A stretch of 64,000 bases of DNA from a virus. This document shows positions 1 through 64,000 of the stretch, piece after piece. The stretch is taken from IMG/VR virus record IMGVR_UViG_3300026519_000239, positions 1 through 64,000 of that record; one strand, written 5' to 3'. The notes under the pieces were generated by a model, which had not been told where the DNA came from, did not search any database, and saw nothing but the letters and a program-made list of their open reading frames with translations. Position 1 is the first letter of the stretch; the number at the start of each line of letters is the position of its first letter. Position numbers and translations under genes: made by a program.

Positions 1-201
1 ATTTTGTTCTTTCATCTTGGGCTTTTAGCAGATGACTATTTCTATAATGGAATGGGTACTACAATCATTCCTAGCAGCGATGTTGATGTTACTGCTGGCG
101 ATCATCCGATTGAAATAAAAAAAAAAGCGCCCCTTACAGTGCACAGATTCACCGGTGATGCTTGCGATGATCCATGGGCTGTATGGGACGCGCTAATTTA
201 A
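1..201 (+). CDS. 3' end of a hypothetical protein, truncated by the window edge
   Basis: Open frame from the window start to TAA at 199-201, followed by an inverted repeat at ~219-253. Confidence 0.5.
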   Translation: MLFFHLGLLADDYFYNGMGTTIIPSSDVDVTAGDHPIEIKKKAPLTVHRFTGDACDDPWAVWDALI

Positions 202-218
202 GTAGTTGCCGAATTATT

Positions 219-253
219 CCTCCTGCTACTGTATGTAACGAGTAGCAGGCAGG
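219..253. terminator. Stem-loop between convergent genes, possible terminator
   Basis: CCTGCTACT...AGTAGCAGG inverted repeat between ORF 1-201 (+) and ORF 288-761 (-). Confidence 0.45.
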
Positions 254-287
254 CGTAGCTAGTTCTTTTCTTGGGTTGGGTACTGGT

Positions 288-761
288 CTATACGTCTGCC
301 TCTTTATTTAACATGGCATGTCTTATTTTTCGCCATGCTCTTGCATCATATGTATCCATAGTCTCTAGCCTACGAATCTTGATGCCCTTGTCTCCAATAA
401 ACGCTAATGTAAGCTGTCGACTATCCCCACGTATAGCCATTGCTGCAATTTTCATGCCAGCAAATTCTATGGAGTTATCCTCAGAAGTAATATATGACAC
501 TTCAATTTCATGATCTGAAGTGCCAGTAATAATCCATTCGCCAGTATCCTGTTTTTTTAAATCAGTTATCTTGATAGTTACGAATATACGGCTATTCCTA
601 GCAAAAGTGAGTTTTTCATATGTAAGTATCGTAGACCTTCCAGCCATTGGGGAATCTTCATCGTGACATAGCATGATTTCTGTTTTATCTGGATTTGTTG
701 TAGGCCATGGGAAGTTGCGTGCGAGTAGCAATCGACCTGATTTATTTGATGTATCTTTCAT
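288..761 (-). CDS. Hypothetical protein; C-terminal part weakly CsrA/RsmA-like
   Basis: 157-aa ORF with AGGA RBS. The C-terminal IEFAGMKIAAMAIRGDSRQLTLAFIGDKGIKIRRLE resembles the CsrA beta-strand pattern. Confidence 0.55.
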   Translation of the reverse strand: MKDTSNKSGRLLLARNFPWPTTNPDKTEIMLCHDEDSPMAGRSTILTYEKLTFARNSRIFVTIKITDLKKQDTGEWIITGTSDHEIEVSYITSEDNSIEFAGMKIAAMAIRGDSRQLTLAFIGDKGIKIRRLETMDTYDARAWRKIRHAMLNKEADV

Positions 762-829
762 AGTTTATTTCCTTTTAAGTTGGGTTAGGTTTGGTAGCAC
801 ATACATGACTACCTTGGGTTAAACAGATA

Positions 830-1336
830 ATGTCAGTTACAAATTCTACTTATATCGGTGCATTAAACCATCCTGAAGGATGGTGGAATGTACATAGAGA
901 GGCGCTCTACCATACTGATCCAAGATTGTTCCGTGGATCAGCTCTTTTACAACACCCATATAACCACCCACATTCTATTCATGGGTCTGTTAAGACTGGG
1001 TGTTATGAGCATACTGGTTCGTACCTTCCATACCATTCTTGTGAACCTATTGGAATTAAGTGTAATCAAGAATTGGCCCCTGGCTGGGTTCTTGGTAAGA
1101 AGTATAAGAAGTGCGATCTAGTGGCCGTATGTTCTCCTACAGGAGACACATATATTGCTCAGAGTCTTATAGATGATAACTCTGAGTATCCGTTGACTGG
1201 GGTTACGATGACACCTCCCACATGGAAGCTCACTAACCTCAAGACAATCATTGATGGATTAAAGGCTGGGTGTACAGCTACTGTTCCTGTGAATACACCT
1301 CCACGTATCCTTAATGTACAAGCTATCGGAGGTTAA
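830..1336 (+). CDS. Putative virion appendage base protein ending in an orphan Ig A-strand (NTPPRILNV)
   Basis: 168-aa first gene of the Ig-repeat operon. Its last codons GGA GGT form the RBS of the next gene. Confidence 0.7.
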   Translation: MSVTNSTYIGALNHPEGWWNVHREALYHTDPRLFRGSALLQHPYNHPHSIHGSVKTGCYEHTGSYLPYHSCEPIGIKCNQELAPGWVLGKKYKKCDLVAVCSPTGDTYIAQSLIDDNSEYPLTGVTMTPPTWKLTNLKTIIDGLKAGCTATVPVNTPPRILNVQAIGG

Positions 1337-1340
1337 GAAA

Positions 1341-2891
1341 ATGGCACTTACAGGTACTTTGAAATTTAATGTCGTTGATGACGAACAGTCTCAAGTCAAG
1401 CTGACTATTGATTGGGGAGATGGTCAGACATTTATAGATCCTGCTGTACCGTCCAACGGGCAGTTGTATGAGAAGAGCCATACATATGCTACTGCTGGTA
1501 CGTATACGTATAAGATTACTGCTGATGATTTACAGTCACAGAACAATATTGGTATTCACCAAGGACAATGGACTATCACAGGGGCAGCAAATAACAATCC
1601 AACAATTCAAGCCATTCAAGATAAGGTATGGCCTGTAAACCAAAGTATTGTTCCATTTGCTGTTTTGGCTTCTGATCCAGATGGGGATACTCTCACTTAT
1701 ACCGTCACTGGACTTCCTGCTGGTGTTACGTTTAATCCGACTACCAAGCAAATTTCAGGTACGCCTACTGTAGCTCAGAATGCTGTTCCTGTTACCGTGC
1801 AGGTTACAGATAGTAAAGGTGGGTCAGCACAGGTACAGTTCAATGCTACTGTTATTGCCCCTAATGTAAATAATCCACCTGTCATTACATTCACAGGAAC
1901 TCCAGCATTTGATGAGGCAGGGAATGTTATCGGTGTTACGCCAAGTGCTACAGATCCACAAGGAGACACTATTACTTATCAGTGGAGTGTTGTGTCTAAG
2001 CCTGCTAGTTCTGGTGCTGTTACCTTCTCTAATCCAACTAGTATTAGCTCTGGCATCAAAGTTAATGCGCCTCTTTCTGGTGGCACCTATGTGTTTAGGC
2101 TGACTGCTACAGATAGCAAGGGTTCTTCATCCAGTAAGGACTTGACCGTAGTCAAATCCACTACTGTCAACATCCCCCCAATTGTCCTGTCTCGTGCTGA
2201 TGTCAACACTAAAGTAGGTACTGCTACTCCTGCTACTTCTCCAATTGTCGTTGAAGTTAATGATCCAAACGGGGATAGCATCACCAGTATCACCGCTACT
2301 GGCTTGCCACCGGGGATGACAGCTTCCCCGAAGCTGCTGTTCAATAAGCTGGAGATTTCTGGTACTCCAACTACTGCCGGTTCATACACAGTTACAGTTA
2401 CAGCTACAGATGCTCAAGGAGCGCAAGGCAGCAGGGCATTTAACATCATTGTTGCTGCTATTAATACGCCACCTATCATCACTGTGGATCAGTTTGGTCC
2501 TGTTAATACAGGTGGTGGCGGTACTACTAATACCCCACCAGTTATCGCTACAACTAGTACTAGTACAACGAAAACAGGCGGTACTGTTATCACGCCTAAG
2601 ACTGAATTTGGCATTGTTGGCTCAGATGCAGATGGCGATACGTTAACGTACTCATGGACTCCGGGTACTGGATTGAGTTACACAGATTTCTCCAATGCTC
2701 AGTCTATTGATACTACTGTGACGTTACCGACTGTAGCAGGCACTTACGCCTTGACGCTTAATGTAAGTGACGGCACTACTGCTGTATCCAAAACCTTTAC
2801 TGCTGTGGTTCAAGCTGCTAGTGGCGGCGTAACTGGTGGTGTAAGCAATGCTGCACCTACTCTTGAACTTGGCACGCCAACAGGTGGTTAA
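1341..2891 (+). CDS. PKD / putative-Ig (He_PIG-like) repeat protein
   Basis: WGDG PKD motif and repeated N.PP.I...DPDGD.LTY...GLPAG...ISGTPT units. ATG at 1341 follows GGAGG. No signal peptide. Confidence 0.85.
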   Translation: MALTGTLKFNVVDDEQSQVKLTIDWGDGQTFIDPAVPSNGQLYEKSHTYATAGTYTYKITADDLQSQNNIGIHQGQWTITGAANNNPTIQAIQDKVWPVNQSIVPFAVLASDPDGDTLTYTVTGLPAGVTFNPTTKQISGTPTVAQNAVPVTVQVTDSKGGSAQVQFNATVIAPNVNNPPVITFTGTPAFDEAGNVIGVTPSATDPQGDTITYQWSVVSKPASSGAVTFSNPTSISSGIKVNAPLSGGTYVFRLTATDSKGSSSSKDLTVVKSTTVNIPPIVLSRADVNTKVGTATPATSPIVVEVNDPNGDSITSITATGLPPGMTASPKLLFNKLEISGTPTTAGSYTVTVTATDAQGAQGSRAFNIIVAAINTPPIITVDQFGPVNTGGGGTTNTPPVIATTSTSTTKTGGTVITPKTEFGIVGSDADGDTLTYSWTPGTGLSYTDFSNAQSIDTTVTLPTVAGTYALTLNVSDGTTAVSKTFTAVVQAASGGVTGGVSNAAPTLELGTPTGG

Positions 2892-2893
2892 CG

Positions 2894-4573
2894 ATGGCTG
2901 ATGGTACTCTTATTATTCCATACCGTGTTACTGACGCTGACAGTCCTGCTAGTAGCCTTCGTATTAATTTCCTTGTACGAGATGCCAGTACGCAAGCAAT
3001 TGTTAGTACGTTTTATGTAACCCCTACAGCTTTGGGCCAATGGCTCAACGCATCCAAGGTACTTCCTGCCGGTACATACACAGTTGACGGAATTGTTACT
3101 GACGGTACAAATGCAAGTTCTGTTCAGAAAACTAATCCTGTTACTGTGGTTCCGGGGCAGGTAGTTACTGCTTCTTGGATTGGAGGCAACACAACATTTC
3201 ATATTGATTGGTCTAAGATGTGGCCTCTGGCCAATATCTGGAAGTCCTGTAGAGACCCAAGGAGAAGCCCTCTTGGTTCCTCTGGTACACAGACATGGGA
3301 TAGCAATGATGAATTAGTAACCAATACAGGCACTGTCAGTACAGCTATTGGAGTGTCCTACCCTGAGTTTCCTAAAGGCACTTATGTCGTTGAGTGGGAT
3401 GGCTCAGGGAGTATGACTGTGAATGGTGTCAATGTTCCTTCTACCGGCGGTACTGTGGCTATCCAATCAGGTGCTGGTCCAGAAGGGTCTATTTCTGTGG
3501 ATATACATGGAGTATGCACAGGAATCCGTATTTACAAAGAAGGACATGACCCACTGAAAGCTCACCCTGATTTTGTAGCCAAATTCTCTCAGCTTGGCGT
3601 TATCAGATTTATGGATCTAATGGGTACCAACTCATCTGTAGTTGACTCCATTACTGCACTTCCTAAGCCAGAAGATAGCTTCTATACAAGACAGTCTACT
3701 TATACTCATGATGGTGCAAATCAAGCCAGATACGGAGATGGGTTGCCTATTGAAGTTTGCTGCATGATTGCCAAGGAGTGTAATGCTATTCCTTGGCTTC
3801 ATTCATACCATTTACTGGATGATGCTGGCATTACAGAGATGGCACGGAGAGCTAAATCTGTGATGGGTACATTGCCATGTATTCATGAGTTTTCAAATGA
3901 ATGCTGGAATGATCAGCCTGATTTTCAGCAAACCAACTGGTGCCGTCAGAGAGGCATTGAAGCTGGTTTAGACCCAGCAAACCAATACCAAGCAGGCTAT
4001 CGGTACTACGCTAAACGGGTCATTGAGGCTGGTAGGGCATGGAAATCAGCCTATCCAAATACTGTCAATGTTTTGGCTTGGCAAAAATTAGAAGCTCAGT
4101 ATAAGGACTATTGGCAGCTCAATAATGTGTTGAAGCCCCAGATTGATTCTATGAATGGCATGGGCGATATAGACGCTGTATCTATATCTGGGTACCACGG
4201 CGGGCAGATAGTAAGTGTCGCGGATTGGTTTAATAATGTTGATGCTTACATGGCAGACACTAAGTCCTCATGGCAGGGGTTTAAAATTAATGTTGCTGAT
4301 GCATGGGGCAACAAGAAGTTCTTTGTTTATGAGGGAAACTGGTCTGGCATGGGGACAACTGATGTCATGCGTGATGCTCGATTTCAAGCCAAATTTGAGC
4401 AGCATTTACAAGATGCTTTCGATGTAGGCATCGACTTGTACTGTGTCTACACCATCATTGCTAAGAATGGCTCTGGGCAAGGATGGGGCATTTTGGATTA
4501 TCAAGGCCAAGCAACGTCTCCGGGATGGCAAGCTATTCTTGCTAAACTGGGACTCAAGAGTTTTCAGGTTTGA
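2894..4573 (+). CDS. Ig-like domain fused to a clan GH-A-like glycoside hydrolase ('cellulose-binding protein' type)
   Basis: IRFMDLMGTN, GLPIEV..., PWLH, HEFSNECWN (candidate acid/base NE) and VYEG (candidate nucleophile) motifs. Confidence 0.7.
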   Translation: MADGTLIIPYRVTDADSPASSLRINFLVRDASTQAIVSTFYVTPTALGQWLNASKVLPAGTYTVDGIVTDGTNASSVQKTNPVTVVPGQVVTASWIGGNTTFHIDWSKMWPLANIWKSCRDPRRSPLGSSGTQTWDSNDELVTNTGTVSTAIGVSYPEFPKGTYVVEWDGSGSMTVNGVNVPSTGGTVAIQSGAGPEGSISVDIHGVCTGIRIYKEGHDPLKAHPDFVAKFSQLGVIRFMDLMGTNSSVVDSITALPKPEDSFYTRQSTYTHDGANQARYGDGLPIEVCCMIAKECNAIPWLHSYHLLDDAGITEMARRAKSVMGTLPCIHEFSNECWNDQPDFQQTNWCRQRGIEAGLDPANQYQAGYRYYAKRVIEAGRAWKSAYPNTVNVLAWQKLEAQYKDYWQLNNVLKPQIDSMNGMGDIDAVSISGYHGGQIVSVADWFNNVDAYMADTKSSWQGFKINVADAWGNKKFFVYEGNWSGMGTTDVMRDARFQAKFEQHLQDAFDVGIDLYCVYTIIAKNGSGQGWGILDYQGQATSPGWQAILAKLGLKSFQV

Positions 4574-4586
4574 GGGGTAAGAACAG

Positions 4587-6164
4587 ATGGTTGATTATGT
4601 ATTGAAGTTCCGTGTACGGGATGCTGAACAAAGCGCGTGTGATGCAACAGTTGAGTGGGGAGATGGTAGTGCTAATGAGTCTATTATTGGAATTGCTGCT
4701 GATGACTCTCAAGTAGTTACCAAGAATCATAATTACGCAACTAATGGTACGTATACATTACGGATCACTGCTGATGACAAGCAGTCTGATAACAACACTA
4801 CTGTCTGGTCCCAGTCAGTGACAGTCACAGGCAACACTGCTGCAAACTCTGCTCCTACAATTACACAAGTGCCTGATAAGACGTTTATAGCCGGGCAGGC
4901 TATTACGCCAATTCAGATCAGTGGTACCGATCCAGACGGTGATACCGTGAGCTTTACGGTATCTGGCTTACCTGCTGGTTTGACTTATGATGCAACCAAC
5001 AAGCAGATCACTGGTACGCCCACTGGTACAGGCAGTTCCACCATTACTGTAGTTGGTTCAGATGGCAAAGGTGGTCAGAGCACGATGACATTTAATGCCA
5101 CTGTTAGCGCTACTACACCTGCCAACAAAGCTCCTGTTGTTGGTTCAGCTATACCAAAGATTCAAGTACTCAAAGGACTGGCTAAGACATTCACTATCCC
5201 ATCTAATGCGTTTTTTGACCCTGATGGTGATGCGTTGACATACTCACTGACTGGGGATAAGTTCAGCGCAGCCCTAACTGGCAATACGATCACCTTTAAT
5301 AACAGCCTGAATAGTGGCTATTTAATGGAGATTACAGCTACTGATCCTAGCGGGGCCAGTGCAAAGCAGACAGTGCAGGTAGAATTAGTAACAGTAAGTC
5401 CCGGTACTGCTCAGGACATGTCATTTACCAATACTGGTCCAATTGCTACTTTTAGCTTTGTTCCTAAGACTTCTCCTATTTTATCGCCTCAAGCCAAGCT
5501 AACTGCTGAAATTGATTGGGGGGATGGATCAAAGAACACCTATATAGGGCTGACTGCTGGTTCTCAGGTACAAAGGCAGCATACATATTCTGCTAACGGC
5601 AACTTTACTGCTAGAGTGCGGGTTAAGCACGATGGTGCTACTGATACATCGTACTCTAGCCCGATCAGTGCACTCGTCACCATTACAGGAGCCGCTCCTA
5701 ACAATAATCCAGTAATTCAGGCAATTGGCAATAAGACCTTTACTCAAGGTACTGCTATTACCTCTATTCCTCTTGTTGGGAATGATCCTGATGGGGATGC
5801 GGTCACATTCACAGTCACTGGGTTGCCTGCTGGCTTGAGTTATGACGCTACTAACAAGCGGATTGCAGGAACACCAACCGCCACTGGTTCAAACATCGTT
5901 ACTGTGAACGCTTCTGATGGTAAGGGAGGAACTGCTAGTACTACGTTTACCATCACCGTCAATGCTGCTACTCCGACCGCTATCGCTATAGCTGATAACG
6001 TGGGCACTAAGAATCCTGGCGAGACATTCACATATGACTTAGCTGCCAATGACACACCCTGTAGTCAAGGTACGACGACCTACGAACTGGTGCCTGGATC
6101 TGAAACCAATTGTAGCGTAACTATTGACCCGATTACGGGTGTAGCAACAATCACTGTGCAGTAA
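4587..6164 (+). CDS. PKD / He_PIG / dystroglycan-type cadherin-like repeat protein
   Basis: Two WGDG PKD units, two GLPAGL.YD...GTPT units, an F.DPDGDAL cadherin-like unit and a truncated final Ig domain. Confidence 0.85.
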   Translation: MVDYVLKFRVRDAEQSACDATVEWGDGSANESIIGIAADDSQVVTKNHNYATNGTYTLRITADDKQSDNNTTVWSQSVTVTGNTAANSAPTITQVPDKTFIAGQAITPIQISGTDPDGDTVSFTVSGLPAGLTYDATNKQITGTPTGTGSSTITVVGSDGKGGQSTMTFNATVSATTPANKAPVVGSAIPKIQVLKGLAKTFTIPSNAFFDPDGDALTYSLTGDKFSAALTGNTITFNNSLNSGYLMEITATDPSGASAKQTVQVELVTVSPGTAQDMSFTNTGPIATFSFVPKTSPILSPQAKLTAEIDWGDGSKNTYIGLTAGSQVQRQHTYSANGNFTARVRVKHDGATDTSYSSPISALVTITGAAPNNNPVIQAIGNKTFTQGTAITSIPLVGNDPDGDAVTFTVTGLPAGLSYDATNKRIAGTPTATGSNIVTVNASDGKGGTASTTFTITVNAATPTAIAIADNVGTKNPGETFTYDLAANDTPCSQGTTTYELVPGSETNCSVTIDPITGVATITVQ

Positions 6165-6182
6165 TTTTAGGAGTTTTTTGTT

Positions 6183-7238
6183 ATGCCATTTTCATTTGAG
6201 TACAACATCAAATGCAACGGAACAGTGGTTGATACAGCCATTGTTACTGGACAGATTAGCAACAGCGCGCCAGTAATAACCTCAGCGGCTAGCAGTGTCA
6301 CAAAGACAACGTGTACTATGTCCACGGCTGATTTTGGTATCACTGTCACTGACCCTAATAGCGATACTGTTACCTACTTATGGGAAGACGTTTCGCCAAA
6401 TGGGTCAGTGACTATCGCTGATAATACTTTGCTGGTTACTGATATTTCATTCAATGGCGTATCAGGCTCAACTACTGCATCTTATGCTGTCAAACTTACG
6501 GTATCAGATGGGAACTTGAGCACATCGCAGGTATTCAACATCACTAAAGAGGCCAATAAGCCTGCTCAGTTGGAATCCAAGCTGCCTGATTTTCTCATTG
6601 AAAAGGGGGCCGCATTTAGCTATCAGATACCTACGTCTTCGTTCTCTGATCCAGAGAATGATCCGGTGTCGTTCTTTTTGTCAGTAGGGATGCCTTCCGG
6701 TATTAGCTTTGATAAGACGACCAGAACGTTTTCAGGGACTCCGACGTCTTCTAACACTTATGGAAACGGCGTATTATTCAAAGATACTGGTAGCTGTGCT
6801 AATGGAGCCAGTGTTGGGGCGTGGTTTGGTTGGACTGTATATGATCAAGCTGATAGCAATAACCCGCTGAATACTGCCATGGTTACTCTGAATAACTCAG
6901 TTAATGTCCCTTATCTAGTATGCGAGGTAGGCGTCCCAGTAGATTACCCGCTACCTCCGGCGGCTTCATTTATTAATGATCCCGCTGGGAGGGCGTTCGA
7001 GCTGAGCGGTGCCTCTTTGCCACCAGGCCTGTCTGTTGACACCGCTGCTAATAAGATCGTCGGTACGCCAACAACGAGTAAGCTTGCTGGTGTATTGCTG
7101 TACTGCAAATTCGCAGGGACTATATACGCCGCCCGTCTGACATCGTTCCCGATAAAAGTGGAGCCAGCAGGCACCGGACTTCAAGTGGGTGCTACTGGTG
7201 TACTTGAGGGTACCGATCATTCATTTCCGGGGTACTAA
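6183..7238 (+). CDS. Cadherin-like / He_PIG Ig-repeat protein
   Basis: FSYQIP.SSFSDPENDP, GMPSGISFD..TRTFSGTPT and LPPGLSVD...GTPT motifs. AGGAG RBS. Confidence 0.8.
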   Translation: MPFSFEYNIKCNGTVVDTAIVTGQISNSAPVITSAASSVTKTTCTMSTADFGITVTDPNSDTVTYLWEDVSPNGSVTIADNTLLVTDISFNGVSGSTTASYAVKLTVSDGNLSTSQVFNITKEANKPAQLESKLPDFLIEKGAAFSYQIPTSSFSDPENDPVSFFLSVGMPSGISFDKTTRTFSGTPTSSNTYGNGVLFKDTGSCANGASVGAWFGWTVYDQADSNNPLNTAMVTLNNSVNVPYLVCEVGVPVDYPLPPAASFINDPAGRAFELSGASLPPGLSVDTAANKIVGTPTTSKLAGVLLYCKFAGTIYAARLTSFPIKVEPAGTGLQVGATGVLEGTDHSFPGY

Positions 7239-7239
7239 A

Positions 7240-8817
7240 ATGAGTGCTTTCTCGTTTATGTACAAAATCTCCTGCGGCGACAATGCGTTTGCCGCAGAAG
7301 TATCTGGTGTAGCTAATAGTCCATATAAAGTCGCAGTGTTTGTCATTGCCGGGCAGTCGAATACGCATTTTGGTAAAAATGACGTACCCACTACAGCACC
7401 GTTAGATCGTTTGTACCAAGTCGCCCGTGGCGGGGCCAATGATGGGACTGTTGTCCCTGTAGCATCTCTTCCGCTTGACTTCTCTAGTGCGACTTCTGAC
7501 CGCGCTGGATTCGGTGCGTTGTTTGCTAGCAAATACGCTACAGACAACCCCACGCATGATGTGATTCTTGTACCCACTGGTGTTGGGTCTACTTCTCTCA
7601 AATCTGGCGCGTGGCGAAAAGGTGGAAACTTGTATCAAGATACGATAGCCAGAGTAGCTATTGCATTGGCACATCATCCTGATGCTTTTTTAGCTGGGGT
7701 ACTGTGGCATCAAGGGGAGTCCGATGTTGGTAACGCCCAATATCAGAGTCAACTTGACGCCATGATTGCCGACATGCGCTCTGATATCGGTGTTCCTGAT
7801 GTCCCGTTCTTGCTTGGTACACTGTCCCCTTTGTGGCTTGAAAATAATCAATCGGGGCGGGATATCGATACCATTATCAGAGGAACTCCATCACGGGTTC
7901 CAAACACTACCTTGGTGGACGCTGCTGACTACCCGTTATTGACTAAGTACATGCGGTCTGAGGAGATACATTTCTCCTATAAGGCACAGCGTGTTTTGGC
8001 CGACAGATACTACCGGGCTTTTCTTGGCCGGCGTAGATTGGAAGCTGCTCACGCTATTTCATTTACCACGAGCGCGCGCATAGTAGTTGCTGCTGGATTT
8101 GATGTCGATTCTTATATCGTGCGTTATAGTAATAATGGTACTGACATGCAGTCCGTGAGCAGTAACGGTGAGTTGAGTATCAGCGGTTTATCTCCAGATA
8201 CTTCGTATTCGGCATTTGTGTACGGAGTAATTAACGGCGTTGAGACACAGCCTTTGCCTGTACAGTTTAGGACTATGTCTGAAGCTCCTAAACTAGCGAT
8301 AGTTGGGGTAAGGGATAAGCCCACGAACGAAGTCACTGGCAACGTACCAACTTCAGTGGTGTACCCCGATTTAAGTACCAGTGAGCACGGATGGTACAAG
8401 TACTACAACGTATTTTCTGGTGGCGGAGGGCTTCGTACTGACGCGGTAATACGTGTTGGCGACGCTTATAAAAAAGTGATTCATTTTACGATTGAAACTA
8501 TGCCGAGTTCACGTGGTAACTTGGTGAGTTCTAATCAAATATTTTCACATCACCTGAGCGTATTTTCAGACGGGCGCATAGCCGCTGGGCATGGGACAAA
8601 TTTTACCGTTGTAGAATCGGCGCCTGGAAAAATTCAGGCAGGTGTGTGGTACACAGCAGAAGTCGAATACGACGGTAGCAACCTCTCCTTGCATCTGGAT
8701 GAGGAGCTTATAGCATCTGCTGCTGTCGCTCCGATACCTGTAGATGGTGCTGTACAAGTTTTCGCTGCTGGCAGCAACGCGGTAATAGGTGCATTTGACT
8801 ATGTACTTGTTACTTAA
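7240..8817 (+). CDS. SGNH (sialate O-acetylesterase-type) carbohydrate esterase with FN3-like and LamG/ConA-like domains
   Basis: AGQSN (block I), WHQGESD (block III), EEIHF (variant block V); GLSPDTSY FN3 motif; WYTAEVEYDGSNLSLHLD LamG-like motif. ATG at 7240 directly follows the upstream stop. Confidence 0.85.
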   Translation: MSAFSFMYKISCGDNAFAAEVSGVANSPYKVAVFVIAGQSNTHFGKNDVPTTAPLDRLYQVARGGANDGTVVPVASLPLDFSSATSDRAGFGALFASKYATDNPTHDVILVPTGVGSTSLKSGAWRKGGNLYQDTIARVAIALAHHPDAFLAGVLWHQGESDVGNAQYQSQLDAMIADMRSDIGVPDVPFLLGTLSPLWLENNQSGRDIDTIIRGTPSRVPNTTLVDAADYPLLTKYMRSEEIHFSYKAQRVLADRYYRAFLGRRRLEAAHAISFTTSARIVVAAGFDVDSYIVRYSNNGTDMQSVSSNGELSISGLSPDTSYSAFVYGVINGVETQPLPVQFRTMSEAPKLAIVGVRDKPTNEVTGNVPTSVVYPDLSTSEHGWYKYYNVFSGGGGLRTDAVIRVGDAYKKVIHFTIETMPSSRGNLVSSNQIFSHHLSVFSDGRIAAGHGTNFTVVESAPGKIQAGVWYTAEVEYDGSNLSLHLDEELIASAAVAPIPVDGAVQVFAAGSNAVIGAFDYVLVT

Positions 8818-8837
8818 TTTAAAGTGGAAAGTATCTA

Positions 8838-10469
8838 ATGGCTATCATTAAAATACCTTACAAGGTGACAGACTCTGATAACCCAGCTCCGTCATCTATT
8901 ACTGTGACCATATCCATCTACTCAGACCAAGGATTCGTAAAGGAGTTCAATGTAACTCCTTCTGCTTTAGGTGTTTGGCTTGAAGCAAGTACTGATGTCT
9001 CACCAGGTAGATACTATGCTCGGGGAACTGTTACCGACGGAGCCAAGTCAGGCACAGCACAAGCCACGCCTACGGTGATCATCGGCGATCTAAGACTGGA
9101 ATCCATGAAAGCCAATGTTCCAGCGTATGGGTGGACTGATCTGCAAGCTGATGCTGACAAGTTCTTGAATGGCCAATCTTGGTTTAGCAACGAGACTGCT
9201 GAAGATGCCCACTGGAATCCATCTGCTGTGCAGGACGACACTTCTCCATATCGAGGCTCTGCTAATCCAGTCTCCATAAAGCAAGCTTTCCAGTGGGGCG
9301 CTACTATCGTTGATTGCGCTATCGCCGGGAGCATGCTGCTCGGTAAGGGGAACTCCACGGGGCAGCCGTACATGGACAAAGTTATCAACTACCTCAAGGT
9401 AGATGCTGGTAACTCTGTCTTGGATTTCAGCAATACATCCACGTGGATGTCAGACGGCTACCTCAATGGTGACGCTAATCGGCTTGATGTAGCAATGTGG
9501 GCAAGTAGGCAGATCGAGGCTTGGCGGTATGCTAGGCCTTATGCATCTGCTGCGGATAGAACCACCATTGATACCTATATTCGCAATATGGCTAGATGGT
9601 GCGTGGCTTGGCCAGCAAGACTAGTTCAAAAGAACTATTCCGATGGGAATTGGCGAGCTGATACTACTGATGCTATGCCAAGCACACTCATACAACGTAC
9701 AGGCACCAACTACTACGATCAGTTTGCAGGAGGCTATCTGTACGAAGGTGGCCCTAAGATGGCTTGGACTGGTGCTGGTGGGATGGAGAACCGTCAGTTA
9801 ATGTCGTTTGGTACTGGTGCTGCTGGTGCCCAGATCGTGGGGGATACTCAGACCCTGGCTGATGTGAAGAAGTTGTTCTTCTTATTCCTCAAGTATTACC
9901 TTCAGGGAGATGCCTGCGATATGCAGGATATGGTCAGGAACTACCAGGATACTGGCAATAACGGTATCACCTACCCAATAGTAGCTGTCGATGGTTTGGT
10001 GCGCGCTGCTGACGCTCTGGCGCTATCTGGTGATACGTCATTACTCACGATGGAGACCACTGGTGGGGCAGTCCATAACGCTGATCCCAGTAGGAATACT
10101 ACTTCCACTCAGCCAAAGAGCTTGAAGAAGGCGATCCAGCGCATCATTGATATTGTCACGAGGAAAACCACTCTCTATGCAGTAGGGCATGGTGGAGATG
10201 CTACGTACATTCTGGACTTCCAGACTGGCTCAGATAGCTCAGGAAACAGATCAAGGTGGTCTCCTGCTTTCATCATGGGTAGCTGGTCGTATTTGTATCC
10301 TGATCTAAAAGACAAGTTACTGGCTATTGGTAACTGGACTGACCCCGGCCTGCCTCCAAAGGGCACGTCACCTGATGGCGACTGGTCTGAAGCCACAGCG
10401 CGGCATGGACAGTTCACCTTGAAGGGTGACCGTAGGTTCATTGGGTTCAACGTAGATAGGGGGTATTGA
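8838..10469 (+). CDS. Ig-like domain fused to an alginate-lyase-like (alpha/alpha) polysaccharide lyase domain
   Basis: N-terminus is paralogous to ORF 2894. The helical body has ENR.LM...A.GA.IVGD and D..R....G.TY patterns typical of alpha/alpha-toroid lyases. Confidence 0.55.
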   Translation: MAIIKIPYKVTDSDNPAPSSITVTISIYSDQGFVKEFNVTPSALGVWLEASTDVSPGRYYARGTVTDGAKSGTAQATPTVIIGDLRLESMKANVPAYGWTDLQADADKFLNGQSWFSNETAEDAHWNPSAVQDDTSPYRGSANPVSIKQAFQWGATIVDCAIAGSMLLGKGNSTGQPYMDKVINYLKVDAGNSVLDFSNTSTWMSDGYLNGDANRLDVAMWASRQIEAWRYARPYASAADRTTIDTYIRNMARWCVAWPARLVQKNYSDGNWRADTTDAMPSTLIQRTGTNYYDQFAGGYLYEGGPKMAWTGAGGMENRQLMSFGTGAAGAQIVGDTQTLADVKKLFFLFLKYYLQGDACDMQDMVRNYQDTGNNGITYPIVAVDGLVRAADALALSGDTSLLTMETTGGAVHNADPSRNTTSTQPKSLKKAIQRIIDIVTRKTTLYAVGHGGDATYILDFQTGSDSSGNRSRWSPAFIMGSWSYLYPDLKDKLLAIGNWTDPGLPPKGTSPDGDWSEATARHGQFTLKGDRRFIGFNVDRGY

Positions 10470-10470
10470 G

Positions 10471-10965
10471 ATGAAGCCGCATACACGTAAGCTGTACGAT
10501 CATTTCCCCGGTAAGACGACACACAATCGGCTAATTGGAGTGAAGCCAAGATTGGTTGAGGTGGTTGTTCTTGGGATGCGCTATAGCACTTTGGACTTCG
10601 GTGTTAGTGAAGGCAAGAGGACACTAGAGAGGCAGAAGCAGCTCTATCGTCAAGGGAAGTCTAGGACTATGAAATCTAGACACTTAGACGGCGAGGCAGT
10701 TGACATATACGTATCAAGAGGGAAAGACAACGGATACAACTTCGAGCAACTCTGCGAGTGCATGAAGGGCATCTGGTACGCCGCTGAATACTTCGATGTG
10801 TTGGGTAAGATGCGGTGGGGAGGAGTATGGGACAGGAGGCTGGATAAGCTCAATCCAGAGAAACTTCTGGATGAGCACAAAGCCTATGTGAAAAGGTTCA
10901 GGAGTGCGAAGGGTAGGAGTCCATTAGTTGACCTCCCTCATATTGAGTTTGCTAGTAATACCTAG
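10471..10965 (+). CDS. Endolysin, M15 family L-Ala-D-Glu peptidase
   Basis: EGKRTLERQKQLY, SRHLDGEAVDI, RWGG.W and DLPHIE motifs. Confidence 0.9.
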   Translation: MKPHTRKLYDHFPGKTTHNRLIGVKPRLVEVVVLGMRYSTLDFGVSEGKRTLERQKQLYRQGKSRTMKSRHLDGEAVDIYVSRGKDNGYNFEQLCECMKGIWYAAEYFDVLGKMRWGGVWDRRLDKLNPEKLLDEHKAYVKRFRSAKGRSPLVDLPHIEFASNT

Positions 10966-11103
10966 TTATCTAATTCACTACGTATATCGACAATGACAAA
11001 CAACCAACTTCCAACTGGTAGCAAGGAGAGCACCAGTTGGGAGTAGTTTTTCCATGGAAGGAGGACTACAGGCCATAGCCACACAAAGACAATAATATCT
11101 ACA

Positions 11104-11841
11104 CTATGCTTCCACTGCCCCGTTAATAAAATTATTAGCAAAGACATCACGCTCAATAGTTCGCGTGCGCGCCTTTTCCTCAACAGTGTTGGCATAATTA
11201 TTTTCTTTCATTCTGTAACTCAGTTTGGCTACATTAGCATTAATGATCCTCTTACTAAGTTCTATAGCAAATTCATGTGAAAGTATCTTTTCCTCATCAT
11301 ATTTATTAAACCAACGAAGGATATTTATATCTTCGTTATATATTTCAAGTATTGAATGATCTTTCTCCCCGGAGTCAATATCATTAATAAACTCCGCTAG
11401 ATCATTTAGATTCATTACTACGCTACGTGTAAATACACGGATACTTTCAATAACTAATAGTTGAAGCTTCTCAGTGAAATCGGTTGAAGTAACTAAGTAT
11501 TCAACCCAGTTTGGTTTTAGATGTGCTTTTTTGACCATATCCAATAGATCAATTGCGTACCCTTGTAGCGATGTATTGGTTTCTTTAGTGGCTTCAGTAT
11601 CCCACTCAGATATTGCATCAATTGCGCTACTATCATCTCCATAAATTGTGTTGTGAACTGCTTGTGTATAGAAGAACAGATCACCAAGTTCTTCAAGTGA
11701 GTTATAGATGCTTACTGATTCAAGCAATTCATGGGACTCTGTAGCAACGCCCATAACTGCATGTAGGATGGCTTTCTCTTTGTCTGTAGCATCATGAGCA
11801 GGAATCATGAATTTATCATTTACGAAATTGCTGTAGTTCAT
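11104..11841 (-). CDS. MazG-like nucleotide pyrophosphohydrolase
   Basis: LHAVMGVATESHELLE...EELGDLFFY and a terminal N..KL..R motif. Confidence 0.7.
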   Translation of the reverse strand: MNYSNFVNDKFMIPAHDATDKEKAILHAVMGVATESHELLESVSIYNSLEELGDLFFYTQAVHNTIYGDDSSAIDAISEWDTEATKETNTSLQGYAIDLLDMVKKAHLKPNWVEYLVTSTDFTEKLQLLVIESIRVFTRSVVMNLNDLAEFINDIDSGEKDHSILEIYNEDINILRWFNKYDEEKILSHEFAIELSKRIINANVAKLSYRMKENNYANTVEEKARTRTIERDVFANNFINGAVEA

Positions 11842-12430
11842 TGTTGTTTCCTTTTGGTTTGGGTTGGGCTAACTGTTGGAAGTCAGCATAGTGATGGTTT
11901 CCCATAGGGCTATTTTGAGTTGTGAGTACACCGATAGGTACCCACTTTCCATTGAACACTCCAAATACTGGTGAGCCACTCATGCCACTTACTACTGGCT
12001 CCCCGTCCAATTGAATGATCCAAGTACCTTGGCTTATATCCCTATCTACATACACTTTCCCTGTGCGGTGTACAACACAATGAGAGCCTTCTGGATAGCC
12101 CATGATGTGTATCTTTTGTCCTATTACTGGTTCAGGAAAGTCACCCTCCTGTATGTGATCGTTTGGATCAGCGAAGCGCACAATGTCATTTCCGAGGATT
12201 TCTACTACATAGCCTTTTGGGATGATACTTGGAAATGTGTATTCTTGAGCTTTGAGTACGTGATATGCAGAATACCAGGCATCCTTGTACTTATAGTAAG
12301 TACCATATGCAGTACTCCTATCAGATTGATGATAGACCCGTTCAACCCTTAATGGGAATAGTTCTGCTTGTGATTCTGCCGTCATACTTAGCAGCAGCAG
12401 TAGCGTAATGAGCTTTATAAGTGTGTTCAT
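11816..12430 (-). CDS. Secreted trypsin-like (S1) serine protease
   Basis: Signal peptide MNTLIKLITLLLLLSMTAESQA; triad motifs SAYHV, NDI, GMSGSPVF; GGAG upstream of ATG 12430. Confidence 0.75.
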   Translation of the reverse strand: MNTLIKLITLLLLLSMTAESQAELFPLRVERVYHQSDRSTAYGTYYKYKDAWYSAYHVLKAQEYTFPSIIPKGYVVEILGNDIVRFADPNDHIQEGDFPEPVIGQKIHIMGYPEGSHCVVHRTGKVYVDRDISQGTWIIQLDGEPVVSGMSGSPVFGVFNGKWVPIGVLTTQNSPMGNHHYADFQQLAQPKPKGNNNELQQFRK

Positions 12431-12680
12431 GGTATTCCGAAATCTCCGTGGAGGATATTGATGGCTTATATCCTGCTTCCTCCAATAGAGCAATTAAGGA
12501 ACCAATTCTTATAGATAGATACACCGAACGGAACGATAGAAGAGGGTACTCATGCTCTTCATTGGCTTGAATCACTTCATCATATGTTTTCTTTATGGCT
12601 CTGTTGAGTTTGTCAATTACTGCCGGTGTTAGGGTTGATACGCCTTGCACAACAGGCATAGGTGGGTTTTCTTCAAACAT
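12342..12680 (-). CDS. Hypothetical protein
   Basis: 112-aa ORF with a GAGGT RBS. Overlaps the protease gene start. Confidence 0.55.
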   Translation of the reverse strand: MFEENPPMPVVQGVSTLTPAVIDKLNRAIKKTYDEVIQANEEHEYPLLSFRSVYLSIRIGSLIALLEEAGYKPSISSTEISEYHEHTYKAHYATAAAKYDGRITSRTIPIKG

Positions 12681-12753
12681 GTAGTTTAGTACCTCGTAGT
12701 TAAAAGGAGTGGTATCCTACCACTTAACTTACCTATACAGATGGTGTCCTCGA

Positions 12754-14754
12754 ATGTCTGAATATATCGATCATGGTGATGATCCAAGAATTGAGAAGTT
12801 GCAGCCTAAGTGGAAGAACCCACCTACACCAGAAGACTTATCTAATGTTCTCAATTCTTCCAGTAGTGAGTACCACAGCAATAAAAAACGCATTGATGAT
12901 TGGAAAGATCTGAGGCATGCAACTGGGAAGTACAAAATAAAGAAGTGCAATAACAAGCAACACTCTACTACTGTTCCCAAGTTAGCCCGTATCCACGCTG
13001 AATGGAGATACTCTTCACTTGCTGAGCCACTGCATGCTTCCAAGAAGTTAGCTAGCATTAAAGCCAATGGTGTTGAAGATATAGCCTTGGCTCGCCAACA
13101 ATCAGAAGTAGTTAACTACCATCTCAATAGGAATATTCGAAGAGTTGCTTTTATTGACAAAGCAGTACGTAGGTATGTTAATGAAGCAACTCTCTGTATT
13201 CGTTCTGGCTGGGTTAGAGAGGAAACCAAACAGAAGGTACAGAAGGTTGTACTTGGGGCTACAGGAGAGCCTATTGGAGAGATAGAGCAAGAAGAGATGG
13301 TCGTTACCAAGAATCATCCAGTTCTTGAAGTCATCCCTATTGAGCGTATCCGGGTTGACCCAGATGCTATGGGAGATTACGACAAAGCTCAATTCATTGC
13401 TTATGACTATCTAAGTAATTTGGATGATTTAAGAAAGCGTGGATACAAGAATCTGGAGGCTGTGAAAATAGCTAGGGCATCGGCTATCAATGAAGGTGTA
13501 GCCACATATACCAACTCTTCTAATAACCAAGTGTGGGTTACTGAATATTGGGGCAAGTGGGACATTAATGATGATGGTTCATTGGTTCCTATTATTGCTT
13601 CCTATGTAGGTGGAGTAATGATTAAGCTCCGTAAGAATCCATTTCCAGATGGTTTCTACCCATTCTCATTTGCACAATACATGCCTGATCCAGATAGTAA
13701 CTATGGGGAGGCTGATGCTGAATTATTACGTGACAGTCAGCTCATTAACGGTGCATTAATGAGAGGTGTATTGGATACCCTTGGTAAGTCAGCCGCAGGA
13801 CAAAGAGGCCTCAGAGCACAAGCATTGTCTCCTACTGAACGTAGGAAGTTTGAGAGGGGTGAGGACTACATGACTCGTGAAGGAGTCAACCCAGAGGATG
13901 CTGTGTATATTCATCAGTTCCCTGAAGTAAGCCAAACCCCATTGGTTCTATTGGATCGTGAAAGTAACTACGCAGAAGCTCTCACAGGCGTTAAGACATT
14001 CGGACAAGGTATTAATTCTACTTCTGTTGGGGATGTAGCCAGTAATGGCGAGAGAGCCATGGATGCAGCTTCAAAGCGTGAATCAGGTATTCTCAGGAGA
14101 CTTGCTGAATGCTTGTCTGATGCCTTCAAAAAGGTCAGCATGATGTGCTTGGCTTACCACACTCCTGATGAAGTAGAGCGCATTACAGGGCAGCCATACG
14201 TACCAGCAGAACCAGCAGGTATGCATGAAATGGATTTGACTGTGAGTGTACGTACTCCTGAACAAGACCAAGCAGATGCAGATAGGTTGGCTTTCATATT
14301 ACAAACAGTAGGTAATAACAGTGATCCAAAACTGGTTCAGCTTATATGGGGACAGTTGCTGAGATTGCAGAATCAGGACGACTTTGCTGACATTGTAGAA
14401 CAGTATGAGCCACAGCCTGATCCTCTTGAGATTGAAAGACAGCAGCTTGAGATTGAGTTGCTTAAAGCTCAGATTACAGAACTTCAGTCACAAGCTATGG
14501 AAAATCAAGCCAGAGGACAGAACTACCAAGCACAGGCTCAGAAAGAACAGTCACATGCTCGTAAGCTTGAGGCTGAGGCTGATAAAGCTGCTCTTGAGTA
14601 TGTGGAAGAAGAATCTGGTACTAACCATGAGAGAGAGAAAGAGTTGGCTTCAATTCAAGCTCAGAGCAATATTCAGCTAGCAGCTCTTAAAGGTAAACTG
14701 GAATTGCTTAAAGAGTCTGCTAAACCAAAACCAGCCCAAGGTAAGAGTAAATGA
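12754..14754 (+). CDS. Portal protein (N4 gp59-like)
   Basis: W.N.PT..DL, PKLAR..AEWRYSSL.EP, EYWG.WDI..DG, EALTGVK.F.QG motifs and a C-terminal coiled coil. Sits directly upstream of scaffold and capsid genes. Confidence 0.92.
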   Translation: MSEYIDHGDDPRIEKLQPKWKNPPTPEDLSNVLNSSSSEYHSNKKRIDDWKDLRHATGKYKIKKCNNKQHSTTVPKLARIHAEWRYSSLAEPLHASKKLASIKANGVEDIALARQQSEVVNYHLNRNIRRVAFIDKAVRRYVNEATLCIRSGWVREETKQKVQKVVLGATGEPIGEIEQEEMVVTKNHPVLEVIPIERIRVDPDAMGDYDKAQFIAYDYLSNLDDLRKRGYKNLEAVKIARASAINEGVATYTNSSNNQVWVTEYWGKWDINDDGSLVPIIASYVGGVMIKLRKNPFPDGFYPFSFAQYMPDPDSNYGEADAELLRDSQLINGALMRGVLDTLGKSAAGQRGLRAQALSPTERRKFERGEDYMTREGVNPEDAVYIHQFPEVSQTPLVLLDRESNYAEALTGVKTFGQGINSTSVGDVASNGERAMDAASKRESGILRRLAECLSDAFKKVSMMCLAYHTPDEVERITGQPYVPAEPAGMHEMDLTVSVRTPEQDQADADRLAFILQTVGNNSDPKLVQLIWGQLLRLQNQDDFADIVEQYEPQPDPLEIERQQLEIELLKAQITELQSQAMENQARGQNYQAQAQKEQSHARKLEAEADKAALEYVEEESGTNHEREKELASIQAQSNIQLAALKGKLELLKESAKPKPAQGKSK

Positions 14755-15071
14755 CGCCTGAACAAGAAGCAGTAGATACACTTCAACAACTCAGACACGC
14801 AATGGATAGAGCACGTAAGCTACAAAGGCTTATGGACTCTCCTGAGTGGGTTGAGTTGATCGAGGAAGGGTATCTTCTTCGAGATGTAATCCAAGCTAAT
14901 AGACAGCGAATCACAGCTAAAGACCCGACTCCACATGAATTGGTTCTGAATGGGGCTGCTGCTTTGGCTTTGTGGATTGACACTGTATTAAATGATGGTG
15001 TTAATGCAAGTGAAGCTATACCTGACTTACAAGAAGAAGTAAGTCAACTAACCCAACCTAGTGAGGATTGA
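14751..15071 (+). CDS. Conserved N4-like head-module protein (gp58-like)
   Basis: L.RL..SPEW.ELIEEGYL motif and synteny between portal and scaffold. Confidence 0.7.
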   Translation: MTPEQEAVDTLQQLRHAMDRARKLQRLMDSPEWVELIEEGYLLRDVIQANRQRITAKDPTPHELVLNGAAALALWIDTVLNDGVNASEAIPDLQEEVSQLTQPSED

Positions 15072-16204
15072 TGATGAATGAGAATGAAGCCCAAGAGCAA
15101 ACTCAAGATGAAGAAGTAGCTACCCCATTGGACAATATGTCTGATGAAGAAATTTTAGCTATGGATGAAGCATTTAGTGCAGCATCTAAGCAAGAAGAAA
15201 ATCCAGTTGATGAAGAGCAGGAGACAATTAAGGAGGAGACTGTAGATGACAGCTCTGAGAAGCAGGATGATGTTAAGCCAGAAGAAGACGAAGAATCTGA
15301 TGGAGAAGCTGGTGATAGCGACGTTAACGATACTGTTGACACTAGCAGCTCTAATGATGATTCTTCCAGTAATGGGCCTGATGAAGATGACGATGGAGAC
15401 CTTTTATTAAAGGTTAATATCAATGGTACTGAGGTGCCTATCAAAGATGTTGAAGAAGCTAGGATACTTATCGAGAAAGGAATTCAAGCACAGCAGAAGT
15501 ATGAGAAATCACAAGATAAGTTATCTTTGGCGCATACACTGGAAGAGCAGGGAATTAAAGATCAAGCGCAGGTGAACCTGCTTATTGAAGCTGCTAAAGG
15601 TAAGCCAGAAGCTATTGTTGAGCTTCTCAAGCAGAATGAATTGAGTATTGAGGATATTGAAGAGCTTACTGAGAAAGATACTGAGTACAAGCCAGATGAC
15701 TATAGTGTTGATAAGAAACAACTGGCAGTAGGTGAAGTACTTAATGAACTTGCTGCTGACAATGAGTTTAACAAGACTGCTGATGTACTCCGTGGTCTGG
15801 ATCAGGCTGATAAAGCATTGCTAGAAGAGAATCCAGAAGATATCCGTGTACTACATGATCACATTAAGAGTGGCGTATATAACCAAATTCAAGGATTGGT
15901 TCTGAAAGAGAAGATGCAAGGTAATTTGCAAGGAATGACCCAGCTACAGGCATACCAAGCCATGGTTCAGAAAGTAATGGAGTCAGTACCTGATATAAGT
16001 ACTTCCAATACTGCTACAAATAAAAAAGAAAAAGTTGATAAAACAGTAAGTACCAATGATAAAAGTAAAGCAGCAAGTGAAGCTGCTGATGCATCTTCTT
16101 CCGTAACTTCTGGTAAAGGAAGGAAGGATGATGCTAATGAAGGCTCGGTGGATTTGGATTCATTGTCAGATGAAGACATCCTCGCTATTGATTTCTACAT
16201 ATAA
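15068..16204 (+). CDS. Scaffold-like protein (N4 gp57-like)
   Basis: Very acidic N-terminus, KVNING.E, LLIEAAKGKPEAI, HIKSGVY and terminal LSDEDI motifs. Lies immediately before the capsid gene. Confidence 0.8.
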   Translation: MMMNENEAQEQTQDEEVATPLDNMSDEEILAMDEAFSAASKQEENPVDEEQETIKEETVDDSSEKQDDVKPEEDEESDGEAGDSDVNDTVDTSSSNDDSSSNGPDEDDDGDLLLKVNINGTEVPIKDVEEARILIEKGIQAQQKYEKSQDKLSLAHTLEEQGIKDQAQVNLLIEAAKGKPEAIVELLKQNELSIEDIEELTEKDTEYKPDDYSVDKKQLAVGEVLNELAADNEFNKTADVLRGLDQADKALLEENPEDIRVLHDHIKSGVYNQIQGLVLKEKMQGNLQGMTQLQAYQAMVQKVMESVPDISTSNTATNKKEKVDKTVSTNDKSKAASEAADASSSVTSGKGRKDDANEGSVDLDSLSDEDILAIDFYI

Positions 16205-16221
16205 CCGGAAGGGTGAAGTAA

Positions 16222-17694
16222 ATGGTAATGAAGTATAACGCTCCTCATACCAATCCATCGACGATGGGTGAGCAGGAGTTTGTCCGTTGGTACAAGCGCA
16301 GAGCGTTGGTTGACGCTATGCAAAATGAGTTTTTCGGTCAATTCTCTACCCGTGAGGTGATGCCGAAACACTATGGTAAGAAGATTAGTCAGGATGTTAT
16401 CCATCCTATTATCTCTGATCAGAACCTCACTTCTGAGGGTATTGATGCCAATGGATTGACTACTAATCGTAAAGTTACAATCACTATTGTAGCTGCCGGT
16501 AATACTGCTACCTACGCTATCCACAATCGCCTTCGTTCAGAGACACAGGCCACTCACTATGCTGTTGGTGAGGGTCCGGATGCTGCTACTGCACTAGCTA
16601 ATGCAAAAGCGGATGCAGTCAATATCTTTAAGCAACTCGGTGTATTCAATACTGACTACGACACTACCGTTGCTGAAGTAACCGATAACACTAAGTTCAA
16701 CCCTGTATGGGTTGTCTCTGTAAGTCCTGATGTACCGGCCACTGGTAATTTGTGGGCATCTTCTCGCAGCGTAGGTAACGTTACCCAAAAGATCCCGTAC
16801 ATCGGCGAAACTGGTGGACGTGTGAATCGTGTTGGCACTACTCGCCATAAGATCGAATCCACTCTGCGTAATGTAGGTATCTTCCGTGAATGGACTGCTG
16901 ATTCTGTTGACTTTGATACAGACCGTGAACTGCAAGCTCACTGGGAACGTGAGATGCTACGTGCAGGAATGGAAATCAAGGAAACTCTCCTTCAACTAGA
17001 TATCCTGAATTCTGCTGGTTTGGTTCGTTATTGCGGTGATGCTGTATCTACTGCCACTATGACTGGCGAAACAGGTGATGTGAAATCTGCTGTCACTTAC
17101 GAAGACCTGATGCGGCTGGATATGGATCAGAATGCAGTAAGGACTCCAAAGAAGATTTCAGCTATCTACGGCACACGTAGGGTAGACACCCGTACTGTTC
17201 AGAATGCACGTGTACTGCTGGTTGGTTCTGAACTGGTGCCCATGTTGCGTAAGATGAAGGACTCTTTTGGAGATCGTGCCTTTATTGGTGTTGAGAAATA
17301 TGGTGGCAATACTACTGGCTTGAAAGGTGAGATTGGTGCTGTCGGACCATATCGTATTGTTGAAGTACCTTCTATGCTGTACTGGGATGGTGCTGGTAAA
17401 GCAGTAGGTTCCAATGGTGGCAATGCTGGCTATCGTGAAACCAACGGCAAATACAACATCTATCCGATGATCTCCGTTGCTCCGGGTGCCTTTGCTGAAA
17501 TTGGCTTTTATGGTGCGAATGGCGGTTCTGTTGGTTCTAAATGGCTACGTATGACTAAGAAGCCTGGTATGGAAACTATGGATCGTAACGATCCTTATGG
17601 CAAGCAGGGAATTGAATCTTTGCAATGGTGGTATGGCTATTTAGCTATGCGTCCTGAGTGGATTGCCATGATCAAAACAGTAGCAGAGCTGTAA
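16222..17694 (+). CDS. Major capsid protein (N4 gp56-like) with a ~90-aa insertion
   Basis: MPKHYGKKI, GIDANG, GGRVNRVG.TR, LQLDILN and DPYG..G..SLQWWYG....RPEWIA motifs. Followed by a UUCG terminator. Confidence 0.95.
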   Translation: MVMKYNAPHTNPSTMGEQEFVRWYKRRALVDAMQNEFFGQFSTREVMPKHYGKKISQDVIHPIISDQNLTSEGIDANGLTTNRKVTITIVAAGNTATYAIHNRLRSETQATHYAVGEGPDAATALANAKADAVNIFKQLGVFNTDYDTTVAEVTDNTKFNPVWVVSVSPDVPATGNLWASSRSVGNVTQKIPYIGETGGRVNRVGTTRHKIESTLRNVGIFREWTADSVDFDTDRELQAHWEREMLRAGMEIKETLLQLDILNSAGLVRYCGDAVSTATMTGETGDVKSAVTYEDLMRLDMDQNAVRTPKKISAIYGTRRVDTRTVQNARVLLVGSELVPMLRKMKDSFGDRAFIGVEKYGGNTTGLKGEIGAVGPYRIVEVPSMLYWDGAGKAVGSNGGNAGYRETNGKYNIYPMISVAPGAFAEIGFYGANGGSVGSKWLRMTKKPGMETMDRNDPYGKQGIESLQWWYGYLAMRPEWIAMIKTVAEL

Positions 17695-17720
17695 GTCACT
17701 GACTTACTTGCTACACTTAT

Positions 17721-17749
17721 AAGGGACTGCTTCGGTAGTCCCTTTTTTT
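17721..17749 (+). terminator. Rho-independent terminator
   Basis: AAGGGACTGC-TTCG-GTAGTCCCTT stem with a T-run. Confidence 0.9.
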
Positions 17750-17768
17750 ATGCGTATGAGGTAAACCC

Positions 17769-18500
17769 ATGACCAAGCAGAAACTCAGAAAACTTCTTCA
17801 AAATGAATTACGTGATGCAGGAGTTATTACCCGTGGTAATTACTCCATGGAAAAACTGCAAGACATGTATATTGGAAAGTATGGCATCAATGCTATGCAT
17901 GAATTTTTAATGAAGCATGGCTACCCAGCAGGTGACATTAAGGCACCAGAAGAAAATACGTCTACACCTATTCCAGAAGCAGAAGAAGCACCCCAAGCCA
18001 GTGCTAAGCAACCAACTGTTGTCGATGTACGAGAAGCTGCTGCTCTTATGGCTCAAGCTATTAAAGACGCTCAGCATGATAAGCAAACTCCTGTATATGA
18101 CTCCCCTGATGCTGCTCCTGTTGGTTCTGATGTTGCTCGTATGCGTGCTATCAAAGATAGGGAAGCTAGTGCTTTGAGACGCGTTCAGGTTACCTGCCAT
18201 GATCCACAGCTCATACAGCAAGAACGTCGTAACTACACAGTTCAAGTAGGCAACAGCTATGTCAGTACTCAACGGTATGTAGTACCATTTGATGTACCTT
18301 GGCATGTTACTGAGTTGGTTTATAACGTTCTCAAGGAACGCACTCATACCGTACTTACAGAAACCAACCCACCAAAGACCAAAATCGTCAAATCATTCAG
18401 TATCGTTGATCTTCCACCACTTACTCCTGAAGAAGCTGAGAAATTAAAGAAGGCACAGGAAGTGTTGAAAGAAGCTGATGATATAGCTAGCGAAGGGTAA
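17769..18500 (+). CDS. N4 gp55-like protein
   Basis: LRRVQVTC.DP, VGNS...RYVVPFDVPWHV and LPPLTPEE motifs; synteny. Confidence 0.8.
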   Translation: MTKQKLRKLLQNELRDAGVITRGNYSMEKLQDMYIGKYGINAMHEFLMKHGYPAGDIKAPEENTSTPIPEAEEAPQASAKQPTVVDVREAAALMAQAIKDAQHDKQTPVYDSPDAAPVGSDVARMRAIKDREASALRRVQVTCHDPQLIQQERRNYTVQVGNSYVSTQRYVVPFDVPWHVTELVYNVLKERTHTVLTETNPPKTKIVKSFSIVDLPPLTPEEAEKLKKAQEVLKEADDIASEG

Positions 18501-18505
18501 TTCTT

Positions 18506-19288
18506 ATGGCTAATGCTGATCCATTTACAAGTCAACTATCGCAGATTGATACCCAAGGCACAGGGGTCATGGATGTCGTTATCCGTGGCTCTCTGGAATT
18601 TCTCAAGGAGGAGTATAAGGCACAGAGAATAATCCAGAAGGATTATGCTGCTATCGTTGCCCAGCTTCTCACTAAGTCAATGGATACTGCGTCTACGTAT
18701 GTACTACAGAAAGCATTGGCAGATGCTCAAGTAGAATCTGAGAAGAAAAAGAGTGAGAATCTCGCAGAAGAAGCAGCGCTATTGAGAGCCAAGACAGCCG
18801 CTACATTGGCTGATAAGGATTTAACTTTGGCTCGTATTCCGGCGGCTCAGAAAGAAACTCAGCTAATGGACAAGAAGCTACAACAAGCAGACGCTGAGAT
18901 TGCCTTGTCTCAGAAAGAGCTGGACATCAAAGAACAGCAGAGACTGGTAATGATTCAGCAAGTGGCTGAGTCTATTGAGAAGGTCAAGTTGATGGCTGAG
19001 CAAGTCAATAGAATGACTGAAGAGGTAGAATTGTTGAAACAAAGAGTTATTACTGAGAGGGGACAAACGGATGGAACAGCATTTAATGCTACCTCTATTC
19101 TTGGTAGACAATCTGCTTTGTATGAAGAACAAAAGAATGGATACGTTAAGGATGCAAAAGTGAAGGGAGCTAAACCAGTACTGGATTTAGCAGGTACTAC
19201 TATTGCCGCTACTGGCTTGAAGAATAATGCTTTTACAGATGCAGAACTTACTGCTGCATTGGCTGCACTCGCTACTGTGAGAGCATAA
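18506..19288 (+). CDS. Virion structural protein (N4 gp54-like)
   Basis: GTGVMDV...L.EEY...RI...DYA, a coiled coil and GRQ..LY.EQ..GY..DA..K motifs. Confidence 0.8.
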   Translation: MANADPFTSQLSQIDTQGTGVMDVVIRGSLEFLKEEYKAQRIIQKDYAAIVAQLLTKSMDTASTYVLQKALADAQVESEKKKSENLAEEAALLRAKTAATLADKDLTLARIPAAQKETQLMDKKLQQADAEIALSQKELDIKEQQRLVMIQQVAESIEKVKLMAEQVNRMTEEVELLKQRVITERGQTDGTAFNATSILGRQSALYEEQKNGYVKDAKVKGAKPVLDLAGTTIAATGLKNNAFTDAELTAALAALATVRA

Positions 19289-19308
19289 TCCACTGAGAGG
19301 GTGTACTT

Positions 19309-21273
19309 GTGCCTACATTAACGTTCTTTGGGTTAAGTACATCCTCCCTATATGATCTGGATGCCCTATCCTCTAAAGAGCCATACAAAGACTATCTCAT
19401 TAGTGGAATAAGCAATCATGCAACTGCTAATGAGATAGTTAGAGCATGGGCAATGGCTTCTCCTACAAGTAAGCTAAGACGCTTATGGACTGCACCTCGT
19501 GCTTCTGGAAAGGCTGAGTACTCGAATACCTATTTCGATAATACACCAATAAGTAAGCAAGCTATTCTGGCCAATTATGTGAGACGCGAATACCGTCCAA
19601 GTAACCGCTTGCCTGTTACATGGCCTGGAGTACAAATTAATAATCTAGACATTGATTCAATAGCCAAGACAATCTCATTTGATTTCACGTTCACTACTGG
19701 CATTGCTGGTCAGGGACATGTCGATTTGGATTTTAATGATCCATACATCAGATACATCAAAGCACCTGATATAGCTGCAAGGATGCTTCCTACTGAGCTT
19801 AGAACTTACAAGATACCTTGGAATACTCCTATCGTTATCAGGCAGCAAGAAGCTTCTACATATATAGAAACCAAAGACTACATCCAGCAGTTTGAATCTA
19901 TAACGAAAATCAAAACCAAGCCGTTACATGACGCTGTTCTGGATCAGCTTGATGCAGGTGTAACTATAGAGACAGCATGGATGATGCCTGTGCTAGAGCT
20001 AAACTCACTTAAAGATGACAGGCTATTAACTGCTGCTGGTATGGCTTTTCTACGTATCATGGAGGAGTTCAGTTCCAATGCAATATTTGTAGATAACTAT
20101 CCTGTCACTGGGCATGGGCTTACTGATGATCAGATTTATGACCTTGATTTTAGAAGAAAGTACAAGTTAGGGGGAGTTACTAATCTTGATACTACGACCG
20201 CTGGCACCCAATCTGAGTATGGGTGGCAGTTGTCCTTTAACAGCATAGGAGCAAGGGAAGTACCAGCAGGAACTGCTACTGGTTTCAAAGTAGTCAGCGA
20301 TCCAATTACATTCACTGTTCCTGGAACAGCGCTGTATTCAGATATATCTGATGAATATAACCCCGGTAAAATTAAGAAGTATGTGAACTCATACATTGAG
20401 CTTACATTCAAATGGAATGACAAGACCATTCGTCTATGGGCCAAAGACTACGTATTTAGATTTATCTATAGAGATCCAGGAGATACTCAATACAGTATCT
20501 ATGACACGCAAACTGGTACAGGTGACATCGGATACTACGTTCCTTTCCCTGTAGAAGTAGCACAAAGTCTTAACGTATATGATCGTGACATAGCTGTGTA
20601 TTCATCATGGCATATGATCATGTATGCCACCCAGAAGGTTAAGGTTAAGTGGTATCAAACCAAGCAATTTTCCAATCTGGTCAAAATTGCTGCTATTGCA
20701 TCTTTGATTGTTACACTCGGGCAGGACGCTCCTCTTGTAGCTGCCGTAACTGCTGCTACAGGTGTTACTGGAGCTGCTGCTGTAGCTATCGCATTAAGTA
20801 TCACTATTATTGCAGGGTACGCTGTAGGAGAACTTGCTAGGGTCCTTGTAGCCAAGTTCGGTGATATTGGTTACGTACTAGCTGTACTGCTTGCTATTGC
20901 GGCTGATAGCTTTTTAGGCACTGGCTCATTAGAAGGGGTACTGACTGCCGATATCGCTACCGCTGCTACAGCACTATTTAAGACATTTAACCTATACACA
21001 CAAATAGAGACACAAGAAGTCCTTGAGGCGATGGAAGAGTTTGAGGAAAAATACGAAGAAAGAATTGAACTCATCAAGGAAGCCAAAGACAAAATGCCTG
21101 ACATTAATGAATACTTGAGTACCAGTAGATGGAGGAATTTGGTTTCAAACCAAGACTTTGATACCAGTGCAGAAGAATTCCTGCACAAAACTACATCTAT
21201 CTTTTCTCTCTTTGATATAGATAGCGCCATGATACAGTCGTGGTATGACTTTAATTTAACACTCAAGGTATAA
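19309..21273 (+). CDS. Virion structural protein (N4 gp53-like)
   Basis: KVKVKWYQT..F followed by a hydrophobic segment; synteny; GAGG RBS before a GTG start. Confidence 0.75.
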   Translation: MPTLTFFGLSTSSLYDLDALSSKEPYKDYLISGISNHATANEIVRAWAMASPTSKLRRLWTAPRASGKAEYSNTYFDNTPISKQAILANYVRREYRPSNRLPVTWPGVQINNLDIDSIAKTISFDFTFTTGIAGQGHVDLDFNDPYIRYIKAPDIAARMLPTELRTYKIPWNTPIVIRQQEASTYIETKDYIQQFESITKIKTKPLHDAVLDQLDAGVTIETAWMMPVLELNSLKDDRLLTAAGMAFLRIMEEFSSNAIFVDNYPVTGHGLTDDQIYDLDFRRKYKLGGVTNLDTTTAGTQSEYGWQLSFNSIGAREVPAGTATGFKVVSDPITFTVPGTALYSDISDEYNPGKIKKYVNSYIELTFKWNDKTIRLWAKDYVFRFIYRDPGDTQYSIYDTQTGTGDIGYYVPFPVEVAQSLNVYDRDIAVYSSWHMIMYATQKVKVKWYQTKQFSNLVKIAAIASLIVTLGQDAPLVAAVTAATGVTGAAAVAIALSITIIAGYAVGELARVLVAKFGDIGYVLAVLLAIAADSFLGTGSLEGVLTADIATAATALFKTFNLYTQIETQEVLEAMEEFEEKYEERIELIKEAKDKMPDINEYLSTSRWRNLVSNQDFDTSAEEFLHKTTSIFSLFDIDSAMIQSWYDFNLTLKV

Positions 21274-21278
21274 GCGTA

Positions 21279-21710
21279 ATGGGCATCTTTAATGGCATTC
21301 AAGGAGCGGACATTCTGTCTCCTACCAATCAGCTATCTCCTGTATCAGGAGCTGTAGGGGGAATTACTGATCCACAACAATCAGCTCAACTTGCGGCTGC
21401 TATTGAGAAACTAGGGACTGCTCAGAACTTCGGAGCTAACCTATCTACTGCTAAGTTTGGTTTAGGGGCATTAGGGGCTGGTTTTGATATCTACGCTGGA
21501 TTGAAGAATCTTGGATTAGCTAAAAAACAATTTAACTTTAACAGGAGCTTAGCTAATAGAAATCTAGCAAATCAAGCAGCAACTACAAATCTGGCTATTG
21601 ATAAGTATGGCTACAATAAATTAGCTGGCACTGGTTTAAATGCTCAAGATTTGGCTAAAGCTGTGGAATCTTATGTTGCCAGAAATAAGGTAGATGGTAG
21701 CCCTATCTAA
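21279..21710 (+). CDS. Ejection / internal virion protein (N4 gp52-like)
   Basis: Gly-rich helix and LAKKQFNF.R....RNLANQ....N motif. Confidence 0.75.
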   Translation: MGIFNGIQGADILSPTNQLSPVSGAVGGITDPQQSAQLAAAIEKLGTAQNFGANLSTAKFGLGALGAGFDIYAGLKNLGLAKKQFNFNRSLANRNLANQAATTNLAIDKYGYNKLAGTGLNAQDLAKAVESYVARNKVDGSPI

Positions 21711-21725
21711 TAGAGGTATTTTCTT

Positions 21726-22691
21726 ATGGGGACGATCACATGGAGAACAGTTACATCTGCTAATAACGCAGCCAGTAATGCTCTACAACTAGCAGGCCAG
21801 AAGCAGATCAGCGGTGCCTTCGATAAGCTGTCTGGATTGGTAGGGCAACGTCAACAAGATGCTGCTGCTATTGATCAAGCCAAGATAACAGGACAGCTAC
21901 TCAACAGAGATGCAACACAAGAAGAAAGACAAGTACTGGCTTCTTTATATGGTTCAGGTGTTACCGATCCAACTGCCCTGAAAAGTGCCCTAGATGCTTT
22001 CAAAGTATCCAGAGATGCTCAACGTGCACAAGTAGCTAAAGCTCGTGAAAATCAAGCTCAGAGAGCATTTGATGCACAGCTAGAGCAGTATAAGCAGGCA
22101 GGGCAGAACGCACGTACTAGGATGACTACAGGAGCCACTCTGGACGCTGCCAATGCTAGGGCACGGGCTGCATTGGAAGCCGCTGGCATCCGTGCTGATG
22201 CTGCGAAATACGGTGCAAGGCAAAGTGCGGCTGCAAGTAAATATGGAGCTGACACAAGAGCTGAGGCACAGTTACTTACTGCGTATTTGAATGGCTTGAA
22301 TAAGAAAGGAAGCAGTAAAGGAGGCAGTGGAAAAACTGCTAAAAAGAAGTACACACAAGAAGATGCTACAAAGCTAATTAAGGATGTGTATGGATTGTCT
22401 GGAACCAAGGTTGATCCAGATAAAACAGGTTCTCTTGTATCTGGTGTAATGGCTGCTCTTAATGGAGGAGCTACAGTAGATCAGGTTGGTTCAGCTATTG
22501 GATCTACTATCAATGATCCTTATTGGTTTAACCCCGCAGGATCTACCACTAACCTTCCATCTGATCCAGTAGCAGGGACTACTGAGTTTCTAAAGCTACT
22601 TGATACAGCTACTGCTAATGTAGGCGCATCTGGTGCTCCACAAGTAGATCCTGCTACAGTAGCTGCTGCACGGGCGTTGTTTAATAAGTAA
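21726..22691 (+). CDS. Ejection / internal virion protein (N4 gp51-like)
   Basis: N-terminal ITWRTV motif; Ala/Gln-rich; located upstream of the vRNAP gene. Confidence 0.7.
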   Translation: MGTITWRTVTSANNAASNALQLAGQKQISGAFDKLSGLVGQRQQDAAAIDQAKITGQLLNRDATQEERQVLASLYGSGVTDPTALKSALDAFKVSRDAQRAQVAKARENQAQRAFDAQLEQYKQAGQNARTRMTTGATLDAANARARAALEAAGIRADAAKYGARQSAAASKYGADTRAEAQLLTAYLNGLNKKGSSKGGSGKTAKKKYTQEDATKLIKDVYGLSGTKVDPDKTGSLVSGVMAALNGGATVDQVGSAIGSTINDPYWFNPAGSTTNLPSDPVAGTTEFLKLLDTATANVGASGAPQVDPATVAAARALFNK

Positions 22692-22710
22692 CTATGAGGC
22701 AAGTATATAT

Positions 22711-22908
22711 ATGGCTACCAAGAAAGCTACTAAGAAGACTGATGAATTCACTGCCCTTTGTGAATCTATTCGATCCAAGATCAAGGCACTAGACAGTGAT
22801 ATTACAACTCTGGACTCTCAGTATAAGGGACGTGTGAGTTACGGTACTACTGCTGCTATGAGTCAGCTCGTAGACCGGCTTGGGTTTTTGGCCCAAGAAG
22901 TAAAGTAA
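22711..22908 (+). CDS. Small hypothetical protein
   Basis: 65-aa ORF with a GAGG RBS, followed by a terminator. Confidence 0.6.
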   Translation: MATKKATKKTDEFTALCESIRSKIKALDSDITTLDSQYKGRVSYGTTAAMSQLVDRLGFLAQEVK

Positions 22909-22937
22909 TCAGCAGCTACACTCATTTACGTTACACT

Positions 22938-22961
22938 AGCCCGGACTATCCGGGCTTTTTT
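22938..22961 (+). terminator. Rho-independent terminator
   Basis: AGCCCGGA-CTA-TCCGGGCT stem with a T-run. Confidence 0.8.
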
Positions 22962-22987
22962 GTGCCTATAACCTTTTGGAGATCGTA

Positions 22988-25900
22988 ATGAGTAAGCTAG
23001 ACGATCTGTTGTCAGCTCTATCGACTACTGCTGATCAGCGAGTAAACGCCGCAATGGATAAGTACACCAACATCTTTGGTGGTCCTTCTCCTGATCAACC
23101 AGTTCAAGTCCCAAAACAACAAGAGGCTGAAATTGCCTCACAGCGAGCGCAAACAACAGTAGAAGCACTGAATCCTCAACAACCTGCCCCTGAAGAAGCA
23201 CCACTTACTCCTGAACAACGTTTGGCTCAGATCAGCGGTGTTACGGATATTGATCCAAAGAAGGAGTACATAGAGGTCAAGACACCTGACGGCAAATCCA
23301 AACTAGTTGATGCTACCAGTTCAGATGGAGATAACATCACCAGAGCTATCAGGAACACGTATAACAATACAACTGAGCGTGGGTATGCACTGGATACATG
23401 GGAAGTTCCTCATGGTGGCAAGAAGCAACAAGAAGCTTTCTTCAACAGTAACAAGGGACAGAAGCAGCGTGAAGCAGCGGCTCGTATCCTTGGTATTTCT
23501 CCTGAGCAGGTTACCGCTGAGCACATCTTCACACTTGGGCAGAATGCAGCCAAAGAAAGAGCCAGACTCATTGCTGAGCATGGTGGTTTAGTTGGTTCAG
23601 TAGAGCTTGGTGATGTACGTAATGATCCAACTACAGGCAATCGAGTACTGTCTTCTACCAAATTAGCGGATGGTACTGATCTTCGTGACTTATTGAATAC
23701 GCCTCTACTAAATGCTGATTTCTACAGCAAATATAATTCCAGAGGTAGAAGAGATTACGAACTTGGGTCAACTAAGAATCCAGATGGAGGGGCAGTTCTC
23801 AGTGACGCTGAAGCTGCTAATCCATCTGCTGTTGGTTCTTTGGTTCAGATTGGTACCAGTGCTATTGATGCCTTCTTGCGTACTGGTTTAGGTGGCGTAA
23901 ATGCAGCCGCTAATACTGGTGTACAGATTGCGGCTGCTTTACAAGGCGAAGGTATTCAAGACCTTACACCAGAAGACAGGCAGATATTTGACAGGATTCG
24001 TGACACTGAGAAGAAGGGCAAGACGCTACTCAGTAAGATCGAAAAAGACCCTGTAGCTTCCAAAATAGATGTCATTGACCAAATGACAAACCAAGCCATT
24101 GAAGCTACTGGAGGTACGCCTGAGCAGCCTGTTGATAAGCTGGATAAGTACATGCAGGAAGCACTTGCTCCTGAAGAATACGCTATTTGGAAGGGTACAG
24201 CTAAGAGACCTGATACTCCTATCCAGAACAATGCTTTGGACTCTCTCACTAAGAAACCAGAGGGTATTCTAGATACGCTATCTCAATCAGCGGGCTTAGC
24301 TGCTGGATTGATATTTGGTTTCGGTACTGTGAAAGCTGCTGCTAATCCATCTGCTGCTATTCAACAAGCCAGGCAGCAAGTTGAAGGTACTGGTTTAGTA
24401 GACAAGACAGATAAGACTAAGTTTCAAAGATACAGTGAGGTTAAACAGCAACAGGAAACTGCTGCTAAAGCCATTGCTAACCCAGTAGATACAGTACTAG
24501 GGACAGAAGGGCGTAACGATCAGCAAGACAGATTTAGAGTTAACGCCAAGACTGGCAGAGCTGAGTATGTGCCTATGCACAACGCATATGGTGACAAAGC
24601 AGCCATGGAGATTCTCGATGCTGGTGCTGAAAGGATGGTTAAGGCTGGCGAGAAAGGAGATTACATAGGAGTAGTAAGTGAAGCTGCGTCTACATTATAT
24701 GACGTAGTAACTAAAGAGAAGACAGCTACAGCCAGTGCGTTTGCTGATGTTATTGGTTTAGCAGCAGCAACGATGTTTAACAAGAAAGGTGCTGTTGAAG
24801 AAGGTACTGGTTTCGTAGGGAAACTTGCTGGATTCGTAAAGAATCTGCCTAAAGGAGCTAATGGTCCTCAAGCCCTTAATACTGCTTTCAAAGCAGCCAA
24901 CATCGTTGGTTTACAGCAAGACAAGCTCACTGAAATGGAAACCAAATTCACTGAGCTGAATAAAGGTGAAGCTCCTACCCCAGAAGAGTATGAAAAGATC
25001 AAAGATCTATCTGTAGTAGCTTCTGCTGTGGATTTACTAGGCATTGCTATGTTTACTGGACCAGGCGGTAAGGCAATGTCTGAGATGCTCAGTAAAGCCA
25101 CTACCAAAAAAGCTGGACAGTTTGCTAGCAAAGTACTAGCTGAGATGGCAGGTACAGGTATTAATGGGTTGGATGAGGTAGCTGTAGAAGCCATTACTCA
25201 ACTCGGTACTAGGCAGCGTCAAGGGGACTTCGATAAGAAAGCATGGGCAGTATCTTTTCTCCAAGGGGCGCAAGCAAAAGCTCCTGGGGCTGTGCTTGAA
25301 GTAGCTACTAAAGGTATTCCATCTATTCCCGGAGATGTACTGGACGGCACTGTGAAAGCAGTGAAGATGTACCAGCGTGTCAATGACGTTGCGAAGGGGC
25401 ACAAGTTCACTATTGATGAAGAAGGGAATGTTCACTTCAAAGGGAAGGTGATGCCTGGAATGGTTCCTCCTGATCCAGAGACAGGTAAGTATCCTACTGA
25501 GGTTCCTAAGGATGTAGAGAAAGCTATCAAGCAGATGATCTACAAAGGGCAGGGAGATGCTGTAGTTAAGCATATTGCCAATACGAGAGCAGTGCTTGAA
25601 GGAGAGTTTACTGAAGAAGATCTTCAGAAACGCATCATTACTCCTTCTGTAGATATTGTTACAGAAGCCTCCATGGCTGCTGATCAGGCGTTCGTTGATA
25701 CTGCGGAGGTAGAGTCTCCTGAGACCGGAGAAACCGTTCCTGCTGAACCTGCGGTGCCTCAAGAGCTTGATGTTACTAATCCAGAGGAAGTTATTGCTGT
25801 ACTCAAGAACCAAGACATCCCGGTGGTTCAGAGAGCAGCTATTACACTGGCCGTGCAGTCTCGTATGCAGACTATTTATGGGCAGACTGTAGCTCAGATG

Positions 25901-28900
25901 CAAGAAGCAATGACTAAAGGAGAACTGGAAGGAGACAAAGCTGAAGCAGCTATTGCTTTATTGGATCAGTATGAAGCTTGGATTGATGTACTGAGTACAC
26001 AGGTTGATTCTCTGCCTAAGAATGAAAGGGTAGAGGCAGGCGTTATCTATCAGGAAAAAGGAGATCAATTACTTGCAGATATTATTCGTGGATCAGCACC
26101 TGAAGTAACCAAACAGGACACAGCCAAGAGTCCATTGGTTCAGTCGTACAAAAAAGTACTGGATTACATCAACACTCGTGATGAGGAAGATAATAAGACT
26201 GCTGATGATGTACGAAAAGAGGTACTTCAAGACGGAGAGAATGCATCAGGTAAGAAAGGACTTATGACTCATATGAAGGCTTTGGCTGTCGCGGGTATCA
26301 GTAAGAACCCAGAGGCTTTGGCTTATGCAAGAGCTGAGGTTAATAGCTTTCTGGCTTCTCAAACTGACAAGCTAAATAAGCTGAAAGAGGCTGTAGATGC
26401 ATATGAAGAAAGTGGCAATCCTGTACCTGTTTACTTCAAGAGCAACATAGCCAAGAAAGAACCAAACTTTGTTGTAGATAATCCAGGTAAGGTACGTAAC
26501 TTTATCAAGGTCATTGAGCAAGAAGTTCAGATGATTGGTGAAGTAGCTAAGATGGGAGATGAGCTACACAACAAGTTGAAGAACAATGAACCAATACTTG
26601 AGGATGCGTTGGAGAAGCAATTAAAAGAGACAGGTAAAAAAGTTTCTGATATTGCTAATGCTCCTAAGCAGAATCAGAAGAAGGAAGACAATGTTGCTAC
26701 CCAGAAAGAAGATAAAGCACCTGTTAATGCTGAAGTACAGACCACAGATAAGGCTGATACTGCTCCTACTAAGACACAGGTGGATGCTAAGAAAGTTGAG
26801 GATAAGCCAAAAGAAAAGCCAGTAGCTAAGAAAGCCAAGAAGAAGAAAGAGAAGCCAAAGGTAGATGTACTCGGTGACGAGGTTAAAGCTGAGCCTACAC
26901 CCGAAGAAATCAAAAAAGATACTGAGGATGCTAAACAGCAACAAGAAAAAACCAAAGAGCAATGGCTTGAAGATCCTCTTGTAGCTGACATTAAAGCTGC
27001 ATTTGAAGAAGCTCAGAATCAAGATCCAGAAGATAATGCTGATATAGCTGATCTTAAGCCTGTTCTGGATCTCACGAAGACTGAGAAGGTAGCCAAGGAG
27101 ACTTCCAAGGAAGCAACTCCTATGGTGAAAACAATACAGTCCCATACGAAGAACGTATCTATCCTGATGAAGCAGATAAGTTCTCGTAGGTATATGCCTC
27201 CGGGACTGAAGAAGCTGATGGAGTCGGGTAAACAACTTACTACTGACTACTTCTTGAAGGGGAGGAAGAATCCTACTGGTTTGTTGGCTCTACCTTCACT
27301 GACTGCTATCGGTAATTATCTCAAGGATGTTGGAGATACTGGCCTTGAAGCATTCAGGGCAGATTTGCTTGGTGAACTTGGTCCTGCAATGAAGAAGGAG
27401 CTATTCAAGCAATTCCAGAATTCAGCTAACTACGTGATAGGTAGAAAGCTATCTTTGGATAAGTTAGCTACCAGTCCTATTGGTTTGTTTCTAAATGAGA
27501 AGAATGAACTGGCTCCTCAGCTACGTAATGCAATGCTGCACACTGCTGTTGAATGGATTGCTGATAAAAGCGTAGCCAGTGTATTGAAGACTGACAAAGA
27601 GGTGTATGCATCTCTTGGATTAGACATCAAATCAGACTTCATTACTCCTTCTGTACTGGATGCTCTTAGAGACATGGGAGAGCTGAGATCTAAGTTAGCT
27701 GAACAGTTGGGCAATCGTGTACTGGAAGGGCTTGGTATTGATCTTAACTCCGATGTACCTGATGCTGGATTCAGACAGAGGCTAGTTGGTTCTATTGGAT
27801 TATCCATGCTGTCTGCTATGGCTAATATCAAGGATAAGAAAGGAGAGCCAATCATTCACTTCAACAGAGTTCCCTCTGAGTTGATGGCTGAACTTACTGA
27901 GACTGCTTCTGTATCCATGGAAGCCAGTCCTGTGTATGTCAGTCTCAATATTCAGAGAGATGAGTATCAACGTCCTGTAATGGATCAATCAGGTAGGGTA
28001 CGTGTAAACAATCTATTGGCTTACAAGATCAGGAAGAAGACGAATCAATCTAAAGAAATATACAAGAAGTACATGGAGCTGGCTTTTGGTAAGAAACCAA
28101 TAACTCGTACTACGAGCTATAAGCCATTCAAAATGCGTAAGCCAGAGGATATTAAGGATCGTCCTACTCGTAATAATAGCTATGGGCAACTAAGTGAAGC
28201 TGAGTTGGATCATGTGAACCAACTGCAACAAGTAGCTTTCAAAGCCAATCCACTGATCAAGATGATGGATCTTAAAGAAGGAAGGATGGCTATTGCCAAG
28301 ATGTTCGGGTACGTAGAACCCACTAGAGATGGTGATATTCCTTCTTTACCGCTTGATAAGGTGAAAGGTCAGCTAGCCAAGAATGAAGCGATTATCCGTG
28401 ATCTGGATGCTGTACTGGATAAGCTTTCAGAGCAAGACCAAACCATAGAAGAACTCACTAAAGCTAGAGATGAGGCTACTGACCCTAAAGACAGGGAACG
28501 TTTACAACGTGAGTTAAATCAAGCCAGAAAGAAAGAAATCTATTTTCCATTCAAGATAAGTACATTTGGTCGTGCGTTGGATAACGCTCAAGATCTAAGT
28601 ATTCAGAGAAGCAAGATACACAGGAATATCTTCACTCCTGCTGAGTCCACTCATACATTCCCGATGAGCGATACCAAATCTATGGAGGCCATTATGAAAT
28701 CCTTCATAGAGCCTCTTGGTTTGGATCGTGTGCGGATGGAGAGTGATCCTACAGGAGAGTTCATGGATAGATTTGCTATCAAGAATGCCGATGGTACATA
28801 CACTGCATCTGATCCTGTAATAGAGAAGGGAATACAGGCTATGCAGGCATTTCTGAGAGATGACTTTTACAAGCCAGAAGACATTACAGCAGCAGTGGAT

Positions 28901-31900
28901 GAGCTTGGTGAAGAAGGACACTCTTGGCTTGCTTTAATGGATGTAGCAAATATCCGTACTGCGCTTGAATCAGGCAACCCAGATGCATCGATAACAACTT
29001 ATAGCTACATCGAAGTAGATGGTATATCAAACGGAATTATGTCCATGTTAAGACAGGTGATGTCTGAATTTGATGCCAAAGAAGCAATTAATGATCCAAA
29101 TAGTTTCAGTGCTGAAGTATTGGATTTTGCGAATGCAGGCGGTATGTACATTGAAGGAGGTAAGTACCAATCCTACGGAGAGTATCTAGCTGATGGTGGG
29201 TATGACGTATACCAGAAGGTGATTATCAAAACTGCTGATGCTATGGATAGAGCAGTTACAGCCGCTAACAAGATGACTCCCAAGGATGTTACCAATCTAC
29301 GCATACGTCTTGAGAATGAGCAAGCCAAGTCAGCTAATAAACGGAACCAGTCGTTGATTGCTGAACTCAAGAGAGAGTTAGCTATTTATGCTGTTAAGGA
29401 CATCATTCCTGAGTTCGTAGTAGAGGGGACTAATCAAGTAACCAAGGGCGCAAGGAAAATTGGTAAGTCCTACGTATTGCCTAAGAACTACATGTCAGGA
29501 GACAAGGCAGCAAAGGAAGGTGTTGCTAGAGATATGTTGGATTCCATGAGAGCTGAGTTGGCTGAATTGGCATCAAAGGTGTCCCCTGTTGCTGTGATTA
29601 ACAATGATTCGAATGATGCTGATCTTAGAGCATTCAAGACTGCTGCTAAGCGTATGAATGCATTTCTAAGGCAAGTTAACCCTGAGATACCTGCCTACAC
29701 GTGGGACACAGCGAGAGAGCCTTTTAGTAAAGAACATGAAGCTCAAGCAATACAAGTCATAGTAGATGGTCTTGGTTCAATACTTGCTGATGGGTATTTT
29801 GAAGCAGCGGGTAAGTTTACAGAGACAGGAGGTAAGTCTCTGAACATTATTGGACAAGCTCAAGCCATTATTGTTAAGCACATTGCTCAGCAACGTATCA
29901 ATGCTGCGATGGAGAAAAAAGGAGGTGCTGTACTCAGTGAGGGTGAGCGTCAAAAAATTATGCAGGAGCTTGCTGATGAAGGAATTTATGTAGGAGCCAA
30001 GACACCTGATAGTGATGCTGATAGGTCATCATTCATTTTGGATGTAGTTGATCGTAAACCAATGGAAGATGCTCAAGGTGGGTACGTACAGAATGACTAC
30101 TCAGGAGACAGTAGAAGGCCCGGATATACCGTTCCTGTACGTGAGTTTGGTTTCGTAGATGGAGAGCTTGTAGATACTGGCATCAAGCCAGTGAAGTCAG
30201 CTAAAGCCTCTATATACGTTAAGCAACCTAGTTCTAAGATTGGTTTGAGGATGGCTATTGGTTTGAATATCAACCAAGAGTCAGCTACTAACAGACAGCT
30301 TGAAGGTAGCTCATATGATCTATTCGATGCTCAGTTGAATGATCCAATGAAAGATGCTGAAGCGTCTAAGAAGATCAACAAAGTATGGGAGACTTATCAG
30401 CAAGACAACTCCATGATGGAGAATGCTGTTAACCAGCTTGAGAGACTCATAGAGGCTAGCAAAAAGTTTAATAGCCCTGAACTTACAGGTGAGATCAATA
30501 GGTTCCTTGAGGAGCTTAATGATCATCCTGATAGTCCTATTGTAGGTGATACGCTGGATAAGCTACTAGTTGATGCCAAGAGCATGTCCAATCGTATCAA
30601 TCAAGCTAGAAGCCAATTCAATCAGGCTGTGAGTGTATCTGGTCAGTATGACTCTATAGGTAATGCTTATGAAGTCAAAGAATCCAATGTACATGGAAGC
30701 TCAGCTAGAAGGATTAATCTGGATACTTTCAAAAAAGGAGAGTCTGTTCCTGTAACCATGAGCAGTATTTCTATGCTGTGGGCGCAGACAAAGGCAGGGC
30801 AGAAGATTGGAGATACCAAGGAAGATGCAGCTTACATGGATGAAATATTCGGTAAGCATATTCTTCCAATGGTTCAGAGAGTACGTGGCCTCACAGTAGC
30901 TGTACAAAATAGTAGGTATGAAAGAGGTGGAGCAGCTAAGGGTAAGAATATTTTCATTAAGAGAAATTCTGCTGTACGTGAGTTAGCTACTGATATGAGT
31001 GATGCTGAGATCATGTTGCATGAGTTTACTCACCCGTTATGGGAAGAGGGATTCAGACAGGATTCATTGTCTTTGGATCAGGTCAGTAAGCTTATGGATG
31101 AAGCTATTGCTAGTGAGGAGTTCACTCCTGAAGCATTAATGGATAAGAGTCATCCTGATCCAGAAGAAGCCTACAATGCAGCTAAACAGTTGTATGACTA
31201 CATCACTTCTGATGTACATGAATTTGCTACTTTTGGTTTAACCAATGCTCGTGTACGAAGAGTGCTTAATCGCATTGAAACCAAGAAGACCAAGGGCAGA
31301 CCAAAGACACTGTTGAATCTTCTCAGGAGCATATTTGAGGCTCTACTAGGTAGATGGAAGAGCTATGAGAGTAAGAGTCCTTCTACTATTGGTGTAGAAC
31401 TTGAGAACATTGCAGGACGTTTCCAACAAGCAGCAGAAGCATCTAACAAGACTCTGTACAAGAGACTTGAGAATAAAGCATTCAAGGAGGTTAACAAGAA
31501 GATTGTAGAGCCAATAGTTGAGTGGCAAAAGAGTGTTACTGACAGAGCGCCTGATTGGAAGAAGGCTTTGGCTTTACCTGCTGGATTGCTTAGGAGTGAG
31601 TACACCACTCAGCTAGGCAAGTTAGGCGATCGGCTGGTTAAGGAACACCACGGAATATTGGCAGATGCAGCAAGGGAGATGCTTGGTCCTAATAAGGTAA
31701 CCAGACCATTCCATAGAATGTTGAGTTATGTGAATGAGCATGTGGACTCAGCAGCTATTAGAACCACTCAGGCAACCTCTCAAGTCATCACTGAATTGTT
31801 TAATAAGAAACTAACTAATAAGCAATGGAAAGCTCTTACAGATGGGTTACTGAGGACAGATGCGTATGTAGCTGAGCGAGCTATTGGTTTAGATGGATTG

Positions 31901-33937
31901 AAAGATATTGTATCTAACGATAAGTCAGATGAATATCGGAGTAGTGCAGTAGAAGACATTCGTTCTAATGGAGTATCTAAAAAAGATGTGCATATTATTG
32001 AGCAGAAAGTAATAGATTTGGTTCGTGCTACTAAGGGACTGCCAGTTACTGGAGAGATTGAACCAAATATAGCTGCCATTGCTTATAGTACGCTTGGTAA
32101 AGATATTCTGAAGGACACTCCTACTCTGAATAGCATTGTGAATCAAATAGGCGTCATGTACTTCGTAGAGTCCTATGGGTACTTGTCAGATAAAAAGAAA
32201 GGCATGATCAAAGACATGATGGAAGAAGAGAGTGTAGGCATTGAAGGGATGCTTGAAATCGTAGCTGCTAACAAGGAGAAAGAGATTGCAGGCAGATACG
32301 AGGGAGACCCTCTAAATATGATTGCTGGTGATATAGGGATCTTTGACCCAGAAGTAAGAATCATGGAAACCAGCAAGAAGAATAAGAATAATCATATTCT
32401 TCTGCGTGATCTTGGGAATGGATATGGAGTATTCAGAAATGGCTACGTAGCTTCTATGGATTATTCCAAGGGATTGTTTGGCTTGACTGATAAGAGTAGG
32501 AGACCAGGTACTTTCATATCTTTCGATGAAGCCAATAAGATGAAATCCACTGATGGCTTATTTAAGAGATATCGTAACGGTAAATTGATTGGGTATGAGC
32601 TGAGGCTTACTGAAAAGGATCAGAACAAACATATAGACAAGAATCGGCAAGCACATGAGCTGATAGGCAGCGAAGCTGGAAGGATCATGCGTGAGGATAG
32701 GACAGAGAAGTACAACCTCGAAGCTATAGACATGGTTTACGCTGATTGGGAAAGGAAGTATGCCAAGAATCCAAAGCAATGGATCAAGGTATCTACTAAT
32801 AGCAAGAATAGGCAGGTAGCTGAGTTTGCCCGTACGATGCCTAAGCATATGAAGGATAAAGCCAACGAGTTGTTTCCTAATGGTGAGATGTATGTGAGGA
32901 AGGAGCAGCTCAATTTATTGCTTGGATTCAGGAAACTTTCAGTGGCTCAAGAGATTGAGAGAGTTACCAAGAAGAAGTTACCAAGACCAGTAGTCAAGTC
33001 TATTGTTATCGGCCAAAAGCTATGGGAAACAGTTATATCTGACGTTAAATCCAAAACTATTCTGTTTACCCCAGCAGTCGTACTAGGCAACCAAATGAGT
33101 AACATGCTGTTGCTGAAATTGAAGGGAGTTGACTTTGAAGATGCCATTAGAGGGCAGGTAGAAGGATTGCGGCAGATCAAGATTCACTTAAAGTTGCAAA
33201 AGGAGATTGCAGCTCTTGAGGCTAAGCAGATAGCTGGGGATGTAAGCCCTACAATACAGAGACAGATTGATCGTAAAAGGACTAGGATGGAAAGCTTGGG
33301 TATTCATCCATTGATCAATGAAGGAATCTTTCAGCCTATCGTAGAAGACCTGTCATCCAGTGAGTTTGGGGATGCTCCTGTTGGCGTAGAGACTCTCAAG
33401 CTAGTAAGTCCTAGGTTGGCTGATAAATTGAATGTAGCTGGTGAGAAAGCACCTGCATGGGCACGTAAGGCAGGTGCTTTAATGATGCTATCCCCTAGTA
33501 CAAAACTAGGTAACAACATTAGGCTAGCAACATCCTACAGTGATGTACTGGCTCGGTATGTACTGTTTAATCATCTACGCAAGACTGAACCATCGAAAAG
33601 CCCCAGGGAGCATGTAGATGAAATTATGGATACATTCGTAGACTATGCTCCCAATACATCTAGAGGTATCCAGTTCCTGAATGATTCTGGCTTGTATATG
33701 TACACTAAGTTCTTACTAAGGACTCAGAGAATTATTGCAAGAACATTGGCTGATAGTCCTGATCGATTCATTGGGTTGCAGTTGGCTCAAGCAGTAGTTG
33801 GGGATTTGCCTGATATTGCGGATTCGCAAATGTTGACTGGGATTTCATTGGGAGGAGGAAGGACAGTTACTCCAGATGAAGCTATAGATACAGTAACCCA
33901 GTTACCGTTGTTCTATGCACTGAAACAAGTATTTTGA
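22988..33937 (+). CDS. Virion-encapsidated RNA polymerase (N4 gp50-like vRNAP)
   Basis: ~3,650 aa; T/DxxGR motif (STFGR), motif A (EVDGISNG), motif B (RKIGKSYVLPKNYMSG), motif C (DLFDA). No Cys seen on reading, as in N4 vRNAP. Confidence 0.95.
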   Translation: MSKLDDLLSALSTTADQRVNAAMDKYTNIFGGPSPDQPVQVPKQQEAEIASQRAQTTVEALNPQQPAPEEAPLTPEQRLAQISGVTDIDPKKEYIEVKTPDGKSKLVDATSSDGDNITRAIRNTYNNTTERGYALDTWEVPHGGKKQQEAFFNSNKGQKQREAAARILGISPEQVTAEHIFTLGQNAAKERARLIAEHGGLVGSVELGDVRNDPTTGNRVLSSTKLADGTDLRDLLNTPLLNADFYSKYNSRGRRDYELGSTKNPDGGAVLSDAEAANPSAVGSLVQIGTSAIDAFLRTGLGGVNAAANTGVQIAAALQGEGIQDLTPEDRQIFDRIRDTEKKGKTLLSKIEKDPVASKIDVIDQMTNQAIEATGGTPEQPVDKLDKYMQEALAPEEYAIWKGTAKRPDTPIQNNALDSLTKKPEGILDTLSQSAGLAAGLIFGFGTVKAAANPSAAIQQARQQVEGTGLVDKTDKTKFQRYSEVKQQQETAAKAIANPVDTVLGTEGRNDQQDRFRVNAKTGRAEYVPMHNAYGDKAAMEILDAGAERMVKAGEKGDYIGVVSEAASTLYDVVTKEKTATASAFADVIGLAAATMFNKKGAVEEGTGFVGKLAGFVKNLPKGANGPQALNTAFKAANIVGLQQDKLTEMETKFTELNKGEAPTPEEYEKIKDLSVVASAVDLLGIAMFTGPGGKAMSEMLSKATTKKAGQFASKVLAEMAGTGINGLDEVAVEAITQLGTRQRQGDFDKKAWAVSFLQGAQAKAPGAVLEVATKGIPSIPGDVLDGTVKAVKMYQRVNDVAKGHKFTIDEEGNVHFKGKVMPGMVPPDPETGKYPTEVPKDVEKAIKQMIYKGQGDAVVKHIANTRAVLEGEFTEEDLQKRIITPSVDIVTEASMAADQAFVDTAEVESPETGETVPAEPAVPQELDVTNPEEVIAVLKNQDIPVVQRAAITLAVQSRMQTIYGQTVAQMQEAMTKGELEGDKAEAAIALLDQYEAWIDVLSTQVDSLPKNERVEAGVIYQEKGDQLLADIIRGSAPEVTKQDTAKSPLVQSYKKVLDYINTRDEEDNKTADDVRKEVLQDGENASGKKGLMTHMKALAVAGISKNPEALAYARAEVNSFLASQTDKLNKLKEAVDAYEESGNPVPVYFKSNIAKKEPNFVVDNPGKVRNFIKVIEQEVQMIGEVAKMGDELHNKLKNNEPILEDALEKQLKETGKKVSDIANAPKQNQKKEDNVATQKEDKAPVNAEVQTTDKADTAPTKTQVDAKKVEDKPKEKPVAKKAKKKKEKPKVDVLGDEVKAEPTPEEIKKDTEDAKQQQEKTKEQWLEDPLVADIKAAFEEAQNQDPEDNADIADLKPVLDLTKTEKVAKETSKEATPMVKTIQSHTKNVSILMKQISSRRYMPPGLKKLMESGKQLTTDYFLKGRKNPTGLLALPSLTAIGNYLKDVGDTGLEAFRADLLGELGPAMKKELFKQFQNSANYVIGRKLSLDKLATSPIGLFLNEKNELAPQLRNAMLHTAVEWIADKSVASVLKTDKEVYASLGLDIKSDFITPSVLDALRDMGELRSKLAEQLGNRVLEGLGIDLNSDVPDAGFRQRLVGSIGLSMLSAMANIKDKKGEPIIHFNRVPSELMAELTETASVSMEASPVYVSLNIQRDEYQRPVMDQSGRVRVNNLLAYKIRKKTNQSKEIYKKYMELAFGKKPITRTTSYKPFKMRKPEDIKDRPTRNNSYGQLSEAELDHVNQLQQVAFKANPLIKMMDLKEGRMAIAKMFGYVEPTRDGDIPSLPLDKVKGQLAKNEAIIRDLDAVLDKLSEQDQTIEELTKARDEATDPKDRERLQRELNQARKKEIYFPFKISTFGRALDNAQDLSIQRSKIHRNIFTPAESTHTFPMSDTKSMEAIMKSFIEPLGLDRVRMESDPTGEFMDRFAIKNADGTYTASDPVIEKGIQAMQAFLRDDFYKPEDITAAVDELGEEGHSWLALMDVANIRTALESGNPDASITTYSYIEVDGISNGIMSMLRQVMSEFDAKEAINDPNSFSAEVLDFANAGGMYIEGGKYQSYGEYLADGGYDVYQKVIIKTADAMDRAVTAANKMTPKDVTNLRIRLENEQAKSANKRNQSLIAELKRELAIYAVKDIIPEFVVEGTNQVTKGARKIGKSYVLPKNYMSGDKAAKEGVARDMLDSMRAELAELASKVSPVAVINNDSNDADLRAFKTAAKRMNAFLRQVNPEIPAYTWDTAREPFSKEHEAQAIQVIVDGLGSILADGYFEAAGKFTETGGKSLNIIGQAQAIIVKHIAQQRINAAMEKKGGAVLSEGERQKIMQELADEGIYVGAKTPDSDADRSSFILDVVDRKPMEDAQGGYVQNDYSGDSRRPGYTVPVREFGFVDGELVDTGIKPVKSAKASIYVKQPSSKIGLRMAIGLNINQESATNRQLEGSSYDLFDAQLNDPMKDAEASKKINKVWETYQQDNSMMENAVNQLERLIEASKKFNSPELTGEINRFLEELNDHPDSPIVGDTLDKLLVDAKSMSNRINQARSQFNQAVSVSGQYDSIGNAYEVKESNVHGSSARRINLDTFKKGESVPVTMSSISMLWAQTKAGQKIGDTKEDAAYMDEIFGKHILPMVQRVRGLTVAVQNSRYERGGAAKGKNIFIKRNSAVRELATDMSDAEIMLHEFTHPLWEEGFRQDSLSLDQVSKLMDEAIASEEFTPEALMDKSHPDPEEAYNAAKQLYDYITSDVHEFATFGLTNARVRRVLNRIETKKTKGRPKTLLNLLRSIFEALLGRWKSYESKSPSTIGVELENIAGRFQQAAEASNKTLYKRLENKAFKEVNKKIVEPIVEWQKSVTDRAPDWKKALALPAGLLRSEYTTQLGKLGDRLVKEHHGILADAAREMLGPNKVTRPFHRMLSYVNEHVDSAAIRTTQATSQVITELFNKKLTNKQWKALTDGLLRTDAYVAERAIGLDGLKDIVSNDKSDEYRSSAVEDIRSNGVSKKDVHIIEQKVIDLVRATKGLPVTGEIEPNIAAIAYSTLGKDILKDTPTLNSIVNQIGVMYFVESYGYLSDKKKGMIKDMMEEESVGIEGMLEIVAANKEKEIAGRYEGDPLNMIAGDIGIFDPEVRIMETSKKNKNNHILLRDLGNGYGVFRNGYVASMDYSKGLFGLTDKSRRPGTFISFDEANKMKSTDGLFKRYRNGKLIGYELRLTEKDQNKHIDKNRQAHELIGSEAGRIMREDRTEKYNLEAIDMVYADWERKYAKNPKQWIKVSTNSKNRQVAEFARTMPKHMKDKANELFPNGEMYVRKEQLNLLLGFRKLSVAQEIERVTKKKLPRPVVKSIVIGQKLWETVISDVKSKTILFTPAVVLGNQMSNMLLLKLKGVDFEDAIRGQVEGLRQIKIHLKLQKEIAALEAKQIAGDVSPTIQRQIDRKRTRMESLGIHPLINEGIFQPIVEDLSSSEFGDAPVGVETLKLVSPRLADKLNVAGEKAPAWARKAGALMMLSPSTKLGNNIRLATSYSDVLARYVLFNHLRKTEPSKSPREHVDEIMDTFVDYAPNTSRGIQFLNDSGLYMYTKFLLRTQRIIARTLADSPDRFIGLQLAQAVVGDLPDIADSQMLTGISLGGGRTVTPDEAIDTVTQLPLFYALKQVF

Positions 33938-33979
33938 TAAGTAGGTAAGGGGGAGCTATCAAAACTCCCCCAGCACCTT

Positions 33980-34378
33980 TCAAGAAGGAAATACACGCAT
34001 GCCATTTACTGCGTGCAAACGATTGTGTTTGAAGATGAGCGTGTCTTTGGCATACACACTTACGACTGATTCAGAGCCTCTTACAGGAAACAGTGCTTCT
34101 TCTGGTTTCTTAATCCATCTCCCATGAAGTTCATCGAATTTGGATTTAGATAATGTATTCAGGCTGCATACAAACATATTCGGATTTCGTTTCGCAAACA
34201 TGACATATATCCTATTAGCACTTACAGAGTACACAATGATGCAGCTAAGCATTACTCCTGCTACAAGTACTAACATTGCTACTAGAGCAATGCCAAATAC
34301 TTGAAACCAAAGATTGAAGCTATAAGCCATTGCTGCTACAAATAGCAGCAGCAATAATACAATCAGCAGCAGAGTCAC
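33980..34378 (-). CDS. Hypothetical membrane protein
   Basis: Two hydrophobic N-terminal helices; start codon uncertain. Confidence 0.55.
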   Translation of the reverse strand: MTLLLIVLLLLLFVAAMAYSFNLWFQVFGIALVAMLVLVAGVMLSCIIVYSVSANRIYVMFAKRNPNMFVCSLNTLSKSKFDELHGRWIKKPEEALFPVRGSESVVSVYAKDTLIFKHNRLHAVNGMRVFPS

Positions 34379-35031
34379 TATGAGAACATATCGTCTTCGT
34401 CGGTATCTTCCTCATTGCTATCTTCAGCGGTAGAAGTGGCCTCTATTAACTGAGAGACCGCATCTTCAGCAGAAGTAGCTAACAGGCTGTTATCATCGTC
34501 ATCATCATCCAAGAATGGATTTTCAGGGGGTTCTTCCTGAGATTCTTGGAGAGCATCTAGTTCTGGCTCCTCAGAAGCTTCGTACTCATCAATGATGGCT
34601 TGTACTTCTTCCATAGACAGATGAACATCAATCTTCTTACCAGTCAGTTCTTCTGCTTTTTTTGCAAGTTCGATGTGAGCTTTGGTTCGTCGTATACGTT
34701 TTCTACTGGCTTCCTGTTTTTGCTCAGTAGATGTTTCATCCTTCTCCGATTTCTCAGTTTCATTTTCGTCGAATAAATCAAGTTGACTCTTAGTGGCCGA
34801 GTTTTCAGAAACATCAGCAGAAGTATCCTCACCAAAGTTAACAGGTACAGTAACCTCAATATAGACTGAAGTCTGGTCTTCACTGATCTCAGCCCTTATA
34901 GAGCTACTTTCACTGTTGATGTACTTCTGAAATTCAGGAATGCCGCTGAGAGCTAAAGATACTAGACTCTCAATAGACATTTCGGCGGACAGGGTTTGAT
35001 GGATTGCTAAATCCATAGAATATCTCCTCAT
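34378..35031 (-). CDS. Acidic hypothetical protein (N4 gp46-like position)
   Basis: 217 aa, RIRRTKA motif, acidic tail; adjacent to SSB. Confidence 0.65.
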   Translation of the reverse strand: MRRYSMDLAIHQTLSAEMSIESLVSLALSGIPEFQKYINSESSSIRAEISEDQTSVYIEVTVPVNFGEDTSADVSENSATKSQLDLFDENETEKSEKDETSTEQKQEASRKRIRRTKAHIELAKKAEELTGKKIDVHLSMEEVQAIIDEYEASEEPELDALQESQEEPPENPFLDDDDDDNSLLATSAEDAVSQLIEATSTAEDSNEEDTDEDDMFS

Positions 35032-35081
35032 GGTTGATTGAATCCCACCCCTGAGAATTCAAGGATGGGCAGGTAGACGGG

Positions 35082-35831
35082 TTAGGTGAAATCGAATCCT
35101 TCGTCATCGTCTTCTACCAATTCAGAATTGGTAGATGTGCTGGGTTCTTGAGGTGCTGGCTTGCTAGCTCCTTTCAGTGGTTTATACTGGTCCCAGTCTT
35201 TACCAGCATTAGCTTTTTCCCATTTTTCCAGCTCAGTACCCGGGTTGCTCGCATCATTCTCCAGCTCATATGGAGTTGCCTTATCCAGATTGGCAACAAT
35301 GCTCAGAATGGCAGATGTTTTACGTTCTGCCTGTGCAACCATCTTTCCATCAATTTGCTTGTACTTATTACTGATGCGGCGGGTAATGCCTGCATATAGT
35401 TCGGTTCCTACTAGTGGACCGATCACAGGAAGTTTCTTTGGTACCTCAGCACCAGCATCGAAGTCATAAACTTGGATTACTGTCGGTTTGATGTCAGGGA
35501 ACAATTCAGCCAGTGTCTTTCCTGTAGCTGCAATACACACTTTATTGGCTTTCACGTAATCACGTAATAGAACCTTCTTCCCGTCCTTTACGGTGTATGG
35601 CTTCTTGTTCTCTAGGACAGTGAGGTAAAAGGTAACTGTTGAGCCAGTATCAATCTCAAGCTCTAGTACCATTTCCTGCTTAGTATCGTCGTAAGCGTTC
35701 TTACGGATGTACGCTTTCTGTACAGTAGCCAGATAGACTCCTGTCTCAGGTACACCGAATGTCTTGGCGTCAGATGTCACTGCCTGTTTTGCGAGTGAGT
35801 CGTCTTCAATTGCAAATGGGTTTACTGCCAT
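35082..35831 (-). CDS. Single-stranded DNA-binding protein (N4 gp45-like)
   Basis: ETGVY.ATV.KAY, VYDFDAGAEVPK and KWEKANAGK motifs; acidic/aromatic tail; synteny. Confidence 0.85.
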   Translation of the reverse strand: MAVNPFAIEDDSLAKQAVTSDAKTFGVPETGVYLATVQKAYIRKNAYDDTKQEMVLELEIDTGSTVTFYLTVLENKKPYTVKDGKKVLLRDYVKANKVCIAATGKTLAELFPDIKPTVIQVYDFDAGAEVPKKLPVIGPLVGTELYAGITRRISNKYKQIDGKMVAQAERKTSAILSIVANLDKATPYELENDASNPGTELEKWEKANAGKDWDQYKPLKGASKPAPQEPSTSTNSELVEDDDEGFDFT

Positions 35832-35844
35832 TTTTTGAGTCTCC

Positions 35845-36681
35845 TTATTGGAATAGTTCTTGAATATGGTCGAATACCATATCTAGATCGTTGTTGATGA
35901 AAGTTACATTGGGGGGGAACATTCCCGCAGGTGAACGGATAAGATGTGTATCCGCAGTGTCAGCATTTAGCTGTACTTGGAATACATGCCTACTGTTAGT
36001 AGCTGGGATGGTTTCCACTTTGTCGAGGAATTTGTGATCTTGATCCTCTAAAGCACCAAGAGGCATCAGGCTAGAATGCCAAGCTACTGTAAACAGCTTC
36101 TCTATTCCTACCTTACCTAGCCTACCTTGAAGGTTGCAGCGGTACTTGAATTCCTCTCCATCTTCGTCACCTTTGTAAGCCAGATGACCGAAGGCAACTA
36201 CCTGCATACCACTCTTTTTAGCAGCAGAGATAGTATCTTCTAGAAGTGCTGAGTAGTACCCCCAACCTGCCCTGGAATCTACAACTTCGTAAGGGTTGCC
36301 TTCCACATCAACTTTCTCAGTTGATGCTACGTACCGTTCATTGGTTTTCATCTTGCCATTTACTACCTTGCGTTGAGGTGTTTTGGCATTTATGAAATTA
36401 CGTGCATACGTATCAGCTAGCGTGTTGATAGTGTCCAATACGGCCATATCAAACAATCCAGATTCACCTGCCTTTTTCAAGATGGTAGGTAGCTGAGTTA
36501 CACAATCAGGTCGGATATCTTTGAAATGGGTTTTACCAATCCAAGGAACATCCTTGTCATCGAGGTTAATGAGTAGAGTTCTTTTTGCCAGCTCTGGTTT
36601 CAGGGACATCAGAGACGATGTTTTTCCTGCTCCCGGTGGACCGCTGATCAGAATTGGTGGTTTGTACGTCATGGTTGTCAT
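35845..36681 (-). CDS. AAA-family (Sak4-like) ssDNA annealing ATPase (N4 gp44-like)
   Basis: Walker A GPPGAGKT, VLDT and IRSPAGMF...FINND motifs. Start may be 36681 or 36711. Confidence 0.8.
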   Translation of the reverse strand: MTTMTYKPPILISGPPGAGKTSSLMSLKPELAKRTLLINLDDKDVPWIGKTHFKDIRPDCVTQLPTILKKAGESGLFDMAVLDTINTLADTYARNFINAKTPQRKVVNGKMKTNERYVASTEKVDVEGNPYEVVDSRAGWGYYSALLEDTISAAKKSGMQVVAFGHLAYKGDEDGEEFKYRCNLQGRLGKVGIEKLFTVAWHSSLMPLGALEDQDHKFLDKVETIPATNSRHVFQVQLNADTADTHLIRSPAGMFPPNVTFINNDLDMVFDHIQELFQ

Positions 36682-36767
36682 CTTGGTTCCTCGTGTTGTC
36701 GATGAAGTCATGTGTGTTTCCGATTGGGTGTACCGTCATCTCAATGCGGTACTTCTTTGGTTTCATG

Positions 36768-38930
36768 TCATACGGCACTCTTATTGGCTCCTTTAGATTT
36801 GATTGATTTGAAAATGGTAGATACAAGTTCCTTGTCACTTAGTGGACTTGGTAACTTGCTGTTAAGTTCTCGTACAGTAGCCTCAATATCTGCTACTGAC
36901 ATATTGCTATCATTCAACACAGCCGCGTATCTGAATAGTGTGTTGTTTCTTGGCGCTCCCTTGATGATCTGACGTAAGAACCAATGCTCTAACCGTGTTG
37001 AGGCTTTCAGTGTCTTACGTTCATGTTCAAGGTTGGCTGCTGCTTCACTATCCGGAATAAACTCCAAGATATTGAATAGTTCAGTTCCTTTGTTGAGCTT
37101 GATATTCGAGTCATGTCCAAGCCACTTTCTTGATCTTTGGTTTGTAGCCCTATCAACTTGAAATGGAATGAAGTCATAAATCTTCTTCATCATCTCAGCG
37201 TAGGCTTCAGCATCCAGCTTCATGAAGTGGCTTGTAACTAATACAATTCTGTATCTTTCGTGGTTTGGTTTGCTGCTTTTGGTTTCATAGCTAATGAACA
37301 TGTATTGCCCAAGCAGTTCTTCAGCTACCTTACGTGGTACATATGGTCCAGTAGAATCATTATCAATATCCAGTACTATGAAGTTGAATCCTGGAATACA
37401 CGCTTTCTCAGAACGGCTCTCTTCACTGAGGTGATGCGTAATCCAATGTAACCCTTGGGTAACTATTCGCTTTCCTATGGCTTTGAGTGATCCACGAATG
37501 TTCTTATAGCCGTAGGTATGGTGATTACTTATAGCTAAATGGAGGTTGTCCATATTTGTTTCAGTGATCTCTTCGGCTGAGTACACCACAATTCCATTTG
37601 GTTTCTTATGCTGACGTAGAATGATGTTGTTTGATAGTCCCCACTCAGTAGCCAATTCTATGGTTTCCTTACGTACAGCCTCAGATCCTTTGAACCAAGG
37701 CAACGCAGACATAAGTTGAGCCATGGTCACTGGGTGAGATAGCTTGGCTAAGTAAGTAGCGATTAGTTCATGAGGCTGGGTTGAAGTATCTACATGTTGA
37801 ACATGAGGAGTAGCTTCTTCAAGTAGTTTGATGATGCTATCAACATGCTCACGCTCCATAGTACCTACGCCGTCATAAGCAGCAAGTACAGCAGCTCCTT
37901 TTACGATCCTCATGAGTCTATGTTGCATTTCTGTTTTGCGGTACTCAGAAGGCATATGAGCAGCTCTTTGAGCACATAGAGCGTCGTATTCAAAGATGTA
38001 CTTCATTAAGTCATCTTCTATATAGATTGTTTTGCCGATATTTTGTGGATTAGTCATCGACTTCACATGCTTTGTCATGCTTTCCAGAGTAGCTGGATCT
38101 CCTGTGTCATAGAGAGCCTTCACACGTTCCTCAGGCGTCGTAGAAGGCCTATTAGCTTCTGCGTTGTACACAATATGTGCCCTACGCCCAAGACCTGCTG
38201 TAAGCGTATGCATGAAGCTAGAATGCGTATCTGGGTTTTGGAGGTGAGCACCAGTACCAAATAGTAGAAGGTTTACTGGCACTGGCTTGGATTGTGTGTT
38301 TACTCGTTCATTATCCTTTGTGTTCTTGATTAGCTTATCCTTCATATTGCCCTGATCATAGGCAATGATCAGTCTTTGTAAGAACTGCCCATCAGCCCCA
38401 TTGACGCTGAATACTTCATCAATTGTTACGTTGATAGAGCCATACCCTGTCATTGCACAAGCCATCTGGGCCTGTCTGATGCCTGTAGGAGTGGCTTCAT
38501 CAGTAAACAGGGGTGGAATACCTAAAGAAGTTACTTCTTTTCTAGCTTTAGCTAAGGCTTCATCTTGAGGTGTTCCTTCTTTTTGCATAGCATTAGATCT
38601 GGCCTCTATCACATCTTCTGCGAAAGCTCTGAAGGTATTGGTATAGTTATTCTTCAAATCTTTCAGGATAGTGTCCTCCATTTCAGAAGTCATAATTCCT
38701 TTTCCTGAACCAGAAGGACTCAGGCAGACAGCAAACATATTGACTGGAAACTTATGGTTCCCAGGCATACATACTTTCGTATTCACTACTGATGCTGCTA
38801 CTGCTAGATAGAAATAGGTGACTGTTCTGGCAAACAGCTCATCTTGTGAGTTGGCTTTCTTTAATAGATGTTGAACCAGTACCTCTGTTGGTTCATGGTA
38901 TTTTAGCTTGTTAGCTGCGAATTCAGGCAT
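36768..38930 (-). CDS. DNA primase (N4 gp43-like)
   Basis: N-terminal P-loop SPSGSGKG; C-terminal AEP-type LDID / YETKS / RYRIV motifs; PriCT-like RNNTLFRYA. Confidence 0.85.
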   Translation of the reverse strand: MPEFAANKLKYHEPTEVLVQHLLKKANSQDELFARTVTYFYLAVAASVVNTKVCMPGNHKFPVNMFAVCLSPSGSGKGIMTSEMEDTILKDLKNNYTNTFRAFAEDVIEARSNAMQKEGTPQDEALAKARKEVTSLGIPPLFTDEATPTGIRQAQMACAMTGYGSINVTIDEVFSVNGADGQFLQRLIIAYDQGNMKDKLIKNTKDNERVNTQSKPVPVNLLLFGTGAHLQNPDTHSSFMHTLTAGLGRRAHIVYNAEANRPSTTPEERVKALYDTGDPATLESMTKHVKSMTNPQNIGKTIYIEDDLMKYIFEYDALCAQRAAHMPSEYRKTEMQHRLMRIVKGAAVLAAYDGVGTMEREHVDSIIKLLEEATPHVQHVDTSTQPHELIATYLAKLSHPVTMAQLMSALPWFKGSEAVRKETIELATEWGLSNNIILRQHKKPNGIVVYSAEEITETNMDNLHLAISNHHTYGYKNIRGSLKAIGKRIVTQGLHWITHHLSEESRSEKACIPGFNFIVLDIDNDSTGPYVPRKVAEELLGQYMFISYETKSSKPNHERYRIVLVTSHFMKLDAEAYAEMMKKIYDFIPFQVDRATNQRSRKWLGHDSNIKLNKGTELFNILEFIPDSEAAANLEHERKTLKASTRLEHWFLRQIIKGAPRNNTLFRYAAVLNDSNMSVADIEATVRELNSKLPSPLSDKELVSTIFKSIKSKGANKSAV

Positions 38931-39384
38931 TTGGTAATGCTCCTTTCTTGAAGATGTACAGATCGGCGTGCCCATGTTTAAGTGGGCTGCCTATTTTGCT
39001 TGAGATTGTGAAATGGATATCAGTCAGGTACTTGTAGTTGTCATCTTCCAAGTACCCCTCGTTAACCAAAATATCTAAAACAAACTTAGCTATCATTGTG
39101 CACATGTTATGCACGTCTGAGCGTCTATTGTTGGGCCTGTGATACACCACAAGACAGGTCACTACTCCTGTATATGGCTTATCTGGCTTAGGAGGCAGGT
39201 TGACACTGTACTTGTATTTTTGTTTCAGTGTGTTCTGAGTGAATCTGTTGTTGTAATTAGTAAAACCATTCAGATGGATTGGGTATAGTTTCCCTTTCTT
39301 AGACTTGCGAATCCAAATAGGTAGGTGTTTGATTTTATATAGTAGATTCTCTTTACAGTACACAAGATCATAAACACTACTCAC
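38923..39384 (-). CDS. RusA-like Holliday junction resolvase
   Basis: RRSDVHN...KFVLDILV..GYLEDDN motif. Confidence 0.75.
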   Translation of the reverse strand: MSSVYDLVYCKENLLYKIKHLPIWIRKSKKGKLYPIHLNGFTNYNNRFTQNTLKQKYKYSVNLPPKPDKPYTGVVTCLVVYHRPNNRRSDVHNMCTMIAKFVLDILVNEGYLEDDNYKYLTDIHFTISSKIGSPLKHGHADLYIFKKGALPNA

Positions 39385-40250
39385 TTCCAGAATGGCTCCA
39401 GATGTTCTTTGATATGCGGATTAAATAAATCAACTTGTATCCGCTTATTCTTGATGACTAGCTGATGAGTACTAGCCATTCTCATTGTCCAGATAGCATG
39501 ATCCATAGTAAGTCCCTTGGATTTGAATGCAGCTACTACTCCATCCCAGTTTTCCTTTGGGGTGTTATTTACATTGACCCAATCGCCTACTTTTGCAGGG
39601 CCAATGCCTGGTACTCCTCCAAATCCATCAACAGGATCTCCTGTAATGCATTGTTCAAAGTGGAAGTAGTTAGCAAACTCCTTGGTTTGCTGAGTCCACT
39701 CTTTCCTCTTGTCATATCTGAAGTTACGTACTGGATTTGCTTTGTACACATCCTTATCGTTGGATGCGATAATGCAAGGCTTACCTTCTTTGTGAGCCGT
39801 CTTGGTGAGTAGCTGGATGACATCATCGGCTTCGTATTTGTCATGGTAGAAGGAATAGCTATACCGTGAGAATGAAGCGTATAGCGGGATATACATCCTT
39901 GGTACAGGTCTGCTCTTCCTGTTGGATTTATACCCACCAGTATCAATAGGGAGAGGCAAGCATTGTCTGAATTGGCTTGAAAGTTCGTATCCGAGTCTCT
40001 GGATAGCTACTCGTTTATTCTTTTCCCCTAGAGTGAAGTGCAGTTGTAGGTTATTTGAACCAAGCTCATCCATGAGCCTTTCGATAGCTGTATCTACTGT
40101 TTTATCAATGATTGCAGGGTAGTCTTCGGCATCCATACAATCCTCATTCTCAGCAAAAGCTTCTATCTGATCCAAATACCAAGATAGCTGATATACGAGT
40201 GAATCAGCATCTACCAAGACTATTGGATTTTGTATGGATACCTTTGACAT
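39381..40250 (-). CDS. 5'-3' exonuclease / flap endonuclease (T7 gp6 / T5 D15-like)
   Basis: VDADS, YKSNR, EADD, DKD and GDPVDGFGGVPGIGP (H3TH) motifs. Confidence 0.88.
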   Translation of the reverse strand: MSKVSIQNPIVLVDADSLVYQLSWYLDQIEAFAENEDCMDAEDYPAIIDKTVDTAIERLMDELGSNNLQLHFTLGEKNKRVAIQRLGYELSSQFRQCLPLPIDTGGYKSNRKSRPVPRMYIPLYASFSRYSYSFYHDKYEADDVIQLLTKTAHKEGKPCIIASNDKDVYKANPVRNFRYDKRKEWTQQTKEFANYFHFEQCITGDPVDGFGGVPGIGPAKVGDWVNVNNTPKENWDGVVAAFKSKGLTMDHAIWTMRMASTHQLVIKNKRIQVDLFNPHIKEHLEPFWK

Positions 40251-40298
40251 TATGTGGCTCTCCTCGGGCTACTTGATTACAAGAGTGGTTATATGATG

Positions 40299-41858
40299 CT
40301 ACTGCTGGAACGTGACTGTGACATTCCTATTGAGTTCAGGATCATCAAGAGACAACTGCTCTCTTTCACCTACCGACACAAGAATCAGTCGATTCCTGTC
40401 AATGCCAAATGAAATCAACGCATCTGCCATTGCTTGTGCTCTGCGTTGTCCTAAGGCATCGTTGTATTCCTCACTACCTTCTTCTGAGCACATGCCAGTG
40501 ATAACAATATTCTTGTTACTGTTCATTATCATAGGTAGGTAGTGTTTGATGGCTTCGTAATCCGCAGAGTCAAGTTCTGCATTGTCATAGTTGAATAGAA
40601 CCAGTAGATGCAGCCCAGGAGTGAATTGCTCAGGCGTTGGTACTGGTTCCTCCACTTTTGCTTGAAACTGCACAGGCATAGTGGGAGGAGTATCCAGCAC
40701 TATTTCTTTGGAGCTGTTGCGTACGTATTTGAAGTCGTAGGATAGGATTTGGAAATCCTGAGCAAGGTATGTGTACCGCACAGGACCAATCCCTGCTGAG
40801 TAGCCAATTCCTTTGGCTCCATCAATTACAAAATCTTCTCTTGATGTATCTACAAGTTGAGCATTGAATCCAGCAAATACACCTTTGATGTTATATCCCA
40901 GAACCAACCCAATGGCTTGGTAGCCAATATTGTCATGGCCATTAATAGCAGCATCCATCAATGGTTTGTATGCTCTGATTTCGACACTAAAGTTGCTTTC
41001 AGATAAACCAATACCGGCTCCTATCATTGGAACGATAGAGTCTTCCCCTGAGCCAGTTATATTGTTGATAGGAGCCAGCCTAGCTGCCCCTACAGAGCCA
41101 GTAACGAAGATGTCTGCCGCCCTAGTACTTTTCAATGGAATCAGAGCAGCCAGGGCTAATAGAAACAGTACAGATGGACTACCCCCTCCAAACTGATTGA
41201 CCCCGTACTCAGGAGTTACTTCAATTGGCTTAGGAGTTGTTGGATTGGGCGTAGGTACATTTGGTTCTCCTGGCTCTCCTGTAGGTGATTTCTCACAGAT
41301 AACAGGAATACTTGTGTCTTTCGTTAAGCCAATGACAAGTGGGATAGTACTCTCTCCAATATTGGAGTCTGATAGCGTAGAAGCAATTAGTAGTCCTCCC
41401 GCCCCATTATCTTGAATTGTCAGATCAAATGGTGTCCATGTGTTGTACTGGATTGTGTTTGTATCGATTGTGAATGTCTGAGGAGGGACGGACGCATCGT
41501 TACTTTGATAAGTAAGCTTCAGCACTTCCCCCTCTAAATATGATGCAGAAGGTTCCCAATGCCATGCGGCCTTGGTTTCATCACTTACTGGGTTATTAGC
41601 CCAGATACGTATCTTCTTATTGGTACCTTCAGGGCATGCCTGTACTGGTTTTGTTACTACTATCTTGTCAGTTAGCGGAGTGTTGCAAATAGTGAATGCA
41701 GGGATGTCTGTGCTGGCTTCTATATACACTGGAATGTCGTAATCTACTGTATCATTCAGATCACCTACATGCTCCCAACAGGTATTTTCAGTACCAGTGA
41801 GTGCGTATGCGCTGGGTACTAGCAGAGTAGCTGCCGTGAGTGTTAACAAGTGCTTCAT
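40299..41858 (-). CDS. OmpA-family outer-membrane protein with an N-terminal passenger and internal GlyGly-CTERM-like segment
   Basis: Signal peptide; Pro-rich linker; GGGS plus hydrophobic helix; beta-barrel-like alternation; C-terminal F.YDNAEL...ITG...EGSEEYNDALGQRRA...NRNV OmpA-like domain. Confidence 0.85.
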   Translation of the reverse strand: MKHLLTLTAATLLVPSAYALTGTENTCWEHVGDLNDTVDYDIPVYIEASTDIPAFTICNTPLTDKIVVTKPVQACPEGTNKKIRIWANNPVSDETKAAWHWEPSASYLEGEVLKLTYQSNDASVPPQTFTIDTNTIQYNTWTPFDLTIQDNGAGGLLIASTLSDSNIGESTIPLVIGLTKDTSIPVICEKSPTGEPGEPNVPTPNPTTPKPIEVTPEYGVNQFGGGSPSVLFLLALAALIPLKSTRAADIFVTGSVGAARLAPINNITGSGEDSIVPMIGAGIGLSESNFSVEIRAYKPLMDAAINGHDNIGYQAIGLVLGYNIKGVFAGFNAQLVDTSREDFVIDGAKGIGYSAGIGPVRYTYLAQDFQILSYDFKYVRNSSKEIVLDTPPTMPVQFQAKVEEPVPTPEQFTPGLHLLVLFNYDNAELDSADYEAIKHYLPMIMNSNKNIVITGMCSEEGSEEYNDALGQRRAQAMADALISFGIDRNRLILVSVGEREQLSLDDPELNRNVTVTFQQ

Positions 41859-41862
41859 AAGT

Positions 41863-42486
41863 TCATACCTCTCTTAGTATTAGATTGAAGGTTTTTAGTA
41901 ATCTGTCCTGCCACCCAAAATCTTTACCTCTGAATTGGGTGTAGTCCATTATGTTATGTCGGATATGGTTATGTGCCAGATGAGTTAGTAAAGTTTGGTT
42001 TAATTCCAAGAACTCACTCAAGTTATCTTCTGTTATTCCACCTCTCCCTAGAAGCTCCATACGAACTGGATCTCCAAGAACTTCCTGTAACGTTGTAGAA
42101 GCCATAGGGACAATAAGATGCACAGCTCTTTGAGAGTTGTCTCGTGCGGCAAGTTCTAGCTCACGCTTAACTCCTGCCTGCGCAAGATCTGATGGTTTGT
42201 TACCTAGAGTTTCCCAAAACGCCAATGTTGTAGCTGCATAGTCCAGCCCACTACGATCAACGATAAGTACCTGATCATTACGCACTGGTCTATTAATAAT
42301 GTTTCTCATCTCATCTATGGCATACATATATCGTTCATGCTGTGATTCCATAGATAGGGAAGCTATTCGTGGTACCAATTTACGTATAACGATTTTAGTA
42401 GTGCCTGAGTAGTACTCTTTGAATTTCCGTGCAAAGGAAGACTTACCTGTTGCAGGAACTCCAGATAGGAATATTGTGTCAATCAT
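41863..42486 (-). CDS. P-loop nucleotide kinase-like protein
   Basis: LSGVPATGKSS Walker A and IVDRS.LD motif of NMP/dNMP kinase-type proteins. Confidence 0.7.
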   Translation of the reverse strand: MIDTIFLSGVPATGKSSFARKFKEYYSGTTKIVIRKLVPRIASLSMESQHERYMYAIDEMRNIINRPVRNDQVLIVDRSGLDYAATTLAFWETLGNKPSDLAQAGVKRELELAARDNSQRAVHLIVPMASTTLQEVLGDPVRMELLGRGGITEDNLSEFLELNQTLLTHLAHNHIRHNIMDYTQFRGKDFGWQDRLLKTFNLILREV

Positions 42487-45130
42487 CGTCTATTGTTTGT
42501 GGTGTTGCCCATGTTGGATACACCTCAAATTCGCCTCCAAGTTTGATTGTGGAATGTTTGAGTTCAGGCAAACCAGCCCAACTCATTACATCAGGGACAT
42601 GCTTATTAAGCCAAGACAGCACTGATTTATCTGAGACGCTGAAGAAATAATTGGCGTCATGGATAAATGCCGAAGGGTGAATATCATAACGATACTTACT
42701 AGTCCATACACGGTTGAATAGAGCTATAGCTGCTCGTTGGTTCAATTGGCCGTATGACTGGCCTATTGCATTGATAACAGTTCTTGCAACCTTGGCAGCA
42801 TTGCTCTTGAGATTATCTACATCAGTACCTTGTAACGCTGGTGTATCTACTCTCAAACCAAAAGCCAATACAACATACCCATGTTTTGATCCATGGCTGA
42901 GTACCTTCTTACCGTACTCTTTGTACACTCTGTAGGTGTCGTTGAATGCAGCTTCAAGTTCTTTGGCTTCATCTTCTTGAAAGCCAGAGTTATTCATCAG
43001 TGTGATGTAAGTACCTTCATAGAACAGTGCGAAGGTAACTGACTTGGAAGCCCCTCTTAGCTTGCTGTAGTCATCTTGGATTGAGTTGATTAGTTCCACT
43101 TTGTTTTCTGGATTGGCTTCAATCTTCTTAGCCAATTCAGTCAGCTTATTGTGCTTCCAGTAGTGGAACGTATTGAAGCTATGAGAATCATACCCATCAG
43201 TATAGATAGCCAATAGGTTTGGGTCTCTGGTTCTTAAAGCTAGAGTTACTGCTTCGAGTGCATTGAAGTCTGCTCCTGAGAACATCTTGTCAGGAACTGT
43301 AGAACCAAAGCATTCCTTGATTGCTTTACCCCACTTAGAACCAGATGGGATGTTCTGTAGGTTAGGTTGGCTTGAGGATAGTCTTCCAGATGGGATAGTT
43401 CCTTGCCTAAAGTTACCAAATAACATCCACTGTCCATCTACCTTGTATGAGTATTTGAGAAACGCTGAGATGAACGTACTGAGTATCTTTGTGATGCTTT
43501 GATGCTCTAGTACCTTGTGGATGAATTGAGCAGCTTCAGAGTCCTCTGAGAGTCGATTGAGATGCTTTTTCATTGTCTTCTCACCAATAGCTGGTTGCCC
43601 GGTCTTGGTGGTGTCAACAACATCCAACCCAAAGTGAACATGGAGAATCCAAATGATGGCTCTATCTGAACCAGTAGAGAAATCAAACAGCCCTTGTGGT
43701 TCTTTCCATGCAATGAAGTTTTCCAGTGTTCTACCTTTACCTTTGATACTGGCTTGGTACGCTTTATGTTCACGTACTTTCAACTCTTCAATCCAAAGCT
43801 GCACACATTCCATATCGCATAGGTCTCTGTACAGTGGTTCCACTGCATTTTCCATGCGCTGTTTCAGAGCTAGTACCTTGTCTCTATTGATAGGCATCCC
43901 TGTCAACTCTGCTTGGATTGCTACTCTGGAGAACGGCATCATTAGCTGGTTATAGATTCTGTCTTGCTTCCTTACTCGTACCTTAGGCAGCAACTTTTCG
44001 TATTGATAGTAGGTACAGCAAGTGTCAATTGCGTTGTACTCCAGTAGCTCTGCAAGTGGCTGTGTTGTGATGTCTTCAACATCTAATCCATAGTTACCAG
44101 CAAATTCTACTGACAGCTCCTTGAGGCTTAGAGAACGTTTAGGGATAGCGTTGTAAGCTAGATAAGCCAAGTTCATGGTACATTGGGCATTGGTACACAT
44201 GATCTCTGTGCCGTCTACTTTGGCTTTGTTATTACTCAGCCTATTCTCCATGAACAAGTTGAATACTAGTTGCTTAACGTCATACTGAATGCCGTGATAC
44301 AGCCATGTGATCTTGCCTTGGTTCGCTGTGAAGAAGTCTCTCAGCAGCGTTCTTACTGGGAGGTTACGTCTGATACGCTTTGAGACTGTTAGTGGCTTAC
44401 AATGAAGCAGGGAGGATTTATCAGCCAGTTCAAATGGAACTCCATTGAACAAGTCTCTTCCTCTGAGGATGTCTTCTGTGCCGTCTTGGTATACAACTTC
44501 GTACTCACTTTCAGCATCTACTGCAAATGCTATTGCTGAGTGTGCATCCCATGAGAATGAGATGGTGCCGATACCTGCTTGTCCCAGTGTTAAGCCAAAA
44601 GCCTCAATGTCTACAGCAAGCGTATCGTGCTGTGAGAGGCTCTCTAAGGCTTTTTTGATTGCTTCATACCCTACTGGGTAGCTCACATCTTTCAGTACGG
44701 CCTTATCAAGGCTCTGACCCAAATACGCACTAGCAATAGCACTGATACTCAGGTTGTGTTCCTTGAGTAGTGCTGGATTGTGCTGCATGGCTCCAAAGTG
44801 GATGCCTTTGAATACTACTTGATTTCCGTATTGGGAGGCTAAAGGAACCCCAGCAAGTGCAGTTATTTTGGTGACTTTAGCGAATCTCTTGAAGTAATCA
44901 GATGAGCAGATAAGTAAGTGAGTAATGCCGTCTCTGTCTAACTGCTCTTGAAGTTCAGGGATGAACTCATTCATGATAGCAGCCGTAGCTTTACCTTTCT
45001 CATTGTGCTCTAAACCATAAAGCTTAACTTCTTCAGTAGTAACGCCAGCATTTTTAAGAGGCTCTATATAAGCTTCGAGTAGCTTTGTTCTCCAAGTTAC
45101 TGCTTTTTGAGCTATCAGTATTCCAATCAT
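42479..45130 (-). CDS. DNA polymerase, family A (N4 gp39-like)
   Basis: Exonuclease motifs DIEAFGL and YNAID; GRLSSSQPNLQNIP; motif A ADFNALE; motif B R.ASKSVTFALFY; motif C IHDA. Confidence 0.95.
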   Translation of the reverse strand: MIGILIAQKAVTWRTKLLEAYIEPLKNAGVTTEEVKLYGLEHNEKGKATAAIMNEFIPELQEQLDRDGITHLLICSSDYFKRFAKVTKITALAGVPLASQYGNQVVFKGIHFGAMQHNPALLKEHNLSISAIASAYLGQSLDKAVLKDVSYPVGYEAIKKALESLSQHDTLAVDIEAFGLTLGQAGIGTISFSWDAHSAIAFAVDAESEYEVVYQDGTEDILRGRDLFNGVPFELADKSSLLHCKPLTVSKRIRRNLPVRTLLRDFFTANQGKITWLYHGIQYDVKQLVFNLFMENRLSNNKAKVDGTEIMCTNAQCTMNLAYLAYNAIPKRSLSLKELSVEFAGNYGLDVEDITTQPLAELLEYNAIDTCCTYYQYEKLLPKVRVRKQDRIYNQLMMPFSRVAIQAELTGMPINRDKVLALKQRMENAVEPLYRDLCDMECVQLWIEELKVREHKAYQASIKGKGRTLENFIAWKEPQGLFDFSTGSDRAIIWILHVHFGLDVVDTTKTGQPAIGEKTMKKHLNRLSEDSEAAQFIHKVLEHQSITKILSTFISAFLKYSYKVDGQWMLFGNFRQGTIPSGRLSSSQPNLQNIPSGSKWGKAIKECFGSTVPDKMFSGADFNALEAVTLALRTRDPNLLAIYTDGYDSHSFNTFHYWKHNKLTELAKKIEANPENKVELINSIQDDYSKLRGASKSVTFALFYEGTYITLMNNSGFQEDEAKELEAAFNDTYRVYKEYGKKVLSHGSKHGYVVLAFGLRVDTPALQGTDVDNLKSNAAKVARTVINAIGQSYGQLNQRAAIALFNRVWTSKYRYDIHPSAFIHDANYFFSVSDKSVLSWLNKHVPDVMSWAGLPELKHSTIKLGGEFEVYPTWATPQTIDDD

Positions 45131-45525
45131 ATTTTGATTTCTCCACGATTTACAGCAGCTTGCATGAGTATATTTAACTGATCAGTTGAGCTACTGTTAT
45201 TCAACAAATGAAAAAGAGTTGTAAATGATTCATGTGTTTCGTTATCAATTGGTGGTGGATAGATTATCCATATTCGTTTATTTTGAGTATCAAATCGGGA
45301 GTGAGCGTATATTTTTATAAATTCTTGTTTTGTTGTTACGTGAAAAGTTCCTGGCGGAATTACAGTAGGGCTGGTTTCATAAACAAGAAAGTCTTTTGGA
45401 ACCTTGTGTATAAGCCATAGAAGTGCTTTAACTATTAGATCATTGCGTTCTTCTTTTAAGCTTGATTTTATAATCCAATACTTGCAGTTCCCTTTTCCAT
45501 AATGCATTGATACCAATTCGTACAT
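45127..45525 (-). CDS. Hypothetical protein
   Basis: 132-aa AT-rich ORF with a GGAG RBS; its stop overlaps the polymerase start. Confidence 0.65.
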   Translation of the reverse strand: MYELVSMHYGKGNCKYWIIKSSLKEERNDLIVKALLWLIHKVPKDFLVYETSPTVIPPGTFHVTTKQEFIKIYAHSRFDTQNKRIWIIYPPPIDNETHESFTTLFHLLNNSSSTDQLNILMQAAVNRGEIKI

Positions 45526-45606
45526 TTGTTCATCTCCTGCTTGGATTATAAATACGCAGTGTACTTAGTTGAGTTATTGTTATCTGTGTTGCATACCGAA
45601 GTAGGT

Positions 45607-46014
45607 TTACACATTTTCCAACTCCTTTTTATAAGCTATCCCTACTAGTACAGAAAGAGTTGCTTCATTTTCTGATTGGCTTACCATCTTCGGCAGTAAA
45701 TGTAATATTTTCCTTGCAGTATCGTAGGCTTTACCAAAATCTGTATCATTCATAGCTATTTCTTTCAAATCATGCACACTCCTATAAATGGTTCTTCTTT
45801 CATTTGGATTATTAGGAACTAGAGCTACTTCCATGTAGCTAGGAGAATATAATTTTGCAGTTATACGTAATTTGTTTGCAGTGGTGTCTATTTCTATATG
45901 CACATAATTAGTGTAATCGTATATGTAATCTTTGTAAGCCATGTGTAACAAGAAAAACAGTGGATCTATTGAGTTCGTATCAATAGATACTTCAACAATC
46001 TTTGTATTTTTCAT
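45607..46014 (-). CDS. Hypothetical protein
   Basis: 135-aa AT-rich ORF in the operon. Confidence 0.6.
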   Translation of the reverse strand: MKNTKIVEVSIDTNSIDPLFFLLHMAYKDYIYDYTNYVHIEIDTTANKLRITAKLYSPSYMEVALVPNNPNERRTIYRSVHDLKEIAMNDTDFGKAYDTARKILHLLPKMVSQSENEATLSVLVGIAYKKELENV

Positions 46015-46029
46015 GGACTTGATTCTCTG

Positions 46030-47304
46030 TTAAATGAGTATTGTGATTCCGTGCTTGTGGCGCGTGAAACCAACTAACATCATCCGTTTCAGTACTTCTG
46101 TTTGAGGACAACCACGGATGTCTCGTAAATCCAAAAATGTATAATCCACTGATAGCCCCATACTAGAATGAGTGGTTCTGAATTCGTATGGGACTATTGT
46201 GACATTAATAGAGCCTAAAGCCAGTGGTTGCCTTTTTTGTGTTATTCCGGGGATGTAGCAGTTAATTCTGCAATTGTTCTGGTTCCGTAATGTCTTACAC
46301 ATAGAAGACACTGAATCTGTCAGCTCTCTTACTGAGTTACCTGTCTTGGTTTTGATGTTGCTGCATAGCGTTTTGATAGCACCTAAATTTCTTTGTTGAG
46401 TAGGACTCATCTGGTCGAAATTAGATATATACTTTGTTTTTGCATCAAGTACTCTCCCCTTGTGTGCTTCAGATACCCACCTTACGCTTGTATCTTTATT
46501 AGCTTGTGTGAATAGATACTCTAATCGTTTAATTCTCCATGCTTGTACTGACATGGAGTACTTGGACTTAGCGCAGCGATTTATCTGCTCAATGAATTTG
46601 GATTCATCAGTCAAGTATCTAACTGATTTGTTATTTGGTAGATCATTAATATCTCGCTTACCGCTAAACCAATCCAAAGTATGTAGAAATACTTCACGTA
46701 CATTATCGTTAGCTGGTCTAAATAATGTACTTAGGTGAAGCTCTTTAAACCCTTTTGTGTACGCTGCTCCAGCACCATCTTCGTTGAAACTGAGTTGGTT
46801 TGGATCTCCAAAGAATATAAATCTGGTTTCTGGATAGTACTCATCTATAAGTGCAAAGAAGTCTTCTGATATATAGTTCGCTTCATCTATCAGTACTATC
46901 GCTGATTTACTGTTTGCCACTCTGGTTGGTATTCTTGCTTCATAGATAGTAGATCTTTTATATCTGAGCTTGCCGCTATATGTCACTGTGAAGTTAAGTA
47001 AGCTGAATACAGTACACTTCTCGTGATTGATTTCTTCTTCGTCATATACATCTGACATGCTATTTATTGTGTACGTGTAGAAGATATCATTGTTGTGTAG
47101 TAGTGGTGTTTTTACTCCAAATGGATCATCTGATGTCATTGCACGATTACGTTCAATTTTTATAAGCGTATCCATATAGTCCTGTAGCTGTTTAATAAGT
47201 CGAGTTTTTCCAGCCCCTGGACCACCTGTGACTACTAAGCCACGTTCATCTTCCTTATTCATAATCCAGTCATATATTTCAATAACCATTTCATTATGGT
47301 TCAT
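46030..47304 (-). CDS. SF1B (Dda/RecD-like) DNA helicase (N4 gp37-like)
   Basis: GGPGAGKT, LIDEA, FGDPNQL, TTHSSMG.S.D and GFTR motifs. Confidence 0.85.
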   Translation of the reverse strand: MNHNEMVIEIYDWIMNKEDERGLVVTGGPGAGKTRLIKQLQDYMDTLIKIERNRAMTSDDPFGVKTPLLHNNDIFYTYTINSMSDVYDEEEINHEKCTVFSLLNFTVTYSGKLRYKRSTIYEARIPTRVANSKSAIVLIDEANYISEDFFALIDEYYPETRFIFFGDPNQLSFNEDGAGAAYTKGFKELHLSTLFRPANDNVREVFLHTLDWFSGKRDINDLPNNKSVRYLTDESKFIEQINRCAKSKYSMSVQAWRIKRLEYLFTQANKDTSVRWVSEAHKGRVLDAKTKYISNFDQMSPTQQRNLGAIKTLCSNIKTKTGNSVRELTDSVSSMCKTLRNQNNCRINCYIPGITQKRQPLALGSINVTIVPYEFRTTHSSMGLSVDYTFLDLRDIRGCPQTEVLKRMMLVGFTRHKHGITILI

Positions 47305-48500
47305 TTTGATTTCTCCAATTTGAGTATCTTTCCAAAGGAAGGCTTAAAATCTTGGTTGCAGTTTTGAGTCATAAGCCAGATAACATTTACTCTGGGCTGA
47401 TGTATAGGCATAGTTACATATCCATCTGTGGCTATGACTATGGTTCTTTTCTTGGATTTCATGTTTTCTCTAATCCATTGAAATACGAAATCCAACGAAG
47501 TTCCACCACCTCCAGTAATCTTGATGTCATTGAAGTCAGCAGTTTTATTAACATTGATAACTTGCTGTACTTTAACGTCCCAAGTAAGGAGAGTTATTTC
47601 TATTCCTATTCTTGGGAGCTTCTTAATGACATCAAGCATCATTCCAATGTCTTCTCCGCTAATAGAACCAGAAACATCCATTGCAAATACCATCTCTATA
47701 TTTGGTACTTCGTACCTTGCAGGTATAAAACCATAGACAGCTCTTCGAGAAGGATATGGTGCAGGATACTTTCTAATCATTTTCTGTGCTGTTTTGGTAA
47801 GGTATCTGTCCCATTTAATCTTTTTAGTTCTGCTCTTTTGTATCTTTCTTAGCCATTTTCCTGACATGGTTCCCATGTTTTTATTTTGTATCTGGTCAGC
47901 TATTGCAGCAGCTTCAATGGCATTTTCTACATTGAACGTAGCTGGATTACTGCCTGTGGTAGGAGTTGAGTCATCAGATTCATCATCACCATCACTTCCA
48001 TTAGGGATAGGAGTCATTACGGCAAAGGCATCTATCACAGCAGCAGGTGGTTGGTTCTGGATTAGCATTTCAAAAGTTTCTTCAAATGAATGACCCCTTA
48101 ATTGCTTAATATTCGGAAAGCTACCCCACAGAGAAGAAGGGGCACCTGCTTCTTCTTGGAAATCCAGTAATGAAATATCCATTGCAATGTTCGTTATGTC
48201 TTTATTCTGCTCGTATTTCTCAACCCCTTCTGCTCTGTTCGTATGCTCATGTATGATATGTCCTAGTTCATGTACAAGAGTACGTAGTCGTTCTTCTGTT
48301 GAGTTTTTGAACCATTGGTCATACAGAATGATTGTGTTTCCGTTAGTAGCTCCAGAAATCTTAGGATCATTTTCATATGGGCCTCCTCCATATTTGATAG
48401 GCCACCTAGACAATGCATGGAATACGAACGGTACATGGAATATTTCCAGCACCGTTTCTCCTACCATGTTTTCCAATGTATGTGTATCAATCGTTGTCAT
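47301..48500 (-). CDS. Metallopeptidase-vWA protein (DUF2201-like, N4 gp25-like)
   Basis: HELGHIIHEH zincin motif; DVSGS MIDAS motif, GGGGT and TDG. Confidence 0.88.
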   Translation of the reverse strand: MTTIDTHTLENMVGETVLEIFHVPFVFHALSRWPIKYGGGPYENDPKISGATNGNTIILYDQWFKNSTEERLRTLVHELGHIIHEHTNRAEGVEKYEQNKDITNIAMDISLLDFQEEAGAPSSLWGSFPNIKQLRGHSFEETFEMLIQNQPPAAVIDAFAVMTPIPNGSDGDDESDDSTPTTGSNPATFNVENAIEAAAIADQIQNKNMGTMSGKWLRKIQKSRTKKIKWDRYLTKTAQKMIRKYPAPYPSRRAVYGFIPARYEVPNIEMVFAMDVSGSISGEDIGMMLDVIKKLPRIGIEITLLTWDVKVQQVINVNKTADFNDIKITGGGGTSLDFVFQWIRENMKSKKRTIVIATDGYVTMPIHQPRVNVIWLMTQNCNQDFKPSFGKILKLEKSK

Positions 48501-48514
48501 GAGGCACTCTCCTA

Positions 48515-49558
48515 TTACAGTGTCTTCTTAATCCACTTTGTGTTTTGGTTCACTACTTCCATGACTGTTTTGTTAGCCAATAGTGAGCTGAAATCCAGCG
48601 ACTTCTTGCTTAGCAGTTGAGAAATAGTTACTGCTATCAGCTCAGGTCTCTTAAAATTCTCTAAGCACTGGATCACCTTACCTGCATTGTCATTAGTGGC
48701 TGAATCAATTAATGCAGTAGCCAGTATCCACCTAGCACTTACAGACATGTCTGTAGTAAGAATTAGCTCTGGATCATTTATGGCTTGCTTCACAGTAAAG
48801 GGAGGAGCCTCTCTTACGAAGGTCAGGAAAGTGGAGCCAATAGTATTCCCAACTGTGGCTTGAACCAGAGCTTTTACCTTCTCTGAATACTTCACTGGCT
48901 TATGCATGAACAGTGTACTCAGGTTCTCCCACGCACGTGGTGAAGGGAACGCTGGATCGCTCTCAATCGTGTCAGGATCGAACTTGTGGATTGCTTCAGG
49001 CATCATTGCAAGGAATGCTCTGATAGTGGCTGAGAGACCTTTATTTGAAGCATAAGCCAAGAAGTTATTTGTATCTGGCTCAACGTTGATATGCATCATC
49101 CTGTTCAGTAGGGGAGCAGGCAGGTCTTCGTCGAATCCCCCGTCACTGTACGTATTCCGTGCTGCTACGAATCTTACAAATGGGTGGATTTGGTACGTAT
49201 CAATTCTGCGCTCTTGAAGGATGCTGTAGACGCTCTTTTGTGTGCTTGGGTCCCCAGCTTGGATTTCATCGAAAAAGATGACACAAGGACGTTTGAGATC
49301 ATCTGTGATGAGCGGAACGATAGCAGTAGGGTGGTATTGTGTACGTCCCTCATCGTTCACTGAGAGCAGTCCTACAATATCTGTCCTCTCTTTGGTAGAC
49401 AGTGCAAATGCTCTCATATCCCAGCCGTTCTCCCGGCACATCTCTTCAATGAGAGCAGTCTTACCAATACCTGATTTGCCAGTCAGCAATACAGGTACAT
49501 TTTGCTTTACAGCATGTGCAGTAAGATCTAGTGTGTGTTCAAAGTTAAGCTTGATCAT
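48515..49558 (-). CDS. MoxR-like AAA+ ATPase (N4 gp24-like)
   Basis: GKSGIGKT, FFDE, PLLNR and FPSPRAWE motifs; paired with the vWA gene. Confidence 0.9.
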   Translation of the reverse strand: MIKLNFEHTLDLTAHAVKQNVPVLLTGKSGIGKTALIEEMCRENGWDMRAFALSTKERTDIVGLLSVNDEGRTQYHPTAIVPLITDDLKRPCVIFFDEIQAGDPSTQKSVYSILQERRIDTYQIHPFVRFVAARNTYSDGGFDEDLPAPLLNRMMHINVEPDTNNFLAYASNKGLSATIRAFLAMMPEAIHKFDPDTIESDPAFPSPRAWENLSTLFMHKPVKYSEKVKALVQATVGNTIGSTFLTFVREAPPFTVKQAINDPELILTTDMSVSARWILATALIDSATNDNAGKVIQCLENFKRPELIAVTISQLLSKKSLDFSSLLANKTVMEVVNQNTKWIKKTL

Positions 49559-49591
49559 TGGTTTCTCCAATTATGTTGTGTGTGTGTATAG

Positions 49592-49634
49592 AAAAAAAAA
49601 AAGCCCACCTAAACCAACTAAGGTTTAGGTGGGC
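49592..49634 (-). terminator. Rho-independent terminator after the RNAP gene
   Basis: 13-bp stem GCCCACCTAAACC/GGTTTAGGTGGGC with a long U-run on the - strand. Confidence 0.9.
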
Positions 49635-49661
49635 AATGCCTACATTTATGTAGGTCAGAGG

Positions 49662-51764
49662 TTAAGTGATGAAACGGTGCATAGAGTTAATCATATGAGA
49701 TGGAACCGATGACTTGTGTGCGTTTAGGCTACGTTCTTGTGAGCAAGGAACAGTTACCAAGTCAGGTCTATTCCATCTGTCCATGAAGAAACTCATGGCC
49801 ATATCCCGGAATGTATTCAGATAGCCGGGAGGCATCATGAAAGCATCATGGATGTCTATGAGTGCAGGGATGGTTACACCTATCCGTCGAGCCAAAGCAC
49901 CATCCAGTGAATGGATAGTATTGGCTCCAGCAGCTAGATTCCTTCCATCTGGGTTGCCTACAGTAATCACCATAGACACCCCACTCTCCTCATCAATAAC
50001 TACCTCCTTTTTCTGTGTACATACATAGAACGCCTTATATGTGCCACTGGTATAATCTGAGTGAATGTCAGGCATGCGCACTACACAGTCTTGATCAGTG
50101 AACTCTGCAAGTTTGCATTGGTTCAGATGTGTGTTAACAGCAGGAATTACTTTCTGTATCCCCATTTGCAAAGCCACTGCTGAACTAGCATCCACTCTCT
50201 CATACGCAGAAGTACTTCCATACATGATAGGCATGAGGAGTGTATTCTTGAGGAACTTACGATCATCAGGAGCGTTCCACATACCGGTCTCTTTGGCTGC
50301 TTCTAGTACTTCCATGTACACATCTACTGGAGGTGTATACAGTTCGTCATACCAGTTATCTGTTAGTAGATTGCTAACAGAAGCTGTTTGTACACATCCG
50401 TAGATAGCACCAATCCACTGAGTAGCATTGGAAGTGAAGTCAACAGTGATAAGCCTTCTGCTTACTTCATAAAGATTTCCTTTTCTAAGCAAGTCAATGG
50501 TCTTCTCAGCATACTTCCATGCATAGTACTCATTGTCTTTCTCAGGTGTTTCTACTGTTTTGCGGTTGCACACAATATCTAAGCCATATTGAAGCCTGTC
50601 CATGAAAGAAGCTTTCTCTTCCACGAACTTACCTAAGTACCACAACACACTAGGCACTACCTCAGCTCTTTCTGATTCCAGTCCTTGAAACATACAAATT
50701 GCAACATCCTCAGCATCTAGCGTAGGCAGTTGCTTGATAAGCAGTTCATCTGCTGTTCTTGTTATATTTATCTCCTTAATTATCTCAGGAGTTACAAGAC
50801 AGTTTCTTAGATGATGGTATTGCTTAATTGCATTGTAGTTTCTACCGCGGGAATCCAGCTCAGGAATAAACCAAACATCGAAGCCAAGTTCATGATAGGT
50901 GTACATCAAATCACGGCATAGATTGTAGTGATAAATCACTGACTCTCGCGTGGCTTCCTTGATGTAGTTACCATTTTTGTCTTCTGCTGTGGGTTCCCAG
51001 TGCTCAGACAGAATATCTACATCTATATCAAAAGTCTGCTCAGCCAATGAAAACAATATTTGCTTCTTTGGCTTTTCCATATACTTTGGTACAGATTTTG
51101 TATATCCAGTATATCTTCCGTCTTCTTTCAGCTTCGCAAATACAGCGTTGATAATGTTACGACTAGCAATTGCTGAGAGGCTTTTCGGAACACACATAGG
51201 AAGCAAGCCAGTATTGCATTGCTTATCTACGTTAATTGCCTTTGGACAGTGAAGATCATGGATATCTATAATACTGCCCTTTACTGTGAAGAGTTTGGTT
51301 TCTTCTCCTATGCGTTTCAGCATTTGGTACAAAGTATTGCCAGTTTTCTCTACCTCTTCTTCGTACTTCTCACCTGCGTTGAGGGCAGAGATACCATGAT
51401 GACTTAATACCGTATGCAGCAATCCATGGATAAGCGTCTGTACAGCCATAGTCTTTGTAGGCTGCATGCTGAGCTTAACTAAGATGGCTGTATACAGTTT
51501 GCCAACGATGTCTAATGAATGGTTTGGAAATGCTTGCACCAGAATTTCTCTGACTTTTGTGAAAGCTAATTTATAGCCTTCATTGTTGTCATAGAGATCA
51601 GTCAAATATTCTTTAGCAAATTGCTTTCCTATATCGTTGCTATACCATTCAAGTATAAATTCATTTACCTTTATGGCTTTATCTGTGTTTGATAAGTCAT
51701 CTTTATTTATATATCGGATGTAGGCTCCCATAACGGGAGCCAGTATCTGTGGTTTACGTTTCAT
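49662..51764 (-). CDS. T7-like RNA polymerase (N4 RNAP II equivalent), single polypeptide
   Basis: DSRGRNY, motif A VDFTSNATQ, motif B RKFLK...MPIMYGS, ANTIHSLDG and motif C IHDAF, all in one 700-aa ORF. Confidence 0.9.
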   Translation of the reverse strand: MKRKPQILAPVMGAYIRYINKDDLSNTDKAIKVNEFILEWYSNDIGKQFAKEYLTDLYDNNEGYKLAFTKVREILVQAFPNHSLDIVGKLYTAILVKLSMQPTKTMAVQTLIHGLLHTVLSHHGISALNAGEKYEEEVEKTGNTLYQMLKRIGEETKLFTVKGSIIDIHDLHCPKAINVDKQCNTGLLPMCVPKSLSAIASRNIINAVFAKLKEDGRYTGYTKSVPKYMEKPKKQILFSLAEQTFDIDVDILSEHWEPTAEDKNGNYIKEATRESVIYHYNLCRDLMYTYHELGFDVWFIPELDSRGRNYNAIKQYHHLRNCLVTPEIIKEINITRTADELLIKQLPTLDAEDVAICMFQGLESERAEVVPSVLWYLGKFVEEKASFMDRLQYGLDIVCNRKTVETPEKDNEYYAWKYAEKTIDLLRKGNLYEVSRRLITVDFTSNATQWIGAIYGCVQTASVSNLLTDNWYDELYTPPVDVYMEVLEAAKETGMWNAPDDRKFLKNTLLMPIMYGSTSAYERVDASSAVALQMGIQKVIPAVNTHLNQCKLAEFTDQDCVVRMPDIHSDYTSGTYKAFYVCTQKKEVVIDEESGVSMVITVGNPDGRNLAAGANTIHSLDGALARRIGVTIPALIDIHDAFMMPPGYLNTFRDMAMSFFMDRWNRPDLVTVPCSQERSLNAHKSSVPSHMINSMHRFIT

Positions 51765-51783
51765 TGTTTTTACCTTCTTTGGT

Positions 51784-52110
51784 TTAGAAGAATTTCAGGT
51801 TAGAGCCATTCTTCCTTTTAATAGCTCCAGCAATTTCACCGGGGTCAACTTGGGTGAACTTAGCTGTATCATGGGACTGCTTAGTAGCAGCCTCTGTGAC
51901 GATCAATACTCCTTCCATCGTCACGTCCATGACGTCAATGTTATTATCAATACACCGATCCAGCACAGAGTCCCACAGGGCTGTTCCTGTATTGGATCCA
52001 GTAATGTATTTTGTGTTCACCAGTAGTGACAATGGGAGTTCCAAGTCATAAGTAACCCCTTCTTTGTCTTTCACAGTTGTTTTGATGGTTCCTTTCAAAA
52101 TTGCACTCAT
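51784..52110 (-). CDS. Hypothetical protein
   Basis: ATG at 52110 preceded by GGAG; 108 aa. Confidence 0.65.
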   Translation of the reverse strand: MSAILKGTIKTTVKDKEGVTYDLELPLSLLVNTKYITGSNTGTALWDSVLDRCIDNNIDVMDVTMEGVLIVTEAATKQSHDTAKFTQVDPGEIAGAIKRKNGSNLKFF

Positions 52111-52138
52111 AATAGTTTCTCCAGTGTGTGTGTGTAGT

Positions 52139-52474
52139 TCAGTTGTGTTGCGATGGTTTAGCGTTATTGATAGTAGCAGCCCATAGTTTCTGTGCTTCAC
52201 CTGGGCTTTCTCCAACGTAACGTACCAATGTACGTGAGCCATAGTTCAGCTCAACGCATTGACGGGCTAATGATGCCCATATACATACATACCCAACCAC
52301 CTCATCTTGCTGATCTTCTGAGTCAGTCTCATAGATAGTTAGTTTGTCTTCCCCTTGGTTTTCAAATACAGGCACGGTGACCAGTACATCCTCTCCACCA
52401 TGTAGTTCTTCCATGGCTTTGATAAATTTCTCTTTGGTTAATGGACGTTCATGTTTAGATACTCTGCGTGTCAT
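52139..52474 (-). CDS. Hypothetical protein
   Basis: 111-aa ORF with a GAGG RBS. Confidence 0.6.
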   Translation of the reverse strand: MTRRVSKHERPLTKEKFIKAMEELHGGEDVLVTVPVFENQGEDKLTIYETDSEDQQDEVVGYVCIWASLARQCVELNYGSRTLVRYVGESPGEAQKLWAATINNAKPSQHN

Positions 52475-52475
52475 T

Positions 52476-52559
52476 TTACTTTTTCCTCATGATTTCAATT
52501 AAAACCATAGCTACATAAGCCAATACAGCAAATGTAGTTATAACCAGCAGGTTCTGCAT
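52476..52559 (-). CDS. 27-aa single-TM peptide (not in the ORF track)
   Basis: MQNLLVITTFAVLAYVAMVLIEIMRKK; AAGGA RBS; tightly packed between neighbours. Confidence 0.5.
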   Translation of the reverse strand: MQNLLVITTFAVLAYVAMVLIEIMRKK

Positions 52560-52563
52560 TTAT

Positions 52564-52665
52564 TCAATCCTTACCGTCGAAGTACCAGAATACTGTAAAG
52601 AACACTACTGATATAAAAACCAGCAGGTAAGTAGCTACTTCTCCATTCAAGATTTCGTTAGGCAT
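52564..52665 (-). CDS. 33-aa single-TM peptide (not in the ORF track)
   Basis: MPNEILNGEVATYLLVFISVVFFTVFWYFDGKD; GGAG RBS. Confidence 0.5.
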   Translation of the reverse strand: MPNEILNGEVATYLLVFISVVFFTVFWYFDGKD

Positions 52666-52679
52666 ATCTTTATCTCCAA

Positions 52680-53210
52680 TTAAAAGTTATATAAAAATCC
52701 AAATACAGCTCCTACACGGAGTTTTCTTTCTCCGTGATAGTACTCCACTATTTCCTGCTCGCATTGCATGAACTCGCCTACAGTACAGCTTGTATGAAGC
52801 TCTGTGCGCTTCTTTCTGTACCAGCCCCAGTTAGGTAGCATGTAGATAGAAACTCTCTTCACAGGCGAATACAGTAATCCAGGGAGTACACCAATTCTGC
52901 TGTCATACCTGGCTAATGAAAGCCTGAATGCTGTCTTCTGGCTTAGTTTGGTTTCCCAGCTTATGACAGGAGTCATTTGGCCAAATGAGTTTCTAAATAC
53001 TCCTAAGCCAAAGCCAGAGTTATGGATAGCACCAATACCTGGAGTGAAAGAGTGTAGCTTCTCCCCTCCTTTCTTCTCTGTGATGCCTACATGGTAAGCA
53101 CCAACTATGGCTTGGTATCTCCACTCACTGTTATCTGCCTTGGCTTTGGCAGCCCAGAACCAAACAGCAAAGATAAGGGCTATGATGATTATCTGAGTTC
53201 CTGTATTCAT
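52680..53210 (-). CDS. Putative small outer-membrane beta-barrel, PagP-like
   Basis: Signal peptide ending AKA; YH...TPGIG...GVFRNSFG pattern; C-terminal beta-signal FGFLYNF. Confidence 0.6.
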   Translation of the reverse strand: MNTGTQIIIIALIFAVWFWAAKAKADNSEWRYQAIVGAYHVGITEKKGGEKLHSFTPGIGAIHNSGFGLGVFRNSFGQMTPVISWETKLSQKTAFRLSLARYDSRIGVLPGLLYSPVKRVSIYMLPNWGWYRKKRTELHTSCTVGEFMQCEQEIVEYYHGERKLRVGAVFGFLYNF

Positions 53211-53214
53211 CTGA

Positions 53215-53601
53215 TCACCCTCTCTGTTTGGTTTGGTGTTTCAGAGAGTTTACCCATTCAGCAAACACTTCATCTTCTCTAAGCAGAGTAGATAGCTTGC
53301 TGAATTGACGAACCAGATAAGGCAAGTCAGGGAGTGTTGGGAGCAGTACGCTCATATCATCCATATGAGCATTGATGCCTACTCCATAGGAGTACAAATC
53401 TTTTACATATTCATCCCAGATACGTTTTTCCTCACCAGTTGCAGTAAGAGCTTGCTTTAACTGATACGCTCCTACTTCAACTAACGCATCCTGCATATTG
53501 TAAAGTTGGTTATCAGAAATCTGACCCAGAGCTGTAGAACAGATTCCGTTTACAGCAGTGGTGAGTTTAAGAGACATCCAGCCAAAATTGTTACTAATCA
53601 T
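53215..53601 (-). CDS. Hypothetical early protein
   Basis: GAGG RBS; first gene behind the promoter-like element at 53642-53677. Confidence 0.7.
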   Translation of the reverse strand: MISNNFGWMSLKLTTAVNGICSTALGQISDNQLYNMQDALVEVGAYQLKQALTATGEEKRIWDEYVKDLYSYGVGINAHMDDMSVLLPTLPDLPYLVRQFSKLSTLLREDEVFAEWVNSLKHQTKQRG

Positions 53602-53641
53602 TTTCAATTACCTCATGTGTGTGTTTTGGTTTAAGAGTTCA

Positions 53642-53677
53642 GGCAGTACTGAATACTACCCAAACCAAACACCCCCC
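53642..53677 (-). promoter_or_regulatory. Putative phage promoter element GGGTGTTTGGTT plus 5' hairpin (copy 1)
   Basis: 12-mer identical at four sites, each 48-64 nt upstream of a - strand gene and followed by a GG-initiated hairpin. Confidence 0.65.
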
Positions 53678-53731
53678 AAAACTCAGAAACACTCTATAAG
53701 TGGGTTTTGGTTTGCAGTTTACGGAGGGCAT

Positions 53732-53770
53732 AAAAAAAGCCCCAACAATCATTTTCAGACTATTGGGGCT
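53732..53770 (-). terminator. Rho-independent terminator
   Basis: AGCCCCAA...TTGGGGCT stem with an A-run on + (U-run on -). Confidence 0.65.
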
Positions 53771-54004
53771 TCACTCTCTCAACACACACATTGGGAGTTC
53801 TTGAAATTAAAAGAGACACTATCCATCAATGGGTAACTGGGTAGTGTCAATTCGGTTTTGGGAGAAACCAAGAAGGATTCTATCAAGTAGGTTTCTCCTG
53901 TCAACCAGAAATCTTAGTTTACATACTTCTATTCACTTGATAAGTAAGCAGGAGTATGTAGACTAGGGTACTTCACTAAACCAACCCAATGGAGGGTTAG
54001 CACT

Positions 54005-54262
54005 ATGGTAGATACACCTATGAAACGAGCACGTAGAGAGGTAGGGCAAGAGTTTGCAGATCGACTTGATCCTGATACCAAGTACACTATCAATCGCCTT
54101 GCTGAGCTGGTAGAAGAGCTTTCAGGATACTACAACAAAGCCAAAGCCAAAGAGTTTCGTAAGCTCTTGGTTCAGCTCCGTAAGAGCGTTACTGCTACTC
54201 GTAGCTTTACTATGGAGTTGGATGCTAAGCTGCCTAAGCGCAGCGATTTCAACCCACAGTAG
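54005..54262 (+). CDS. Small basic protein, weakly Hc1 (histone H1-like) family
   Basis: GGAGG RBS; NKAKAKEFRKLLVQLRK resembles the NKAA..RARK...L.K helix. The only + strand gene in the early region. Confidence 0.65.
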   Translation: MVDTPMKRARREVGQEFADRLDPDTKYTINRLAELVEELSGYYNKAKAKEFRKLLVQLRKSVTATRSFTMELDAKLPKRSDFNPQ

Positions 54263-54281
54263 CTCCTTTATCTCAGGCTGT

Positions 54282-54338
54282 AAAAAAAGTAGCCCCTAGA
54301 GCCTTGTATAACTTCTACAAGATACTCTAGGGGCTTTT
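54282..54338. terminator. Bidirectional terminator between convergent genes
   Basis: AGCCCCTAGAG...CTCTAGGGGCT stem flanked by an A-run and a T-run. Confidence 0.8.
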
Positions 54339-54348
54339 CTTTGGCTTC

Positions 54349-54846
54349 TTACTTAGTAGCTACGTATACCACCTCATCATCTACTTGACCGAGTTCAGCA
54401 GCATGACGTTCAGCCTGCTGAATGATCTCTTTGTCCTCACGCATCTCCTGCATGAGCTTCATAGCCTTCTCCTTGACCTTCTCAGCCGATTCTCCGTAGG
54501 ATGCATCCACTTGATCCATCAAGTCTCGAAGTTGCTTTGTGGCTTCAATCTGACGCTTCGTGGCTTCTGTGTGTACTCGCAACTCCATGATCTCTAGATC
54601 AGTAGCTGCACAGAACTTGTCAGCCTTTGCCATGGATTCAGCCAAGCGAACTTCAAGAGTTCTCTCGAACTCAATATTCATTCGTTTTTTCTTCAGCTCA
54701 GCCTCTTTCTTCCACTTATCCAAGTGGGCATCCAAGTGAGCAGTAAGACCGTTATGCACCTGGGTAGCGGGCTTGATTACATCCATGGTTCCTTTGGATA
54801 CGGCGTCATAGGCTGTCTTGATTCCGTTGTAAATAGTGTTAAGCAT
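54349..54846 (-). CDS. Coiled-coil hypothetical early protein
   Basis: 165 aa; GAGG RBS; similar to ORF 58139-58537. Confidence 0.75.
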   Translation of the reverse strand: MLNTIYNGIKTAYDAVSKGTMDVIKPATQVHNGLTAHLDAHLDKWKKEAELKKKRMNIEFERTLEVRLAESMAKADKFCAATDLEIMELRVHTEATKRQIEATKQLRDLMDQVDASYGESAEKVKEKAMKLMQEMREDKEIIQQAERHAAELGQVDDEVVYVATK

Positions 54847-54963
54847 TGGTTTCGTTCCTCTTTGTCTTGAGATTAAAAATAAGCCCTAATCCAGACGAAT
54901 CCAGAAAAGGGCTAACTGTAGGAGGGTGAGCAGTTTTAACCCATACTCAGGGGTAATCCAAAA

Positions 54964-55647
54964 TTATACGTCTACATCAGTTGAAGACGTACCGAAGTCT
55001 TTGAATACATCTTCAGCATCATTGGTATTGCTACTATACGCCTCCATAGCAGCCTGGAGACGCTTTGTAGGTTGAATATTAGCTACTACTCGATTTCCAT
55101 TCTGGTTCAGATACCGAACCAGAGCTTGGGCTACTGGCTTAGCCAGCGATGATCCAGCAAGGTTGATGGTACGAGAAGCATCTGATGGGTGGATCAGGTA
55201 GTAGTTGATCCAGCATTCGTGTGTTTTTGCTTTCATGTCCCGTTTCTTCTTGCGCTCCATTTGCTGGGCCATGAAGATATCTTTGAATGCACTATCGGTA
55301 TCCTGTGACCGTTCAGAAGCCACGAATTCAGGAGCAGTTGAATAAACAACTTCTCCTTCGATGTTGATGTCAAATACGACGTTCGGGATGATAGGAAAAG
55401 TATTGCTGCTAAGCACCTCATCTACGATTTGCTGAGTCAACGCTTTCGTCAAAGCATTACTGTCTTGGCGCACTTTCGCAAATGTGTAAGGTACGTTGTC
55501 TCCCACATTTACATCAGTAAGCCAACAAGTGGCGATACCGCCTTGAGTCTCTTCGATGACTTCAGCAGGAGTTGGTACTGTATCTGAACCAGTGTTAGTC
55601 AGTTCTACGATTTTCTTCAGATCTTCAGCATTGAAATACATGTTCAT
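54964..55647 (-). CDS. Early protein, possibly N4 gp1/gp2-like ssDNA-binding transcription cofactor
   Basis: Two halves with (A/E)xCW(L/I) strands. The CWINYYL...NLAG.SL segment recalls N4-like early gp1/gp2 proteins (weak). Confidence 0.6.
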   Translation of the reverse strand: MNMYFNAEDLKKIVELTNTGSDTVPTPAEVIEETQGGIATCWLTDVNVGDNVPYTFAKVRQDSNALTKALTQQIVDEVLSSNTFPIIPNVVFDINIEGEVVYSTAPEFVASERSQDTDSAFKDIFMAQQMERKKKRDMKAKTHECWINYYLIHPSDASRTINLAGSSLAKPVAQALVRYLNQNGNRVVANIQPTKRLQAAMEAYSSNTNDAEDVFKDFGTSSTDVDV

Positions 55648-55679
55648 TTCCTCTTTGATTAAGTTAATAAGTAAGTTCA

Positions 55680-55716
55680 GGATTAGCTTTCTCTAATCCC
55701 ACAAACCAAACACCCC
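55680..55716 (-). promoter_or_regulatory. Putative phage promoter element plus hairpin (copy 2)
   Basis: AACCAAACACCC at 55704-55715; perfect 7-bp hairpin GGATTAG/CTAATCC. Confidence 0.65.
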
Positions 55717-55867
55717 AAACCACACTCTGAAAACACCTTCTACACCCCACACCAAACCACCACACTCTGACGACTACTACTACGATGACAAACCAAACCA
55801 ACAACAACAACAACCAACCACTAAACCAAACGAATGAAGGCTGGATAGTAGTTGGTTAGTTGGATTA

Positions 55868-56284
55868 CTAGTACTTGATGTTGTAATCCATAGACGACTG
55901 TGCGTATACGTTACCTTCCAGTAACTCAAGAATTAGATTACCCTGCTCCATGCACACATCAGTTGGAGCAATAGTAGTCTCCCCTTCTATTACGCAGTCT
56001 CTTAGGAATGTATCTAGTCCTTCCAAGACCATTTGTCGATATGTATACACATCAGTGTAGATGGTAACTTTCTCTTCTCCAGTCCTAGGAACTTGGATGT
56101 TATATTGTGTAATTGGGATGATTGTTTTGCTCGGAGCTTCAGCTACTCTGGTTCCTGAGTCAGATTAGATATCTGTTTGCGGCTTCGCCTGATCCAAAGA
56201 TATTGGAGTATCTGCTTCTGTCTGACAGGCAGTTAGCATAACTAGGATGATTGTTGACATTATTGCTTGGATTGGTGTTTTCAT
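55868..56284 (-). pseudogene. Lipoprotein gene interrupted by one in-frame TAA
   Basis: MKTPIQAIMSTIILVMLTAC lipobox. TAA at 56165-56167 after codon 39; the same frame stays open to 55868. Confidence 0.6.
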
Positions 56285-56359
56285 AGGTTTCTCTCTCTCT
56301 ATTATCTATTGGTTTAAAAAATTAGGAGAACCAGCATAAGCTAGCTCTCCGTAGGTTGG

Positions 56360-56536
56360 TTATATTGGCTGACCGCACCCAACGCATTCTGGGCCGTCGC
56401 CATCTCTATGGATAGTTCCACAGAATGGACACACCAGCTCTTTTACTGGTGCTATTCTGTCCAGTGTTTTGTTTACCTCTTCTGAGTCAGTATATGTAGC
56501 TGACTCATGGTCAGTTGCTGTGTCTTTGTCCATCAT
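56360..56536 (-). CDS. 58-aa zinc-ribbon protein (not in the ORF track)
   Basis: CPFCG...CVGCG; GAGGT RBS. Confidence 0.65.
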   Translation of the reverse strand: MMDKDTATDHESATYTDSEEVNKTLDRIAPVKELVCPFCGTIHRDGDGPECVGCGQPI

Positions 56537-56551
56537 ATTTAGTTACCTCTC

Positions 56552-56770
56552 TTACATTATAAGTTGGAGTAGGAGCACTGTTTTAACCCCTGCTATAAAA
56601 GCCATCAGCAGCAACAATGCTGTCATTACTGCTTCTAGAGCCATTGTGATCCAATCGCCTTGCTTGAAGTCCCAGTACACTAACTTTTCGAATAAGACTG
56701 CAATCCATACAAATGCTGTTGCAGTAGTAGCTGCAATTATCACTAGTGTGCCTACAATCAATTGTTCCAT
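56552..56770 (-). CDS. Small two-TM membrane protein
   Basis: 72 aa, two hydrophobic helices, GAGG RBS. Confidence 0.6.
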   Translation of the reverse strand: MEQLIVGTLVIIAATTATAFVWIAVLFEKLVYWDFKQGDWITMALEAVMTALLLLMAFIAGVKTVLLLQLIM

Positions 56771-56793
56771 TTCCTTTTCCTCTATTAGTTAGA

Positions 56794-56834
56794 TTAAAAA
56801 TAAGGGACTGACATAAGCCAGTCCCTTATTTTTA
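56794..56834. terminator. Bidirectional-type terminator
   Basis: TAAAAATAAGGGACTG...CAGTCCCTTATTTTTA inverted repeat. Confidence 0.8.
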
Positions 56835-56840
56835 TGGAGA

Positions 56841-57287
56841 TTAGAGTCCGTATACGAACCCTATGTGTTTAAACACCGAGGATTTCCGTACTGATCCATC
56901 CTCCTGTACCTCTTCTACGCTTTCTCTTCTTGAGAAAGCATAGACCGGCTGGATTCCATTCCTTAGTAGCTCCTCTTGTAAAGGAGCCATCAGAAATGGA
57001 GCTCCTCCTATCATTACTTGGATCGGTTGTTCTGAGTTTTGATCAAGCAACTTGGCGATGTTAGCTAGTTGCCTTGCACGATGGAGTGGCTCAAGATCGT
57101 ACGGCAGCTCTTCAAAAGTAAGGATGTCTTCCAATGTGCTGGGCATCCTTGTAAGAAAATCCTCTGTGTCTCCTCCTGTCTCCTCTAGATACTCCACGTA
57201 CATCTGGAGTGCTTCATTGTAGTCTACAACTCCTTCTGCACGCTGTTCTTCTGTTGCTTTGTGTTGAGTGAAATTGATGATCATCAT
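56841..57287 (-). CDS. Csx20-like CARF-fold protein, candidate cOA ring nuclease (anti-CRISPR type III)
   Basis: INFTQHKATEEQ N-terminus, VMIGGAPFL, and PVYAFSRRESVEEVQEDGSVRKSSVFKHIGF C-terminus. Confidence 0.7.
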   Translation of the reverse strand: MMIINFTQHKATEEQRAEGVVDYNEALQMYVEYLEETGGDTEDFLTRMPSTLEDILTFEELPYDLEPLHRARQLANIAKLLDQNSEQPIQVMIGGAPFLMAPLQEELLRNGIQPVYAFSRRESVEEVQEDGSVRKSSVFKHIGFVYGL

Positions 57288-57317
57288 AGGTTTACCTCTT
57301 TGTTTTGGTTTAAGTTA

Positions 57318-57346
57318 GGTCTATGGAAGACCCCAACCAAACACCC
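57318..57346 (-). promoter_or_regulatory. Putative phage promoter element plus hairpin (copy 3)
   Basis: AACCAAACACCC at 57335-57346; hairpin GGTCT/AGACC. Confidence 0.65.
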
Positions 57347-57450
57347 TAAGTTAAACTTAGATACAAGTAGCTATAGCAGGGATATAAGTGTAGTTATAAA
57401 TAAGCGGAATAACCTTGTAAAGAGTGTGTGTAGGAGTATTGATAGAAATG

Positions 57451-57980
57451 GTAATGAAATCAATGATATAGGTGAGAATATAGGGAATAGGTACATAGTG
57501 AGGGTAAGTTATTGAAAAATAAGGAGAATTTCTTATGTATGATGGGAAGGAAGTGTAATGAAATCAATGGGATATGGAGTATTCTTAAAGAGATAGTTGA
57601 ATGGGAAATTGTGGAAAAATCGTTAAAAATCAATGACTTACAGAACAAATCAATGACTTACAGAACACGCTATGTCGATATAAGCATACGTATCGACATA
57701 GCATTTTTGCACCTAAAAATAGCCTACATGACAGTGCATTACAGCCTACATGATAGTGCATGTAATGAATTTAATTCTCTTTGTAAATCAGTAACTTAGC
57801 TACTTATGGATTGTGTGGATAACTGAGCCAAAGAGTGTGATTTCAATTTGTTTAAAACTTACATGAGTAAAAATATACGTATGATGGTAAATAAATTATA
57901 TTTTTAATTATAACTAAACCAAAGATAAGGGTTGAGATTGGGGTAAATATAATTTATTTATTAGGATTATTAATCCAATG
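57451..57980. promoter_or_regulatory. Origin-like non-coding element (IHF-consensus sites, direct repeats, DnaA box, AT-rich tract)
   Basis: AATCAATGACTTA at 57628 and 57648, AATCAGTAACTTA at 57786; 12-bp inverted repeat 57669-57702; 19-bp direct repeat at 57721 and 57743; TGTGGATAA at 57814; AT-rich 57840-57975. Confidence 0.5.
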
Positions 57981-58138
57981 GATTGGTGAGTTGGAGGAGT
58001 TGATTTAATTGTTGGTTAATTTAGTGAGAATTTCTCGTGGCTCTATTTAGCTGTGTGAGTGTGAGTGTGATGAGTGTGTGAGAGTGTGTGGTTAAAAAAT
58101 AAGCCCCACTACCGTTAGGTAGCAGGGCAATGAGGCTT

Positions 58139-58537
58139 TTAGAAGAACTTAATGTCTTCGGTCGCCTCAGAGATCCAGTCATCTGGGTTAAACTTAGGTT
58201 TATCCTTCTTCTCTGGAGTCGGCTTCTCTTCAGGGATCTGTCCAGATGCTTTCAGCTCTTGTATCTTGAGCTGTAACTCCTTGGTATTTAGCTGAAGCTT
58301 TTCGATCTCATATTCCTTCTCGAGTTTATACACGGCAGTACGTGCTGCTGCTAGCTTAAGCTTAGACTTAAGCTTTTGTTCCAGTTGGAGTTTCTGCTTT
58401 GAAGCCCTGTACTGGGCCTTCATCTTTTCTCCCTCAAGGGCGGAACTCGTATACAGGCTTAGAATCTCATGGGCCTCAATTGCAGGCTTTACTGCTCTTT
58501 TGATTACAGTCATGGTCTTGTTTACTGCGTCTTTCAT
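58139..58537 (-). CDS. Coiled-coil hypothetical early protein
   Basis: 132 aa; GGAGG RBS; terminator-like stem at ~58094-58128. Confidence 0.75.
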   Translation of the reverse strand: MKDAVNKTMTVIKRAVKPAIEAHEILSLYTSSALEGEKMKAQYRASKQKLQLEQKLKSKLKLAAARTAVYKLEKEYEIEKLQLNTKELQLKIQELKASGQIPEEKPTPEKKDKPKFNPDDWISEATEDIKFF

Positions 58538-58580
58538 TACTAATCCCTCCTACAGGCTAGTATGTTAAGTGACGGACTAC

Positions 58581-58613
58581 GGTAGCCCCATGCTACCTAG
58601 AACCAAACACCCC
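58581..58613 (-). promoter_or_regulatory. Putative phage promoter element plus hairpin (copy 4)
   Basis: AACCAAACACCC at 58601-58612; perfect hairpin GGTAGC/GCTACC. Confidence 0.65.
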
Positions 58614-58656
58614 GGGGGGCAGGTCGGATCCAGTCCACGTACAGACACCCCCTAAG

Positions 58657-58966
58657 CCACTGTCTGCTGCTAATATATTTTTGATGTCAGAAGTTTTTTC
58701 ATACCACTGTCTATTAGTAGTATATTTTTGATGTCAAAAGTTTTTCTCCCTCACACCTAAGCTACCACTCTCTGCTAATGGTAGATTTTTTACCTCAAAA
58801 CTTTTTCTTAGATATTTCTAAGCCACTCTCTGCTGATGATATATTTTTTGTCCCAGAACTTTTTTTCATACTACCATCTGTTGCTAATAGATTTTTTATG
58901 CTGAAACTTTTTCCCTATACTGCTCTCTATTAGTAGTATGTTTTTTATCTCAAAAGTCTTCCTATA
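58657..58966. repeat. Array of six degenerate ~42-bp direct repeats
   Basis: Units start at 58657, 58704, 58765, 58823, 58871 and 58920; consensus about CCACTSTCTRYTRRTRRTAKATTTTTKAYSTCARAASTTTTT. Confidence 0.85.
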
Positions 58967-59556
58967 CTGATCTCTATAATTAACAGATTGCTTATCTTAA
59001 TAATCCTCTCAATCCAGTACTATTCCTCTTAAGTTGGTTTCTATCCTTAATCTTCTTAGTTGTTGTATCTCTTAATCTAAACCAATGGTTTAGCTATAGC
59101 TAACTTGTACTCTAATCCAATGGATCTCTACAGCTAGTTTGTATTTGGTTTCTGGTTTTACTGTTTAGCTAAATTTAGGTTTTATCTATATATACAAGAT
59201 AGGTATATGTAGTAGTTAAATTCCGTTTCCTAAAAATTTAGCTAGTATAAATTTATATCTGAAAGTTTTTCTAAGCCAATAGTTGATAGATTGAGTATAG
59301 AGTTAGTTGAATGATGTTGGTTTAGTTTGGATTGAACCAATAGAAGAGAAGAGATAGATAGAGATAGCTGAATGAGAGTGAGATTTAGATTCTGGATTAG
59401 ATATAGGGAGGGAGATATAGAGATGCAGAATGGTAGTAGAAAACTGAGGGTAGTAAATAGTAGAGATACGCTACGCTGAACCAAAGATGATAGTGGAGAC
59501 TATGGTCTATCTTTATTGGTTCAGCGAAGCGCAATTAGAGATGAGAGTGTATTGGT

Positions 59557-59949
59557 TCAGTTAAGCTTATCAATAGTTATTGAACCAACAGCAGAAGCAT
59601 TGAAAGTATCTGCTATAACGAAATGCTTAGCATAAGTATCATTCAACAGTTCCTTAACGTCCTTGATGCTCACTGCACCGTTTATGATAGGTACAGTATT
59701 TGAGTTCATGGATGTTCCGTATCTGATGTTTACAAGGAATGCTAAATTTCTATCACCAGGTGTTCTTGCTATCATATATACAAGATCATTTCTTGTATCT
59801 ATAAGCTTGGTTCCAACTGCAAGTACTGTTGCTCTGTCATGTGTAATTGCTTCAACTGTGAGAGTTGTCTTTGTTACTAGGATGTTGGGTTGTTTAGTCA
59901 TCTGGTTTCTCCTGTTAAGTGTTGTGTTGATTTCTACATTGCTAGCCAT
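59557..59949 (-). CDS. Hypothetical protein
   Basis: ORF in a three-gene overlapping run; internal AGGAG before the Met of MTKQPN suggests a later start. Confidence 0.6.
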   Translation of the reverse strand: MASNVEINTTLNRRNQMTKQPNILVTKTTLTVEAITHDRATVLAVGTKLIDTRNDLVYMIARTPGDRNLAFLVNIRYGTSMNSNTVPIINGAVSIKDVKELLNDTYAKHFVIADTFNASAVGSITIDKLN

Positions 59950-60145
59950 ACATGGCTTTCTTGAGAATTCGTTTGATGACTCTTTCCCATTTGGATTGGG
60001 AGTAGTTAGGAATTGGCTTATCCCACATTGGTCCTTTACGAGTCAATGCATAGATTGCGTACAGAAGCCTTAGATCAGCATTCTTGGTATTGGCTCTATT
60101 GGATTCTAAGAAGTACTCCCTAAATGTCTTTGGTTTGGTTGTCAT
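59942..60145 (-). CDS. Hypothetical protein
   Basis: 67 aa; ATGA overlap with the upstream gene. Confidence 0.55.
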   Translation of the reverse strand: MTTKPKTFREYFLESNRANTKNADLRLLYAIYALTRKGPMWDKPIPNYSQSKWERVIKRILKKAMYG

Positions 60146-60429
60146 GTTCGTATCTGATCCATCAATTGCTCTAATCCATAGAGTTCAATGACTTTATTTA
60201 AGGAGTCAGTGATGATCCTACTCAACGGATAATCAAACTGGTAGGTAGTAGATAAATAGGACACTTTCTCTATGTGGAGAGGAGTATTCACCCTTACTAC
60301 GAAACGATCATACTTATCCCATTTCAGTATGTCCAGTACTATTCCCAATGGAAGTTTTCTTTTGGTTTTATTGTCGTAATCTACAGTGAGTACATGTTCT
60401 AGTTTCTCTTTCGTAAAGTCAGTATTCAT
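60142..60429 (-). CDS. Hypothetical protein
   Basis: 95 aa; AGGA RBS. Confidence 0.6.
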   Translation of the reverse strand: MNTDFTKEKLEHVLTVDYDNKTKRKLPLGIVLDILKWDKYDRFVVRVNTPLHIEKVSYLSTTYQFDYPLSRIITDSLNKVIELYGLEQLMDQIRT

Positions 60430-61758
60430 TGATTTTTCCTATTGCTGCTATTGATTCATTGACCCAATAAACCAAACCAAAGATAGCTCATTCTCACAGT
60501 ATCTACTACAAGCTCACTAAGGCTTCCCACCAACCACACCCCCAAAACACCACACACCAAACCAGCCCAACCAAACCACACCAAACAAACCAACCCAACC
60601 TACTATGCATGTTGCTGATTGAGAGAATTTATAGAATTTAGAGATATCTGACTTAGCTTAGATAGCTAATTTATAGAGATAGGAATAGAGGAATAATTTA
60701 GTTAGCTGATGGAGCTGAGAATCCTACGGACATAATACCCCATTACCAGTTAGGAGGAGGCCCAGGGGTTGATTTGCAGTCCCGTGGATTTCCTTCGAGA
60801 GGTTAACTAGCCTCCCTTACTGTATATATCTATATATTAGTTATATAGATTGGGTATATACAGTATCTAACTAATAATTCTACCAGACTCTCTTTGAGTC
60901 ACTATTCAAGTTGTTATCTTGAATAGGTCAGTTATATAACCTAGTAATTATCTACTAGACTCCTAACTGCCAGGTTGTCAGGGGTTGGACATTGCCTGGA
61001 TTAAAGTTATAAGGCTTCTTTGGGTTTAATAGCTCTGCGACCTTATAGCGCTTGCGATGGTATGTTGGATTGTTGTTGGGGTAGCTAATCCTACTCACCA
61101 ACCCGCCCCCTGCGGATACACGCGTTATACAGAAAGTTATAGATAGATACAAGAGCTTTCTGTAAGAGAGATATAGAACCAACCCTAATTCAGCTATTCC
61201 TTTACTTTTTTGGTTCAGCGAACGAAGTGAGCGTTGCAAGCCGTTAAGGGGGGAAAGGAAGGGCTTACGTAGCGTAGCGTAGTAAGCCCTGACGTCCGGA
61301 GCGTAGCGGAGGCCCCCCAAGGCGCGCAGTGAGCGTAGCGAACGAAGTCTCTACCTTAGAAAGCCAATCTAGATATACCCAATCTTCTAGCCCTTTTTTA
61401 TGGGCACAAAGCAATACTGTATTCCGCCATACAGACCACTTCCGCTACCGATACCTCCCCTGAGAATTGATGCTCCATTCACTACGTTCATTCCGCATAA
61501 ATTTCAGGGGGGCATCTCCGCTCACGTGGTCTTACTGGCTCCATACAAAGAATCCCTGTCGGGAGGTGAGAATATGCCTCTAATTCTTCACTGAATGCGC
61601 TGTGAGTGGATTTCAGCTATTGAGATGATGATAGGTAGGGGTAGACGGGTTAGAACGCAATACAGAGAGGATTTTGGATTTGCAGATGTTGCTGGGCTGA
61701 GATGAGTGGGGATGGGTGTGAGCTAGAAGGTAAGATTGATGGTGAGTTGAGTTATTAG

Positions 61759-62420
61759 CGGGCAGGAGAGATCAAAGACCCCAAGGGGGAGAACCTGGGG
61801 AAAAAGACTGGTTACTGCGTAGCTTGTTCTTATCTGCCCGGTGAGATCAGTATTTGTGCGGTATTGGCCTTGCCGGGATTTCGTACTGACTACAACAGTA
61901 ACCATTGTCAGTACAGCGCACGGGTCGAGGGAATCCATCACGTCAATCAGGCACCGGCTTCAACGGTAGTCTCGTTACAGACTGCTGCGTTATTGTCCTG
62001 ACTGCACTGGCTTTGCAGACTCACTACGATGGGCAATCAACTTTATCGAGTAACTGTACCGTCTACAGGTATCAGCATATTGGCTTATGTATGAGCATGC
62101 TAGTAGCTTTTAGCTCCACTCTCCGCCGGGGTCGTACTCAAGGTATGGCATTGGTAACGTGCCGCCCTTGCTTGAACAGTTTACCGCTGAAACCACGGAT
62201 TCTCTGAACAGTATCTAGCTATGAACGTCTCATGCTGATACTCAACGTCTGCCCCGCCCGGTTGTGATATTGGGCCTCTTAAACGCTAACAAGCGATTGT
62301 GATTCTACGTTGTGGGTTTTGACTTGTCCAGTACAAAGTAGTGGCGTAAAAAAGCCCTGAATACCTCCTACAGCATTCAGGGCCGGGGTTGCCAGTAGAG
62401 GAACGGTTACTGGCTTATTT
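61759..62420 (+). ncRNA. Candidate large structured non-coding RNA
   Basis: Dense nested helices whose mismatches read as G-U wobbles on the + strand; no credible ORF. Boundaries approximate. Confidence 0.5.
62347..62383 (-). terminator. Rho-independent terminator
   Basis: GCCCTGAAT...ATTCAGGGC stem with a U-run on the - strand, downstream of ORF 62415-62867. Confidence 0.75.
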
Positions 62421-62867
62421 CGATAGAAAGGGGTTACTCCCAACACTACCTTTCTGAATATTATGGAAGTTCAGATGTGCATGGAACTTCGGATGCTTCA
62501 TTATCTTGTGTCTGATGAGCTTTCTGGCTTCTTTGCAGGTCTTCAGGTAGTTTGTATTGGCTCTGAGTCCTTGAAGCGTCCTGCGTTCATACAGAGCGTC
62601 TTTTGGATCAACATTCATGGCGTAGATATGCTCTGCCAGTTTGGTTAGAAGTGTTCTGTAGTGGATGTACTCTTTGTCCCTTTGAGATTCGTAGTGATAC
62701 TCATCGTCCCTGCTGTTTTGAATAGTGCTGTCATAGTCAATCAGACATTTTCCTAGTGCTTTCACCAGATGATAATCAGTGAATGCAGGTGAGTTTTCAA
62801 CCAGTGTCAGCGTGTAGTACATGATTTTCTGAGCGAGGGTTTCATTAGTTTTAATTTCAACTAGCAT
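62415..62867 (-). CDS. Hypothetical protein
   Basis: 150 aa; AGGAG RBS. Confidence 0.7.
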   Translation of the reverse strand: MLVEIKTNETLAQKIMYYTLTLVENSPAFTDYHLVKALGKCLIDYDSTIQNSRDDEYHYESQRDKEYIHYRTLLTKLAEHIYAMNVDPKDALYERRTLQGLRANTNYLKTCKEARKLIRHKIMKHPKFHAHLNFHNIQKGSVGSNPFLSK

Positions 62868-62882
62868 AGATGTTTCTCCTAT

Positions 62883-63872
62883 CTATAGGTTATTGAATGC
62901 ATTTTTCATGCCAAGTCGTTGGCATATTGCGTAAAGCAACTCCAAATCCAATTGGTTTGGTAGTAAGTTCTGTACCATTGTCTTTAAAGATGATGTTCCG
63001 TATTTACTGTATTTCTTGGTTCTACAGAAAGCTTTAAATTCATCCACCGAGAATGCATCCATTGGCGTAGGAAGAGTACGCAGCGCTCGTACTTTAACTA
63101 ACTGTGATGGATGAAGTTCTGATATGGGAATCAATGTCCAATACGTTCCTGTAGATCTGAACCAGTAGAACTTTCCCGTTGATGCTACATAGCGAATAGA
63201 ACCTCCGGGAGCATCCGTCCACACTCTTGTTGTATCGTCTTTTAGGTTTACTAAAGATTCAACCCACGAATGCCACCCAATATCTACAGCTAGCATATTA
63301 GCTATGTGTCCTGTATCCGGTTGCTGTAGGTGTTTTGGCTGCTTGATCGCAGTTAACCCATCCATGGTTGTGAAGTCAGTTAGGTACAGTCCTCCATAAT
63401 CAACTGAGTTGTTGAGGATGTTGTCTCTGTACTCTTTTGGGCTGGTTAGTTTCAGTTTCTTGGATGATCTTGTTGGAAAGCTTAGAAGTCCCTTCGGAGC
63501 ACCTATAGCAATGTTTCCTAGTCTAAGCATTGATTGAGTGCTTGTCTCTTCGTAGGATGCGTATGGAGGCGTTCTAGGCAGCATTTTGTGTATGACATTA
63601 GCCCATGCTGAGAACATTGCTCTATGGCGCGTAGGGAGGATTGAGTAAGACAACGCTGCTTCTACTGCACTGTTCCATAACATGATCTTGAACATACTGT
63701 CGTTGCGTTTCTCATACGCCAGTAGAATTGCTGCTATCACATCCTTCTTCATCGTGAATGATGGGTACTTCGGAGGATATCTGTACACGTGATGGTAGTT
63801 GTACTCTGTATCCAATAGTGGATTCAGATACTCCTCCTGTGTCTTTGGTTTAGAGTGGAGTAGCGATGTCAC
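62883..63872 (-). CDS. Hypothetical protein
   Basis: 329 aa; AGGAG RBS before a GTG start. Confidence 0.7.
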   Translation of the reverse strand: MTSLLHSKPKTQEEYLNPLLDTEYNYHHVYRYPPKYPSFTMKKDVIAAILLAYEKRNDSMFKIMLWNSAVEAALSYSILPTRHRAMFSAWANVIHKMLPRTPPYASYEETSTQSMLRLGNIAIGAPKGLLSFPTRSSKKLKLTSPKEYRDNILNNSVDYGGLYLTDFTTMDGLTAIKQPKHLQQPDTGHIANMLAVDIGWHSWVESLVNLKDDTTRVWTDAPGGSIRYVASTGKFYWFRSTGTYWTLIPISELHPSQLVKVRALRTLPTPMDAFSVDEFKAFCRTKKYSKYGTSSLKTMVQNLLPNQLDLELLYAICQRLGMKNAFNNL

Positions 63873-64000
63873 TGTTAGTCTCCTGTGTATACGATGGTTT
63901 CAGTTCCTCTCTTGTATGAAGGTACGTGGATTGTGCTTGCATCCTTTACTTTCAAGAATGCTGCTCTTAGCGTTGGGTGTACAGATCGACCGCACCGTAA

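Follow-up and report, generated by a model that had tools for sequence, protein, structure and literature searches.

Why Ig-like domains should be cut at gene boundaries in a run of seven consecutive phage genes, and whether the pieces could be brought together again after translation, is the question raised by this locus. The window (the whole stretch of DNA analyzed, 64,000 nucleotides) comes from an uncultured N4-like podophage from a hydrothermal vent, with a genome of 74,335 bp. Its portal protein is ~40% identical over 88% of its length to those of N4-like Salmonella, Shigella, and Klebsiella phages (tblastn), and an N4-type set of major head protein (PHROG 1357), terminase (PHROG 38), and virion protein (PHROG 2125) was found in the order typical of the family. 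By its size and position, a 3,653-aa ORF (22976 to 33937) resembles the N4 virion RNA polymerase, lying in the place expected for it. The terminase and virion-protein PHROG lie upstream of the module at 830 to 10469, and an endolysin lies directly downstream; the module is the region where the N4-like family places its receptor-binding genes. Further fibre candidates of 1,084 aa and 359 aa are also present in the genome.

The seven + strand ORFs of the module are tightly packed, as the first-pass annotation had described, with gaps of 4, 2, 13, 18, 1, and 20 nt. Where it had credited several of them with a clear ribosome-binding site, a Shine-Dalgarno-like purine run precedes the ATG in all seven. 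Judged by eye, none of the seven proteins carries a signal peptide. ORF 830 had no Pfam or PHROG family, matched itself alone among 5.8 billion clusters, and had no detectable link to the virion. Structure comparison (VIA-align) of the modeled ORF 2894 returned a GH44 xyloglucanase (Z 13.2, rmsd 3.7, 239 residues aligned), followed by GH79 and GH51 enzymes. In an atlas search, ORF 8838 resembled Alginate_lyase clusters (feature score 0.79 to 0.82, TM 0.51), which makes lyase activity a lead only. The public gene call for ORF 7240 starts six codons later (519 aa), which would remove half of the motif shared with ORF 6183, whereas GGGG is better spaced from the ATG at 7240.

Table 1. Features of the proposed appendage module and its downstream boundary.
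Feature	Position	Strand	Basis or remarks
ORF 830, 168 aa, proposed root/adaptor, orphan protein	830..1336	+	Ends in 14-residue orphan strand
ORF 830 tail, N-T-P-P-R-I-L-N-V-Q-A-I-G-G	1292-1333	+	Orphan strand
ORF 1341, 516 aa, Ig-repeat stalk	1341..2891	+	Pfam PKD, He_PIG, K319L-like PKD, PKD-type repeats
ORF 1341 N-terminal PKD without strand A	1341-1589	+	Pfam alignment
ORF 1341 internal orphan strand, then Gly-rich linker	2463-2504	+	Motif match
ORF 1341 tail, N-A-A-P-T-L-E-L-G-T-P-T-G-G	2847-2888	+	Orphan strand
ORF 2894, 559 aa, proposed tip 1	2894..4573	+	Big_13-type Ig N-domain, then GH-like domain
ORF 2894 Big_13-type Ig domain without strand A	2894-3151	+	External repeat model
ORF 2894 clan GH-A (beta/alpha)8 glycoside-hydrolase-like domain	~3566-4528	+	Structure comparison
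ORF 4587, 525 aa, second Ig-repeat stalk	4587..6164	+	Pfam; He_PIG repeats, intact internal PKD
ORF 4587 N-terminal PKD without strand A	4587-4844	+	Pfam alignment
ORF 4587 C-terminal 68-residue shortened beta domain	5961-6161	+	Length; weak Cadherin_4 match
ORF 6183, 351 aa, proposed tip 2, Ig domains only	6183..7238	+	Pfam and motif
ORF 6183 N-terminal 26-residue hairpin-like extension	6183-6260	+	Precedes canonical N-S-A-P-V-I domain start
ORF 7240, 525 aa, proposed tip 3	7240..8817	+	Pfam SASA, E 1.3e-32; PHROG 25867 "tail protein"
ORF 7240 N-terminal 24-26-residue extension	7240-7317	+	Motif in common with ORF 6183
ORF 7240 SASA/SGNH-type carbohydrate O-acetylesterase	7330-8025	+	Followed by fn3-like and LamG-like domains
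ORF 8838, 543 aa, proposed tip 4	8838..10469	+	Big_13-type N-domain, then alginate-lyase-like alpha-rich domain
ORF 8838 Big_13-type N-domain without strand A	8838-9083	+	External repeat model
Endolysin (M15 peptidase type)	10471..10965	+	PHROG 465, E 5e-31; marks module end

N-terminal modules are shared by three pairs of proteins in the cluster: 1341/4587, 2894/8838, and 6183/7240. The paralogy originally claimed for the first two pairs is real: ORFs 1341 and 4587 align over the whole proteins (E 1e-46), with about half of the residues identical in the first ~170, and ORFs 2894 and 8838 share 45% identity over 78 residues (E 4e-14). The proposed first-strand motif also held up, with 11 occurrences of N-x-[PAN]-P-x-[ILV] in the module against a single further one when all six frames of the 74,335-bp genome are counted. 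The orphan copies that end ORFs 830 and 1341 both start exactly 14 residues before the stop. Each finishes in Gly-Gly (GGAGGT or GGTGGT), and these codons are the Shine-Dalgarno sequence of the next gene, GGAGGT at the end of ORF 830 being that of ORF 1341. The terminal Gly codons of both tails are in part accounted for by this downstream ribosome-binding site.

At the first junction, the PKD domains that open ORFs 1341 and 4587 lack their first strand, as had been suggested, beginning at PKD position 11 to 16 and PKD_4 position 16 to 18. Both whole proteins score above Pfam thresholds, with an N-terminal PKD match that omits the strand A part. Residues 6 to 69 of ORF 1341 correspond to PKD profile positions 16 to 73 and residues 13 to 67 to PKD_4 positions 28 to 74; the two N-terminal copies align from PKD 16 and PKD_4 28 to 29 onward, placing residue 1 at ~11 to 18. 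The internal PKD of ORF 4587 is intact, with room from profile position 1. Tail plus PKD acceptor amounts to 94 to 95 residues, compared to 96 in the intact domain. Neither the ORF 830 tail nor the internal orphan strand of ORF 1341 produced a gain on any profile built here.

The second junction joins the ORF 1341 tail to the N-domains of ORFs 2894 and 8838, which, like that of a homologue (P0018), had no match in Pfam. An external Big_13-type model (25 repeats from 9 external proteins, 105 positions) scored the three at 42.6, 30.9, and 27.7 bits, respectively. Of three hit proteins run in Pfam, P0022 and P0030, both among the nine sources of the model, carry Big_13 (E 2e-47 to 2e-100) and P0017 is mainly He_PIG. 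The predicted absence of the first strand was borne out here too: the alignments of the three start at model position 28 for residue 9 to 11 (residue 11 in ORF 2894), which puts residue 1 near position 18 of 105, and all three N-domains start just past the D-T-x-A-P-x-x-x-I-x-x-P strand of intact Big_13-type repeats. P0018, 45% identical to ORF 2894, starts at the same point, so that the split is found in a relative. Placing the ORF 1341 tail in front adds 6.1 and 5.4 bits in two of the three acceptors (ORF 8838 rises from 30.9 to 37.0 bits), a gain equaled by none of 119 control C-termini from the same genome and none of 200 shuffles; on ORF 2894 the gain is just 0.2 bits. By these scores, the tail appears to be a statistically good match to the strand missing from the 2894/8838-type domain. 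Profile-profile alignment to He_PIG repeats gives a competing register in which the ORF 2894 N-domain is complete (hhalign probability, 88%), and AF2 modeled this domain alone with six strands (pLDDT 82 to 91). Taken over both junctions, the alignments support the view that, in two junction types out of three, the boundary between genes falls inside an Ig-like domain, at the same structural point, just after strand A.

The third junction, between ORF 4587 and either ORF 6183 or ORF 7240, is the weaker case, resting on length, a common motif, and a low-confidence model. The end of ORF 4587 had been described as a cut-off cadherin-like domain: the 68-residue beta-rich stretch, under domain length, is present, but the label lacks profile support (Cadherin_4, weak E of 0.05 over profile positions 16 to 67 of 71). 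Similarly, the supposed hairpins exist as 24- to 26-residue extensions with F-S-F-x-Y-x-I-x-C in common, but their fit to ORF 4587 lacks such support, as they add nothing on profiles. The motif comprises 6 identities in 11 positions, compared to at most 4 for any other of 71 ORF starts (shuffles, p ~0.001), and 68 plus 25 residues make one repeat length. In an AF2 model of a read-through fusion of ORFs 4587 and 6183, the C-terminal stretch reached a pLDDT of 54 to 79 and the hairpin stayed below 50.

We consider strand complementation in trans, joining the seven proteins, to be the best reading of these sequences, with a probability of roughly one-half. The genes would then encode a branched receptor-binding, polysaccharide-modifying appendage of an N4-like phage, comprising a root (830), two stalks (1341 and 4587), and four tips, putatively a GH-A-type glycosidase (2894), an Ig-only binder (6183), an O-acetylesterase (7240), and a lyase-like protein (8838). 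Each protein would be translated separately and then joined non-covalently to its neighbors through Ig-like domains split at gene boundaries. The 14-residue C-terminal tails would donate strand A, from 830 to 1341 or 4587 and from 1341 to 2894 or 8838, while 6183 or 7240 could fill the shortened last domain of 4587 with its N-terminal F-G-like hairpin. Binding, the tree, and attachment to the virion are parts of the proposal that we infer. Donors and acceptors do not match one-to-one, which counts against complementation, as do the missing link of ORF 830 to the virion, the ribosome-binding role of the terminal Gly codons, the He_PIG register that leaves the ORF 2894 N-domain complete, and the confident AF2 model of that domain alone. 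With three joint types distinct in sequence and two paralogous partners for each, virions could carry mixed tips. Such orthogonal joints and alternative partners at each node would give the originally suggested 1-2-4 tree. A more tentative extension, to which we give odds short of even, is that root, stalks, and tips assemble by themselves into this binary tree with no other means than three orthogonal split-Ig joints: a PKD and a Big_13 domain, each minus strand A, and a domain deficient in a hairpin. Paralogues would compete at each node of such a tree, and each virion would display a mixture of glycosidase, lyase, esterase, and binding tips.

The mechanism proposed for trans complementation has parallels. 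In chaperone-usher pili, donor-strand complementation completes an Ig-like fold that is minus one strand with a strand from the neighboring subunit, giving ordered, specific assembly. Both there and in our proposal a missing Ig strand is filled by a neighbor. However, the strand absent from pilins is the C-terminal G strand, which an N-terminal extension replaces, whereas the domains here are without strand A and would take it from a C-terminal tail, and pilus assembly involves a chaperone, an usher, and secretion, whereas these are cytoplasmically made phage proteins. Neither chaperone nor usher genes were found in the module (Pfam, PHROGs), and we reject membership in the chaperone-usher donor-strand family on these grounds, although the joints could operate in a similar manner. 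A cellulosome likewise uses a scaffold to hold interchangeable enzymes via orthogonal plug-and-socket cohesin-dockerin modules, but a cohesin and a dockerin each fold independently as a whole domain, unlike the split Ig joints here. Matches to dockerin families occurred solely in unrelated database proteins.

A structural precedent is Lactococcus phage Tuc2009, in which a ~25-residue beta-hairpin of BppU completes the beta-sandwich sheet of BppA, a separately encoded, carbohydrate-binding accessory protein; the crystal structure of the composite resembles a titin Ig domain (PMC4742702). A like mechanism may operate between ORF 4587 and ORF 6183 or 7240. However, the Tuc2009 hairpin is C-terminal and those here are N-terminal, it forms one joint in a siphophage baseplate and has no sequence relation to the proteins here, and that system is without alternative partners, single-strand (A-strand) joints, or a multi-level tree. 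Branched receptor-binding complexes built on anchors and attachment peptides are published as well (PMC6872550, PMC9569702), and together with the Tuc2009 hairpin (PMC4742702) they mean that the initial assertion of no comparable phage system was overstated. Such anchor-branch complexes include G7C gp63.1/gp66, K1-5, the KP32/KP34 groups, and CBA120 TSP1-4; in the N4-like phage G7C, the side branch is an SGNH deacetylase (PMC6872550, PMC9569702, PMC8825819), resembling the ORF 7240 esterase. They have in common with this cluster adjacent enzymatic receptor-binding genes, common N-terminal modules, and re-use of these modules to add tips, and they attach to each other via conserved N-terminal peptides or domains.

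The cluster could be a conventional complex of this kind, its shared N-terminal modules being adaptor domains or peptides that dock via ordinary interfaces on virion parts or on folded stalk domains, with the orphan strands as scars of gene fission or linker recombination retained for the next gene's ribosome-binding site. Multi-tailspike phages are known to be built around common N-terminal peptides and domains (PMC6872550, PMC9569702), the Gly-Gly ends double as Shine-Dalgarno sequences, and the identical motif followed by a Gly-rich linker also occurs internally in ORF 1341, at a place that calls for no partner. The confident model of the ORF 2894 N-domain alone points the same way, and the 1,084-aa and 359-aa fibre candidates could act as anchors. 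Known complexes, however, are trimeric spikes with T4gp10-like or XD docking domains, and neither these nor a tailspike-attachment family was found in any of the seven proteins (Pfam, PHROGs); the stalks here are beads-on-a-string PKD, He_PIG, and Big_13 repeats whose joints coincide with cuts inside Ig folds. Moreover, both tails are exactly 14 residues long, two unrelated Ig families are cut at an equivalent structural position, this cut is conserved at 45% identity, and the missing strand is matched by the ORF 1341 tail, none of which is expected of neutral scars. We regard this explanation as unlikely, though it is the most serious competitor to trans complementation.

Recoding, in which a frameshift or stop read-through fuses adjacent ORFs so that the Ig domains are continuous in some products, appears improbable. 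Frameshifting repeatedly adds Ig-like domains to phage proteins (PMC5009743), other phage structural proteins having C-terminal Ig-like extensions made in this way, and the frame of the following gene stays open through each tail. ORFs 4587 and 6183 share a frame, with TAA TTT TAG and a Shine-Dalgarno sequence between them. However, the shifts needed vary by junction (+1, -1, in-frame over the two stops TAA and TAG, and +1), slippery heptamers are absent from the overlap windows, and the downstream genes each start from an ATG of their own with a Shine-Dalgarno sequence at normal spacing. No tRNA gene, and hence no suppressor, is encoded in the genome, and a shift away from the stop codon would destroy the strand.

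Every gene boundary is kept in an independent, ~98% identical strain (2025 run), whose contigs span each junction without a gap. Where nearby differences were listed, at one junction, the stop at 2889 to 2891 is unchanged; the sole differences reported around it are one at 2885, which is synonymous, and one at 2892, which is intergenic. The strain differences shown comprise 27 synonymous and 11 non-synonymous changes, and all five in the ORF 2894 N-domain are synonymous. Decay of what had been one or two giant fibre genes, or an artefact of assembly, would suit the tight packing and the domain pieces at gene ends, which resemble products of nonsense mutation, but is very improbable given this strain, its unchanged stop, and its excess of synonymous differences, together with the start residue kept in the 45% identical homologue and the start points common within paralogous pairs.

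Even if trans complementation is wrong, the N4-like vent phage would still have an unusual receptor-binding cluster of Ig beads and four tips. If it is right, host-range modules could be swapped as cassettes of a tip plus half a domain, with fit set by a strand or hairpin of 14 to 26 residues, and the assembly of multi-tip adsorption complexes might be predicted from sequence alone by a simple rule. The joints would be a source of small orthogonal protein connectors, the full tree would amount to a natural, genetically portable plug-and-socket for phage host-range modules, and what the Tuc2009 crystal structure has so far shown a single time would widen into a general assembly grammar.

The best reading of the module, and a plausible one, is that its seven ORFs, named here by their start positions, encode separately made proteins that would join through fold complementation. 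The window covers positions 1 to 64,000 of an IMG/VR virus record of 74,335 bp; the record probably comes from a hydrothermal-vent metagenome, one of the public runs that contain it. The portal shares approximately 40% identity with portals of N4-like Salmonella, Shigella, and Klebsiella phages, and the genome also carries a major capsid gene, a terminase, a virion-protein PHROG, and an ORF of 3,653 amino acids, in what we take to be the place of the virion RNA polymerase in N4. The module is flanked by the terminase/virion-protein block at the opposite end of the record and by an M15 endolysin, a place matching that at which N4-like phages keep their adsorption apparatus (PMC9569702). Two further fibre-like ORFs in the interval from the virion-protein gene to the module are candidates for a virion-proximal anchor of the appendage. 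The whole fibre module also separates a small lysis-like ORF from the endolysin.

Features of the module and its surroundings (window coordinates unless marked as genome or L002, the rest of the record; module ORFs by start)
Feature	Position	Strand	Character
Module, seven ORFs	830-10469	+	
ORF 830	830	+	Proposed root; orphan, no family, no homologue
ORF 1341	1341	+	Stalk; strings of PKD, He_PIG, and K319L-PKD repeats
ORF 2894	2894	+	Proposed tip; no Pfam or PDB sequence match; (beta/alpha)8 part of AF2 model resembles clan GH-A glycosidases
ORF 4587	4587	+	Stalk; strings of PKD, He_PIG, and K319L-PKD repeats
Segment omitted in one second-strain contig	5725-5963		237 nt (79 codons) in ORF 4587
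4587/6183 boundary	6162-6182		Common frame, two stops
ORF 6183	6183	+	Proposed tip; only Ig repeats
ORF 7240	7240	+	Proposed tip; O-acetylesterase of SASA/SGNH type (E 1e-32), plus one fn3-like and one LamG-like domain
ORF 8838	8838	+	Proposed tip; tentatively alginate-lyase-like, from its atlas features and its structure
M15 endolysin	10471		
225-aa ORF, between endolysin and portal	11816-12493	-	Opposite strand; hydrophobic, signal-like N-terminus; G-M-S-G-S-P motif reminiscent of chymotrypsin-type serine proteases
Portal	12709-14754		
Small lysis-like ORF	L002 4837-5175		Matches Rz1-like LysC lysis family (E 2.5e-12)
Fibre-like ORF, 1,084 aa	genome 69233-72487 (L002 5232-8486)		Internal duplication; neither Pfam nor PHROG family
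Fibre-like ORF, 359 aa	genome 73084-74163 (L002 9083-10162)		Long coiled coil

The tight packing and ribosome-binding sites described in the first-pass annotation are present: the gaps between consecutive ORFs are 4, 2, 13, 18, 1, and 20 nt, and a purine-rich Shine-Dalgarno-like run precedes the ATG of every ORF. Promoter-like and terminator-like sites within the module showed no excess over shuffled sequence, and no RNA datasets are listed among the sequencing runs holding the record. Compared with a GH44 xyloglucanase, the AF2 model of ORF 2894 gave a Z of 13.2 (rmsd 3.7 over 239 residues); Foldseek searches with the same model returned low TM scores throughout.

The module has 11 copies of the opening-strand motif of its Ig repeats, N-x-[PAN]-P-x-[ILV], against a single copy in the remaining genome (six frames). 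Eight of the 11 start intact repeats, and two sit exactly 14 residues upstream of the stops of ORFs 830 and 1341, where C-terminal orphan strands (tails) had been proposed as donors. The remaining copy is a caveat, being an identical orphan strand internal to ORF 1341 that scores on no model. Further caveats are that donors and acceptors differ in number and that the Gly-Gly ends of the tails also serve as ribosome-binding sites. Both proposed paralogous pairs held up: ORFs 1341 and 4587 match along the entire proteins (E 1e-46), with about half of the first ~170 residues identical, and ORFs 2894 and 8838 share 45% identity over 78 residues.

At the first junction, the tail of ORF 830 would complete an N-terminal Ig domain in ORF 1341 or 4587. 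Pfam alignments of these N-terminal PKD copies begin at PKD position 16 and PKD_4 position 28-29, placing residue 1 at about profile position 11-18. Because the internal PKD copy in ORF 4587 offers sequence from profile position 1, and in a related external protein intact repeats have approximately 20 residues ahead of the equivalent point, strand A is missing from both N-terminal domains, as had been claimed. Tail and acceptor together make 94-95 residues, and the intact copy has 96.

At the second junction, the tail of ORF 1341 would complete the N-domain of ORF 2894 or 8838. A He_PIG profile (134 external domains) proved to be the wrong family, as these N-domains scored weakly on it and the tails no better than controls. 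In an exhaustive search, the two N-domains mostly matched tandem repeats belonging to a different Ig family, in which the residues preceding the match to ORF 2894 residue 1 always take the form D-T-x-A-P-x-x-x-I-x-x-P. A Big_13-type model was built from 25 external repeats only, taken from nine proteins; the two of these put through Pfam both carry Big_13. It scores ORF 2894, ORF 8838, and P0018, an external homologue of ORF 2894, at 42.6, 30.9, and 27.7 bits, starting at approximately position 18 of 105. When the tail (N-A-A-P-T-L-E-L-G-T-P-T-G-G) is placed before the acceptor, the alignment reaches model position 7-8, with gains of 6.1 bits (ORF 8838) and 5.4 bits (P0018) that were equalled by none of 119 C-termini of the same genome and none of 200 shuffles. 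The tail thus fits as the missing strand for two acceptors, but with ORF 2894 the gain is just 0.2 bits; the tail of ORF 830 gained nothing on this model. The acceptors themselves start without strand A on the Big_13-type model, whereas hhalign to the He_PIG profile favours a rival register in which the 2894-type domain is complete. AF2 predicts the ORF 2894 N-domain as a compact beta domain of six strands (pLDDT 82-91), a model that does not show the domain to be stable by itself. Structure prediction of ORF 1341 residues 272-516 with this N-domain scored 0.00, a control-free result that counts neither way on binding.

At the third junction, the end of ORF 4587 would be completed by N-terminal extensions (hairpins) of ORF 6183 or 7240. 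Between a domain-start-like N-A-A-T-P-T-A-I and the stop of ORF 4587 there are 68 residues, and 24-26 residues precede the canonical domain start of ORF 6183 or the esterase of ORF 7240; together they make one repeat length. The sole resemblance between ORFs 6183 and 7240 is F-S-F-x-Y-x-I-x-C, an agreement that exceeds all 71 other ORF starts and is equalled in about 1 of 1,000 shuffles. The proposed truncation has thin support beyond its short end, summed lengths, and common motif: the only Pfam match of the ORF 4587 C-terminus is Cadherin_4 (E 0.05), and hhalign and HMM tests with or without hairpins were not significant. In an AF2 model of the in-frame 4587/6183 read-through fusion, the flanking Ig domains are confident, the split domain has strands at pLDDT 54-79, and the hairpin falls below 50. 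The sequence between these two ORFs, TAA TTT TAG GAG TTT TTT GTT, contains a second stop that overlaps an AGGAG ribosome-binding site, and looks like a gene fission subsequently fixed by that stop. For ORF 7240 (start region 7240-7258), the public gene call begins six codons later, at a second ATG (519 aa), which would drop M-S-A-F-S-F, half of the common motif; the better ribosome-binding site of the two precedes the ATG at 7240. A GTG at 7189 is likewise open as a start.

The splits could instead reflect assembly error or gene decay. A strain approximately 98% identical, from an independent 2025 run, has contigs that span all junctions gap-free; 27 of the 38 coding differences shown, among them all five in the ORF 2894 N-domain, are synonymous. 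Near the 1341/2894 boundary, the only changes are a synonymous one at 2885 and an intergenic one at 2892, so the stop of ORF 1341 is kept. P0018 (549 aa, 45% identity to ORF 2894), from an unrelated assembly, begins at the same residue. Error or decay is therefore unlikely. One second-strain contig omits about one He_PIG repeat of ORF 4587 (residues 380-458), a possible variation in repeat number along the stalk. The segment is present in a second contig from that run, and the omission is weak because one side of the joint is just 29 letters. A shufflon or cassette switch is also unlikely, since the junctions have no DNA repeats. Recoding, in which a frameshift or stop read-through joins neighbouring ORFs, has precedent in the frameshifts that often add Ig-like domains to phage proteins (PMC5009743), but we consider it very improbable here: the junctions would need unlike events (+1, -1, read-through of two stops, +1) and have no slippery sites, each downstream gene carries start signals of its own, and the genome encodes no tRNA and so no suppressor.

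GenBank phages gave no DNA match to the module and no protein match to ORFs 2894 and 8838; ORF 4587 has just a partial He_PIG-repeat match in two Staphylococcus phage records. No relatives were found among IMG/VR contigs, JGI metagenome contigs, or species genomes, and the module is absent from two distant N4-like contigs found via the portal.

The claim that no described phage system with this grammar is known was too strong. Branched multi-tip receptor-binding complexes that share conserved N-terminal peptides are well known; one is that of the N4-like phage G7C, which has an esterase as a branch (PMC6872550, PMC9569702). These complexes dock via T4gp10-like domains, of which Pfam and PHROGs found none in this module. 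There is published precedent, too, for one chain completing an Ig fold of another in a phage adsorption device: in a crystal structure from Tuc2009, an Ig-like BppA domain is completed by a C-terminal hairpin of BppU (PMC4742702). We found no paper on phage fibre genes whose boundaries systematically fall inside Ig domains. The first-pass observations were mostly confirmed, and sequence statistics and conservation partly support the complementation reading built on them. Three joints, distinct in sequence and each with two paralogous partners, would yield a 1-2-4 tree carrying mixed tips and putatively attached to the virion. Plausibly, the module combines two known kinds of architecture, the branched receptor-binding complex and hairpin or strand completion, through putative binding between its chains.

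Follow-up and report, generated by a model that had tools for sequence, protein, structure and literature searches.

The window, a 64,000-nucleotide stretch of the IMG/VR virus record IMGVR_UViG_3300026519_000239, comes from a hydrothermal-vent metagenome and belongs to an N4-like podophage. Its portal is ~40% identical to N4-like phage portals, and a 3653-aa ORF at 22976–33937 is read, from its size and position, as the putative giant virion RNA polymerase. By these two genes, the genome is of the N4-like type with a putative virion RNA polymerase, as looked for in carriers of G7C-type tailspikes. Three plus-strand genes are of concern here. ORF 4587 (4587..6164; 525 aa) codes for a fiber scaffold with PKD and He_PIG Ig-like domains (Pfam: He_PIG 2.8e-28, Big_9 1.6e-15 and PKD_4), whose residues 5–244 share 42% identity with ORF 1341. 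ORF 6183 (6183..7238; 351 aa) displays a short N-terminal hairpin followed by Ig-like domains (He_PIG 6.5e-14, with weaker matches to K319L-like_PKD and Big_9). ORF 7240 (7240..8817; 525 aa) likewise begins with a hairpin, which precedes a SASA-type carbohydrate esterase domain (1.3e-32), a fn3-like region and a lectin-like region. The esterase domain matches phrog_25867, a "tail protein" (2.7e-19), and homologue searches with ORF 7240 recover relatives of this domain only.

The last 64 residues of ORF 4587 (462–525; 5970..6161 on the plus strand) constitute strands A–E of a Cys-pair cadherin-like/Big_9-type Ig domain, which lacks strands F and G (hereinafter the socket). Against a family HMM of 94 positions, built with the window's own sequences left out, the ORF 4587 C-terminus aligns to positions 1–63 only (84 bits, E 7e-25), bearing out the view of the initial annotation that this domain is truncated. 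The same HMM resumes at positions 69–93 in the N-terminus of ORF 6183, whose residues 1–26 (6183..6260, plus strand) form an F–G hairpin (plug 1). The split thus falls between strands E and F, and the intervening plus-strand junction in the E–F loop (6162..6182; TAA TTT TAG GAG TTT TTT GTT) has two stop codons in frame and a ribosome-binding site (AGGAG), after which comes the ATG of ORF 6183. An HMM of the plug alone gives 48.5 bits (E 1.4e-14) for the N-terminus of ORF 6183 and also detects a more divergent F–G hairpin (plug 2) in residues 1–25 of ORF 7240 (7240..7314, plus strand; 15.1 bits, E 5e-4). Of 582 candidates in the 74-kb genome that start with ATG, these two N-termini score best; none of 5000 shuffles reached the score of plug 2. 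Both plugs share the pattern FSF.Y.I.C; the G strand of plug 2 is divergent and without the family DTA motif. Since the family HMM finds one socket in the 74-kb genome, at the ORF 4587 C-terminus, one socket with two plugs is a real feature of this genome, and the earlier proposal of two completing hairpins holds, strongly for ORF 6183 and more weakly, if significantly, for ORF 7240. A frameshift fusion of ORF 6183 and ORF 7240 was also considered and rejected; the overlapping frame, open from 7156, encodes nothing recognizable.

The conceptual read-through fusion of socket and plug 1 (P0008; window 5964–6260) matched 69 proteins, in which as many as 14 copies occur in tandem. Its alignment to the intact tandem copies of 68 metagenomic proteins runs unbroken across the junction (e.g., query residues 3–96 against 961–1051 of P0009). 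Relatives linked by phmmer, with E-values down to 1e-104, include P0013, which is itself recognized by Big_9 (3e-24, 86 bits) and Cadherin_5 (59.6 bits). The domain resembles the Big_9 and bacterial cadherin-like Ig domains (PF17963, PF17803 and PF17892) in its ~90 residues and seven strands. However, it differs from Big_9 in that a Cys pair takes the place of the acidic B–C loop and the F–G Asp, in that the split copy and most members fall below Pfam thresholds, and in that the domain is here distributed over two polypeptides. Indeed, the split domain reaches only 22.8 bits with Cadherin_4 (cutoff 25.1) and its split part is not matched by Big_9, and most of the 68 library proteins lack a Pfam match. 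One member, P0014, matches a tail-fiber PHROG.

This Cys-pair subfamily, which we define here on the 68 metagenomic proteins, is marked by Cys in an NDTpC motif at family column 26 (81% of aligned copies) and in an ILCDG-type motif at column 75 (82%). Of 158 intact copies, 147 carry the two Cys together, 11 lack both and none has just one; the two columns rank 14th of 3403 pairs by MI-APC. One protein, P0012, has lost both Cys in one repeat and retains both in four sibling repeats. The acidic form of the loop is confined to the 11 copies without Cys and is clearest in the eight of P0043 and P0052. These Cys-less relatives keep the canonical NDxDxDGD-type loop, with NDTDxENDID or NDTDKDGDLD, and TVKD, at the two Cys sites, from which an exchange of acidic residues for Cys can be deduced at the level of the family. 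As the same pair is present in ~93% of intact tandem copies, it is older than the split; it is the hallmark of the family and nothing peculiar to the split copy.

All four Cys-bearing motifs to which the initial annotation drew attention, AANDTPCSQG, ETNCSV, IKCNG and ISCGD, are present in the named ORFs. In the socket, Cys492 (codon 6060–6062, plus strand), in the B–C loop motif AANDTPCSQG, occupies column 26. Its counterpart at column 75 is Cys11 of ORF 6183 (IKCNG; 6213–6215, plus strand), with which strand F ends, ahead of the F–G turn, and, by alignment, Cys12 of ORF 7240 (ISCGD; 7273–7275, plus strand). The split copy therefore carries the subfamily pair with one Cys per polypeptide, and, with DTPCSQG and KCNG or SCGD at the two sites, has no acidic DxDxDG-type B–C loop or F–G Asp. 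The pattern exceeds chance: Cys makes up 0.52% of residues in ORFs of at least 200 aa, ORF 4587 has three Cys, two of them within its last 34 residues, inside the socket, and Cys12 is the sole Cys among the 525 residues of ORF 7240. The remaining socket Cys, Cys509 (ETNCSV; 6111–6113, plus strand), is the first residue of strand D and falls in column 43, where G (97), C (31), V (28) and A (17) are found. This column covaries with column 67, just before strand F, where F or W accompanies C, V or A in column 43. Cys509 thus behaves as a subclade-specific core residue. Its candidacy as a second disulfide partner was dismissed on account of its interchangeability with Val or Ala, the covariation with an aromatic residue and its position at the opposite end of the AlphaFold2 (AF2) model.

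Other parts of the earlier proposal need revision in light of the family. The replacement of acidic residues by Cys stands as a family-level event and fails as a change specific to the split copy; likewise, the presence of the pair in intact copies speaks against Cys placed there to lock the split domain. The intact repeats of ORF 4587 do contain DPDGD (residues 115, 211 and 400), along with SDGKGG or TDPSG (158, 252 and 443), as had been noted, but these are He_PIG repeats, an Ig subfamily other than that of the split domain.

An AF2 model of the fused domain, computed with a 59-row alignment (A3), has a pLDDT of 96.5 and a pTM of 0.86 and displays a seven-strand Ig-like sandwich. In P0008 numbering, the socket contributes strands 11–16, 21–25, 38–42, 50–54 and 60–65, and plug 1 contributes 74–84 and 87–98. 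Modelled as a single fused chain, it takes complementation in trans as an assumption. Cys492, in the B–C loop, and Cys11, which closes strand F, lie in exposed loops and, by Ig topology, are predicted to share one end of the sandwich. When a 289-aa read-through piece was modelled with no alignment, pLDDT stayed below 50 over the split domain. Foldseek searches with the fused model gave only weak hits (best E 2e-4), to Rib, cadherin and protocadherin domains and to Ig domains of phage collars; the neighbors in the ESM Atlas were generic Big_9/cadherin-like domains, and a PDB sequence search yielded no relative.

The split recurs in another metagenomic contig (L007), the sole related locus, where three genes in a row are also divided at HMM position 63. 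The loop Cys and the strand-D Cys are conserved in each of the two sockets, as is the turn Cys in each of the two plugs. The junction between its genes 2 and 3, TAATTTAGGAG, is similar to that at 6162..6182 and lies out of frame. With two sockets for two plugs, the arrangement of this contig is a chain, not a choice. P0032 likewise ends at HMM position 63. An independent sequencing run (X2) contains a variant of the window's locus, ~99% identical, in which the junction and all four Cys codons are the same, the three socket differences all being synonymous.

We propose that the Ig-like domain at the end of ORF 4587 is incomplete (A–E) and would be unable to close its sandwich alone, and that the N-terminal F–G hairpin of a second protein inserts to complete the fold, such that fiber proteins would be joined by fragment complementation. 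ORF 6183 would be the clear partner and ORF 7240 a weaker but significant second candidate. In a Big_9/cadherin-like subfamily that swapped its acidic B–C loop and F–G turn Asp for a strictly co-occurring Cys pair, the ancestral intradomain pair is here shared out, with Cys492 on the socket and Cys11 or Cys12 on the plug. Since the gene boundary lies in the E–F loop, the pair is divided between chains, and any disulfide it forms must hence be inter-chain. From topology and covariation, we infer on good grounds that Cys492 forms such a bond with Cys11 or Cys12. Once the virion is in oxidizing water, this disulfide could staple the plug into the socket; Cys509 would lie outside the lock as a core residue packing against Phe3 or Phe4 of the plug. 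As to the dynamics, we infer that the parts assemble in trans, that the pair is oxidized and that the two plugs compete for one socket. Taken as a whole, split-domain complementation with a cross-chain Cys pair forming a disulfide lock strikes us as somewhat probable.

Phage fibers fold in the reducing cytoplasm. Redox conditions vary at hydrothermal vents, the source of this phage, which counts against a disulfide. It is accordingly conceivable, if rather unlikely, that fold complementation alone holds the joint, with the Cys either remaining reduced or acting in packing or metal binding, so that virions carry no covalent lock. The absence of both Cys in 11 of the 158 copies (~7%) implies that the bond is not required by the fold, assembly is cytoplasmic, and the source environment includes reducing fluids. 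However, the strict both-or-neither co-occurrence across 68 proteins is a classic signature of a bonded pair, the family consensus offers no conserved His or further Cys for a metal site, and the model places the two residues in exposed loops that share one end of the domain.

The standing of the second plug is a separate matter. ORF 7240 might not be an alternative partner at all, its hairpin being a relic of cassette exchange or docking elsewhere, with ORF 4587 and ORF 6183 paired one-to-one. We find this doubtful, even though plug 2 scores far below plug 1 and lacks the DTA of the G strand, L007 has equal numbers of plugs and sockets, two of each, and the ORF 6183 tail, GTDHSFPGY, just before ORF 7240, resembles a leftover start of strand F. 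Against this, the only Cys of ORF 7240 is found precisely at the pair column, its plug match is exactly N-terminal and above every shuffle, the 74-kb genome has no other socket at which it might dock, and the operon's other split junctions display a one-donor, two-acceptor pattern. Finally, that the split is an assembly or sequencing artefact, or is bridged by stop-codon read-through to yield one protein with an intradomain Cys pair, is highly improbable: ORF 4587 and ORF 6183 share a frame and the 21-nt spacer approximates the longest natural E–F loops, but the junction has two different stops (TAA and TAG), a strong AGGAG and an ATG, it is identical and free of indels in X2, and L007 has the same split with its gene 2|3 junction out of frame.

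Complementation by a plug and socket has parallels in other Ig-like systems. In chaperone-usher pili, an incomplete Ig-like subunit is completed by the N-terminal extension of the next subunit in a very stable non-covalent link; the missing strand is G, and a periplasmic chaperone and strand exchange are used. In contrast, both F and G are missing here, the donor is a hairpin, the parts are those of a phage fiber, and a Cys pair lies across the joint; moreover, none of the operon proteins scanned matches a chaperone or usher. The split domain may thus be regarded as analogous to the donor-strand-complemented pilins, but not as a member of that group. SpyTag/SpyCatcher is an engineered split CnaB2 domain, in which an intradomain isopeptide bond becomes an intermolecular lock. 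The phage domain would similarly be a split Ig-like domain that turns an intradomain covalent bond into an intermolecular one. However, SpyCatcher is man-made and its bond an isopeptide, whereas here the gene split is natural and the predicted bond is a reversible, redox-dependent disulfide.

To our knowledge, how podophages assemble multi-enzyme receptor-binding complexes on their tails has been worked out in just a few trimeric tailspike systems. Among these are the branched esterase tailspikes of Schitoviridae, G7C gp63.1/gp66 and B2 gp48/gp49, which have been modelled as trimeric tailspikes attached via N-terminal residues (PMC11654681). As in G7C and B2, we have here an N4-like phage with a multi-protein adsorption apparatus and a carbohydrate esterase that would be attached by its N-terminus; unlike in those phages, the proposed docking is of strings of Ig-like domains by split-domain complementation. 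Against 50,697 phage records, the fiber proteins gave no homology to known phage fibers or tailspikes such as gp63.1/gp66, only the esterase catalytic domain corresponding to a tail PHROG, and in the literature on phage fibers we found no precedent for strand complementation or an intermolecular disulfide.

More broadly, we tentatively suggest, as a possibility short of an expectation, that phages have a natural redox-lockable plug-and-socket connector, in which plugs compete to give mosaic or branched appendages with different carbohydrate-active enzymes. If true, the hairpin of any plug-bearing protein could snap into the scaffold socket and be stapled covalently outside the cell, in a natural counterpart of SpyTag/SpyCatcher. 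Docking through a split Ig domain would explain the swapping of distal enzyme modules at a 25-residue boundary, and the cross-chain disulfide, if real, would add a redox-sensitive covalent link. The hairpin (~25 residues) and socket (~64) could also serve as a natural reversible protein-ligation pair.

Among 50,697 phage records, there is no DNA match to the module; tblastn searches of phage records with ORF 4587 yielded nothing beyond an Ig-like stretch of 100 aa in two Staphylococcus phage records, and those with P0016 yielded no match. A protein homologue search with P0016 returned only itself. No relatives were found in IMG/VR contigs with ORF 4587, P0016 or alignment A2, nor in GTDB genome contigs, and there is no RNA holder among the sequencing runs listed. 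Within the operon itself, a one-donor, two-acceptor pattern is also seen at two further split junctions.

The window covers the first 64 kb of a 74-kb IMG/VR record, that of an N4-like podophage. Its portal shows about 40% identity to portals from Salmonella and Klebsiella phages of the N4-like type, and its 3653-aa ORF at 22976–33937 can be read from its size and position as a putative giant virion RNA polymerase. The fibre module comprises seven genes on the plus strand at 830–10469: ORF 830, ORFs 1341 and 4587 (both with PKD and He_PIG domains), ORF 2894, ORF 6183 (with Ig-like domains), ORF 7240, which encodes a SASA esterase (Pfam, 1.3e-32) and has a tail PHROG match, and ORF 8838. No phage record among those searched resembles this module. 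The window DNA is present in a hydrothermal-vent metagenome, its probable source, and a variant about 99% identical to it is found in a second, independent study.

ORFs 4587 and 6183 share a frame and are separated by the spacer TAA TTT TAG GAG TTT TTT GTT, which holds two stops and an AGGAG ribosome-binding site and is directly followed by the ATG. We read both stops as glycine to obtain a 99-residue fusion (P0008), which retrieved 69 matches from 1.84 billion representative proteins, including two window ORFs (P0017 and P0062). The best-matching stretches cross the junction uninterrupted (e.g., query 3–96 against residues 961–1051 of the metagenomic protein P0009), and the relatives carry up to 14 tandem intact copies per protein at 35–57% identity. 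A 94-position family HMM, built from 196 copies with the window's own sequences excluded, aligns the C-terminus of ORF 4587 (the "socket", residues 462–525) to positions 1–63 with 84 bits and the N-terminus of ORF 6183 (the "plug") to positions 69–93. With a 59-row alignment (A3), AF2 models the fusion as a single Ig-like domain (pLDDT 96.5, pTM 0.86) with strands at 11–16, 21–25, 38–42, 50–54 and 60–65 before the junction and 74–84 and 87–98 after it, which places the gene boundary exactly within the E–F loop. In this model, strands A–E are those of ORF 4587, and strands F and G are provided by residues 1–25 of ORF 6183. Foldseek matches were confined to generic folds (Ig, cadherin and Rib), and no solved structure was found to be related by sequence.

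A second plug is present at the N-terminus of ORF 7240. Scanning the genome with HMMs establishes one socket and two plugs as a fact of the sequence: the family HMM detects no further socket in the entire 74-kb genome, and a plug-only HMM ranks the N-termini of ORF 6183 (48.5 bits) and ORF 7240 (15.1 bits, E 5e-4) as the top two among 582 ATG-started candidates, with none of 5000 shuffles reaching 15.1 bits. Translation from 7240 (TAAAATG, with GGGG seven bases upstream) retains the full hairpin; the gene-caller start at 7258, six codons later (P0002, 519 aa), cuts strand F, removing half of it, and scores 5.2 bits. Both plugs may use the ORF 4587 socket, on any one molecule of which they would be mutually exclusive. 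Virions may carry a mixture of plugs 1 and 2, or plug 2 may be a relic. At 7156–7240, the GTDHSFPGY tail of ORF 6183 looks like the beginning of strand F in a Big_9 domain and directly precedes the MSAFSFMY of ORF 7240, whose upstream reading frame has no stop back to 7156; this segment may be the scar of a cassette insertion.

The split-domain joint is real and is also seen elsewhere; the split of the ORF 4587/ORF 6183 domain is neither an artefact nor unique. A related 1849-bp metagenomic contig (L007) has three consecutive genes with split domains. Its gene 1 breaks off at the HMM position where ORF 4587 does (…ISITIN, stop); gene 2 (P0016, 181 aa) has the plug MADYSVDYRILCGG at its start, one complete domain and a socket at its end (…ITIDVA, stop); and gene 3 starts with an almost identical plug, MADYSVQYRIKCDG. 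Genes 1 and 2 share a frame and are separated by two TAA stops; the gene 2/3 junction, TAATTTAGGAG…ATG, is like that of the window but out of frame, and read-through of the stops is therefore not the point. Another protein, P0032, likewise ends at HMM position 63; the remaining apparent truncations among family proteins have arbitrary end positions and look like contig ends. An independent sequencing run (X2) has the same junction and the same four Cys codons, with zero indels; the three socket differences (6128, 6137 and 6155) are all synonymous, and 6241 T>C results in I20T in plug 1, toward the family consensus DTATV.

Two observations accompany these. Gene 3 of the contig (890–1846) continues past its plug with one four-Cys domain, in which the loop Cys is displaced by three residues and an extra Cys pair lies at the start of strand D and just before strand F, and then with about 190 residues that match no Pfam model; it may act as a distal module for binding. 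In run X2, the He_PIG domain directly before the socket (5697–6003) shows divergent alleles, with 18 differences in 307 nt and one contig having 237 nt exchanged for 240 other letters, as against only 13 differences in 1627 nt downstream, which makes this domain a local hot spot where Ig repeats vary or recombine with one another.

Cysteine is rare in this genome, making up 0.52% of the residues of long ORFs. Cys12 in ISCGD is the only one among the 525 residues of ORF 7240; of the three in ORF 4587, two fall in the last 34 residues, within the 64-residue socket. All the motifs listed in the initial annotation were found in place, and at the positions compared, ORF 4587's intact He_PIG repeats do show DPDGD and SDGKGG. 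Across the family, two cysteines are strongly conserved, in the B–C loop (NDTpC, 81% of aligned copies) and the F–G turn (ILCDG, 82%). Scoring any Cys inside these two loops, 147 of 158 full copies have both, 11 neither and none just one; by APC-corrected MI, the two columns come 14th among 3403 pairs, and in P0012 one repeat has lost both while its four siblings retain them. Eight of the 11 Cys-less copies (in P0043 and P0052) have NDTDxENDID or NDTDKDGDLD, and TVKD, at the pair sites. Hence, the proposal that a Cys pair replaced an acidic, calcium-type site is right for the family, but the exchange predates the split. We find no support for the cysteines having been introduced to lock the split copy, since the pair is the usual state of intact ones.

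The P0008 model has Cys492 in the B–C loop and Cys11 of ORF 6183 as the last residue of strand F; from the topology, the two would lie in neighbouring loops at the same end, beside the start of strand C, whose pairing partner is the end of strand F. Cys12 of ORF 7240 aligns to the family column of Cys11. As the split separates these two positions, the pair must be divided between chains in both the window and the related contig. A cross-chain disulfide is a well-grounded prediction.

For the other socket cysteine, Cys509 (ETNCSV), a role in the lock is not supported. It occupies column 43 (G 97, C 31, V 28, A 17), which covaries with column 67, directly before strand F (MI-APC rank 4): C, V or A pairs with F or W, and G with A, G or D. 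Column 67 is Phe3 in ORF 6183 and Phe4 in ORF 7240. In the model, strand D begins with Cys509, which lies at the opposite end of the domain from the Cys pair and adjoins the E–F loop, the site of the split. Given this covariation and position, its behaviour is that of a small residue in the core, packed against the aromatic side chain of the plug, and not that of a disulfide partner.

Without F and G, the socket would keep just strand C of one sheet; alone it is presumably unstable and would fold upon binding a hairpin, with oxidation after lysis stapling the plug in place. Such folding would be similar to donor-strand complementation in pili, and the joint also resembles the engineered SpyTag/SpyCatcher, since there too a covalent-bond pair spans the split.

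The last element of both ORF 830 and ORF 1341 (junctions 1292–1343 and 2844–2896) is an isolated first strand, N-x-x-P, after which come Gly-Gly and a TAA stop. The Gly-Gly codons (GGAGGT, GGTGGT) at the same time provide the following gene with its ribosome-binding site, and that gene in both cases starts with MA.GTL. These ends appear to be additional split Ig domains of another type, with strand A apart from B–G. The N-terminal regions of ORFs 1341 and 4587 are 42% identical, and ORFs 2894 and 8838 have an N-terminal domain in common (45% over 78 residues); judged by pairwise comparisons only, the one-donor, two-acceptor pattern is repeated at two other operon junctions. ORF 830 itself (830–1336, 168 aa), which has no Pfam or PHROG match, contains six cysteines (3.6%), far over the genome's share, and may, at the appendage base, be a further component that is rich in disulfides or binds metal.

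Follow-up and report, generated by a model that had tools for sequence, protein, structure and literature searches.

A stand-alone gene between a repeated 12-mer and a strong terminator

The window analyzed here is a 64,000-nucleotide stretch that forms part of a 74,335-bp IMG/VR virus record. On its minus strand, positions 56841..57287 hold an ORF that starts with ATG-ATG and encodes a 148-aa protein, which profile matches and alignments place in the Csx20/MJ1673 family. A ribosome-binding site, AAGAGGT (57294..57300, minus strand), can be read 6-7 nt 5' of the ATG. A promoter-like 12-mer, GGGTGTTTGGTT (57335..57346, minus strand), lies 48 nt 5' of the ATG and is followed directly by a hairpin, GGGUCU-uccau-AGACCU (57317..57333, minus strand; RNA fold -7.9 kcal/mol). 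At the other end, an intrinsic terminator (56795..56834, minus strand) starts 7 nt past the stop codon. It consists of an 18-bp hairpin with an A-tract before it and a U-tract after it (dG -26.5 kcal/mol, z -10.3), and 0 of 200 shuffled sequences were as good. A 3.5-kb region around the gene gave no blastn match among 50,697 phage records.

The 74,335-bp genome has just four copies of GGGTGTTTGGTT, all of them exact and with no one-mismatch variants besides, against a chance expectation of ~0.008 exact copies in the 128 kb searched. A genome scan placed all four on the gene strand (minus; 53663-53674, 55704-55715, 57335-57346, and 58601-58612), each 48-64 nt 5' of a start codon. Each copy is followed by a hairpin whose sequence differs but whose pairing is kept, and then by an AACTTAA-like stretch; the hairpins after the other three copies fold at -9.4 to -10.3 kcal/mol. 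We infer that GGGTGTTTGGTT is a promoter element, and the four sites together are a candidate promoter family of the early region. The hairpin could be either a stem-loop at the 5' end of the mRNA or a part of the promoter. In phage N4, the early promoter read by the virion RNA polymerase is a hairpin on the template strand, with 5-7 bp in the stem and 3 nt in the loop. The stems after the four 12-mer copies are 5-9 bp long and vary in sequence, and their loops are 3-6 nt, in contrast to the 3-nt loop of the classical N4 promoter. Directly next to the 12-mer, at 57360-57346, is a separate hairpin whose stem has 6 bp and whose loop has 3 nt.

The first-pass annotation of this DNA had described a stand-alone transcription unit, and the 12-mer, hairpin, ribosome-binding site, ORF, and 18-bp terminator found in the sequence bear this out. 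It had also credited the gene with its own promoter element and terminator. The terminator, with its 18-bp hairpin and U-tract, is present and so is the repeated 12-mer, for which the promoter function is our interpretation. Other promoter candidates were discarded. A hairpin-plus-AGCTA pattern, modeled after the fact on the hairpin at 57360-57346, gave 2 matches and was equaled in 11 of 100 shuffles, hence it was not significant, and the motif TCTTTGGNTYAG is enriched genome-wide yet has no tie to gene starts. A sigma-70 promoter scan found 9 sites versus 10.6 expected from shuffles. An Rfam scan of the 55-60 kb region returned nothing credible.

Upstream of the unit, an AT-rich and repeat-rich non-coding spacer of ~750 nt (57347..58102, minus strand; defined from the ORF list and repeats) extends to the terminator of the upstream gene (58128-58103, minus strand; terminator scan). 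On the gene strand, the spacer holds no ORF of more than 62 aa. Its repeats comprise three copies of GTAATGAAATCAAT, a 20-nt unit repeated perfectly in tandem (57627-57666), a pair of 19-nt repeats (57721-57761), a palindrome of 13 bp (57669-57702), and an inverted repeat that is perfect over 16 nt (57888/57945); the spacer looks regulatory or origin-like. Further upstream, seven tandem units of ~47 nt (58651-59007) precede a 132-aa ORF (58139-58537) and its 12-mer. Downstream, two tiny genes (56360-56770, minus strand), the first beginning 30 nt past the terminator of the Csx20-like gene, encode a hydrophobic protein of 72 aa and a zinc-ribbon protein of 58 aa with a CxxC...CxxC pattern, and end at a terminator at 56350-56325. 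PADLOC models gave no match to either gene. Since the two genes lie 30 nt past the terminator and have no 12-mer of their own, some read-through into them is possible.

The carrier is an N4-like phage

The full DNA was found, among sequencing runs, only in one hydrothermal vent metagenome, its probable source, and the runs listed with the DNA include no RNA run. The genome encodes a 3,653-aa ORF, a T7-type RNA polymerase II (49662-51764, minus strand; PHROG RNA polymerase match over residues 379-628), and a DNA polymerase that shares ~36% identity with its counterparts in N4 and other Schitoviridae. Judged by these three genes, the phage is N4-like. It is uncultured and far from any cultured phage. 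RNA polymerase II of N4 is made of two subunits, whereas here it is a single 700-aa ORF.

Minus-strand genes form a block from 65,089 to 33,980, in which the Csx20-like gene precedes the RNA polymerase II gene by 5 kb on the same strand. If N4 is taken as the model, this block would be the early region, and a position upstream of RNA polymerase II suggests that the Csx20-like gene is expressed early. N4-like phages inject an RNA polymerase, which would express such a gene within the first minutes. The phage genome contains no cas genes, and no type III CRISPR-cas locus adjoins the gene.

The phage protein belongs to a divergent branch of the Csx20/MJ1673 family

The motifs that the first-pass annotation had listed are all present in the ORF: HKATEEQ (H9 to Q15), MIGGAPFL (residues 92-99), and VYAFSRRESVEEVQEDGSVRKSSVFKHIGF (residues 115-144). 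They coincide with invariant columns of the family, far from chance. An alignment of 22 homologous sequences has 26 invariant columns, among them N5, T7, Q8, and H9, then Q15, in the strand-1 loop, G94, G95, A96, and P97 in the strand-4 loop, and Y116, F118, S119, R121, E122, D130, G131, K135, F139, H141, and G143 in the C-terminal beta-hairpin. The alignment and the structural model also delimit an insertion of ~21-25 aa at residues ~24-47 (codons at 57147..57218, minus strand), which is modeled as two helices and is rare in the family. It faces a gap in 21 of the 22 aligned sequences, and a comparable insertion that shares a DFLTR motif is found in one relative (P0125) and a few others.

We compared the protein with profiles of known families. 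The NCBIfam model for Csx20 (NF040559) matched residues 57-144 over profile positions 36-121 of 124 with E 8.4e-13, so an HMM comparison with Csx20, proposed when the gene was first annotated, gave a match. The score of 48.8 bits does not reach the equivalog cut-off of 70 bits; true Csx20 proteins score 88-157 bits, and the M. jannaschii genome, used as a control, exceeds the cut-off. Three PADLOC Csx20 models matched (E 8.7e-12, 6.2e-11, and 9.8e-11), as did the PADLOC model of a CARF-HEPN-Csx20 fusion (E 1.3e-6). PF27247.1 ("MJ1673") is precomputed on an identical database protein and on all 120 homologues among the matches listed, and it is also present on a true Csx20. Our local copies of Pfam and PHROGs gave no match for the protein; that Pfam copy predates PF27247.

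For direct comparison we used three true Csx20 proteins that score 88, 138, and 157 bits on NF040559. When a profile of the phage protein's clade was aligned to them with hhalign, the match had 96.2% probability (E 2.1e-9) over 117 columns and ran nearly end to end (residues 5-148 versus 3-125), whereas a single-sequence run reached only the last 39 residues. H9, Q15, G95, A96, R121, F139, and H141 are invariant in nine clade members and the three true Csx20 proteins. E122 and K135 are conserved inside the clade only, and K135 is not conserved in two of the three true Csx20 proteins. A word-indexed search with a true Csx20 as the query returned only the query itself. Because the profile matches, PF27247, the hhalign result, and the common invariant residues agree, we regard the phage protein, on its sequence, as a real though divergent member of the Csx20/MJ1673 family and not an NCBI equivalog. 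The Csx20 likeness noted at first sight is thus real homology. It had also been assigned to a family other than AcrIII-1, and this holds: a six-frame search of the whole 74,335-bp genome with PF08960 (DUF1874) at E <= 0.01 found no match.

The family has known links to type III CRISPR. MJ_1673, of ~130 aa, has been linked to the type III-A systems found in Methanococcales (PMC3973734), and Csx20 was predicted to be a ring nuclease on the basis of His, Arg, and acidic residues (PMC8284326). In vitro, cellular Csx20, a stand-alone ring nuclease encoded in type III CRISPR loci, degrades cyclic tetra-adenylate (cA4), a type III alarm signal, without metal, and also cyclic tri-adenylate (cA3) at high enzyme concentration (Hoikkala et al. 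2025, PMC12409355).

A predicted homodimer brings the conserved loops together

The AlphaFold (AF2) model of the protein (pLDDT 94.2, pTM 0.83) is a sheet flanked by helices, with the insertion forming two extra helices at residues 23-37 and 41-47. In an exhaustive structural comparison, the top rows were Cap5 SAVED (Z 5.9), Cam1 (5.2), Can2 (4.8), and Crn1 (4.5), and a viral SAVED ring nuclease (9R8S) scored Z 4.6. All structural matches stay below Z 6, where common folds can also score. Foldseek found nothing in the PDB at E <= 0.001, with Cam1 as the best match (E 0.05). A PDB sequence search with the protein returned noise only, and so no family member appears to have a solved structure. 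A protein without a CARF-like fold would have spoken against the original annotation. The best matches are indeed SAVED and CARF proteins, but only at Z 4.5-5.9, and the model is therefore weakly suggestive of a CARF/SAVED-like fold.

We also predicted the homodimer, which scored 0.78 compared to 0.00 for the best of three controls. The 0.78 mark was attained by 20 of 30 solved one-chain pairs and by 1 of 23 solved single chains, counts that are rough given the custom alignment. Dimer runs agreed in at least 97% of contacts, and the partner chain had a pLDDT of at least 91. The predicted interface includes residues 93-98, 100-105, 116-120, and 142-148, and so takes in the GGAP loop, the helix that follows it, and the C-terminal strands. 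Such an interface would be expected of a pocket that sits on the two-fold axis and is lined by the conserved residues. The model thus predicts a symmetric homodimer, and backs binding without demonstrating it. In some family members (P0122 and P0123), 261-268 aa long, the full domain is duplicated in tandem, and a single chain would thus form a pseudo-dimer.

The clade is found chiefly in phages, prophages, and plasmids

The family is large: one search gave 697 matches, and an exhaustive search gave 1,621 clusters at 50% identity. Atlas clusters are 60-82% viral, and we confirmed clade relatives on 170 IMG/VR contigs. Relatives in cultured phages are found in Rhodothermus phage RM378 (35% identity, full length), Pasteurella phage Pm86 (51% over the C-terminal 57 residues), and Fusobacterium phage JD-Fnp4; the RM378 copy sits near the genome end amid small unnamed genes. 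Conjugative or mobilizable plasmids of Azotobacter, Aromatoleum, and Caminibacter carry copies, and more distant ones are enterobacterial. A further 66 loci lie in prokaryotic genomes, mostly MAGs, including one within a Mu-like prophage, in its early region. The main carriers of the clade are phages, prophages, and plasmids, and not CRISPR loci.

The genes around 40 viral homologues are diverse small uncharacterized genes with scattered recombination, replication, and methylase genes, with no recurrent partner family and no link to CBASS. CRISPR-like arrays were found near only 2 of 146 related loci, one of which is the Mu-like prophage, and among 75 large ORFs neighboring homologues, a tally of families with at least two members contained no Cas10 family. 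Sampled phage and IMG/VR flanks share no other gene with the N4-like phage at high identity (best 36%), which argues that the gene moves horizontally. A family tree (135 columns) was poorly resolved, and we therefore claim no donor or direction of transfer; on it, Patescibacteria copies are interspersed with viral ones (12 rows, 9 label changes).

Carrier genomes differ in their type III content. A Cas10-type match was present in 7 of 50 clade-carrying genomes, a count made without a matched control and so not an enrichment figure, and in none of ~25 small Patescibacteria or DPANN carrier genomes. At eight Patescibacteria MAG loci (L093, L106, L112, L114, L118, and L132-L134), the homologue lies 2-4 kb from RNase Y. 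At the four annotated Patescibacteria loci (L093, L114, L118, and L134), a TrmB-type regulator adjoins the homologue, and ClpP is present at two. No Cas10-type match was found in the genomes of these loci that we searched (L093-L134). This conserved rny-clpP-trmB chromosomal setting hints at a family role beyond type III CRISPR.

True Csx20 proteins have a different setting. Two of the three used for comparison lie in type III contexts, one with Cmr4 (211.7 bits) 3.4 kb upstream within its contig and the other with a Cas10-like ORF 3 kb downstream. Among 10 host genomes searched for Csx20, two, a Thermoanaerobacter and a Campylobacteraceae MAG, have a true Csx20 with type III genes plus a separate clade copy. 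In a background sample of 602 genomes, one held a true Csx20, and a search of 301 cyanobacterial genomes gave none. The Campylobacteraceae MAG (G610) has a type III-B locus, with Cmr4 and the 138-bit true Csx20 on one contig (C64) and Cas10/Cmr2 on another (C110). A third contig (C76) holds the Mu-like prophage (CI repressor, MuA, MuB-like, and Gam) with the clade homologue in its early region, and a 14-repeat CRISPR-like array lies 9 kb away.

A proposed ring nuclease acting against type III CRISPR immunity

We think it fairly probable that the protein is a phage Csx20-type cyclic oligoadenylate (cOA) ring nuclease that acts as an anti-type III CRISPR. This reading draws on homology, the retained histidines and arginine, the predicted dimer, carriage on mobile elements, and the early position. 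Its substrate, chemistry, and counter-defense role are what we infer from the published assays on cellular Csx20. Soon after infection, a short and essentially monocistronic mRNA would probably be made from the gene's own copy of the promoter-like 12-mer to the strong terminator. The protein would dimerize symmetrically, and this would bring its conserved loops together at the two-fold axis, as CARF-type domains do. A pocket may then be formed by the T7-Q8-H9 loop, the G94-G95-A96-P97 loop, and S119, R121, E122, K135, and H141 of the C-terminal hairpin. This pocket would bind cA4, and possibly also cA3, made by the Cas10 of whichever host the phage infects, and the ring would be cut in a metal-free reaction into linear A2>P products. 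Once the cA4 ring is cut, CARF and SAVED effectors would never be switched on, making the protein an enzymatic anti-type III CRISPR. The pocket may differ from that of true Csx20 proteins, given the IGGAP loop in place of GD(F/Q)(G/T)AT and the lack of conservation of K135 in two of three. Our literature search found no assays on a viral Csx20.

Relatives of this gene have been reported in phages. Homologues of csx20 were found in 4 of 28,114 phage genomes (PMC12409355), and an acr-type csx20-aca14 operon has been described in Pasteurella multocida, with a proposed anti-CRISPR role (PMC13551039). Phage Csx20 homologues and the anti-CRISPR idea are therefore already known (PMC12409355, PMC13551039), and our phage gene shares with them both the family and the counter-defense idea. 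Unlike the csx20-aca14 operon, no Aca-type regulator adjoins the phage gene, which has its own repeated 12-mer and terminator instead. What is particular here is the N4-like carrier, the four-fold promoter-like element, the helical insertion, and a large mobile-element clade distinct from CRISPR-linked Csx20.

Comparison with other systems helps to place the protein. It resembles Csx20 (NF040559/PF27247) in Pfam family, length class, and predicted dimer, and perhaps in a Rossmann-like CARF-related fold. It differs in having IGGAP after strand 4 where Csx20 has GD(F/Q)(G/T)AT, NLTQH at strand 1 where Csx20 has (F/M)(S/N)H, and an extra helical insertion of 21-25 aa, and in being phage-encoded without cas genes nearby. 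Like AcrIII-1/Crn2 (DUF1874, PF08960), which occurs on mobile elements and in CRISPR loci, it is a small, presumably dimeric protein with a proposed role in degrading cA4 against type III systems, but it belongs to an unrelated family. It has in common with Crn1 (Sso2081, PDB 7YGH), Cam1, Can2, Csm6, and Cap5 the conserved loops after strands 1 and 4; its similarity to Crn1 and the CARF/SAVED sensors is nevertheless weak (Z < 6), and it is much smaller than most CARF effectors. Crn4b and a viral SAVED ring nuclease (PDB 9R8S) are recently described ring nucleases on phages and plasmids. With these, the phage protein would share a functional class, as a CRISPR-linked family also found on mobile elements, though folds and families differ.

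To our knowledge, few mechanisms against type III CRISPR have been described, and among viral ring nucleases only AcrIII-1 is well studied. If the phage protein is a ring nuclease, a second, unrelated family of such enzymes would be widespread in phages and plasmids, and this would show how often viruses target the signal and not the Cas complex. The 1,621 clusters stand against only four published cases in cultured phages. The phage copy is a clean test case, being small, confidently modeled, equipped with obvious candidate catalytic residues, and carried by an N4-like phage. On sequence grounds, it is a credible candidate for a counter-defense gene.

Other ligands and other roles

A bolder reading is one that we consider rather unlikely. 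The clade, recognizable by NLTQH, IGGAP, and YAFSxRE, might be a separate branch, far more abundant and mostly viral, that differs from Csx20 in ligand preference or breadth. The conserved chromosomal copies in Cas10-less Patescibacteria would then imply that the family degrades, in addition, a signal unrelated to type III CRISPR, and the copy in the N4-like phage, with its helical lid, would target a defense signal other than cA4.

It is unlikely, and a little more so, that the phage enzyme itself degrades cA3 or another cyclic oligonucleotide in place of cA4, and thereby counters CBASS, cA3-dependent type III effectors, or other signaling defense. Cleavage of cA3 by cellular Csx20 at high enzyme concentration is in keeping with this, as are the strand-4 loop and strand-1 motif that set the clade apart from true Csx20, the two-helix insertion that adjoins the N-terminal motif, and the 43 of 50 clade-carrying genomes that gave no Cas10 match. 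However, the only assayed relatives prefer cA4, two host genomes pair the clade with cA4-type Csx20/type III loci, and the viral neighborhoods have no CBASS link.

The protein might instead bind cyclic oligoadenylate tightly without turning it over. Phage Tad and Acb2 proteins are known sponges of this kind. Csx15, a related small protein, has almost no cleavage activity and was suggested to be a sponge (PMC12409355), and a predicted dimer with a conserved pocket would suit such a role. We give it only a small chance, as the phage protein keeps both histidines and the arginine that never vary in catalytically active Csx20 relatives, and catalysis takes far less protein than stoichiometric binding, in keeping with one small early gene. 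A non-defense role for the phage copy in nucleotide or RNA metabolism, such as processing of RNA or nucleotide 2',3'-cyclic phosphates or another housekeeping task, is equally improbable: Patescibacteria homologues do have RNase Y, ClpP, and a TrmB-type regulator as neighbors, in genomes with no detectable Cas10, but their scatter among viral copies on the tree speaks against long vertical descent as a housekeeping gene, the founding members of the family are type III-associated, and phage copies lie amid variable small early genes and not in metabolic modules.

Beside the ring nuclease that we favor for the phage, one cellular Csx20 has a setting of its own. In a Bacteroidota genome (locus L164; G320, contig C55), the 88-bit true Csx20 ends an operon of three unannotated proteins (490, 311, and 217 aa). 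A search of this genome for Cas10 gave no match. The operon adjoins BREX genes (PglZ and BrxL) and a gene for a Lon-like 390-aa protein, and the locus is possibly a non-CRISPR signaling defense that uses Csx20.
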